Positions 1 to 50,894 are shown, counted from the stretch's first letter. The stretch is DNA of 50,894 nucleotides from Pseudomonadota bacterium (GCA_043825735.1 JBDRRP010000006.1:1-50894), one strand, 5' to 3'. Numbers and translations are program-made. The notes: generated by a model from the letters alone, not told the origin.

Positions 1-11000: not shown

Positions 11001-11736
11001 GCAGCCTGGCGGACGACAGATCAAACACTCCGACCAGATAGATTTTCTGCGTCTTGTCCTTGCCGAGATTGTCGCGAATCCAACCGATCCACTGAAGAAA
11101 ATTGGGGTCGTCCCCGGAAAATCCGATCAGGCAGAAGGTGTTCTCAAGAAGCGCCTGCTGAACGGTATTGACGAAAGGGGCATAGTCGTGCGGATAACGC
11201 CGGTAATCCTCTTCGGTGATGATGAAGGGGCGCTCCGAAGGGAAGCTGCCGTGGAGCTTCACAATTCTGGGCTTGATGGCGTAAGGGATATCTTCTTTGT
11301 TGACCACCGGCTCATACCGCCGAGTCACGACCTTGGCGCTGGCCCGTTCTAACAAGGTGTCGTAATTGGTGGTGAACACATCCACCCACGGCAACTCAAG
11401 CAACTCGACATGGAGGCCGGATGGTTCGATATTCAGATCCGGGATGTTGGAGCGCAGCAAATTCTCCAGCGCGGGCCGACCGATGGCCGCCTGAACCTCC
11501 TCAGCCAGCCGCAGGACATTCAGATACTTTTGTTTGGCTGGATCAGGCGTAACCCCATGCGCCTTTTGATAAAAAAGGTCGCCCAGCTGGTTCCAATCGG
11601 GAAACCCATTCCCCGCGTTCTTGCTGAAGCCCGCGCCGACCATCACAGCGGCTCGCTCGGCCCATAAACGTTCCGCGATTTCGTTCAAATAGGGGCGGAT
11701 CGAATCCGGCACATCGGCTTCGAATTCTTTGCTCAT
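8005..11736 (-). CDS. Large SIR2-domain defence protein (Dsr1-like NADase)
   Basis: N-terminal VGAGFS, FTTNYD, KLHGS and LIGFSGDDPNF; ~950 aa helical C-terminus. SIR2 domain is secure; the Dsr1 subfamily call is by resemblance. Confidence 0.8.
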   Translation of the reverse strand: MSKEFEADVPDSIRPYLNEIAERLWAERAAVMVGAGFSKNAGNGFPDWNQLGDLFYQKAHGVTPDPAKQKYLNVLRLAEEVQAAIGRPALENLLRSNIPDLNIEPSGLHVELLELPWVDVFTTNYDTLLERASAKVVTRRYEPVVNKEDIPYAIKPRIVKLHGSFPSERPFIITEEDYRRYPHDYAPFVNTVQQALLENTFCLIGFSGDDPNFLQWIGWIRDNLGKDKTQKIYLVGVFDLSSARLQLLAQRGIIVVDLSCCDGIEKHDHKKALSRFFDYIRSKKPDALDWPYNPKTMHPAHGADRIEEVQKITEEWRRQRQAYPGWLILPHGNRENLWVFTDAWVNYLPGTEKPPPGLDIQYAFELIWRLERCLLPVFNNIAEFCEKLLEKYWPFQNGNPPAKSQIHPGENKFQDLPWNDLRQAWLAIAVAMLRFYREEGYLDKWKEAEIRLKTLSDHLSAEQREFLNYEGFLFSLFTLDLPNAKQRLENWRPNESQPYWMAKRAAALAEIGLLSEAETIARDALENVRKKLNQKVGMADLTLVSLESNAMLLGKYIQDAASLEKSEWGTLQDKRTQFNDRWNELKGFKCDPWNEIKLFELTLKNPPVERKIVTEKREFDIGRVTRSRHFSSTDQEALSAYSFLRFCEEVGLPFGVGNFSIAKIKDTAKASLQRISRYSSFWAIATLARLGDTKAVDSLFSRESVYRFTAHEADQLIHGYLDALNKCRDDIHAGDAFRNDSYGVRLAQLLPEVMSRLCCKCSGETKHRVLEFVTGIYASPDKTNYRNVKDLTNRLISSMSEVEQCSLVPDLLKIPFPENLNLLVKDEFLNPFLLLELDHKPECAPALEIQPGLVDHLFRQATLDDSDRRRWAITSLVTLHKLQLLDDGQSKNLAEAIWRVTDQYGLPDATDFYKFAFLGFPHPEKVDPTQLFKNYVMSTIFPIQKNKQDKGVGITGGNIPIVHEVIGANGNGGSIWTAEDATEILQRLLEWWDADKDRLSEKENVPEGFSSIPEEFRARFARMLELLAEVVGPKLSTDSPDEIKTPLSRLLKEVREYGLPGLAAEAACLHIYPDQKADVYNRINEALIPNQDNIQRDGLRAIAKIILDGNDAAASSVEPDPASMLSQYLKWCPTHSISSALWIIVRILKNSPTSFSHSLEAAAQRRLDRLLADTAYDSDNPDLNFDEKLEVRRISSILVAALWSYYNSRSLPVPEVVEKWRAACLSPDEFSEIRNAWGDCERV

Positions 11737-12908
11737 AGTACCCCCCTGAAGGCCTTGGCGAGAAGTGCAGCATGAAAGGCCTTGAGTTCTTCCTCGATAC
11801 CAGCGGTTTCAAGCTGGATGAGCTGCCGACGCTTGGCGATTTCCGCAAAGCGTTTCTGTTCGTCGTATTCCGGAACGGGCACAAGAATCTTTTCCAGCTT
11901 TTTGAGCCCAAGTGTCCGGTTTCTTCCTGCCGAGCCGGGTGAAGCGGCTCGGATGTTTTCGATACCGCGTTCTCCCAGAAAGTGGTGACAGAGGAATTCT
12001 GACGTAGCCTGCCCTTCGTGGGGCACATAGGTAATAAATCGGTGCGAACCGACCCGGCCTTGGTCTTCGGCCTTGGCGACAGCTATCGCCTTTTCCCAGG
12101 CAAAGACGTTGTTGAAGACGAGGTCGCCTTGGTGGATGGTGTAAATCCGTTTGTTGCCGATCTGCTTGCCGGTCAACACCGGCTTCTGGAAGGTGCCCTT
12201 GCCAAAGCTGCGGATGCCCATTTCTTCATAATGACCGTCCGGCTTAGTCTTGACCGCCCGGCGAACGAGTGACGCAATCTCTTTGAGGGGCTTCCACTCA
12301 ACCCCTTCGATCATTCTGCTGTAGAGTGCCTGGAGCAGTGCATCAAGCTCGGCTTCCCGTTCGGCGGCAAGATTCCGAGCCTCTTCGGCGCGGCGGGTCA
12401 GCTCCTCGATCCGCGCCACGATCCGGCGTTGTTCGTCAACAGGAGGCAAGGGAATTGTTGCCTCTCGAAGAAAATCCACAGGAACTCTCTGTTGCCCAGC
12501 GGCTCCGTGCATATTTTTCTTTGCTTCTTCGCGGAATTCTCTGTTGCGAACAAATAGATGCAGCCATTCAGGGGTAGTCAATTGTCCCGAACGCAAAACA
12601 TGAAATTCCGTCGTTCCGAAACCAATTCCGTTCATCAGATTACGGGCTATTGCAGATTTTCCGTTTTCCATGCAGGGAGTAATTTTGGCAAATACGACAT
12701 CGCCCTCGGCAAAATAGGTATACCCTTTTCGTACTTCTCCAATGCTTTTCACCTCCGACACGTCCATAGTCCCTGAGACATCGTCAACACGAGCCATTGG
12801 CACGAATGAAACGGGGATGCCGTCCTCGACTTTGGCGACTTCCCTTTTCTTAGGGTTTAGCAGGCAAACCTCATCGTCACCAAGTTTTCGTAGGGGCCAA
12901 TCACTCAT
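11733..12908 (-). CDS. hsdS: Type I R-M specificity subunit
   Basis: Two TRDs followed by conserved IPLPPVDEQRRIV and VPVPEYDEQKRF repeats. Confidence 0.92.
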   Translation of the reverse strand: MSDWPLRKLGDDEVCLLNPKKREVAKVEDGIPVSFVPMARVDDVSGTMDVSEVKSIGEVRKGYTYFAEGDVVFAKITPCMENGKSAIARNLMNGIGFGTTEFHVLRSGQLTTPEWLHLFVRNREFREEAKKNMHGAAGQQRVPVDFLREATIPLPPVDEQRRIVARIEELTRRAEEARNLAAEREAELDALLQALYSRMIEGVEWKPLKEIASLVRRAVKTKPDGHYEEMGIRSFGKGTFQKPVLTGKQIGNKRIYTIHQGDLVFNNVFAWEKAIAVAKAEDQGRVGSHRFITYVPHEGQATSEFLCHHFLGERGIENIRAASPGSAGRNRTLGLKKLEKILVPVPEYDEQKRFAEIAKRRQLIQLETAGIEEELKAFHAALLAKAFRGVL

Positions 12909-14434
12909 TCCCCATTCCCTCCGGCCAGCAATTCCTGCATCTCGGCAATCAGCCCCAGAATCCGCTCCTCCTTGGCGGCGACCGAGGCCAGAATCTCCTC
13001 CGGCTCGGCGTGTTCGACCGTCTCCGCCTCGATCAGGCCCAGCCCGGAAAGAGTCATGTTGTAGCCGCTGTCGATGATCCGCTGCGCCGGAACCAGCCAG
13101 GCGCGGCCCTCCTCGGTTTTGCGCTCAGGCCACATGGCCAGCAGGTCGGGGAAGTCGTTGCGGTACTGGCTGCCGAACTTTCGAGCCTTGGAAAGGGACG
13201 AACCGTCGCCGTCCACCTTGAAGAACCAGACGTTTTCGGTGGCCCTGCCGGTGTTCCGGAAGATGAAGAAACAGGTGGGGTTTGGCGTGTAGGGCTCGAA
13301 CATCCCTTTGGGCAGGATCACCACTGCCTGCAGGTCGAACTCGCGCAGCAGCCGCTCCTTGACGGTGACGTGGCTTCCGGTATCGCCAAAAAGAATGCCG
13401 TTGGGGAAGATGATCCCGGCGGTGCCGCCGGGCCGCAGGCTGCGAAGGGCATGGGCCAGAAAGAGGACGTACTTGTCGCCCTTTTCGATGCGCAGCGAGC
13501 GCTTGGCGTCGCCCCGCGATCCGGAGAAGGGCGGATTTTCAAGGATGTAATCGAACTGGATTTCGTCCCACTTGTCCTCGCCGCCGCAGATGGAGTCGCG
13601 CTGGACCATGGGGCAGCGGTCGAAGCCGTGGAGCATGGCGTTCATGGCGGCCATGCGCAGGATGTCCTGATCGCCGTCGAATCCGTAAAAGGCTCCGGTC
13701 TGCAGGAAATCCCACTGGGCGCGGCTCAGCTTGTCGCCGATGCCGATCTTGCGCACCCCGCCGTCGGGCGACACCTTTTCGTGGACGAATTCCGGGCTTG
13801 TGTTGGCCAGCAGCATGTGCTCGTAGGCGGCGATCAGAAAACCGCCGGAGCCGCAGGCCGGGTCGCAGACGGTGCCGCCGATCCTGGGATCGACCATCTG
13901 GGTCAGCACCCGGATCAGGTGGCGCGGGGTGCGGAACTGAGCCGCCTTCTTTTGTCCGCCCAGCTCGCTGGCCAGATATTCGAAGAGGTCGCCCTTGACG
14001 TCGGCATCCATGCCGAGAAAGGAGATGGGCGCGATGATGTCCACTGCCCGCCGCAGGGTCGCTCCGTTGGGGATGACGATGGCGGCGTTGCGGAAAATGG
14101 CCCGCGCCCCCTGGGAGAGCTCCGGGTGCTTGGCCAGCAGCTGCAGGGTGTCGCGCAGGGTGCGCAGCATGGCCTCATTGTCCGGATTGGAGGTAAGCAC
14201 ACTCCAGCGCAGGGGGTCGAAATCGAATTCCTCATTCCCTTCCTTGAACGTGCCGAACAAGGTGCGGTAGTTGCCGTTGCGGGCCTCCTGCTGCTCGTGG
14301 TCCATCTCCTCCAGCATCTTCAGAAAGAGCAGGTAGGAGATCTGGGTGACATAGGTGATGGGGTTGGTGACGTTGTTGTCCCACATCACCTTGCAGAGAG
14401 ATTTGAGGGTGTTTTGCAGTTGACCGCTGTCCAT
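12905..14434 (-). CDS. hsdM: Type I R-M N6-adenine methyltransferase
   Basis: QFRTPR, DPACGSGGFL, NPPF. Confidence 0.93.
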   Translation of the reverse strand: MDSGQLQNTLKSLCKVMWDNNVTNPITYVTQISYLLFLKMLEEMDHEQQEARNGNYRTLFGTFKEGNEEFDFDPLRWSVLTSNPDNEAMLRTLRDTLQLLAKHPELSQGARAIFRNAAIVIPNGATLRRAVDIIAPISFLGMDADVKGDLFEYLASELGGQKKAAQFRTPRHLIRVLTQMVDPRIGGTVCDPACGSGGFLIAAYEHMLLANTSPEFVHEKVSPDGGVRKIGIGDKLSRAQWDFLQTGAFYGFDGDQDILRMAAMNAMLHGFDRCPMVQRDSICGGEDKWDEIQFDYILENPPFSGSRGDAKRSLRIEKGDKYVLFLAHALRSLRPGGTAGIIFPNGILFGDTGSHVTVKERLLREFDLQAVVILPKGMFEPYTPNPTCFFIFRNTGRATENVWFFKVDGDGSSLSKARKFGSQYRNDFPDLLAMWPERKTEEGRAWLVPAQRIIDSGYNMTLSGLGLIEAETVEHAEPEEILASVAAKEERILGLIAEMQELLAGGNGE

Positions 14435-14452
14435 CAGGAATCCTTATCTTTA

Positions 14453-16807
14453 TTACGCCGCAAGCAGGGCGTTCAGTTCGTCGACCATTTCCAGCAGCTG
14501 TTCCTTGCCGAAAAGCTGTTCCATACGGGTCAATCCGCCCCAGAGGGAGAACGGCGGCTGGCTGAAGAGACGCATGGTGATCTCCTCGCCGGTCATAACC
14601 CGCGCCTTGAGCAGGCGAAGCATCTGGGCCTGGGCCGGATTGATGCTGCTGGAGTGTTCCGAGACCCAGGCGTTGAAGGCTTTCTCGATGCGCTCGTCCC
14701 GGGTGAGGAAGCGATCCAGCCCCAGGGCCACACGGATGAAATCGGTGAGCGAGCCGGTGGGCTGCTCGAAGGCCCGGCGCAGGGTCTCTTCGTTGAAATA
14801 GTGCCGGGGCGAGTTGAGACGGCGTGCGAGCGCCTCCCATTCATCGTCGGCCAGTTCCTCGCCACGGAAGATCTTTTCCACCGCCGGATCGGTGCGTTTG
14901 AGCTCGACCACCTTCTTTTCCCATTCCTCGCGGTAGGTCTTGCGATCCATGGCCAACCCTTCCGGGCCGACCAGGATGATCTCGCGGGAGCGGATTTCGT
15001 CGTCGAGCGAACCCTCGGCGATGGTGAGAAACTCGCGATGGCCGCCCTCGGGATAGGTGGTTCCGGTTTCCGGCTGCGGCACGTCGCCTTCTTCAATCTC
15101 GCCGGTTTCGGCCGGACGTGAACCGGGAGAGACGCCGACCAGTTTCGGTTTGTCGTACCGCTCACCGGGGTCGTTGAACCGCTTCGAGTTGCCGACAAAG
15201 TCGTAGATGATGAATTCTTCCTTGCCGATCTTCGGGCACAGACGGCTGCCGCGTCCGCGCATCTGAGCGTATTTGATGGGCGACTTGGTCGGCCGCAGCA
15301 TGATCAGGTTTTCAATGTCCTTCTGATCGTAACCGGTGTCGAGCATGTCCACGGATACGGCGACCAGCGGCAGCGGGTCGTACTTGAATTCATCGATAAT
15401 CGGCTTGGGGTTGCCATTGTTGGTGTAGCAGGTGATCTTCTTGGCGAAACTCTGCCGAACCTCGGATGGCGAACGGTTGATCTGCCCCGAGATGCGCAGG
15501 CAGTCTTCGTCGGAAAGTAGCTTGTTGAACAGGCGCACGAGGATCGACGCCTGTTTTTCAGACACCGCAAAGACAATGGTCTTGCGCGGCCTGACCCTGG
15601 CCCGTTCAGCGTCAGCGGCGTAGTACTCCTGCAGGATGGTCTTGAGCCGGTCTTCGGATTCCACGTCGCGGCCCCAGGCACCGGGCTTGATCTCTTCGTC
15701 CTCCCACTCGGCCCCTTCGAAGGTCAAAACGCTTTCGGCGTGATAGACGCGATACTTGGTGAGATACCCATCGTTGATGCCGCGCTGGATGCCGTACTCA
15801 AAGGTAGGGCGGCCTTCTTTTTTGGCAGCGTCCCAGCAATCGAAAAAGATGTAAGTGTTGCGAACCAGACGGCGCTCGTGTTCGCTGATAAAGTGCAACT
15901 CTCCGGGGTTGGGGGTAGCAGTCAGGCCGACGTGGATGGCGTCGAAGTGACCGAGCGTGGCCCGGTGGGTGTTGTAGATTGAACGGTGGCATTCGTCGGT
16001 GACCACCAAATCGAAATACCCATGGCCGAAACCGTTGCCGCCGAGTTGGGTGGCAATGGTGTCCAGGGTGCCGACGACGATCTGCCCTTCCAGGCTGCGC
16101 TTGCCGCCGTAAAGGATGACCGTCGGCCAGTCGAGCAGGTATTCGTCGAAGGTTTCCTTGGCCTGTTTGGCCAATTCGATGCGGTCGACCAGAAAGAGCA
16201 CGCGGGAAATGATGGCCGTTTGCAACCATCGCTTCATCATCATGGCTATGGTCAGGGTCTTGCCCGTACCGGTGGCCATCTCAAAGAGCATGCGTCGCCG
16301 ACCGGCGATGAGCGCGTCATCCGCTTTTTGCAGACACTCAAGTTGGTAGGGACGTGCCTCGACCTCTTCGCCCTTGAAATCGAAGCGATGCGGCAGGGGT
16401 TGCAGTGACAGGCTCTGCCGGATGTCTCCCTTGCGGTGGACCTTGATATTGGCCCGCCGTTCGAGATCGGCCTGGCTGGGGAAACCCATCACCGGCCGGG
16501 CATCTCCATCGGTGTAATCCCAGAAATAGTGCTCCTGACCATTGCTCAGGATGACAAAAGGCGCTTTCAGCGTCAGGGCATACGCCTTGGCCTGCTCCTT
16601 GGCGGTGTAGGGATCGACAGCAAAACGCTTGGCCTCAAGAACTGCCAGCGGACGACTCCGCGTATCCTTCAAGAGGTAATCGGCGCGGCCGTCGGCGGCA
16701 GCCTCCTCCGTGGAGACCTGCGCTTTGTTGGTGATGCACCAACCTGCCTGCTCAAGCAGCCTGTCAATCAATATGCGGGCATCAGCTTCTGTGCTCATAG
16801 GCTGCAT
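14453..16807 (-). CDS. hsdR: Type I R-M restriction subunit (EcoAI/EcoEI-like)
   Basis: ADYLL...LEAKR nuclease motif; MATGTGKT, DECHR, TATP, QMRGRGSR. Confidence 0.9.
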   Translation of the reverse strand: MQPMSTEADARILIDRLLEQAGWCITNKAQVSTEEAAADGRADYLLKDTRSRPLAVLEAKRFAVDPYTAKEQAKAYALTLKAPFVILSNGQEHYFWDYTDGDARPVMGFPSQADLERRANIKVHRKGDIRQSLSLQPLPHRFDFKGEEVEARPYQLECLQKADDALIAGRRRMLFEMATGTGKTLTIAMMMKRWLQTAIISRVLFLVDRIELAKQAKETFDEYLLDWPTVILYGGKRSLEGQIVVGTLDTIATQLGGNGFGHGYFDLVVTDECHRSIYNTHRATLGHFDAIHVGLTATPNPGELHFISEHERRLVRNTYIFFDCWDAAKKEGRPTFEYGIQRGINDGYLTKYRVYHAESVLTFEGAEWEDEEIKPGAWGRDVESEDRLKTILQEYYAADAERARVRPRKTIVFAVSEKQASILVRLFNKLLSDEDCLRISGQINRSPSEVRQSFAKKITCYTNNGNPKPIIDEFKYDPLPLVAVSVDMLDTGYDQKDIENLIMLRPTKSPIKYAQMRGRGSRLCPKIGKEEFIIYDFVGNSKRFNDPGERYDKPKLVGVSPGSRPAETGEIEEGDVPQPETGTTYPEGGHREFLTIAEGSLDDEIRSREIILVGPEGLAMDRKTYREEWEKKVVELKRTDPAVEKIFRGEELADDEWEALARRLNSPRHYFNEETLRRAFEQPTGSLTDFIRVALGLDRFLTRDERIEKAFNAWVSEHSSSINPAQAQMLRLLKARVMTGEEITMRLFSQPPFSLWGGLTRMEQLFGKEQLLEMVDELNALLAA

Positions 16808-16825
16808 CCCTACTTGTTCACTAAA

Positions 16826-17053
16826 TTACAATTCATCTTGGCCACCACGATTCTTGACCGACTCCGCACTCTCCGCCGCGCCGCCGGATTCAACCCAGGC
16901 ATCCACTTGGCTTTTCTTGAACTTCCAGAGGCGGCCCATGCGGTGCGCGGGCATGCCATGCTTGTCGATCCATTTGTACACGGTGTCATTGCTGACCCCG
17001 AGGTATTTGCAGATCTCGGTTATCGACAACCAGCGGTCTTCCATCTCGTTCAT
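16826..17053 (-). CDS. Excisionase-type HTH protein (MAD1-like regulator)
   Basis: MEDRWLSITEICKYLGVSNDTVYKWI...GRLWKFK; start reassigned to the ATG at 17053. Confidence 0.85.
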   Translation of the reverse strand: MNEMEDRWLSITEICKYLGVSNDTVYKWIDKHGMPAHRMGRLWKFKKSQVDAWVESGGAAESAESVKNRGGQDEL

Positions 17054-17424
17054 GCTCAAAACTCCACGGGCGTTTGGTTTGCGGCCACGTCCGCCAGAGG
17101 CGAAACGGGAGGGTGCTGGACACACCTCACCCAGAATAAAAACTTCCTTAATATACATAGGCCATTCGTACGAAGTCAAACGATCTTTGCCGATTTCGGC
17201 CGAATTTATGCGAACTCAATCGACGCCATAGGTCGTGTGCCAGCTTGACCGAACAAGCACAAGGAGTGGCCAAGATTTTTTACGACCTGAACTGACACAT
17301 CCCGCCGCCACCCGGTAAGTAAGCCCCATGGATATCAGTGAGCACGAAAAAAACCCCGACGCCCGACACTTTCTCCGTTTCTCCGTTAAGTAAGGGCATA
17401 AACCAAATCGAGGAGTGACCGACC

Positions 17425-17613
17425 ATGGACATCAACGACCTGTTTGACGGAATCATGAAGAGTATCAACCAGTTTGCCGACGAAATCGCCGAGCAGCGGT
17501 TGCTGGAAAAAATGCAGGAAACCGGACGAGGTCCGGAGAATGGGGGTAAGAATGCGGAGAATTTCGAGGCGAAAGAGAAGCGGGGTGTGACGGATTTCCC
17601 GAAAAGGGAGTGA
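17425..17613 (+). CDS. Small hypothetical protein
   Basis: GAGGAG RBS upstream, ATG start, terminator downstream. Confidence 0.5.
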   Translation: MDINDLFDGIMKSINQFADEIAEQRLLEKMQETGRGPENGGKNAENFEAKEKRGVTDFPKRE

Positions 17614-17675
17614 TCGGGGCGGTAGCGCCGATACCCTGAAATCGGCGTAAGTTACTGACAAAACGCAGAAAAACA

Positions 17676-17724
17676 AAACCCGTCCAATAACCAGACGCGG
17701 TTAGTGGACGGGTCTGTCTTTTTT
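17676..17724. terminator. Bidirectional intrinsic terminator
   Basis: ACCCGTCCA-a-TAACC / GGTTA-g-TGGACGGGT stem flanked by A and T runs. Confidence 0.75.
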
Positions 17725-17727
17725 AAA

Positions 17728-17741
17728 TGGTGGAGGCGGGG
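17728..17741 (-). other. att remnant: duplicated tmRNA-like 3' end (CCCCGCCTCCACCA)
   Basis: Matches the acceptor-stem 3' strand of ssrA/tRNA-Ala. No 5' part of the gene is present. On the minus strand it is followed by a terminator. Confidence 0.65.
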
Positions 17742-17759
17742 ACCATCAAAATATATCAA

Positions 17760-17822
17760 TAACTAACTGTAATACTTTCAAATTACAATTCGATTTAAAA
17801 AATATACCGTCAAAAATACCGT
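17760..17822. repeat. Putative integrase arm-type sites
   Basis: TAACTAACTGT at 17760 and ATACCGT at 17804 and 17816. The same motif set occurs at 32213-32299. Confidence 0.6.
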
Positions 17823-18201
17823 TGTAAAAAAGTTCATAACGCAATAATTCTATTTGATAACGGCTTGCTCCCTCACCTTGATATCGATCACAGTCTATGT
17901 CAGGTTGTTATTATCCACCTCATGCTCCGATCTGAATGGAAAAACACCTTACAAGGATAACGTTGACCAGCACCACGCTTGGGGGCTTTATGAACCATTT
18001 CGATAAATTATGCGTGGAGAGCTTTGTGGCGTCAAGATGATTTAGGGTGGCAACCACTCGATAGAGGTATTGTTCTCACTGACATTGTGAGGAATACAGG
18101 CAACATTCCTTGAAAATCCCGTTCGAGGACTGTGGCAAACAGTGCTCGGTTCAGAAGGAGCCCTCATTCCTCTAAAATAGCATCCTTGGGTAGGAAGGAT
18201 T

Positions 18202-19302
18202 ATGAGAAAGATCATCTGGGTACTGGCATTGATCGTGATTGCGGGAGGAGCCTACCTTTGCTTGTGGCCTGTGCCCATAGAACCGGTGAGTTGGAAAGCC
18301 CCAGCAGCACCGTCATACACAGGCGTACATTCGGCTAACAGTCGATTGTCCGGGCTAAATATTATCTCCCTCGGCGGAGAGGAAGGCCCAGAGCACATCG
18401 TGCTGGGTCAGGATGACAAGCTTTATGCCGCCGTAGCCAGCGGCAACATCCTCAGGATGAATCCAGATGGTTCGGCTCAGGAGGTGTTCATCAATACTGG
18501 AGGCCGGGTTTTTGGCTTCGATTTCGACGGTAAAAGGAACCTTATAGCTGCTGACGCTATCAAGGGTCTCTTGTCCATAAGTCCCGGTCGAGAGATCACG
18601 GTTTTGGCTGATAAAGTCGGAGAGGACCCGATTCGCTATGCCGATGCAGTAGTTGTGGCCAGAAACGGAAAAGTCTATTTCAGTGATGCGTCGACCCGGT
18701 TTTCGCCGGCGGTATGGGGCGGCACCTTTGAGGCAAGCATCTTGGATTTACTCGAGCAATCGTCCACGGGTCGAATTCTTGAGTATGATCCTTCCCAAAA
18801 GACTACACGAGTCGTGGCACATGGGTTTAGTTTCGCCAACGGTGTGGCTCTGTCCGATGACCAAAAGACCCTGTTCGTTATCGAGAGCGGCAAGTATCGA
18901 GTATGGAAGATTGCGGTTGATGCTGACAACTTGAACGTGGCTGGCGGGTCATCCCAGGCTTCCGTTCTATTAAACAACCTGCCTGGATATCCGGATAACC
19001 TTATGCGCGGCCTGGACGGGAAAATCTGGCTGGGCTTTGTAAAGCCTCGCAGCTCGATAGTAGATTCGATGGCAGACAAACCTTTTCTACGCAAGGTCAT
19101 TTTTCGCCTGCCGCGTGTATTGTGGCCGGTGCCCAAAGCCTATGGACACGTGATTGCATTTACCGAGGACGGAAAGGTTGTGGCCGATTTGCAGGACCCG
19201 AAAGGGGCCTATCCCGAGACTACCGCAATTACTGAAACCAGTGATCGACTCTATGTACAGAGCCTTCACGCCAAAGGACTTGGCTGGATAATAAAAGACT
19301 GA
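18202..19302 (+). CDS. Strictosidine synthase-like / SMP-30-gluconolactonase family protein
   Basis: N-terminal TM segment, GPEH, YFSDAS, FANGVALS, LPGYPDN. Confidence 0.9.
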   Translation: MRKIIWVLALIVIAGGAYLCLWPVPIEPVSWKAPAAPSYTGVHSANSRLSGLNIISLGGEEGPEHIVLGQDDKLYAAVASGNILRMNPDGSAQEVFINTGGRVFGFDFDGKRNLIAADAIKGLLSISPGREITVLADKVGEDPIRYADAVVVARNGKVYFSDASTRFSPAVWGGTFEASILDLLEQSSTGRILEYDPSQKTTRVVAHGFSFANGVALSDDQKTLFVIESGKYRVWKIAVDADNLNVAGGSSQASVLLNNLPGYPDNLMRGLDGKIWLGFVKPRSSIVDSMADKPFLRKVIFRLPRVLWPVPKAYGHVIAFTEDGKVVADLQDPKGAYPETTAITETSDRLYVQSLHAKGLGWIIKD

Positions 19303-19369
19303 AAGTCGCTTGACTGACCGAGTTTAAAGCCATTGGATCAAGATTAGCCAAAGAAATGATTAGCTGATG

Positions 19370-19429
19370 AATGGCATACTCATTCCATCTGTTTCGAAAC
19401 GATTCCAGAATATTAGAGGCGTTGGCAAA
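19370..19429. repeat. Inter-cargo repeat copy A (core only)
   Basis: CATTCC at 19381, GATTCCAGAATATTA at 19401, GGCAAA at 19424. Confidence 0.85.
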
Positions 19430-19573
19430 CGTGCTCGTCTTTTGATTCGCGGTGAAAAATGCTGATATTGCGCAAATTTAAACGAGCGACAAGACAATCT
19501 GTATCAGAACAGCGCATACAATTTTTTTAATTTTGACAATTTCTGAATGCATATCGTCCAATAAAAGTGATTT

Positions 19574-21784
19574 ATGAATATATTTAAAGCGGCAAACAGG
19601 TCAACGTTTATGATCGCAATTGTCTTATACATAATTGCGCTGTTGGGCTACGTCGGTTGGAATTATTTTTATAATAAGAGGGAAATTCTAAAGAATATCG
19701 ACTCTGAATTATATAGAAGTGCAGTTGCCTTGAAGTATATTTTACCAGAAGATCTCCACGATAGAGCGGTTGACGGGCAATCTATTTCAGCTAACGAGGA
19801 TAAATACATTGCCAATAAGCTGACAAAGCTGGTCAAAGAAACAAGTCTTAAATACGCCTACACCATTATTAAACAGGGGCAAAAACTGTTTTTTGTGGCA
19901 TCGGATATTTCAGCAGACCCTGAGACCGAGAGGGGGACGTTTTATTTCTATCAATATGAGGGAGCCGATGATACTTTTATAAGTGCTTTTGAAAAAAAGG
20001 TGCCAAGTTATAAAACTGTATCAGACCAATGGGGTACTGTAAGAACTGTAATAGTGCCTGAAAAGTCACCGGGAGGCGTAAAATATCTTGCATGCGCTGA
20101 TTATGATATCACTCATATAAATAAGTTACTTCAGAAAAACTTACTGCGGTCAATAGCAACCATATTTTTCTTTTTAGCATTATATATCCCAATCATTATA
20201 GTCTATACCAAGCTTTATGGCGAATATTTGAGCTCACTTCGAAAGCGCGAGGAAAAATATAGGACTCTGACTGAATTATTGCCCATCGTTGTATTTGAGT
20301 TAGACAACCAAGGCAAAATAAAATTTGCCAACAAGTCTGGGGTCCAAATGACTGGCTATGACCAAAGTGATTTTGAAAAAGGTTTAAATATTGTAGATGT
20401 TATTGCCCCTGAAAGTCATGAAACTGCATTGAAATTGTACGATCAAGTTTTACAAGGCATTTACTCGGATGGCGCGGAGTATCAAATTCGGCGGAAAGAC
20501 GGCAGTACTTATTATGGCTACATTAATACAAGGCCAACGCTCGATAGCGATTCCCCAGGCTTGATAGGATATATTTTTGACCTGACCCGCCTCAAAGAGG
20601 CAGAATTTGCACTTCGGAAAAGTGAAGAAACGCTAATAAGGTCGAAGAAAATGGAATCTTTGGGGCTATTAGCAGGCGGTGTCGCTCACGATTTAAACAA
20701 TATTCTTTCTGGAATTGTAAGTTATCCGGAGTTGCTGTTAATGGATTTGCCCGAGGACAGCAAACTCAGGAAACCGATTGAAACAATGCAGGAGTCCGGG
20801 CATCGGGCTGCCGCTATTGTACAGGATTTATTGACCGTTGCAAGAGGCGTAGCCACTACAAAAGAACCGATAAATCTAAATGACCTTATAAACGATTATT
20901 TGAGTTCTCCGGAGCATGATAAAATAAAACAGTTTTACCCTTTAGTCTCAGTCGAGATAAACTTAGATGCCGATTTACTCAACATCAAAGCCTCTTATGT
21001 CCACATCAGAAAAATACTAATGAACTTAGTGTCAAACGCTTCAGAAGCTATTGAGGGCAGTGGTATTATTTCTGTGTCAACAATGAATCGATATATTGAT
21101 AAGCCCTTTAAGGGATATGAGAATTTTTCAGCCGGTGAATACGTTGTTCTGTCTGTAAAAGACAATGGCTCAGGAATATCTCCAGACGATCTTGAGAGAA
21201 TATTTGAGCCGTTTTTTACCAAAAAAATTATGGGCAGAAGCGGTACTGGTTTAGGCTTGGCTGTTGTATGGAATACAGTACAAGACCACAAAGGTGTTAT
21301 TGACGTGAAAAGTGATAAAAACGGTACGGTTTTTGAAATATACTTTCCGATAACGAGAGAAGAGATATCGACTAAGGATTTGTCTATGTCCATTCAAGAC
21401 TATATGGGCAATAGCGAAATGATACTTGTCGTTGATGATTTGAAAAGGCAGCGAGAAATATCGTGTAAAATGTTAACCGTTCTTGGCTACAAAACAAAAT
21501 CTGTTTCCAGCGGAGAGGATGCAATTGAATATTTGAAGGAACATTCCGTGGATTTAATATTGCTTGATATGATTATGGTTCCGGGAATAAATGGCCGCGA
21601 AACCTATGAGCGCATCGTCAAGATAAATCCTAGACAAAAGGCTATAATAACCAGTGGGTACGCTGAGACGGATGACGTAAAGGCAATTCAAAATTTAGGC
21701 GCCGGACGTTACTTGAAAAAGCCACTTACTATTGAAATATTAGGGCTGGCCGTTAAGCAGGAACTAGAGAAATTACAGCCTTGA
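19574..21784 (+). CDS. Hybrid sensor histidine kinase (TM, sensor, PAS, HisKA, HATPase, REC)
   Basis: AHDLNN, DNGSG, GTGLGL, LILLDMIM. Confidence 0.93.
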   Translation: MNIFKAANRSTFMIAIVLYIIALLGYVGWNYFYNKREILKNIDSELYRSAVALKYILPEDLHDRAVDGQSISANEDKYIANKLTKLVKETSLKYAYTIIKQGQKLFFVASDISADPETERGTFYFYQYEGADDTFISAFEKKVPSYKTVSDQWGTVRTVIVPEKSPGGVKYLACADYDITHINKLLQKNLLRSIATIFFFLALYIPIIIVYTKLYGEYLSSLRKREEKYRTLTELLPIVVFELDNQGKIKFANKSGVQMTGYDQSDFEKGLNIVDVIAPESHETALKLYDQVLQGIYSDGAEYQIRRKDGSTYYGYINTRPTLDSDSPGLIGYIFDLTRLKEAEFALRKSEETLIRSKKMESLGLLAGGVAHDLNNILSGIVSYPELLLMDLPEDSKLRKPIETMQESGHRAAAIVQDLLTVARGVATTKEPINLNDLINDYLSSPEHDKIKQFYPLVSVEINLDADLLNIKASYVHIRKILMNLVSNASEAIEGSGIISVSTMNRYIDKPFKGYENFSAGEYVVLSVKDNGSGISPDDLERIFEPFFTKKIMGRSGTGLGLAVVWNTVQDHKGVIDVKSDKNGTVFEIYFPITREEISTKDLSMSIQDYMGNSEMILVVDDLKRQREISCKMLTVLGYKTKSVSSGEDAIEYLKEHSVDLILLDMIMVPGINGRETYERIVKINPRQKAIITSGYAETDDVKAIQNLGAGRYLKKPLTIEILGLAVKQELEKLQP

Positions 21785-21842
21785 AATATACAAGAATTTT
21801 TCCCTTTTGATTAATTAGATCAAACACTTTAGGGTATAGAAA

Positions 21843-22087
21843 ACGCGTATGCTTCTTCAATCTTCCTGACAGCTGTAAGACATGGAATACCATTTTTTTT
21901 AAGGCGGGGTGTACCGAGATGGTCATCAAACGGCCATTTTGAGGCGAGATGGGTGCAGCTGGTCATCGAGGGGAAAAAGCTGACCGGCCCTACCTTGATT
22001 TTGATCTCAGGCTCTGGCAGACTGATCAATACCGGATTCATTCCAACAGTTCCTGAATGATTCCAGAATATTACCTTCGGTGGCAAA
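21843..22087. repeat. Inter-cargo repeat copy B (long form)
   Basis: Colinear with 28614-28860 over ~245 bp; core GATTCCAGAATATTA at 22059. Confidence 0.9.
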
Positions 22088-22382
22088 CTATTACGTGGTC
22101 TAAGGCATCAGAAATCCCAGGCGTCATCGGGCCTTCTTGGACATCCTCATTGCTGTTGCCAATTAGCTCATCTCTGCTAAAATGCCCGGCATAAACTCCA
22201 TTGCTCGGTTTGGTACCATTTCTTTTATGTGCCGGGTTCGTAGGATTTGACAATATCATTGGAATTGTAAAACCGGGCAATACTTTCGGATAATGCAAGA
22301 ATTGTTTAATCGACGTCGTCCCACCACACACCCTTAATTTGTATGCTGGTGGATCACAATACATATAATCTGGTTTCCAAAT

Positions 22383-24998
22383 ATGTTCAAAAAGCCGGAA
22401 TTTCTTAACTGGGAAGGCTTCTGGTGGGGATCGGAGCCGGACAGACCTGACGACCTTGAAAAATGGCGGAGCCGATTTGCAAAATCGATGCTCGCTTTCG
22501 GGGTCGTCGTTTTCCCTCTAGCGATGCTTTTCACTGTTCCCTTATTCATTTCTGAGCGAAGATACGGTCTGATCGCCGCTGACGTAGCCTTTTGGGTTTT
22601 TCTGGTGTGCCAATTGTTCATTTTCAGGTTCCCGCCCAAGACCAACAAATACGTAGCTTTGGCCGCCATTTACTTCATGACGATCCTGTTTCACATTACC
22701 TTGGGTCCTTTTGAGGTGCGTCCGGTCTGGCTTGTCACCTGCGCGGTGTTTTCAGCCATATTCCTCGGGATTCCCGGAGCGATAGCCGCAGGGCTAATCC
22801 ATATCTGCCTGCTCCCTTCCCTTTACTTACTGATGGGGCCAGCAAACCCTGCCTGGTCCGCAGTCTACGAACTCCCACCGAACAGATGGATCGTTTTCCT
22901 ATTTAACACCTGGGTTCTCGCATTAGCCAGCAGTCTGGCGGTTGGATTCCTGCTCAGCCGTCTGGATCGCGCATTGAGGGATGAGCAGCACACCTCAGCG
23001 AAAATGAGCCGACGGGGCGACGAACTGGAAAACGCCAATAAAAGACTGAAGAAGGAAATGTCCCAACGGGAGGTTGCCGAAGAAGCTCTGGTAAAAAGCG
23101 AAGAGAAATATCGACTTCTGGCCGAAAACGCCATGGATGTTATTTACACCGTGGACATGGACCTCAACCTGACATACATCAGCCCATCCGTTCTGCGGGT
23201 GCGCGGCTACACTCCTGAAGAATTGATGAATATGAAGCTGACCGACCATCTGGCCCCAAACTCCGTCGAGACCGCGGCGCAGGTCTTGGCCGAGGAGTTG
23301 GAGATCGACGCAGCCGGTAGCGCTGATCCCAAAAGGTCCCGTACGATAGAGCTCGAGGTGTTTCGCAAAGACGGCTCCACCTACTGGAGCGAGGCGAGTT
23401 TTACCTTTATCCGCAATGAAATGGGCCAGCCCATAGGCATCTTGGGCGTCAGTCGAGACATCAGCAAACGAAAGGCGGCCATAGAACGGTTGAAAACAGC
23501 CGAGGCCCGGCACCGAGCAGTTCTGGAGGCTTCGCCTGATCCTATAGTCACCTACGACATGGAGGGACGGACTACCTATGTCAATCCCGCTTTTACAAGC
23601 GTTTTCGGGTGGACGGAACAGGAGCTTTTAGGGCGCAAAATCGATTTCGTCCCTGAGGAGGAATTACCAAAGACCAGAAAGCTAATTAAAATGGTTTTGG
23701 CTGGCAGGAGCAGTTCTGGAGTTGAGACACGCAGGCGGACCAAATCCGGCAAAATCATTGAGATTAGCCTGAGTGCTGCGGTTTTCAACGATCCTGAAGG
23801 GAGGCTTCAGGGAAGCGTTGCAATTTTGCAGGACATCACTGAGAGAAAGAGATTGGAAGCCCAATTGATGCAGATACTCAAGATGGAAGCCATCGGCACC
23901 CTTGCCGGCGGAATTGCACATGATTTCAACAATCTTCTGATGGGTATCCAGGGGCGCACTTCACTATTGGATATGGAACTTGGCTCATCCCATCCTCAGA
24001 AGGAACATATCGAAGCGATAGAAGAATACGTTCAAGGTGCAACTCAATTAACCAAGCAACTTTTAGGTTTTGCACGGGGCGGAAAATACGAGACCAAGCC
24101 AATAGATATGAATACAATTTTGGTGGCTTCCGCTGAAATGTTCGGGCGTACCCATAAAGAAATTCAAATTCACAAGAAACTAGAAGTCGGGCCATTGGTG
24201 GTAGTGGCGGACAGGGGACAGATCGAGCAGGTACTGCTGAACATTTTTATCAATGCATGGCAAGCAATGCCTGTCGGTGGCCACATCTACGTCGAGACTG
24301 CATTAGTTAGCTTCAACGAGCCTGATAGCGAAATGCAACAAATAGAACCAGGGCTATATGTGAAGACCTCTATCACAGACACGGGTGTCGGCATGGACGA
24401 GGCGACCCAACAGCGGATATTCGACCCATTTTTCACCACCAAAGAAAAGGGGCGTGGTACGGGTCTCGGTCTGGCTTCTGCTTACGGCATCATTAGAAAT
24501 CATCATGGAAAAATTACAACCAACAGCGAAGTCGGCCACGGAAGCACCTTTAACATTTATTTGCCTGCCTCGGATAGCAGGGCAGAAATAGTAGACACGG
24601 AGGAAAGTGTTCCGGTTCAAGGGTCGGAGACTATCTTGTTGGTGGATGACGAAAAAATGATACAGGAAGTTGGGTGCGCAATGCTGGAAAAACTCGGGTA
24701 CCGAGTCTTTGTCGCCACTAACGGTCAGGAAGCCATAGAAATTGTGGTTAATCAAGGTAATTCCATCAATTTAGTAATTCTTGATCTAATTATGCCGGGT
24801 ATCGACGGAGGCAAGGCTTTTGAGAAGATTCGCAGGATTAATCCAACGATTCCGATCATACTATCCAGCGGATATGCAATCAACGGTCAGGCAACTGAAA
24901 TAATGAACCAAGGATGTGACGGTTTTCTGCAAAAGCCGTTTAAAATTTTCGAATTATCCAAGAAGATACGTCTAATTTTAGATACGAGCAATGTGTAA
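22383..24998 (+). CDS. Hybrid sensor histidine kinase (multi-TM, 2 PAS, HisKA, HATPase, REC)
   Basis: AHDFNNLL, DTGVGM, GTGLGL, LVILDLIMP. Confidence 0.93.
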   Translation: MFKKPEFLNWEGFWWGSEPDRPDDLEKWRSRFAKSMLAFGVVVFPLAMLFTVPLFISERRYGLIAADVAFWVFLVCQLFIFRFPPKTNKYVALAAIYFMTILFHITLGPFEVRPVWLVTCAVFSAIFLGIPGAIAAGLIHICLLPSLYLLMGPANPAWSAVYELPPNRWIVFLFNTWVLALASSLAVGFLLSRLDRALRDEQHTSAKMSRRGDELENANKRLKKEMSQREVAEEALVKSEEKYRLLAENAMDVIYTVDMDLNLTYISPSVLRVRGYTPEELMNMKLTDHLAPNSVETAAQVLAEELEIDAAGSADPKRSRTIELEVFRKDGSTYWSEASFTFIRNEMGQPIGILGVSRDISKRKAAIERLKTAEARHRAVLEASPDPIVTYDMEGRTTYVNPAFTSVFGWTEQELLGRKIDFVPEEELPKTRKLIKMVLAGRSSSGVETRRRTKSGKIIEISLSAAVFNDPEGRLQGSVAILQDITERKRLEAQLMQILKMEAIGTLAGGIAHDFNNLLMGIQGRTSLLDMELGSSHPQKEHIEAIEEYVQGATQLTKQLLGFARGGKYETKPIDMNTILVASAEMFGRTHKEIQIHKKLEVGPLVVVADRGQIEQVLLNIFINAWQAMPVGGHIYVETALVSFNEPDSEMQQIEPGLYVKTSITDTGVGMDEATQQRIFDPFFTTKEKGRGTGLGLASAYGIIRNHHGKITTNSEVGHGSTFNIYLPASDSRAEIVDTEESVPVQGSETILLVDDEKMIQEVGCAMLEKLGYRVFVATNGQEAIEIVVNQGNSINLVILDLIMPGIDGGKAFEKIRRINPTIPIILSSGYAINGQATEIMNQGCDGFLQKPFKIFELSKKIRLILDTSNV

Positions 24999-25100
24999 TG
25001 ATCCGACTTAGTGAAGCCAGCTACATCATCCTTTAAATTACCAGAGTTCCAATTGACCAATAGGGCTTAGATCGTTGTTATTCCTAAAGTTGAAAACTAA

Positions 25101-25162
25101 AGACTGGCATACTCATTCTGTCGGTTTTTTAACGATTCCAGAATATTACCTTTGGTGGCAAA
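25101..25162. repeat. Inter-cargo repeat copy C (core only)
   Basis: TGGCATACTCATTC, GATTCCAGAATATTACC at 25134, GGTGGCAAA. Confidence 0.85.
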
Positions 25163-25382
25163 TAGTCCGCGGTTATGAGCTCGCGGCAGTTCAGTGAAAT
25201 ATGGGTGCCTCTATTCGCTAATTTTGATATCAAGAAGATATCTCTGTGCTGACCTGAATTGTAATGTTGAGAATAAAACTTTGCGCAATAGCTGTGACAG
25301 CTACGGTCACACCCAAGGGTCACTTGAGACATCTGCATAACCCAGTAAAAGAATATTCACATAGAACCCCCAAAAAGTTGAG

Positions 25383-28300
25383 GTGGACATGCCGTATAGC
25401 AATTTGAGCGGATCCAATCTATGCCGAATTAGACGTGGCTTCATCCCATCATTTCTATTTCTAATCTACTTCCTTGCATTCTTGATGGGCTGCAAAACTG
25501 TAAATATGTCAGTCGAGGAGGCCAAGAATGTTGCTGTCGAGTTTCAGGGGACGTACAAGACCGTGCCCCCGAGGGGCTTGGGAGTGACGATCGAAAAGCA
25601 GGTAGCGTACTACAAAGACCCACCGAACTTACCCGCTGAATATCTGGTGCCGCGAAAGCAGTACACGGATGATGAACTCAATGACGTGTATAAAGGCGTT
25701 AGCGGAGCACCGGATTGGGCGGAACCGAGATACTATGCCACGTGGGCTTATAATGAATATATGTTGGGCAACCTCAGCCTTTCAATCCGGTTAGTAGATC
25801 TGGTGCCCCCCAAATCTGTTTATGTTTTAAATAACATGGAAGGTTTTGCATTCAAAGCCTTGATCCTGGCAGAGGCCGGTGACTACAAAGGGGCCGAGTC
25901 AGCGTTTTCTTCAGCAGATTACTTTTATAGCAAATATAGGCGGGTAAGTGGAGATCGTGGCATTCTCGCCAGAATACTGCTGGCGACGGCATTCATGACT
26001 CGTTCCAGGGCTGCAATTTATTTTTCCCGCGGAGATTTGGCGGCGGCAGAGCAGGAGTATCGGCAGCTTTTGCTTGACCTTGATAGATTCCGGCACAGTG
26101 GCGCTTTGGCTGAGCCCACGAATCACGAACCCGAAGCCCTGGTAAACCTTGCCCGGGTTCTACTGGCCCAGGGGCGCCTAACGGAGGCAGAGATCAATGT
26201 GCGCGAGGCTATTCGGCTGGGAAACACCAATTGCATGCCGCATGCTTTCCTTGCCTTGAGCAAAATTTTTTTTGCGCAGGGGCGCTTTGAAGATGCCCGG
26301 GTATGCGCCCGTACGGCTTTGCATATCACGATGACTCTGCGGGTGCCCATTGACGCTTTTATTCGGGCCAATGTCCGTGCAGATTATGCGCGCGCACTTT
26401 TAGCCCTGGGGCAGTACAAGGAATCTCTGCAGCAGTTTAACCTGATAAAAGAAGAGTTAAAGACCGATCCTGCGACCTTTGACCGCCGGTTCAAGGGGAA
26501 TGCGGAGTGGGGCCTGGCGCTGTTGATGAACGGTGATGCCCAGGCGGCCATGGAACAACTGGAGTTCGCTGCCCGGCAAAGTGAAAATATTTTGGGTACC
26601 GATACCTATGCCCTGGCCGAACTGCGTGCCTTGCACGCCATGGCGCTGGCCCAGTCCGGGCAACCAGATGCTGCGCTGAAAGCGTTTGACCAATACGTCC
26701 CCGCGCTTCTTAAAAAATGGGAAACCAATGAAGAGGGTATTAACTCTCAAAATGCCCGGTCCTTCAAGTTCAAATTGATATTGGAAGCCTACATTACGCT
26801 CCTTGCCGACAGCGGACAGCCCGCAGACGCCGAAAGAAGCTTTCAATATGCCAGCGCTTTGCAGGACAAGCTGATCGGCCGAGCGGTGGCCCTGAACTCG
26901 GCCCGAACCGCGGTGAAGGATCTCGCTCTCACCGACCTGATCCGGCAACAACAGGATCTGGAAATGAAACTTTCCTCCTCTAAAAACCGGCTTGCCAACG
27001 CCCTCTATGCGCCCCCTGAGCTGATAAATACCGAGGTTATTACAGAGCTGCGCAACCAGGTAGAGACCCTCAACCTCGCTACGGGAACCCTCGAACAAGA
27101 AATCAAGAGCCTTTTTCCCGAGTATGCAAATATCGTCAACCCGGATAATGCCGATGTGGCCAAAGTCCGCAATACGCTGGATGACACCGAGGCCCTGATC
27201 TCCATCTTTTCCGGCAAAAACGCGACGTTCATCTGGGCCATTCCGAAGACCGGCCCGGTGTCCTTGGCCAAGGCCCCGATTGGAAAAGCCAAAATGGCCG
27301 GCTTGGTGGGTAAATTGAGAAAGGCCCTTGATCCCGGCGCGGTGTTCAGTATCATGGAATTGCCGCCATTTGATTTAAAGCTTGCATACAGTCTTTATGA
27401 GCAAACATTAAAGCCGGTTGAAGCCGGCTGGAAACAGGCCAAGAACCTGATCGTGGTCATCCAGGGACCGATGGGACAAATTCCGCTTTCCATCCTTCCG
27501 ACCACGTCAGATTTTCAGACCGATCGCGTCCCAGGCAAGCCGGTCTTTTCTAACTACAGCGATGTGAAGTGGCTGATCAATACCCACTCGGTTACGGTCT
27601 TGCCGTCGGTTTCCGCCCTGGTCAACCTGCGATCCGTTGTTCCCGAAGAAACAGAGCGGGCCGCCTATGTCGGTTTTGGTGATCCCTATTTCAACCAGGA
27701 ACAGCTGGCCGCGGCTGAAAATGAGGCCAAGCAGAAGGAGGCGCTGCTTGCCATGCGCAATGCCCCCATCCAACTGCGCGGCATTCGTGTTACACAAGCC
27801 GGTGAGCTCGATAAAAAGAAAATCGCCTCCATCGGTATCGGTATGCTCAACCGCCTGCCGGATACCCGTGAGGAGGTCATCAACATTGCCGCTACCTTGA
27901 AGGCGGATACTGAAAAAGATGTTTTCTTTGGAAAGCAGGCCAGTGAACAGACCATTAAATCCCTGGATCTCAGCAACCGCAGGGTGGTGGTCTTTGCCAC
28001 CCACGGCCTGGTGCCCGGCGACCTGGACGGGCTCGATCAACCAGCCCTGGCTTTGAGTGCCCCGGATGTCACTGGCAATGCCGACGAGGACGGCCTGTTG
28101 ACCATGGGCGAGATCATGGGGCTGCGTCTGAATGCCGACTGGGTAGTCCTATCGGCCTGTAACACCGGGGCGGCCGAAGGCGAAGGCGCCGAAGCGGTGT
28201 CGGGACTGGGGCAGGCCTTCTTCTACGCGGGTGCCCGCGCCCTTCTGGTGACCGGTTGGCCGGTAGAAACGATCAGCGCCAAGCTTTTGACCACCGATCT

Positions 28301-28457
28301 GTTCAAAAGGCAGCTGGACAACCCGGGTATCAATCGAGCGGAGGCACTGCGGTTGACCATGAATGCCATGATTTCGAAAACCCATGAAGAGGGGTTTTCT
28401 TATGCCCATCCTATTTTTTGGGCGCCCTATGCCATTGTAGGTGATAGTCGCCGTTAG
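25383..28457 (+). CDS. TPR + CHAT (caspase-like) protease, probable lipoprotein
   Basis: Hydrophobic stretch ending LMGC; TPR-like helices; FATHG and LSACNTG dyad; HPIFWAPY. Confidence 0.9.
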   Translation: MDMPYSNLSGSNLCRIRRGFIPSFLFLIYFLAFLMGCKTVNMSVEEAKNVAVEFQGTYKTVPPRGLGVTIEKQVAYYKDPPNLPAEYLVPRKQYTDDELNDVYKGVSGAPDWAEPRYYATWAYNEYMLGNLSLSIRLVDLVPPKSVYVLNNMEGFAFKALILAEAGDYKGAESAFSSADYFYSKYRRVSGDRGILARILLATAFMTRSRAAIYFSRGDLAAAEQEYRQLLLDLDRFRHSGALAEPTNHEPEALVNLARVLLAQGRLTEAEINVREAIRLGNTNCMPHAFLALSKIFFAQGRFEDARVCARTALHITMTLRVPIDAFIRANVRADYARALLALGQYKESLQQFNLIKEELKTDPATFDRRFKGNAEWGLALLMNGDAQAAMEQLEFAARQSENILGTDTYALAELRALHAMALAQSGQPDAALKAFDQYVPALLKKWETNEEGINSQNARSFKFKLILEAYITLLADSGQPADAERSFQYASALQDKLIGRAVALNSARTAVKDLALTDLIRQQQDLEMKLSSSKNRLANALYAPPELINTEVITELRNQVETLNLATGTLEQEIKSLFPEYANIVNPDNADVAKVRNTLDDTEALISIFSGKNATFIWAIPKTGPVSLAKAPIGKAKMAGLVGKLRKALDPGAVFSIMELPPFDLKLAYSLYEQTLKPVEAGWKQAKNLIVVIQGPMGQIPLSILPTTSDFQTDRVPGKPVFSNYSDVKWLINTHSVTVLPSVSALVNLRSVVPEETERAAYVGFGDPYFNQEQLAAAENEAKQKEALLAMRNAPIQLRGIRVTQAGELDKKKIASIGIGMLNRLPDTREEVINIAATLKADTEKDVFFGKQASEQTIKSLDLSNRRVVVFATHGLVPGDLDGLDQPALALSAPDVTGNADEDGLLTMGEIMGLRLNADWVVLSACNTGAAEGEGAEAVSGLGQAFFYAGARALLVTGWPVETISAKLLTTDLFKRQLDNPGINRAEALRLTMNAMISKTHEEGFSYAHPIFWAPYAIVGDSRR

Positions 28458-28613
28458 TGTTTCATTGTGAAGCCTTCTATAATGCATGTTTCCTTTGGCA
28501 AGGAAGACTTTCGCATTTAATTATATGGCCAATAAAGCAGAACTGAACTCAAACTACGACCATCATTCCTTCGGTTAGAGAACCCAAATATCCTGTTTCG
28601 ACTTACCACCCCA

Positions 28614-28860
28614 TACGCCTATGCCTCTACAATATTCCTGGCAGATGAAAACTGTGGAATGCCATTTCTAAGGCGGGGTGCACCTACCGAGATAGTCACC
28701 AAACGGCCATTTTGAGGCGATATGGGTTGCGGAATGGCCACCGGAGGGCTGGCTGAGCGGCCATACCTTGATTTGGATCTCGCGCTGTGGCAGACTGAGC
28801 AATACCAGTATCATTCCGACGGTTTATAAGTGATTCCGGAATATTATCGTCGGTGGCAAA
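28614..28860. repeat. Inter-cargo repeat copy D (long form)
   Basis: Colinear with copy B; core GATTCCGGAATATTA at 28832. Confidence 0.9.
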
Positions 28861-29075
28861 CATTCTGTGGTTCAAACCTAACTCAATCTGCGGATCTTTT
28901 ATGAATAAATTATTTTAGGTTTCTGTACTTTTTGTCACAATTTTAGGAAAATACCTATCCAAATCTCTGCCTGTCTCTATGGAATCCATCACTTAAACCC
29001 GCACCACTAAGGCATTCTATTACCTTCCGGATTATTGCATGATTCTTGCTTACATCATCACTCAATTTCAGGAAA

Positions 29076-29172
29076 CAAGACAAAGCCAAACCGCCCGTGA
29101 GGGAGGGACGGAAAGCCATGGATCTCTCAGGGGCGAGGGCCCCAGATCCGAGAGACAGCCGGGTTGGCTACA
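29076..29172 (+). ncRNA. c-di-GMP-I (GEMM-I) riboswitch
   Basis: GCCAAACC, P2 with GTGA tetraloop, GGGACGGAAAGCC...GAGACAGCCGGGTTG; lies in the 5' UTR of the PEP-CTERM gene. Confidence 0.85.
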
Positions 29173-29238
29173 GTGACGCGGTTCGGACTTTTTTTACTTC
29201 CAATACATGCAATCCAAATTTCCAAATAGGAGTGGATT

Positions 29239-30057
29239 ATGAAAAGAGTATTTGGCATTTTATGCATTCTTTTGTTATCATTCAGTTTTTCAAGAACAGC
29301 TGGGGCTGACCCAGTTAACTTGAATACGTGGACAGCAGAGTCTTATCCAGCGGTATCTGGCTTTCCGGCAGGATCATGGTCCGTGTCTGCTGATGGGAGT
29401 ACGGTTACCCAAACAAATAATGGCCAGCCAACTTTTTTCTACAGTGATTTCGATGCTTTCGGAACGCTTGCACAGGGTAAAATATTAGTAACCGGCACCG
29501 ATGATGATTATATTGGTTTTGCATTGGGGTTCCAACCCAATGACTCTTCAAACGCAGCGGCTGACTACCTATTGATCGATTGGAAAAGCGCAACTCAGAA
29601 CTATAATTTCACCGGGACACCCGTAAGCACCCCTGGCAGTACAGCATACGCGGGGCTTGCTGTATCGAGAGTAACAGGGATACCCACGGCGGATGAGTTT
29701 TGGGGACATAAAAACTTTATTGAAAATCCAGGAGGTGGGCTCCAAGAACTCCAGAGAGCAAACACCTTGGGTGCTACTGGGTGGGGCCTGGACACTCAAT
29801 ACGAATTTCGCTTTGATTTTGGTCCGAATGACTTGGAAGTATTTGTAAACGACGTTCTCGAACTTGATATTGCTGGCGTATTTTCAGATGGGCGCCTTGC
29901 GTTTTACAACTTCTCCCAAGCCGGCGTAACTTATTCTGCTTTCACGCTTGATGATGGAAATTTTCCTAATCCTGTCCCTGAACCCGCAACTTTGCTTCTT
30001 CTCGGTACCGGTCTTGTAGGGCTTGCCGGGGCACGGCGTAAACTTAACAAAAAGTAA
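29239..30057 (+). CDS. PEP-CTERM exosortase substrate with thrombospondin C-terminal-like domain
   Basis: Signal peptide; DDDYIGFALGFQ; C-terminal VPEPATLLLLGTGLVGLAGARRK. Confidence 0.88.
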   Translation: MKRVFGILCILLLSFSFSRTAGADPVNLNTWTAESYPAVSGFPAGSWSVSADGSTVTQTNNGQPTFFYSDFDAFGTLAQGKILVTGTDDDYIGFALGFQPNDSSNAAADYLLIDWKSATQNYNFTGTPVSTPGSTAYAGLAVSRVTGIPTADEFWGHKNFIENPGGGLQELQRANTLGATGWGLDTQYEFRFDFGPNDLEVFVNDVLELDIAGVFSDGRLAFYNFSQAGVTYSAFTLDDGNFPNPVPEPATLLLLGTGLVGLAGARRKLNKK

Positions 30058-30078
30058 CCGACTCTCCATATCCAAAGC

Positions 30079-30112
30079 AAAAAAAGGCGGAGTTATTTGC
30101 TCCGCCTTTTTT
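30079..30112 (+). terminator. Intrinsic terminator
   Basis: AAAAAAGGCGGAG-loop-CTCCGCCTTTTTT. Confidence 0.85.
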
Positions 30113-30129
30113 GTTATCACACCGTGATC

Positions 30130-30218
30130 TACGCCTATGCCCCTTCAATATTCCTGACACCTGAAAACCGAGCAATACCATTTCAAAGCCGGGGCCGGGA
30201 TCATCCCTTCCCCGGCTT
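30130..30218. repeat. Inter-cargo repeat copy E (left part plus hairpin)
   Basis: TACGCCTATGCCCCTTCAATATTCCTGAC matches the left end of B/D. The GCCGGGG...CCCTTCCCCGG hairpin is shared with 31042. Confidence 0.75.
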
Positions 30219-30593
30219 CATGTTTTATCCGTAGATGGTTTCAACCCACCGGATGGCCTCTTTGTCGCACAGGAATGTTCTGCGGGCAAAAATACCTTCG
30301 ATCAATTTATCCTTGCCGATTATACAATCGACCGTTTAACAGGGAATTGTTAATTCCGACTGTTTAAGTTGCATTTCACTAACCAATGTCTTAGTTTTAG
30401 AATCAGCATTACGCCTCCCCAGTGGATAGGGGGGAGGCTACTCACCTCAAATTCCTTCCCTAAGCATAGAAGCATTTTATCCGCTTATCAGCAGTGGCTA
30501 TAGATGGGATGCTGACTTAGTCCTATGGAAACCATGTAGCCATTGTTAGATCACTTTATCCATCACAACCACAAATTCAGAGAGGAGCACTCG

Positions 30594-30980
30594 ATGAAGA
30601 TAGCCAAGGATGACATACCAGTCAAAATTAACGCACCGGGTGCGGTGGCACGACAAAAGACGAATTTCGGCGACGCGACCGGATATGGGAGGATTAGCGG
30701 TGAATACTTTTCTCTCGGCGCCGGTGCGGACATCTCGCCATTACTTGTGGGGTTGGAAGGAGATCTTTGCCAAAGTCCACACTGGGGTTATCTTCTGCAG
30801 GGGGGACTTACCGTTACCTACGCAGATGGCAACCAAGAAATGGTAAGCGGCGGCGACCTGTTTTACTGGCCGCCCGGTCACACGGTCAAAGTCGGCCAAG
30901 ATGCCGAGGTCATTTTGTTCAGCCCGCAGGACGAGCATAGTAAGGTCATCAATCACATGCTGGGAAAGATGGGCACCTAA
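30594..30980 (+). CDS. Cupin domain protein
   Basis: CQSPHWGYLLQG...GDLFYWPPGH; RBS GAGGAG before the ATG at 30594. Confidence 0.85.
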   Translation: MKIAKDDIPVKINAPGAVARQKTNFGDATGYGRISGEYFSLGAGADISPLLVGLEGDLCQSPHWGYLLQGGLTVTYADGNQEMVSGGDLFYWPPGHTVKVGQDAEVILFSPQDEHSKVINHMLGKMGT

Positions 30981-31035
30981 AAGGTGCCAATCTGCAAAAT
31001 CCATGTGATTTCGGGATATTGGTAGGATCGGCAAA

Positions 31036-31279
31036 TTCTAAGCCGGGGCGGGGCATCCCTTCCCCGGTTTTTTCGTATAATTAGAAGGCGACTCCCAGCC
31101 GCCGGCCGGCGACCTATAAGGGCTCTCTGTGGGGGAACGATGGCAAACCAAAAACAGACTATGGGGCCGTTTAGGTAGGTCCCACCTTGATATTAATCTA
31201 AGGCTCTGGAAGACTGAGTAATACCTGACTCATTCCAACAGTTTTTAAATGATTCCAGAATATTACATTCGGTTGCATA
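31036..31279. repeat. Inter-cargo repeat copy F
   Basis: Hairpin as in copy E; ACCTTGAT...AGACTGAGTAATACC; CATTCC at 31231; GATTCCAGAATATTAC at 31251. Confidence 0.85.
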
Positions 31280-31282
31280 GTC

Positions 31283-31375
31283 CTCGGTCACAAAGATGTC
31301 AAATCGACGATGATCTATGCCCATGCCTTCAATCGTGGGTCATCCGGCGTACGGAATCCTGTGGACGGTCTTTGA
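31283..31375 (+). pseudogene. intI: 3'-terminal fragment of an integron integrase
   Basis: Translates to LGHKDVKSTMIYAHAFNRGSSGVRNPVDGL*, matching the IntI C-terminus LGHxDVxTTMIYTHVLNRGxxGVxSPLD. Confidence 0.8.
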
Positions 31376-31573
31376 GAGGCGTCTTATAACGACCCGCATA
31401 ACACGCCGATCTAAATTGACCGACCAATAAAAATGCTTTGAGTCACAAGGGGTTAAGTCAATTTCTGTAGAGTTTCTGAAGGTGCCTTATACGGACAGAA
31501 ACGAAAAATTCCGCATCTTATGCGGGTCCATCTATTTATTGTTAGGCCATAGAAGTACAGAGAGGAGAGCACG

Positions 31574-31918
31574 ATGAGCAACAAACAGGTGGCACCTGAG
31601 ACCAAAGGGATTACGGTGAAGTTGCTTGCAACTATGGACCTTGGCCTTGAGATTGAGGGCATGGTAGGACGCCAATTCCGAATGCGCATGTTCACCTTCG
31701 AACCCGGAGCCGTCTTCGGCCCGATTCACGACCATAAAGACAGACCGGGCATTGTCTATATACTACAAGGAACGATCACTGACCATCGAGATGGAGTCGC
31801 GACGGACTATGGGCCGGGGGTAGGCTGGCCCGAGGACCGGAACACGACACACTGGCTTGAGAACAGAGGAACGGTTCCTGCGGTGGAGATTTCGGTCGAC
31901 ATAGTTAGGCAAGAATAA
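31574..31918 (+). CDS. Cupin domain protein (probable integron cassette gene)
   Basis: HDHKDRPGIVYILQG...THWLEN; RBS GAGGAG; followed by an attC. Confidence 0.85.
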   Translation: MSNKQVAPETKGITVKLLATMDLGLEIEGMVGRQFRMRMFTFEPGAVFGPIHDHKDRPGIVYILQGTITDHRDGVATDYGPGVGWPEDRNTTHWLENRGTVPAVEISVDIVRQE

Positions 31919-31946
31919 GTTCAGGCCCAACATTAAACACGGTTGC

Positions 31947-32020
31947 GCCTAACAAGGCAAATTAACTCGGATGCAAATTCCGCTGCGCTCCATTTGCACC
32001 GGTAATTTGCAACGTTACAA
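31947..32020 (+). other. attC site
   Basis: R'' GCCTAAC, inner complementary pairs GCAAATTA/TAATTTGC and TGCAAAT/ATTTGCA, R' GTTACAA; 74 bp. Confidence 0.75.
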
Positions 32021-32074
32021 ACCGTGCATTCCGCCTATCATTGGTCTATGCCGGTCGATGCGCTTCAATAGACC

Positions 32075-32096
32075 AATATCTGACTCATTCCAACGG
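32075..32096. repeat. Inter-cargo repeat copy G (partial)
   Basis: AATATCTGACTCATTCCAAC, 19/20 identical to 31220-31239. Confidence 0.7.
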
Positions 32097-32212
32097 TGCA
32101 CAGTTTTGTGTGCATCCTGCCCAAATTCCGGTGCATCGCACCGGGTAACATACATGTCCATCCACCCCGCGATAATTGAAAATCGAGGTGCTCGAAATAT
32201 GCTTTGATTCCT

Positions 32213-32302
32213 TAACTAACTGTCAAATTGGTTATGTAACTATCTGAAAAGAAACGTATAGATAAATACTAACGGAAAAAATACCGTCGGATATACCGTC
32301 GG
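32213..32302. repeat. Putative integrase arm-type sites downstream of int
   Basis: TAACTAACTGT at 32213; ATACCGTCGG at 32281 and 32293. Confidence 0.65.
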
Positions 32303-32336
32303 CGTCTTTCTCTTTCCGCCTTCATCTGCACAATTA

Positions 32337-33443
32337 TCACTTAGCAACCATCCCTGACTTCCGGAATCTTTCAATTATAGCATCGGCGATTTCTGTGGCG
32401 CCCGTTTGTTGGGTAGGGGCTGGTTTTGACAGACCATGAATAATCTCCCCCTGGCGTGCGCAAGATACCTCGCCGTAGCTTAGAAAGGTGGTCAACACCT
32501 TTTCATGTCCCAGGTTCTGGCTCCAGGCCTTGAACTGTTCAGGCGTCCTGCAGACCTTCTGACCGAGTTGAACAAGGGTATTTCGAAAACTGTGAGGGTT
32601 GAAATACGGCAGCCCGGCGCAGGCAAAAGCTTCTCGGAACATTGTTCGGATGGGCGTGGCGTTGCTCCAGTGAACCCTTTTCAATCCCGCGGCCTCGAAC
32701 TGGCGCGTAGCTCCCTGGCAGATTAATGTGGCCGGAAACAGCGGGTCATCATTGCCCCACAGTTTTTCATCCCGAAGATAGGACACCCAGTCGGAGAATA
32801 TTTCGAGCGGTTCGTCACCCACGGGGAAAAAATATGTCACAAAGGTCTTGCTGAACTTCGTTTCAACCTCCCGCGCATCCTGGTGAACGCATCCGGCGGC
32901 CAGGTTGACATGCTTGAGCTTCAGCGAGGCGATGGCGCGGTCCCTGGCTCCGGACAAAAGGGTGAATGCCATCAAAGCACGATTTCGGCACTCGATCTCG
33001 GTGCCGGCCGGCATCGTGCTGATCACATGCCTGATCTGCTCCGGGGTGGGGACCTGTTGTTGCCGTTTTGCAGTGGCGATCCGGGTGTCCTTGTCCGACA
33101 AGTTGAAATATTCGGCATCCGAATACTGAAACCGTGACTTGTAGCCCGGCTGCCATGCCAGCCACTGGAAAAACCGCTTGAGCTGTGTGAGGGTCGCATG
33201 CAGGGTCGCCTTGCTGAGCTTTTTTCCTGACCGCTGGCCCCTTTGCTCGGCAAGATGTTTCTTGAAGGCCACGGCCTGCTGGAAATGAAAGGCCTTGAAA
33301 TCTCGATACCGGGTATATGCCTCAAAGCGGCTAAGGGCCTTCGCGGCCGCATCGACTGTTGGCTCGCTGTGGCGCTTGGCCTCCTTCAGGAAGGCGAAGT
33401 ATTTGCGCTTGATGCGCTCATTGGTCGGGTTGTGTTTTTTCAT
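32337..33443 (-). CDS. Tyrosine recombinase/integrase
   Basis: SGARD (R), TKFSK, HSFR, LGHE and FLSY catalytic set. Confidence 0.92.
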   Translation of the reverse strand: MKKHNPTNERIKRKYFAFLKEAKRHSEPTVDAAAKALSRFEAYTRYRDFKAFHFQQAVAFKKHLAEQRGQRSGKKLSKATLHATLTQLKRFFQWLAWQPGYKSRFQYSDAEYFNLSDKDTRIATAKRQQQVPTPEQIRHVISTMPAGTEIECRNRALMAFTLLSGARDRAIASLKLKHVNLAAGCVHQDAREVETKFSKTFVTYFFPVGDEPLEIFSDWVSYLRDEKLWGNDDPLFPATLICQGATRQFEAAGLKRVHWSNATPIRTMFREAFACAGLPYFNPHSFRNTLVQLGQKVCRTPEQFKAWSQNLGHEKVLTTFLSYGEVSCARQGEIIHGLSKPAPTQQTGATEIADAIIERFRKSGMVAK

Positions 33444-33928
33444 GGTCGGATATCCCCTTTGTTGAAGTCACTGTTTACGGTAGGGTTGACCCTATCAATT
33501 ATGTGTCGCAGTGCTTCCGGGAAGCTGATGTCTATTTTCCCAAGGATTTGATCTATTTTATCCAGACTGACGTGTCGGTTCATGATGACATCGCAGTCGG
33601 GGCAAATTGCAACGAGATTGCCGATTTTATCGGTGATAGCGACATAATCCGCCATGTCGCCGGCCGGCCTTTTAGGCGCGCGGCAGCGCACGCAGTACAG
33701 CTCCCCCGGTTTGCACTTCTGTTTGTTCTTAGTTCGGCGGGCTTTCAGAAAGTCCACTATGACGAGACCGAGAATGAGCATGGGGCGCTTGTCGTCGACA
33801 GTGGCGAGTCCACCCTTTACCCAGTGACGCACGGTGTTTTTGTGGACGCCGAACAGCGTGGCGATCTCCTCCACTGTGTAGCTACGGTGGATTTTAACCA
33901 GACGGTGGTTGGGTTGACGTCTTTTCAT
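33440..33928 (-). CDS. Excisionase-type HTH protein with Cys4 Zn-ribbon
   Basis: YTVEEIATLFGVHKNTVRHW; CVRC...CPDC. Confidence 0.8.
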   Translation of the reverse strand: MKRRQPNHRLVKIHRSYTVEEIATLFGVHKNTVRHWVKGGLATVDDKRPMLILGLVIVDFLKARRTKNKQKCKPGELYCVRCRAPKRPAGDMADYVAITDKIGNLVAICPDCDVIMNRHVSLDKIDQILGKIDISFPEALRHIIDRVNPTVNSDFNKGDIRP

Positions 33929-33931
33929 TGC

Positions 33932-36523
33932 CTATCCAAACAGTGAAAGTTGCCTGTCATGATCGTGGCCGAAATCATCCTTGATCTGGCTCGAAGCTTT
34001 GACAGTTTTTCCTTTTGACGGAGTGGAAACCGGTAAAACCGGCGAAACCGATTCCAGCACTTCAACTTGCCAGGCCTCCGCCGAACGGTTGCCGCTGGAA
34101 CGAACAAAGCGCATGCCATCGACGATTTGACCGACATGCCGCTTGATCCACCAGCCCAGCTTGCGGCGGTTGATTTGACCGTGCTCTTCGGCGATGTCCC
34201 GCAGCACCTCGCCCAAAACCTGGTGCTCCTGCGAGTTACCCTCCACGAGCTTCACGGCATCTCGCACCATGCCTGGTCCCTTCCCGAATGTGGCCTGCCA
34301 GGCCCTGAGCAGCCGCCCTAGCGTCTCCCGGTCTGGATCGTCCGCCATGGCCTCGAACACCGACACCGCAGGGTCCGGACACCCGAACCATAGGAGCGGC
34401 TGCCGGCACAACTCCGACCAGTCGGCAAAACCCGCCAGCGCCCTGCACGTGGTCAGCGGTCGGCCGGCGGAAATCCAGGCCCGCACGATCGTCAAGGCGG
34501 CGGATACATATCGGCCCCGATCCTGGAGCACCTCCCTCACCAGATCGGGCCTTTTGAAATTTCGGGCCGCGGGTGTCTCGCAGCCGGGGTTGAGCCGGAT
34601 GGTTATGCATCGACGGGTCATGTCCTTGACCGGGCCAACATTGTTGCCACTGGAGAGAAAAAGAACCCGGGTGCCGACGGTGGCGGTTTTGGAAACCCCC
34701 AGGATACGCCCGCTCATGAACTCACTGCTCAAGACCGTGCACAGGCTTTTGTGGGCCAACAGGTCACTGGTGAGGTTGTCGAACTCGATCACTGCCGGCG
34801 CCTGCAACAGCCCCGCCAGCAGCATCTTACGGCACTCCTCGTCGTCAGAGGGAAAGGTGGTCGGGGTCGCCCGCTGGGGAGTGGCAAAGGCCGTCATCAG
34901 CGTGCACAGGTAGGACTTGCCGGAGCCGACCATGTGTGCGCGAACGTGGAACATCGGTGCATGGGCGAGACTCGGTCGCACCGAGGCGGTGAGTATCCCC
35001 ATCAAAGCCGCGGCCAGGTCTGATGTGCCGGCAAAGAAGAACTCCGTAAACAGGTTTTTCAGCAGGTCCAGGGCGTCCTGAGCCTGCCTGCGAGTCGGGG
35101 ATTCGGGAATATCAAAGTCCCGCGCATCGAATACGCCGAACATCCCGGTGGCTGGGTCATACCCCGCAGCCGCAACCAGACTGCCGTCGGGGCGCAGGTA
35201 GGGCTGGCGCGCCAGTCCGTTTAGCACCGGCAGGTGCGGATAGCTGGGCGCATCAAACAGAACGCCGGCATGACGGGCCGGCGGGTCAATCCGCACCCAG
35301 TCCCGGCTGCGGCCGTCAAAGCGCTCCCAGGTTGCGGCACCAGCCAATACCCTGACCAGGGCCGGCTGACTGATCTCTTGCACACGGGTTTCGCGGGTGC
35401 CTGGGTCCGTGACCACGTTCACGATCAACCCGCCTCGCTGGTAGTGCCGCCGTGACTTCGCCAGTTCGCGTTCGGCCGCATCCACCACGCAGTGCAGTTC
35501 TCCAGGCACAACCCGGATAACCGGTTTCATCCGCGCCGCACTGCGCTCGACGCCAAGCAACGATAAAAGGTCGCTGATATGCCGGTTGGCACAGTGGCCA
35601 TGGTGGCATTTGAAGCCCCCAATGGGCCAGAGGTCGTCAGGCTCGAAATATGCCGTGCCAGCATCCACCTGCTCTGTATGCTCATGCACCCAGGGACAGG
35701 TGATGTCATGCCTGCCTTCGCCAAGCGGCTTTTTGTAAAGGCCGCATTTCTTCAGATTGACCAAAACGGCGTTTTCATTCGGTGGTGGTATCCACACCGG
35801 GTCACCGTCAGCCGGTTGCCCTGGCGAAACGCGTGTGCTCTCCTTTCCCCTTCGGCCGGCCGGCGCCATTTCCAGCTGAAGCCCCTTTGCCAGGTCTTCA
35901 ACCGAGTAGTGAAGCTCTGGGGACCATTCCATCAGGCGGCAAACAAATGGAGGAGAGTGCTTGCCGTTGGCCCCTCGCGGCAGCCGGGCCAGGCGGGTTC
36001 TCGGCCCGCCGGCCCCGGGGTCGCACAGGCCGGCAGACACGATGGCGTTCATCAGTCGGTCGGCTGCTAGGCCATCTACAAGGGGTTCGCGCAGCAGATA
36101 CCCGGCCTGGTAGTTTTCCGGGGATGTCTCAAGCAGCCACGATGGTTCCAGGGTCAGCCGCTCCAGGGGAACCTTGCTGCCCACATCGTCGAGCATGACC
36201 GCGTGCAGGGCCCGGAAATGCTTTTTCTGCCGTCGATATTCCCCATCCTCACCAGGTTCAAATACCGATAGGCTGAAGTAGTTGTTGGCATCAGACGGTA
36301 AATCGGCAGCCCGGACGCTGATCCCGTGCCACGATCTACCAGCCCAGGCCTTGCTCGGCACAGTGGCGGGGTTGCCTTTGAAGCTGACTACCACCGGCAA
36401 CGACCCAGCAGTCTCATGGCCGAAGACCGCCAGCAGGAAATCATTGTTGCCGACGACATCGGTTTCATCGGTTTTTCCGGTTTCTTCCGGATTGGATCGA
36501 AAAACTGTCATGTCAGATTTCAT
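33932..36523 (-). CDS. Replication protein: RepB'-type primase, Zn finger and P-loop helicase-like domain
   Basis: MLDDVG and ETSPENYQ; CPWVHEH...CHHGHC; GSGKSYL and FDN. ATG at 36523 overlaps the alpA stop. Confidence 0.8.
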   Translation of the reverse strand: MKSDMTVFRSNPEETGKTDETDVVGNNDFLLAVFGHETAGSLPVVVSFKGNPATVPSKAWAGRSWHGISVRAADLPSDANNYFSLSVFEPGEDGEYRRQKKHFRALHAVMLDDVGSKVPLERLTLEPSWLLETSPENYQAGYLLREPLVDGLAADRLMNAIVSAGLCDPGAGGPRTRLARLPRGANGKHSPPFVCRLMEWSPELHYSVEDLAKGLQLEMAPAGRRGKESTRVSPGQPADGDPVWIPPPNENAVLVNLKKCGLYKKPLGEGRHDITCPWVHEHTEQVDAGTAYFEPDDLWPIGGFKCHHGHCANRHISDLLSLLGVERSAARMKPVIRVVPGELHCVVDAAERELAKSRRHYQRGGLIVNVVTDPGTRETRVQEISQPALVRVLAGAATWERFDGRSRDWVRIDPPARHAGVLFDAPSYPHLPVLNGLARQPYLRPDGSLVAAAGYDPATGMFGVFDARDFDIPESPTRRQAQDALDLLKNLFTEFFFAGTSDLAAALMGILTASVRPSLAHAPMFHVRAHMVGSGKSYLCTLMTAFATPQRATPTTFPSDDEECRKMLLAGLLQAPAVIEFDNLTSDLLAHKSLCTVLSSEFMSGRILGVSKTATVGTRVLFLSSGNNVGPVKDMTRRCITIRLNPGCETPAARNFKRPDLVREVLQDRGRYVSAALTIVRAWISAGRPLTTCRALAGFADWSELCRQPLLWFGCPDPAVSVFEAMADDPDRETLGRLLRAWQATFGKGPGMVRDAVKLVEGNSQEHQVLGEVLRDIAEEHGQINRRKLGWWIKRHVGQIVDGMRFVRSSGNRSAEAWQVEVLESVSPVLPVSTPSKGKTVKASSQIKDDFGHDHDRQLSLFG

Positions 36524-36777
36524 AACTGCGCCCATCGCATGGCATTCTTTCTAGTTGCTTCCAGCGTTGACACCAACTCGCGGATTTCATCATCTGACTT
36601 GCCGGCGATGCGTGCCGCATTGAGAGTCTCCACCTCATTGGATGGCCAGCCGACCGCCCGCGCGCCAAGTGGCACAGGTCTTGTCCAAAGTCCTTGCTCA
36701 ATCCGCAGGTAGATGGTGGAGCGTGAAAGGCCAGATTCTCGCTTTACGTCGGGCATTCTAAGAATAGTGCGCTTCAT
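36520..36777 (-). CDS. alpA: AlpA family phage regulatory protein
   Basis: ILRMPDVKRESGLSRSTIYLRI...PVPLGARAVGW; RBS GGAGG. Confidence 0.9.
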   Translation of the reverse strand: MKRTILRMPDVKRESGLSRSTIYLRIEQGLWTRPVPLGARAVGWPSNEVETLNAARIAGKSDDEIRELVSTLEATRKNAMRWAQL

Positions 36778-36805
36778 TTCTCTACCTCCATTGCCTCAAT
36801 TCGAA

Positions 36806-36852
36806 TAAAAAACCCCCGAGAGACTGGCCCGGCGAAAGGCTCTCTCGGGGGT
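36806..36852 (-). terminator. Intrinsic terminator/attenuator upstream of alpA
   Basis: ACCCCCGAGAGA...TCTCTCGGGGGT stem with a T run on the minus strand. Confidence 0.7.
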
Positions 36853-36971
36853 GCTTCAACGCATTAAGGGCGTTGTTGCCTGAATCGGATGGTCGCCGGA
36901 CCAAGCCTACACTTGGGTGGCGCTACATCCGGCATTGCAGATGCTACAAATCGCGTAGCATCTGGAAAAAA

Positions 36972-39062
36972 TCAGCTATTTTGAGTGGGTGTTGAGGACC
37001 AGGTTAAGCCGTCACGAGGCACATAGCTCAACGTGTGACCTAAGTTCAGGATGGGTTTTTGAAGATGATCTGAAAGCGGTCTGTCATATTGTTTGATTTT
37101 TCCTAGAGCACGGCGAATCGCATTGCCGACTCGATTCCTGACCTTATTACGGTCATCACCGAGTTTGCGAATTACGCCGCCGGGCCCCTTGGCATTTTCC
37201 AGTTCTGATTCTATCCATCCTTTTTCGGATAACAACGAGTCAACCTTGCCAAGATCATTATCAGCTCGGGCATTTTCAAGTTGCCCCTCAATCTCTTGCA
37301 GCCTGGTGTGGTATGAACGGACGGCATCTTCATCTATCACAGGGCCTGCATCCGTCTGCCCAAGAACACTTGCCGCCTCTTCAGTAGGGGTTTCTCCGGC
37401 AGAGACTGACCCGCAAAGTTCGTTTTTGGTCATCCGTCTTGCCATGACATCAAGTTCCGATGCCGAAAAAGTCTCGGCCGGATTCTCTAAAAGGATTTGA
37501 AGGTGGGTAAAACCGATGTCTGGGGTGTAAATCTTTTCTTCATTGCCATCGTATCGAATCGCCCAGCACTGCCCCTTGGTACAAATATAGTTGTCTGCCA
37601 ATTCACAAACAGGTTCAGGATCTGAAACTTCCGGACCTGCTTGCACGCCACTAGAATCGCAAACCAACCGAAGAAGACAGCTTGAAGGCAATTGCCGCTT
37701 TCGGATCGCACTCCGGTTCTGGGCTATGGCATCATCTACAACCTTTGTGACGAACTTGGCATGCCGGCGATGCAATTCATATATTTGCAGCCCAATGGTG
37801 TCTGGCGAGCCGTTGAGATGTTTGAGAACCCGTGCGGCCTCACCATACCGTCCAAAAAAATCCAGAGCGGTCAAATCTGCGAGTTCATTTGCTGTTTCCA
37901 CATAAGCCGCCAACATTGCTTTCGGTTCGCCTTTTTTCCGTTCACCAACCAACAGATCAACACCGTAGGCTTCTTTTGGATCATGCTTTCCAGCATCTGC
38001 GGCAAGTATCGCAAACCTCCGGTCAATGCACTGAGAACATGTTCCGCAATGGGTGTGGAGCTTAGTCATTTCCCATGTGTGAGTACAGGACGTTGCAAAT
38101 TTTATGGTATCTGCGCAATCTGCTTTGACGATGTCATTTATGACTTCTGTCTTTGTTTTCCAAAGAAAAGGATTCTCTACGGTGAAGGGTTTTCCGGACA
38201 ACGTAGAGAAAATATCTGCGAAGCCATTGATGACTTGCGGATGGGTTGTTCGCGTAGCCCTTGCCCCCACGACCTGCGCTGATAGAGGAAGATTGAAACT
38301 GATAATTCCGTTTTCATAAAACCGAATTCTATGGAGATTGAACATTTGAGCTACCGTTGCACCTAGGGCAGCATATAAAAATGATCGACTTCGCTGGGTG
38401 TATTCTCGCCCGAGAAATTTTTTCTTGTTAATAGTGATGGGGATATGCAGGGGCTTGTGAGCCGCTGCTGATGATAAAAGTTCCAGCAGTTTTCTATGCC
38501 GTCGATTCAGCTTATGCGTCGGTTTATGAGTGACCATTACGATTTTTCGTGAATTCGCCACGGCCTCTTCAACAGCCCCTCCAAGGGAATCGAGCCCTCC
38601 GGAAAACAGCATGACTTCCTCCGGCGGATCTGCACCGAACTCCAGATAGGTTTGGTTCGGTGGCTGTTTCTCCAATTTCACAAAATCGAAATGATACTCA
38701 TCCTCTGAAAGGAAGCTGAGGGTTTCGATCAACAGGTCTTTCAGTGGTGAAGAATTCCACAAGTCAGGATTCCTGACTGCGATTCTGAAAAACATTCTCC
38801 GCCGCCAGTTTTCCCCGAAATTGTCAACACCGTCGCCACCTCTCGTGACGGCTTGATCCGCGCAGTATACATAGGTCGCGATCTCGACTAAATCATGAAA
38901 CTGGGATGGAATATTTTTAAGGAGTTGGCTGTTGATGTCTTTAATGCGCAAGGACACATTCTCCCCCCTGCCCCATAAATGCAAAGAAATAGGCTTCTTC
39001 TCATCGAATAGGAGAGCGTCCCGGGTGACATCGCCACAAAGAATTGAGCGCTCATTAGCCAT
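36972..39062 (-). CDS. QueC-like (QatC-like) PP-loop protein with C-terminal extension
   Basis: LFSGGLDS, QRSRSF, TRTTHP, ENPFLWKTK, SC...HCGTCSQCIDRR; RBS AAGGAG before the ATG at 39062. Confidence 0.85.
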   Translation of the reverse strand: MANERSILCGDVTRDALLFDEKKPISLHLWGRGENVSLRIKDINSQLLKNIPSQFHDLVEIATYVYCADQAVTRGGDGVDNFGENWRRRMFFRIAVRNPDLWNSSPLKDLLIETLSFLSEDEYHFDFVKLEKQPPNQTYLEFGADPPEEVMLFSGGLDSLGGAVEEAVANSRKIVMVTHKPTHKLNRRHRKLLELLSSAAAHKPLHIPITINKKKFLGREYTQRSRSFLYAALGATVAQMFNLHRIRFYENGIISFNLPLSAQVVGARATRTTHPQVINGFADIFSTLSGKPFTVENPFLWKTKTEVINDIVKADCADTIKFATSCTHTWEMTKLHTHCGTCSQCIDRRFAILAADAGKHDPKEAYGVDLLVGERKKGEPKAMLAAYVETANELADLTALDFFGRYGEAARVLKHLNGSPDTIGLQIYELHRRHAKFVTKVVDDAIAQNRSAIRKRQLPSSCLLRLVCDSSGVQAGPEVSDPEPVCELADNYICTKGQCWAIRYDGNEEKIYTPDIGFTHLQILLENPAETFSASELDVMARRMTKNELCGSVSAGETPTEEAASVLGQTDAGPVIDEDAVRSYHTRLQEIEGQLENARADNDLGKVDSLLSEKGWIESELENAKGPGGVIRKLGDDRNKVRNRVGNAIRRALGKIKQYDRPLSDHLQKPILNLGHTLSYVPRDGLTWSSTPTQNS

Positions 39063-39837
39063 CTGTCTGCGCTCCTTCTTTGAGTTCAGCCACAATTTTT
39101 TTCATCACTACATGGGTGAATCCAGACGCGTCTTTTCTTGATATACCCTTCTTTTCCCAGTTGGTCTTTGAAAACCACCCACCTGAAAATTCCTCAATTA
39201 TCTTGGATGCTTCTCGGCTGTGGGTTCCTAATGCCTTTGTAAATTCACCCTGCTGAGCAAGGGTGCGGAAGCGTCTCCCTTCGCCGACGTGATAAGAAAC
39301 AGCTCTGCTAATAAAATAGTCAAGGCACTTGTTTGTAAGACGGGCGAAAAAGTCTCTTGCGAATATGCTGAACTGTTTGTTGGTGCCAAGTTTGGAAAAA
39401 GCGTCCTTAACATCGTCGGACGTCGTCCCGAATAGGCTTTGTGTGCGGCTTCCGATGATTTGTGTCATCGTTTCGGAGGCGGTCATCTGGGCCATTTCAC
39501 CAAGATCTGTTCTCCCGCCGTTATTGGCTAGTTTCTTGTCGATGGCATCCGAGAAAGCACCCATCACTTCCATAAGACTTGGTGAATCCGACACATCCAG
39601 ACCAGCGCTCTGGAGGGCTTGTCCAAAATCGTCGCTTTTGGCTGCAAGGGGCAATTGAGTGAGGAGCCATACCGTTTCAACCAGGCCCTTGTCTTCCGCA
39701 GCCAGTTTAAAACCCTGCTCTGCAGCGGCAATCGTTGCATTCGCTATTTGCGCAGTCCCAGCTCCGCCCTCGATAAGAGCAATAACTTGCTGCCATTTAC
39801 GTGTGCGAGGAAGATTACCTAATCTTATATGTCCCAT
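39055..39837 (-). CDS. Hypothetical helical protein (QatB-like partner)
   Basis: Native start MGHIRLG at 39837, since upstream codons are IS-derived; overlaps the QueC-like gene. QatB relation inferred from position and size. Confidence 0.65.
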   Translation of the reverse strand: MGHIRLGNLPRTRKWQQVIALIEGGAGTAQIANATIAAAEQGFKLAAEDKGLVETVWLLTQLPLAAKSDDFGQALQSAGLDVSDSPSLMEVMGAFSDAIDKKLANNGGRTDLGEMAQMTASETMTQIIGSRTQSLFGTTSDDVKDAFSKLGTNKQFSIFARDFFARLTNKCLDYFISRAVSYHVGEGRRFRTLAQQGEFTKALGTHSREASKIIEEFSGGWFSKTNWEKKGISRKDASGFTHVVMKKIVAELKEGAQTDG

Positions 39838-41236
39838 CACTCTTGTCCAAAAACCGATTTTTGGAAGCAAATCAGTGAGTCATTGAAAAAATCCTCCTTG
39901 GGGGCAATGTTGATCTGCGACGATTAACAAACGCCCAAGCACCAAGGAGGATGGCCCATGATACGGCATGCGAGTCTTTTCAGTCAATTGATCTCCATTT
40001 TCGACCGAAGCCGGTTTCATAAGCTGGTAGCCGACCGCAAGGCCGAGAAATACGCAAAAGGATTTTCCTGTTGGGACCAGTTTGTTGCCATGCTTTTTTG
40101 CCAGTTGGCCCAAGCCAAGAGCCTGCGCGAGATCTGCGGTGGATTGTCCTGCTGCGCCGGCAAACTTCGGCACTTAGGAGTGCGCCGTGCGCCGAACAAA
40201 TCCACACTGAGCTACGCCAACACCCATCGCCCGTGGCAGCTTTTTCAAGACATGTTTTACCAGACGCTGGATCATGTGCGCATGCAGGCCCCTGAGCATC
40301 GGTTTAAATTCAAAAATAAGCTGCTATCCATGGATAGTTCCACCATCTCGCTGTGCCTGTCACTTTTCCCATGGGCAAAGTTCCGGCGCACCAAAGGCGC
40401 GGTCAAACTGCATATGCTGCTGGATCATGACGGGTATCTGCCTGCATATGTGTATATCACCAATGGAAAACGTCACGAGGTAACCACGGCGCGCCATGTG
40501 CCGTTGGCTCCCGGATCGATTGTCGCCATGGACCGCGGATACAATGATTACGGTCTGTACTCTCAGTGGACCCGAGACGGGATCTATTTTGTCACCCGTC
40601 TTAAAGACAACGCCGACTACGAAGTGCTCGAACAACGAAAAGTGCCACAACGCCGTAGCGTACTCTCTGACGAGCTGATCCGGCTATCCAGTCTGAAAGC
40701 ACGAAAGGTATGCCAGGATATCTTGCGCCGGGTGGTGGTCTGGGACAAAGTCAACGAGTGCGAGATCGTTTTGCTTACAAACCACCTGGACTTTGGGGCA
40801 ACCACCATCGCCGCCATCTATAAGGAGCGCTGGCAAATTGAACTCTTTTTCAAAGCCCTCAAACAGAACCTGAAGGTTAAAACCTTTGTCGGCACCAGCG
40901 AGAACGCCCTTTACATTCAGATTTGGACAGCACTAATTGCCATGCTTCTGATCAAGTATCTCAAATTCAAATCCCGGTTCGATTGGTCGTTGTCGAATCT
41001 GGTCGCTTTTTTGCGCTGGAACCTGTTTACATACCGAAATCTGTGGGAGTGGATCGACAAACCTTACGACGTCTTGCCAATTGCGCCCAAGTCTGTCCAA
41101 GATTTACTCCCACTTCGTTTTGGACAGCATCGTGAGCAATTTGCAACCTGATTTTGAAAAGGCGCCAGATTGCCTCTTAACGCCTTGATTTTACATACTG
41201 CCAGTTAGACGATTCGGACTATTTTGGACAGCAGTG
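39838..41236 (+). mobile_element. IS4 family insertion sequence (1399 bp)
   Basis: TIRs CACTCTTGTCCAAAA / CACTGCTGTCCAAAA; 9-bp TSD ATGTCCCAT at 39829-39837 and 41237-41245. Confidence 0.93.
39958..41151 (+). CDS. IS4 family DDE transposase
   Basis: MDSS, MDRGY and YKERWQIELFFK (YREK motif). Confidence 0.95.
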   Translation: MIRHASLFSQLISIFDRSRFHKLVADRKAEKYAKGFSCWDQFVAMLFCQLAQAKSLREICGGLSCCAGKLRHLGVRRAPNKSTLSYANTHRPWQLFQDMFYQTLDHVRMQAPEHRFKFKNKLLSMDSSTISLCLSLFPWAKFRRTKGAVKLHMLLDHDGYLPAYVYITNGKRHEVTTARHVPLAPGSIVAMDRGYNDYGLYSQWTRDGIYFVTRLKDNADYEVLEQRKVPQRRSVLSDELIRLSSLKARKVCQDILRRVVVWDKVNECEIVLLTNHLDFGATTIAAIYKERWQIELFFKALKQNLKVKTFVGTSENALYIQIWTALIAMLLIKYLKFKSRFDWSLSNLVAFLRWNLFTYRNLWEWIDKPYDVLPIAPKSVQDLLPLRFGQHREQFAT

Positions 41237-41765
41237 ATGTCCCATAGAACACCTAATTCCAATTCTATGATAGCCCAAAATATCTTATCAAAGTTTCGGG
41301 GAAATAATACAAGATCATTTTTCGAGTGCCCACCAATAAATAACCGAAAACAGACTATGAGACACACCGCCAGCCCATGCTACTTTGACTAGTGCACGAC
41401 CGAATTAAGCTAAAACGACGGATTTTATTTGAGTTTTCACTCGTATTTTGGCACAATGTTGCCACATGCCATAGAAATGAGCAGAAACGACTTGGATTCC
41501 TGAGTTCGAGGACACCGCCGACGCTCTTGCTCCGTTCGGGAGCAACTTCTGATGAACGTATCGCCCTCCGCATCGCCTCGGCCGACCCCGTCGCGTAGCC
41601 GCCGAGGCGCTCCGACAGGCGCGATCACACTCGTTACTGGATGAGCGCCGAAAAAAAGCTGAAATGTCGCAAAATAATTCAGTGTGTGACCTGATCTGAC
41701 AAAAGGCGGTGATAGAGTGATCAAGGATCGTTCATCTTCACCATCTAATATTTCGAGGAATTACG

Positions 41766-44417
41766 ATGGGTTTTAGCACTGAATTCCTGTGGGCGAAGAC
41801 AGACGGGCAAGTCAGCGGTAAATGGCATCCGCTCATTCTTCACATGCTGGATGTCGCTGCGTGCGCCGACGCAATCCTGGGCAGAGAGCCGAAAGCGACG
41901 AGAAATCGATTTGGCGCTGTTTTGGGTGGTCAATGGGATGAGGCCCGAGCATGGATTTTGGTTCTGGCGGCCGCTCATGACTTGGGGAAATGCTGCCCGG
42001 GATTCCAGTGCAAATGGCCGGACTTGTCGCCGAATACCGGCCTGCCATTGCCAAGATGCCCAAATACGAGAATCAACCACGCCTTTGTAAGTCAAATCGC
42101 ACTGATGGAAGCCTTGATCGAAAAAGGATGGCCGGAAGAACTGTCGGATCTGGCGGCCGATGCGGTCGGGTGTCACCATGGGGAAAGGGCAAATCCGGCT
42201 TTACTGGATACCTTGGGGGGCGATCGGAGTGCTCGCGGCGACAGGGCTTGGGACAAAGCTCGGGGCTATCTGCTGGATGCGGTCATCGAAACGCTCGGCG
42301 CCGGGGACCCACCGCGCAAGCATACCTTGTCTGGTCCCGACTTCATGCTGCTGGCCGGATTGACCAGTTTCACCGACTGGATCGGTTCAAACGAGGAGTG
42401 GTTTTCATTCGGCAAGCCCGAGGACTGTAACGATTTAAAGGGGTGGTTAGAAAATCGGCGCCTGAAAGCAAATCAGGCATTGGATGCCATCGGCTGGCAC
42501 CGGCGGAAGCCGCTTTCTGCCAAACACACTTCATTCAGAGACGTTTTCAATCTGAATCCCAGGCCTCTTCAGGAAACGGTCGAAAACCTTTTACCCGATA
42601 TTACCGGACCGGCCGTACTGTTGATCGAGGCGCCGATGGGGGAGGGAAAGACCGAGGCCGCCTTCTATGCCCACTTGGAACTGCAACGCCGGTTGGGTCA
42701 CCGGGGATTGTATGTGGCGCTGCCGACGAAAGCCACCGGCAATGCGATGTTTATGCGCACGCTGGGTTTTCTTTCCGGCCAGCGCAAGGAAAGGGTGCTC
42801 GACCTTCAGTTGGTGCACGGCGGCACCCTGTTGAATGATGCGTTTCAGGACCTCCGATTCTCCGGGGTCCATGACACGGAATCGGGAGGGGGAATTCGTG
42901 CGGGCGAATGGTTCACCCAAAAAAAACGCGCCCTTTTGTCGGAGTACGGGGTCGGCACGGTGGATCAGGCGTTGCTGCCGATTTTGCCGGTGCGCCATCA
43001 ATTCGTAAGGCTTTGGGGGCTTGCCAACCGGGTGGTCATCTTCGATGAGATTCACGCCTATGACGCCTATACCGGCACGCTTCTGGTCCATCTTCTGAAA
43101 TGGCTTCTGGCTCTGGGTTCGTCGATAGTGCTGCTGTCGGCGACGTTGCCCCCTTCGATACGACGCAAAATCGCCGACGCGGTAAATTCAGGTATGCCGG
43201 AAATCGAATCGCCCTACCCCCGCCTGACCTGTTTCCATTCCGGGACGGTCAGCCAGATTCATTTCATGCCGGATCCGAAGCGGCGTCGTGAGATCCGCCT
43301 CGGAGGAATTCCGGAAGACCTGCCATCCGTTTATTCGGCCATCGTTCAGCGTCTGTTTGAAGGTGGACTGGGCCTGGCCCTCATGAATACGGTTCAACGC
43401 GCTCAGGATCTGTACCGGCTTTTTCCCGAAGGCGAACCAATGGCGTCAAAGGGGCATAGGGTGGGGAAGCGTTTGGCGGACGGCACGGAAATCTATCTCT
43501 TTCACGCCAGGTTTCCTGCCGACCGCAGGCAGGTCAGAGAGGATCGGGTGCTTGCTGTATTCGGAAATGACGCCGACCGGAAAGGGAGAAAAATACTGAT
43601 CGCCACCCAGGTGGCGGAGCAAAGTCTCGATTTGGACTTCGATGTGATGGTGACAGATCTGGCGCCGATCGACCTCGTTTTACAGCGTGCGGGCAGGCTG
43701 TGGCGCCACGAAGTGAGCCATCGGGCCGTTCCGGTCCCGATGCTGCTGATTTCTGGCCTTGTCGGAGAGAGCCCATCCTCTTTTGAAAAACCGTTGTGGT
43801 GGAGTTCGGTTTACCGTGAAGACGTTTTGCTGCGGACCTGGTGTTTGCTGAAGGGGCGGGATATTTTGCATCTGCCGGAGGAGATCGATGACTTGGTGAA
43901 GGCGGTATACGAAGAAGAAATCGACGTTACCGATTCCATTCGGGCAAGATTGGAAAAGGCGCTTGAGAATAATGACGGCGACGCCTTTGCGCTCAGTATT
44001 CAGGCCCACCAGGCCATCATCGGGCTGCCGGATGACGCGTCCTGGAACGATCCGACGAGATTTGTTCTCTTCGACGATGATGCCCCCGGCGTTCATCGCA
44101 CCTTGATGGCCCGGACACGTATCGGGCGAGAATCTGTTCTCTCTATTCCTTTGTCCGTGGAGGATGGGTTTAGGGAAGACCAAACTCCCGGTTTTCCAAC
44201 GGCCAAAGATTGGTACGGCAGGGCGGTCAGCCTGTCGAGAACGCATGTTGTCCGCACGATGAGAACGATCGGCGTTCCGGATGGCTGGCACCAATCGCCG
44301 CTGTTGAGAAACTGTTACCCGTTGACTCTGGATGATGACGGCCGGTGGATCGAGGATCCGTCAGCGCGTTTGGATGATGAGTTGGGAATCGTTTACGAAC
44401 CGAAGGAGGCACAATGA
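41766..44417 (+). CDS. cas3: Cas3 HD nuclease-helicase
   Basis: HMLDV, AHDLGK, HHG, APMGEGKT, DEIH, SAT, QRAGRLWRH. Confidence 0.95.
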   Translation: MGFSTEFLWAKTDGQVSGKWHPLILHMLDVAACADAILGREPKATRNRFGAVLGGQWDEARAWILVLAAAHDLGKCCPGFQCKWPDLSPNTGLPLPRCPNTRINHAFVSQIALMEALIEKGWPEELSDLAADAVGCHHGERANPALLDTLGGDRSARGDRAWDKARGYLLDAVIETLGAGDPPRKHTLSGPDFMLLAGLTSFTDWIGSNEEWFSFGKPEDCNDLKGWLENRRLKANQALDAIGWHRRKPLSAKHTSFRDVFNLNPRPLQETVENLLPDITGPAVLLIEAPMGEGKTEAAFYAHLELQRRLGHRGLYVALPTKATGNAMFMRTLGFLSGQRKERVLDLQLVHGGTLLNDAFQDLRFSGVHDTESGGGIRAGEWFTQKKRALLSEYGVGTVDQALLPILPVRHQFVRLWGLANRVVIFDEIHAYDAYTGTLLVHLLKWLLALGSSIVLLSATLPPSIRRKIADAVNSGMPEIESPYPRLTCFHSGTVSQIHFMPDPKRRREIRLGGIPEDLPSVYSAIVQRLFEGGLGLALMNTVQRAQDLYRLFPEGEPMASKGHRVGKRLADGTEIYLFHARFPADRRQVREDRVLAVFGNDADRKGRKILIATQVAEQSLDLDFDVMVTDLAPIDLVLQRAGRLWRHEVSHRAVPVPMLLISGLVGESPSSFEKPLWWSSVYREDVLLRTWCLLKGRDILHLPEEIDDLVKAVYEEEIDVTDSIRARLEKALENNDGDAFALSIQAHQAIIGLPDDASWNDPTRFVLFDDDAPGVHRTLMARTRIGRESVLSIPLSVEDGFREDQTPGFPTAKDWYGRAVSLSRTHVVRTMRTIGVPDGWHQSPLLRNCYPLTLDDDGRWIEDPSARLDDELGIVYEPKEAQ

Positions 44418-45931
44418 GCCGCTTCAATTTGATTGACGAGAAATGGATTCCGGTGCGTTTCCCGGATGGCAGCCGCGATGAGTTGGGCATACGCGATACA
44501 CTACTTCGGGCAGGGGAAATCGCGTCCATCGAGGATCCATCTCCTTTGGTTGTCGCTGCGTTGTATCGATTCTTGCTGGCTGTTTTGTACCGTGCGCTGG
44601 AGGGGCCGGCCGATTTTGACAACGCACGAAGCCTGTTCAGCGACGGATTTCCAAAAGATAAAGTGGTTCAATATCTCCAAGAAAGCCGTGATCGGTTTTG
44701 GCTGTTTCATGAGAAATACCCATTTGGCCAGAATATCAACGTTCCTGCTGGTAGGACCGAGCCGTGGACCAAACTAACGGCCGAGCACAATGCCACCTCA
44801 AACAAGGTCCTATTCGATCACACCGACACAAAACTGCCAGGTAGCAGAAAGCCTGAAGAATGCGTGCGATGGTTGCTGGCAACAATGAATTTTTCGATCG
44901 CCGGTGGAAGAGGGTACTATCCGTCACCGTCACCGAATGCGATGTTTTGTATCGCTCTGGGCCAAAATCTGTTCAAGACGCTTTGTTACAATCTGGTCCC
45001 GTATCCGAACCGATTCGCTATGGAGGGAGATTCGGCATTGTGGGAGCGGGAGCCCGCAGCTTTGCCACTTACAACACCCAAACGTTTATCGTCCGGGTAC
45101 GCGGATCTCTACACATGGCCAGCGAGATTCGTTCTCTTTGAGGCGAAAACCGATTGTGAAGTTTCAAAAATGGGATTCGTGGCCGGCTATGGGTTTGATA
45201 ACTCAATTAAGTCGCTTGATCCGATGCAGCCTCACAGAGAAGACAGGGATAACGGTCTTCTACCGATCCAGTTTAAGTTAAACAGGGGAACTTGGCGGGA
45301 TTTTGACTCATTACTTCCCGGCGAAAACACACTTGCGCCGGCAACCGTCCAAAACGCGTTTCGGTTAGCCGGCAAAAGAGCGAAGGAGCTACCGAAATCT
45401 GTTTTGGTTCTTGGTTTAAAATACGCACCTCCGAATGCAAACGTTGACTTTTGGCGTATGGAGAGCTTCGCCCTGCCGACTGCATTAGCAGGGGACCGGT
45501 TCATTCGGTCTGACATCAAGCGAATTCTGGAGGATGCGGAGGAAACCCACAATGCACTTTGGGCCGCTTGTAGGGCCTACGCACGAAATATCCTGAGCCA
45601 GGGTGATCGTAAACCTGAGAAAAAGGACATTCAAGGCTTTCTGGATCAGATGCCGGTGAGCGCCTGGTATTGGTCGACCCTGGAATCACGATTTCACGAA
45701 ATTTTACAAGACTACACGATTGATAGGAACCCGGATGACATCAGGTGGGAGTGGCTCAAGCATGTTCGAGATACATTACGGGATGCTTGGGGGAAACTCA
45801 GCGAATCGGTTCCCATGGGGGATGCATGGACGATCCGTGCACTGGTCAAAGCCGAAACCACAGTGCGTAAGCAGTTGGCAACACTTTCGGAAGTAATTGC
45901 CGAAATCGAACCAGAAAGGGAGGCGGTATGA
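44414..45931 (+). CDS. casA: Type I-E Cas8e/Cse1
   Basis: FNLIDEKWIPV, FWLFHEKYPFGQ, LFDH; operon position. Confidence 0.92.
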   Translation: MSRFNLIDEKWIPVRFPDGSRDELGIRDTLLRAGEIASIEDPSPLVVAALYRFLLAVLYRALEGPADFDNARSLFSDGFPKDKVVQYLQESRDRFWLFHEKYPFGQNINVPAGRTEPWTKLTAEHNATSNKVLFDHTDTKLPGSRKPEECVRWLLATMNFSIAGGRGYYPSPSPNAMFCIALGQNLFKTLCYNLVPYPNRFAMEGDSALWEREPAALPLTTPKRLSSGYADLYTWPARFVLFEAKTDCEVSKMGFVAGYGFDNSIKSLDPMQPHREDRDNGLLPIQFKLNRGTWRDFDSLLPGENTLAPATVQNAFRLAGKRAKELPKSVLVLGLKYAPPNANVDFWRMESFALPTALAGDRFIRSDIKRILEDAEETHNALWAACRAYARNILSQGDRKPEKKDIQGFLDQMPVSAWYWSTLESRFHEILQDYTIDRNPDDIRWEWLKHVRDTLRDAWGKLSESVPMGDAWTIRALVKAETTVRKQLATLSEVIAEIEPEREAV

Positions 45932-46446
45932 GCGGATTCATCGAATGGCTTGAAACGCTGAGTGAAAAGGATAGCAAGGTGAGAGCGGTACTCCGGCGAA
46001 GTCTGGCCTTCGATCCGGGGCAGTTTGTACCCGCTTATCCTTATGTGGAACCGTTTGTAAAAAACGAAACCAACTCCTGGCGGCGGAAAGCCCACTATCT
46101 GGTGGCCGGCGTTTGGGCTGCGCATTGGCGTGAAGGTGAAAAAGGGGGCGTAATTCCCCTTGGAAGGGCCGGCGCCGCTTATCAGACCGCCAGCGGCTCG
46201 ACAAGCACGGAGCGGCGATTCATCACGTTGCTCGATTCGGATGAGGATCAGTTGCCAAATCGCCTCAGGCAAATCATCGCGCTTCTTAAGGACTACCCGA
46301 TTGATTTCGAGGCGCTCTTGAAAGGGCTCCTGTACTGGAACGCCGATAGGAAGCCGACCCAGAACGCATGGGCTCGGGACTTCTACAGAGCATCCGCGAT
46401 GGAAGAAAAAGATATCACCACCAAAAAGGAGGAGGTTGTCCAATGA
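45928..46446 (+). CDS. casB: Type I-E Cas11/Cse2
   Basis: RAVLRRSL, ERRFITLL, WARDFY. Confidence 0.92.
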   Translation: MSGFIEWLETLSEKDSKVRAVLRRSLAFDPGQFVPAYPYVEPFVKNETNSWRRKAHYLVAGVWAAHWREGEKGGVIPLGRAGAAYQTASGSTSTERRFITLLDSDEDQLPNRLRQIIALLKDYPIDFEALLKGLLYWNADRKPTQNAWARDFYRASAMEEKDITTKKEEVVQ

Positions 46447-47603
46447 AGAAGATCATCGAAATCCACGCGCTGCAGAACTTTGCTCCCTCAAATTTGAACC
46501 GGGACGATACCGGCGCACCCAAGGATGCCCTGTTCGGTGGTTCCCGGCGGTCGCGCGTATCGAGCCAGTGCCTCAAACGGTCGATTCGGCAGCACTTTGG
46601 CGACCTTTTGGCAAAGGGGGAATTATCCGAGGAAGATAAAGCTTTTCGAACCAAGCGAATCCTGGAGCCCCTGATTGAAAAACTGGTCGAATTTGATCGT
46701 GATAAGGACGAAGCGGAAGCAAAGGTGCGACTCGCCTTGGGTGCTGTCGGAATCAAGGTCAAGGATGATGGCAAGACCGAGTATCTGCTGTTCGTGGGTA
46801 AGCGAGAGATTGATACAATCGCCAAAATCATCGATCAGCAGTGGGTTAATATCACAGCCGACAAGACGGCGCCGGTCGAGGGGAAGAAAGCGGGTAAGGC
46901 CAAAAAACAGGCATCCAAAAGCGCCGACCCGGAATTGAAGAAATCGCTCGATGCGGTGTTCGACGGCGGCAAGGCTGTGGATGTGGCACTTTTCGGACGG
47001 ATGCTGGCGGATATGCCACAGAAGAATCAAGATGCCGCCTGTCAGGTGGCCCATGCCATATCGACACACGCAATCGAACGTGAGTTCGATTTCTATACCG
47101 CTGTCGATGACCGCAAACCCGACGATAACGCCGGCGCAGATATGATGGGCACCATCGAGTTCAATTCCGCCTGCTTCTATCGTTATGCGGTGGTGGATTG
47201 GGAGAAACTGATTTCAAACCTGCAGGACGACGCGAACCTGGCCTCCAAAGGATTGCGTGCTTTTCTGGAAGGTTTTGTCATTGCCGAGCCGACCGGCAAA
47301 CAGAACACTTTCGCCGCACACAATCCGCCCGAATTCGTGGCCGTGTCGGTACGTCGCGAAAGCGCCCCCAGAAGTTTTGCAAATGCATTCGAAACAGCAG
47401 TTCGAGTCCGTAATAAAGAGTCCCTGACAAAAAAGTCGGTGGAGTTGTTGGTCCAGAAAGCCAAAGCGCTTGCGGCTGCTTATGGCGGCAACGGAGAAAC
47501 CTTTTGCCTGAACCTCACCGGCGCGGACCTGGACGGCTTCGGCAAGAGTGTTCCAACCCTCTCCGAACTTTTGGATCGGTCCATCAATGCAATAAAGGAG
47601 TGA
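46443..47603 (+). CDS. cas7e: Type I-E Cas7
   Basis: IHALQNFAPSNLNRDDTGAPK, RVSSQCLKR, DVALFGRM, DFYTAVDD. Confidence 0.95.
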   Translation: MKKIIEIHALQNFAPSNLNRDDTGAPKDALFGGSRRSRVSSQCLKRSIRQHFGDLLAKGELSEEDKAFRTKRILEPLIEKLVEFDRDKDEAEAKVRLALGAVGIKVKDDGKTEYLLFVGKREIDTIAKIIDQQWVNITADKTAPVEGKKAGKAKKQASKSADPELKKSLDAVFDGGKAVDVALFGRMLADMPQKNQDAACQVAHAISTHAIEREFDFYTAVDDRKPDDNAGADMMGTIEFNSACFYRYAVVDWEKLISNLQDDANLASKGLRAFLEGFVIAEPTGKQNTFAAHNPPEFVAVSVRRESAPRSFANAFETAVRVRNKESLTKKSVELLVQKAKALAAAYGGNGETFCLNLTGADLDGFGKSVPTLSELLDRSINAIKE

Positions 47604-47606
47604 GCC

Positions 47607-48302
47607 ATGCCGACACTGCTGCTTCGCCTGGCCGGTCCAATGCAGTCCTGGGGGACGACGAGTCGTTTCGATCATAGAGACACCGGAAAAGAACCCTGCA
47701 AGTCCGGTGTGATCGGGTTGCTGGCGGCCGCGATGGGAATCGATCGATCCAACTGGGTGGATCTCGAGCCGTTGACAAAACTTTCGATGGCCGTGCGACA
47801 TGACCGGCCCGGGATTTTCAAGCGGGATTACCAAACGGCCGGCTGTGCCGCTTCCGATAAAATGATCAAGGCCGATGGATCCTTGTCCAAGGATGGTGTG
47901 GTCTCCCATCGTTACTATCTTGCCGACGCGGTCTTTCTTGTCGGTTTGGAGGGCGGCGATATCGGTTTGCTCGAAAAGGCATCCGCTGCGCTGGCGAACC
48001 CCTGCTGGTCCCTTTCGTTGGGCAGAAAAGCCTACGTTCCGTCGGAACCCGTTCCGATGGAAGACGGTCTGCAGGGTGGCGCGTTGAGAGAAGTCGTATC
48101 CAATTATCCGTGGATTGCGACGAAAAGGAAATGGGAATCGCCGCCGGAGAAACTGCTTCTGTCTTCTGAATCCGCCGACGAATCAGGTGTATTGAAAATG
48201 GATCAGCCGCTCTCTTCGTTTGCCGAACGCCGTTTCGGCGCTCGATTCATCCGGTCGGAGTGGATTCCTTTCCCGCAGGAGGTGGCCCATGTACCTGCAT
48301 AG
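47607..48302 (+). CDS. cas5e: Type I-E Cas5
   Basis: LRLAGPMQSWG, KSGVIGLLAAAMG, YLADA, LGRK. Confidence 0.95.
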   Translation: MPTLLLRLAGPMQSWGTTSRFDHRDTGKEPCKSGVIGLLAAAMGIDRSNWVDLEPLTKLSMAVRHDRPGIFKRDYQTAGCAASDKMIKADGSLSKDGVVSHRYYLADAVFLVGLEGGDIGLLEKASAALANPCWSLSLGRKAYVPSEPVPMEDGLQGGALREVVSNYPWIATKRKWESPPEKLLLSSESADESGVLKMDQPLSSFAERRFGARFIRSEWIPFPQEVAHVPA

Positions 48303-48963
48303 GATCCATCTCGACCCTAGAAGCAAGGAAGCCCGTCGTGACCTGGCGGACCCGTACCAACTTCATTCGACATTGTGCCGTGCATTCTGCCCTCCTGACC
48401 AAAGATGTTTCGAAGGACTTTTTCTATGGCGCCTCGAACCCGAAACCGATCCATTCGGTTTGCCCCGGATTCTGGTGCAGAGCCGATCCATTCCGGACTG
48501 GGAGGGCATCGGTGTGAAAGGGTGGCTTGCAAAGGCGGACCCACCCGTCGACCTTGAAAAACGTCTCGATTGCGAAGTGTTCTCCAGCGGCATGATGTTT
48601 CGCTTCCGGTTGCGGGCCAATCCGTGTGTATGCAGAAATGGGAAACGGATAGGGTTGCTGAAACTGACGGAACAGGAATCGTGGATATTGCGAAAGGGGG
48701 ATCTGCACGGTTTTTCGCTGCCGGGCGCTGCATCTTTCGATTTGTCGGAACCCGCGCAACCGCGAGTCGATGTGCGGATTTCTCACCCTCAGATGCTCCA
48801 GGGCAGACAGCATTCCGGCAATGGGATTCGCGTTTTCTCGGTGCTCTACGATGGCTTCCTCTCGATCACCAAGGCCGACAGATTCAGAGAAGCACTCCGA
48901 AAAGGCATCGGCCACGGAAAAAGCATGGGGCTCGGGCTTCTGTCTTTGGCGCCAGTGAGATAA
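48289..48963 (+). CDS. cas6e: Type I-E Cas6
   Basis: YQLH, FRLRANP, G-loop GIGHGKSMGLGLL. Confidence 0.95.
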   Translation: MYLHRIHLDPRSKEARRDLADPYQLHSTLCRAFCPPDQRCFEGLFLWRLEPETDPFGLPRILVQSRSIPDWEGIGVKGWLAKADPPVDLEKRLDCEVFSSGMMFRFRLRANPCVCRNGKRIGLLKLTEQESWILRKGDLHGFSLPGAASFDLSEPAQPRVDVRISHPQMLQGRQHSGNGIRVFSVLYDGFLSITKADRFREALRKGIGHGKSMGLGLLSLAPVR

Positions 48964-49186
48964 GGCAATGGCGTTTTTAGTGCATCTATAATCACATAAA
49001 AACTGGATGCTCGTGGCTTTGGCGAAAACAAAACAGTGGTCTGTAAAGGCGGCAGATTGCCGAAGAGCCTGCGGAAAACTGGAGGATATTGACCGAATGA
49101 CATGGTCTGGTCGTGTCATCGGAGAATTACCCTGAGGAACCTGGGAGCAGGAAGCGCCTGAAACGGAAAACGAAGCGGGAAATCGA

Positions 49187-50405
<1,219 letters not shown>

Positions 50406-50462
50406 TTCGGTACGTCTGAAGGCTCTTTGAAAATTCAATCATTTGATAAGCTTAGAATTAGT
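50406..50462 (+). promoter_or_regulatory. CRISPR leader
   Basis: Short AT-rich stretch between cas2 and the first repeat. Confidence 0.7.
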
Positions 50463-50894
50463 GCGTTCCCCGCACACGCGGGGATGAACCGCGCATGGTT
50501 GAGGCTATCTACCCGGTTGAGATGCGTTCCCCGCACACGCGGGGATGAACCGCCAGTTTATCATGCTAAATGCGAGCCGGTTGCGCGTTCCCCGCACACG
50601 CGGGGATGAACCGATGTGCGATCACCCGAAGATTCAATCTCAGCGGCGGTCCCCGCACACGCGGGGATGAACCGGTATACCACCCGCAGATTTCAAAAAG
50701 ATGGCGCGTTCCCCGCACACGCGGGGATGAACCGGCGCTGTCTTTTGTCCCGGACGTGACCACAGCGCGTTCCCCGCACACGCGGGGATGAACCGCTGGG
50801 AGTCGCTCCAGAAATGATAATCCAAAGGCGTTCCCCGCACACGCGGGGATGAACCGCGCATCCTGGGGTTTCAAACATGGGGAGACACGCGTTC
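50463..50894 (+). CRISPR. Type I-E CRISPR array (7 full repeats plus 1 partial, 7 spacers; runs off the window)
   Basis: 29-bp GCGTTCCCCGCACACGCGGGGATGAACCG at 50463, 50524, 50585, 50646, 50706, 50767, 50828 and 50889. Confidence 0.98.

Follow-up and report, generated by a model that had tools for sequence, protein, structure and literature searches.

The window analysed here, a stretch of 50,894 nt from a Pseudomonadota bacterium (GCA_043825735.1 JBDRRP010000006.1:1-50894), holds seven unrelated genes that lie on one strand and are each followed by a full or partial repeat copy, raising the question of what this repeat is and whether it brought the genes together.

Anatomy of the array

The array is a co-oriented stack in which at least eight junctions alternate with seven single-gene segments of horizontal origin, and none of the junctions contains an intact recombinase gene. 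All repeat copies in it are direct and 68–268 nt long, and full junctions are composed of two blocks, a left end (LE) and a right end (RE). A repeat search returned family D1, whose five gapless 66-nt copies (at 19364, 22022, 25097, 28795, and 31214) are 71–77% identical to the reference and all keep the spacing CATTCY-N14-GATTC, confirming the five cores of identical internal spacing described in a first-pass annotation. The N14 interval is invariant in all 19 copies having both motifs among 29 RE copies aligned from this and other sources. RE carries repeated ATTCC/GGAAT half-sites, 20 of the 29 copies have the near-palindromic dyad ATTC-NN-GAAT, and inverted half-sites are carried by LE and RE. 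Every one of the 29 is collinear with its outer flanks, with none inverted. Short REs of ~78 nt form a discrete class with the same left edge at at least seven places; this class and the invariant half-site spacing are features expected of a recombination site. The left fixed boundary of the junction is ...GCCTAT, and on the right similarity stops ~11 nt past GGCAAAC, at ...CGGTC (GGCAAAC-N7-CGGTC), as abruptly as had first been described. No tRNA or tmRNA lies within the window, so that the proximity to ssrA suggested earlier does not apply here.

All junctions are given on the plus strand. The two long forms that had been reported are full gene-less junctions consisting of LE and RE (21833–22100, 268 nt, nhmmer E 7e-77; 28606–28871, 266 nt, E 1.6e-77), both with E values of about 1e-77 and with an identity of 78% (E 9e-51). 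Short RE units lie at 19364–19431 (model positions 189–256, E 1e-14) and 25096–25173 (188–265, E 3.5e-16), and a further RE copy lies at 31034–31285 (61–262, E 6.7e-28). Upstream of the first cargo gene, an eighth copy is a degenerate, interrupted RE (17871–18153) with nhmmer matches at 17871–17907 (155–191, E 0.015) and 18080–18149 (E 3.2) and with repeat families D5 and D7 (D7 at 18132–18153). Of the two partial forms annotated earlier, that at 30129–30269 is a true left-part copy, an LE (10–113, E 5e-24) followed, in alignment with contigs C80 and C112, by a minus-strand remnant of a recombinase gene 3' end (~30198–30250), but the other belongs to a different, related family whose members start at a GCCTAT junction. 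This copy G (32028–32119) is 93% identical over 32032–32119 to C80:6233-6320, and matches the main repeat profile weakly (32071–32098, E 0.036). Contig depth from public runs is high at copy G. A ~70-nt RE-like module, block X (28553–28622, E 1.2e-17), ends in GCCTAT and abuts the next LE. It has five clear copies in the genome and one in genome G018; block X-GCCTAT-LE at 28553–28680 resembles an attP-type joint, and in G018 block X-GCCTAT joins the usual post-RE sequence.

The seven cargo genes, called with a crude ORF rule, are all on the plus strand and, as first noted, mutually unrelated (by Pfam) and unlike in composition; with GC contents of 0.39–0.54 against 0.575 for the genome, all seven are compositionally foreign. 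They encode a strictosidine-synthase-like/SGL protein (18202–19302, GC 0.52; SSL_N, Str_synth, and SGL), a PAS hybrid histidine kinase (19574–21784) whose GC of 0.39 falls at about the first percentile of 2-kb windows in the genome, a MASE11-PAS hybrid histidine kinase (22383–24998), a TPR-CHAT protein (25383–28457; CHAT, 1.9e-48), a TSP_C-like PEP-CTERM protein (29239–30057, GC3 0.40), a small cupin (30543–30980) that by alignment occupies the place held by the recombinase gene in intact elements, and a second cupin (31574–31918; Cupin_2, 3.3e-10). Ahead of the PEP-CTERM gene lies a c-di-GMP-I-like riboswitch leader (29076–29172, plus strand; Rfam RF03167, E 7.6e-10) that scores 52 bits against a gathering score of 59. 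Each cargo gene ends 49–110 nt ahead of the next repeat, and GC shifts coincide with the repeats.

The parent element and its recombinase

LE and RE flank an intact gene for a Xer-like tyrosine recombinase of ~270 aa on contigs C80 and C112, where the element copies have 1,110 bp in common at 88% identity, and a remnant of this gene lies in the window; the recombinase is therefore linked to the repeat. The earlier statement that the repeats are not IS ends is unsupported in so far as they do consist of mobile-element ends. RE makes up the region 5' of the recombinase gene, with a promoter-like site on the minus strand (22086–22057), and this gene and the cargo genes are read from opposite strands. 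Its product matches PF00589 at 1.9e-22; the best NCBIfam match is XerA_Arch at 115 bits, under cut-off, and a tyrosine-type DNA invertase model matches weakly (E 1.8e-4).

Members of the recombinase family are encoded in 82 of the order's 401 genomes. They are often multi-copy, reaching six per genome, or broken, and many have been cut short, contain stop codons, or run up against contig ends. At E<=1e-30 the family comprises 4,164 protein clusters, many of whose longest contigs are ~1.1–1.2 kb. End motifs seen by eye across the order are ...GAATATTA-N8-TGGCAAG on the right and ...CTATGA on the left. With this spread, its conserved ends, and its many broken copies, the family behaves as mobile DNA. 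Among 29 recombinase loci, 25 are readable only across a poly-A slip, the frame with the start codon and the frame of the body meeting at an A run of 6–10 nt, and three loci without an A run are in frame. The repeat is the conserved, mostly gene-less pair of ends of a small, widespread mobile element of ~1.15 kb, in which this Xer-like recombinase gene is the sole gene.

A tyrosine recombinase had already been connected with the array; that connection stands, but for the enzyme of the element and not for the neighbouring Int (32337–33443, minus strand). Int, which has weak Pfam and NCBIfam matches, shows no significant similarity to the element recombinase in BLASTP (E 1.0), matches nothing but itself in the genome and so lacks a paralogue there, and is absent at other repeat loci; on these grounds we rejected it as the cognate enzyme.

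Recurrence outside the window

A search with the repeat profile gave 24 matches on 12 contigs of the genome, and there is therefore no single platform. Neither the serial one-ended capture that had been proposed nor a single fixed platform is shown. The same cassette did not turn up in more than one context; loci of G001 and G018 with cargo homologues carry no repeat. Of the genome-wide scatter in random orientation that was named beforehand as evidence against a capture system, the scatter is observed, but orientation relative to genes is not random: a co-oriented gene lies 73–380 nt downstream of RE in 17 of 17 copies, including 12 of 12 outside the window. The genes downstream of these 17 copies have a mean GC3 of 0.52 against a genome median of 0.70, and genes upstream of repeats are also low in GC (mean GC3 0.58).

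The layout recurs with different cargo. In G018, from another family, the order is LE with a recombinase remnant, MFS, junction, FkbM, RE, PAS sensor, and block X; metagenome contig L232 carries RE, a gene for 193 aa, a short RE, and an intI fragment. Further clusters of the repeat are present on C112 and C90. Three of the five clear block X copies in the genome are downstream of a co-oriented RE, and two CHAT genes sharing only 38% identity lie inside this RE-gene-block X frame. On C92, RE and one low-GC ankyrin-caspase gene lie within a 2.4-kb segment whose flanking genes are neighbours in G001, a strain-specific insert.

Origin of the array

We give even chances to a history in which the array grew by accretion of units through site-specific recombination at junctions, with the recombinase supplied in trans. 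A circular unit of one junction (full, or a ~78-nt short RE) and one gene would recombine with a resident junction, and the crossover would fall at the fixed boundaries or close to them: at ...GCCTAT for the left end and immediately beyond ...GGCAAAC-N7-CGGTC for the right. One gene and one junction would be added each time, with orientation unchanged; redundant recombinase genes would have decayed afterwards, and any residual activity would come in trans from the C80 and C112 copies, whose expression requires a slip on a run of seven A. The anatomy, the tie between repeat and recombinase, the foreign makeup of the cargo, the rule of orientation, and the recurrence at other loci are shown; where crossovers fall, that units circularise, and that cargo moved together with junctions is inferred. 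Speaking for accretion are this tie, the mobile behaviour of the family, the site-like half-sites and short RE class, the foreign cargo, its orientation and close packing, the recurrent arrays, and the C92 insert. Counting against it, no cassette was seen in two contexts. The search turned up no true empty site (the C92 position in G001 is occupied by another gene), and contigs of three public runs, which can miss minority forms, contained no circle, inversion, or strand-switch joint; their sole skip joint, 28576 to 30141, has a shorter side of only 24 letters and does not match the repeat in register. Many copies are solitary, including three short REs with no second copy within 8 kb upstream. 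Partial copies are cut off at differing points, and the recombinase remnant of the window is broken at other residues than that of G018, which looks like decay and not like precise recombination, and the one internal join common to four full gene-less junctions fits self-amplification of a non-autonomous element. In other genomes elements are 8–12 kb apart with multi-gene, mixed-strand content between them and show a less pronounced orientation bias (17 of 25). Finally, neither a core common to the two boundaries nor a target-site duplication could be made out in this genome.

Several of these observations are what the main rival would lead one to expect, namely that gene-less junctions and RE fragments are MITE-like non-autonomous derivatives inserted singly into AT-rich intergenic DNA of an already mosaic island, and that they never moved the cargo. 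Scatter over 12 contigs, solitary copies and partnerless short REs, heterogeneous truncations, and the failure to find any cargo in two contexts all suit it, the common internal join is expected if one deletion derivative was amplified, and a preference for AT-rich targets would account for the low GC of regions around repeats, upstream genes included. Yet without an extra rule it does not account for eight copies in consecutive intergenic gaps with one orientation, the 17 of 17 co-orientation with the downstream gene, and GC change-points at the repeats; nor does it say why an RE-gene-block X frame should surround genes that are unrelated or only distantly alike, or why L232 has so tight a one-gene unit, and flanks of full copies showed no target-site duplication. 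We regard it as possible but improbable. The co-orientation and the 73–380-nt distance could also mean that RE serves the downstream gene as a portable promoter, operator, or invertible switch that is bound at the ATTCCGGAAT dyad and has spread along with the control region of the recombinase gene. The dyad in 20 of 29 copies, the promoter-like minus-strand site in the 5' flank, the inverted half-sites of LE and RE, and the weak invertase match agree with this reading, but no RE copy is inverted, strand-switch joints are missing from the run contigs, and most copies have one end only and could not invert. In addition, plus-strand promoter-like matches are not conserved among copies, and interpreting the RE tip as a sigma-54-like GG-N10-GC element works, on inspection, for some copies only and fails in other genomes, leaving a regulatory role very unlikely.

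We attach hardly any credence to the view that the array is a decayed integron or CALIN whose repeat is an unusual attC or attI of a broken intI. A C-terminal fragment of an integron-integrase-like gene (31280–31372, plus strand; TIGR02249 positions 285–315, E 1.7e-6; E 1e-5 to 1e-6 in tblastn comparison with the IntI of this genome) is fused to RE at L-G-H codons and followed by a conserved block (31376–31548, plus strand; fold z -1.87) that ends in GTTAGGC, a possible attI remnant, and two genuine IntI genes, scoring 415.9 and 393.8 bits, are present in the genome. The fragment abutting the repeat, described before as foreign DNA captured mid-gene, is thus present, but the junction is not a fresh capture because RE, fragment, and ~170-nt block recur together at G001:C68, G001:C15, and L232. 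Against the integron view, the true intI genes adjoin no arrays of the repeat and are not matched by its profile even at E<=100, and tblastn of IntI against 11 repeat copies found the known fragment only. At the array itself, a search for an IntI-clade integrase gave only this 31-residue fragment, and Int was not listed for TIGR02249 in the NCBIfam scan. The earlier verdict that the repeat is not attC is upheld: folds of 95-nt RE copies are weak and inconsistent (-4.7 to -16.7 kcal/mol) with no common hairpin, no attC-type site (hairpin, RYYYAAC ... GTTRRRY) was seen in them, GTTRRRY is absent at the boundary in the inspected alignment, and the element recombinase reaches 41.8 bits against the integron-integrase cut-off of 265 (TIGR02249).

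The array nevertheless resembles an integron array without being one. Like integrons and CALINs, it has co-oriented single-gene units parted by a repeated recombination-type site, accessory and compositionally foreign cargo, and, in intact units, a tyrosine recombinase divergent from the cargo. Unlike them, it has a plain Xer-like enzyme and a site of 78–268 nt with repeated ATTCC/GGAAT boxes, lacking an attC-type hairpin; the recombinase gene is multi-copy and lies inside the repeat, not once at one array end, cargo units keep their own leaders of 50–370 nt, one of them riboswitch-like, and copies are also scattered singly. A bolder form of accretion, which we consider doubtful, is a second, integron-independent gene-cassette system widespread in sulfate-reducing Desulfobacterales, in which single accessory genes with their own leaders would be the cassettes, their site would be either the short RE of ~78 nt or the block X variant of it, and the recoded (A-run slip) recombinase nested in the junction would excise and insert them at the fixed RE boundary. 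If so, arrays and solitary RE-plus-gene inserts would be products of one reaction.

Site-specific accretion is known from streptococcal ICEs and CIMEs and from tandem tRNA/tmRNA islands, in which cis-mobilisable elements keep att sites and have lost the integrase. Our array shares with these the tandem units bounded by repeated, putatively att-type sequences, most units being without a recombinase, so that they would need one in trans or cis, and growth, as proposed here, by repeated integration beside a resident copy. It differs in its units, single genes of 1–3.7 kb and not islands of 10–100 kb, in having no tRNA/tmRNA anchor in the window, and in its conserved module of ~1.15 kb, which is insertion-sequence-like across the 82 genomes. 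Similar to insertion sequences and MITEs, the element is multi-copy and breaks assemblies, has conserved ends, an enzyme gene controlled via a slippery A run, and gene-less derivatives with one common internal deletion, but the enzyme belongs to the tyrosine recombinases (PF00589) and to none of the DDE, HUH, or serine transposases, target-site duplications were not observed, and orientation is strongly tied to the downstream gene. The pdif (Xer) modules of Acinetobacter plasmids use 28-bp sites in alternating orientation and the host XerC/D. They too are small gene modules bounded by Xer-type recombinase sites, whereas the sites described here are long, all direct, and associated with a dedicated recombinase gene.

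Repeat copies and the ends of a recombinase element

With high confidence, we identify the repeat of the array as the junction, a left end (LE) joined to a right end (RE), of a small element with a Xer-like recombinase. The five core copies reported in the first-pass annotation are real, aligning without gaps over 66 nt at 19364, 22022, 25097, 28795, and 31214 with 71–77% identity to the reference, and a repeat search of the window found longer families that link 21842/28614/30130 and 21979/28752/31171. An nhmmer profile made from the long copies recovered both long forms that had been described (21833–22100 and 28606–28871, E about 1e-77) and, on the + strand, RE copy F (31034–31285, E 7e-28) and two short REs (25096–25173, E 4e-16; 19364–19431, E 1e-14). 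The proposed partial copies fared differently: that at 30129–30269 is well matched (E 5e-24), whereas the one at 32075 is weak (E 0.036) and belongs to a related family. An eighth, degenerate copy lies upstream of the first cargo gene (17871–17907, E 0.015; 18080–18149, E 3.2). No Rfam match was found on the repeats.

Iterating the profile gave 24 matches on 12 contigs of the source genome, G000 (6.8 Mb, 160 contigs). On contigs C80 and C112, LE and RE lie about 0.8–0.9 kb apart and enclose, on the opposite strand, an intact tyrosine recombinase ORF of ~270 aa with a terminator-like hairpin 3' of it; the two units have 1,110 bp in common at 88% identity. The copy at 30129–30269 in the window consists of LE and the last ~45 nt of the recombinase gene, and the long forms of 266–268 nt are therefore read as LE plus RE without the gene. 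One internal join is common to the full junctions of the window (copies B and D), C112:79814–80078, and the metagenome locus L220. Most of the remaining copies are RE alone, and a short RE class of about 78 nt (model positions 188/195 to 266) has the same left edge at at least seven places.

Alignment of 29 RE copies revealed the arrangement GGAAT-N9-ATTCC-N15-ATTCC·GGAAT, N8-GGCAAAC-AnTnnnCGGTC, right after which similarity ends; the gap from CATTCY to GATTC is N14 in all 19 copies that have both motifs. LE also contains ATTCC ... GGAAT. The RE differs from attC in that its folds are weak and inconsistent (-4.7 to -16.7 kcal/mol per 95 nt). A second fixed junction, ...GCCTAT, forms the outer edge of LE and the end of block X, a module of ~70 nt with an RE-like start that is found in five clear copies in G000 and one in G018, a genome of another family. 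Past GCCTAT the copies differ, continuing into LE (window 28623 onward), into a family that we term copy G (contig C15), or, in G018, into the same sequence that follows RE on C80 and stands at 18141 in the window. As judged from these alignments, the varied continuations appear to be the behavior of a recombination joint. We could define no single core common to both element ends and saw no target-site duplication.

The copy G family, which includes the 32075 copy, begins at the GCCTAT junction and is present at 32028–32119 in the window, at C80:6233–6320, and on C115, C4, C69, and C90; window positions 32032–32119 are 93% identical to the C80 copy, and AATAYCTGACTCATTCCA is common to this family and RE. 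Contig depth at 32028–32119 is elevated about tenfold or more in two runs, so this family is a common one in the community.

Two other readings of the repeat were rejected. An open frame on the minus strand (F-A-T-x-G-N-I-L-E-S-F...) looked codon-like, but a relic protein gene was dropped because none of the copies is covered by an intact gene and this sequence forms the 5' flank of the recombinase. On inspection, a sigma-54 promoter at the RE tip has the right spacing in some copies only.

The recombinase family

The element recombinase has no domains besides CB and CAT (PF00589, 1.9e-22). Its best NCBIfam model is XerA_Arch, at 115 bits against a cut-off of 220, and it scores 41.8 bits with the integron-integrase model TIGR02249, whose cut-off is 265. 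Of 401 genomes sampled from the order, 82 carry the family (E ≤ 1e-40, 48–70% identity), with at most six copies per genome, and many copies are truncated, contain stops, or lie at contig ends. A large protein collection contains 4,164 clusters at E ≤ 1e-30 that are named only "integrase/recombinase XerD" or similar, and the longest contigs of many clusters are about 1.1–1.2 kb, the size of the unit.

The recombinase gene on C80 (L023, 966–1790) has an A run about 18 codons in, and we surveyed it together with 29 loci of other genomes (L068–L096). In 25 of the 29 and in C80, the ATG preceded by a ribosome-binding site opens a different frame from that of the recombinase body, and the two frames meet at a run of 6–10 A; the ATG frame stops after 21–54 codons in 25 of the 29 loci. 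The other four comprise one locus without a start and three without an A run, each of these three with a single 278-aa ORF. Naturally in-frame family members occur at L088, L089, and L091. The meeting of the frames at the A run suggests programmed slippage or +1 frameshifting, which probably operates here and is typical of insertion sequences.

The LE/RE DNA profile gave no match beside the 29 homologues. By eye, the elements of other genomes have a right-end motif ...GAATATTA-N8-TGGCAAG, with divergence beyond it, and a left-end motif ...CTATGA-N8-CAAnAT, and are related to LE/RE at the level of short motifs only. A scan of 185,579 species genomes with the right-end motif returned 54 loci, three of them genuine (L124, L140, and L150, from Desulfobacterales records) and the rest chance matches; among 100 loci from metagenome contigs the repeat profile matches eight, six of them clearly. 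Three other genomes carry co-oriented element copies 8.6–11.7 kb apart, one of which also has stray LE-only and RE-only pieces (L099). The family thus behaves like a mobile element or insertion sequence, though a tyrosine recombinase is its sole encoded product. Full-text searches of freely available literature yielded no published description of it, nor did passages of PMC8138268, and a term search of PMC3711429 gave no match to integrase or recombinase.

Integron-like sequences and the neighboring integrase

Copy F is indeed joined, between ...CTCGGTC and AC, to the final 31 codons of a gene resembling those of integron integrases (intI), as the first-pass annotation had it, and a block of ~170 nt ending GTTAGGC comes after the fragment. 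This composite (window 31280–31548) recurs twice in the same-genus genome G001 (C68:5689–6079 and C15:59511–59817, 73–75% identity) and once on metagenome contig L232, the block ending in GTTAGGC, GTTCGGT, or GTTATGG, and from this recurrence the junction is old and has been propagated. The composite may derive from an integron with an interrupted intI, which may have pointed the same way as the cassettes, and may include its attI.

G000 has two full integron-integrase genes, at C139:144574–145509 (+) and C64:825–1757 (-), with 415.9 and 393.8 bits, both above the curated cut-off, and several intI fragments occur on C40, C93, and C36; a direct-repeat finder showed no obvious attC-type families beside the two genes. 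Derivation of the repeat from intI was rejected: tblastn of both integrases against 11 copies matches the known fragment only (others E > 0.19), and the repeat profile has no match in the intI DNA of G000 at E ≤ 100 (maximum for 200 shuffled sequences, 3.3 bits).

The tyrosine recombinase adjoining the array (32337–33443, -) had been suggested for a recombination assay on its cores. Compared with the element recombinase it gives no significant match (E 1.0); it has weak family matches only and no paralogue in G000, and it is absent from the other repeat loci. It is not the cognate enzyme. Beside it (33440–36535) are an excisionase-like HTH ORF and an 867-aa protein without a Pfam or NCBIfam match, and left of the array (within 14453–17179) are a type I restriction HsdR gene and an HTH_17 excisionase-like ORF. 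The array may be part of a larger island. A scan of the window for tRNA or tmRNA found none.

Cargo genes and the origin of the array

Pfam analysis bore out that the seven + strand cargo genes are mutually unrelated; they encode a strictosidine-synthase-like protein, two PAS hybrid kinases, a TPR-CHAT protein, a TSP_C/PEP-CTERM protein, and two cupins. Their foreign composition likewise stands (GC 0.39–0.54 vs 0.575 for the genome). GC shifts fall at the repeats, and the hybrid kinase HK1, at 0.39, ranks at about the 1st percentile among 2-kb windows. Positions 29076–29172, which precede the TSP_C/PEP-CTERM gene, give a subthreshold match to the c-di-GMP-I-GGC riboswitch (52 bits, gathering score 59; E 7.6e-10).

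The likeliest reading, to which we give about even chances, is that the array is a stack from site-specific recombination at junctions. Every event would have added a single foreign gene together with a junction; loss of the recombinase genes would have come later, and any activity would be supplied in trans. Streptococcal accretion, with its CIMEs, and pdif modules offer analogies. The main rival, MITE-like insertion beside cargo that never moved, is possible but doubtful. The copies are scattered, which the first-pass annotation would have taken as MITE-like if their orientation were random, but their orientation relative to genes is non-random: by a crude ORF caller, each of the 17 copies with an RE has a co-oriented ORF 73–380 nt downstream (12 of 12 outside the window). 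The downstream genes are accessory (hybrid kinases, HD-GYP, MCP-PAS, CheB/R-PAS, Crp, two TPR-CHAT, ankyrin-caspase, a CAP12 TIR protein, an HNH protein, a B12-binding protein, and a DDE transposase), and are low in GC3, with a mean of 0.52 (genome median 0.70); 7 of 17 rank below the 5th percentile. On C92, which is clearly syntenic with G001 across about 20 kb, an RE and a 513-aa gene (GC3 0.38) lie within a 2.4-kb G000-specific segment whose flanking genes are adjacent in G001. The G018 array reads LE with a recombinase remnant, MFS, short junction, FkbM, RE, PAS sensor, and block X, and L232 has RE, a 193-aa gene, and short RE, with spacers of 49 and 57 nt. Block X lies just downstream of a co-oriented RE in three of its five clear copies, and this frame encloses two CHAT genes with just 38% identity to each other.

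Several results count against capture. Neither an identical cassette in two contexts nor a true empty site was found; the C92 spot in G001 is a replaced site, and searches of G001 DNA with three solitary loci returned just other repeat copies or partial gene matches. Solitary copies are many, the partner RE predicted upstream of three solitary short REs was not found, truncations are heterogeneous, and other genomes show a weaker orientation bias (17/25). Logan contigs of three runs, one possibly the source of the window DNA, contain no circle or inversion joints, and one skip joint from 28576 to 30141 (side 24) was rejected as evidence, being weak and out of register. A regulatory or invertible-switch role for the repeats is unlikely, and an integron relic is very unlikely. 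The array works somewhat like an integron, yet it fails the tests of integron membership.

If the junctions do recombine, a plain Xer-like enzyme acting on a site unlike attC would give an environmentally important order a compact, self-encoded route to stack and shuffle single accessory genes, among them sensor kinases, CHAT and caspase proteases, and TIR and HNH proteins. A cautious reading still leaves a tyrosine-recombinase-only element with insertion-sequence behavior, probable poly-A slip control, and high abundance under generic names only (the 4,164 clusters).

Loose clusters of co-oriented junction modules also occur in G000 at C112:66447–81235 and C90:58776–67077, amid sensor-kinase, PAS, and HD-GYP genes; on C90, for example, an LE at 67011 lies 2.4 kb downstream of an RE at 64500. 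Several small PAS or membrane proteins encoded close to repeat copies (L003 1879–2646, L023 5283–6086, and L024 5238–5972) have in common a Cys-rich C-terminal motif, LLPICxxCKKIRDDxGYWNQIESYI, that looks like a zinc-ribbon output module.
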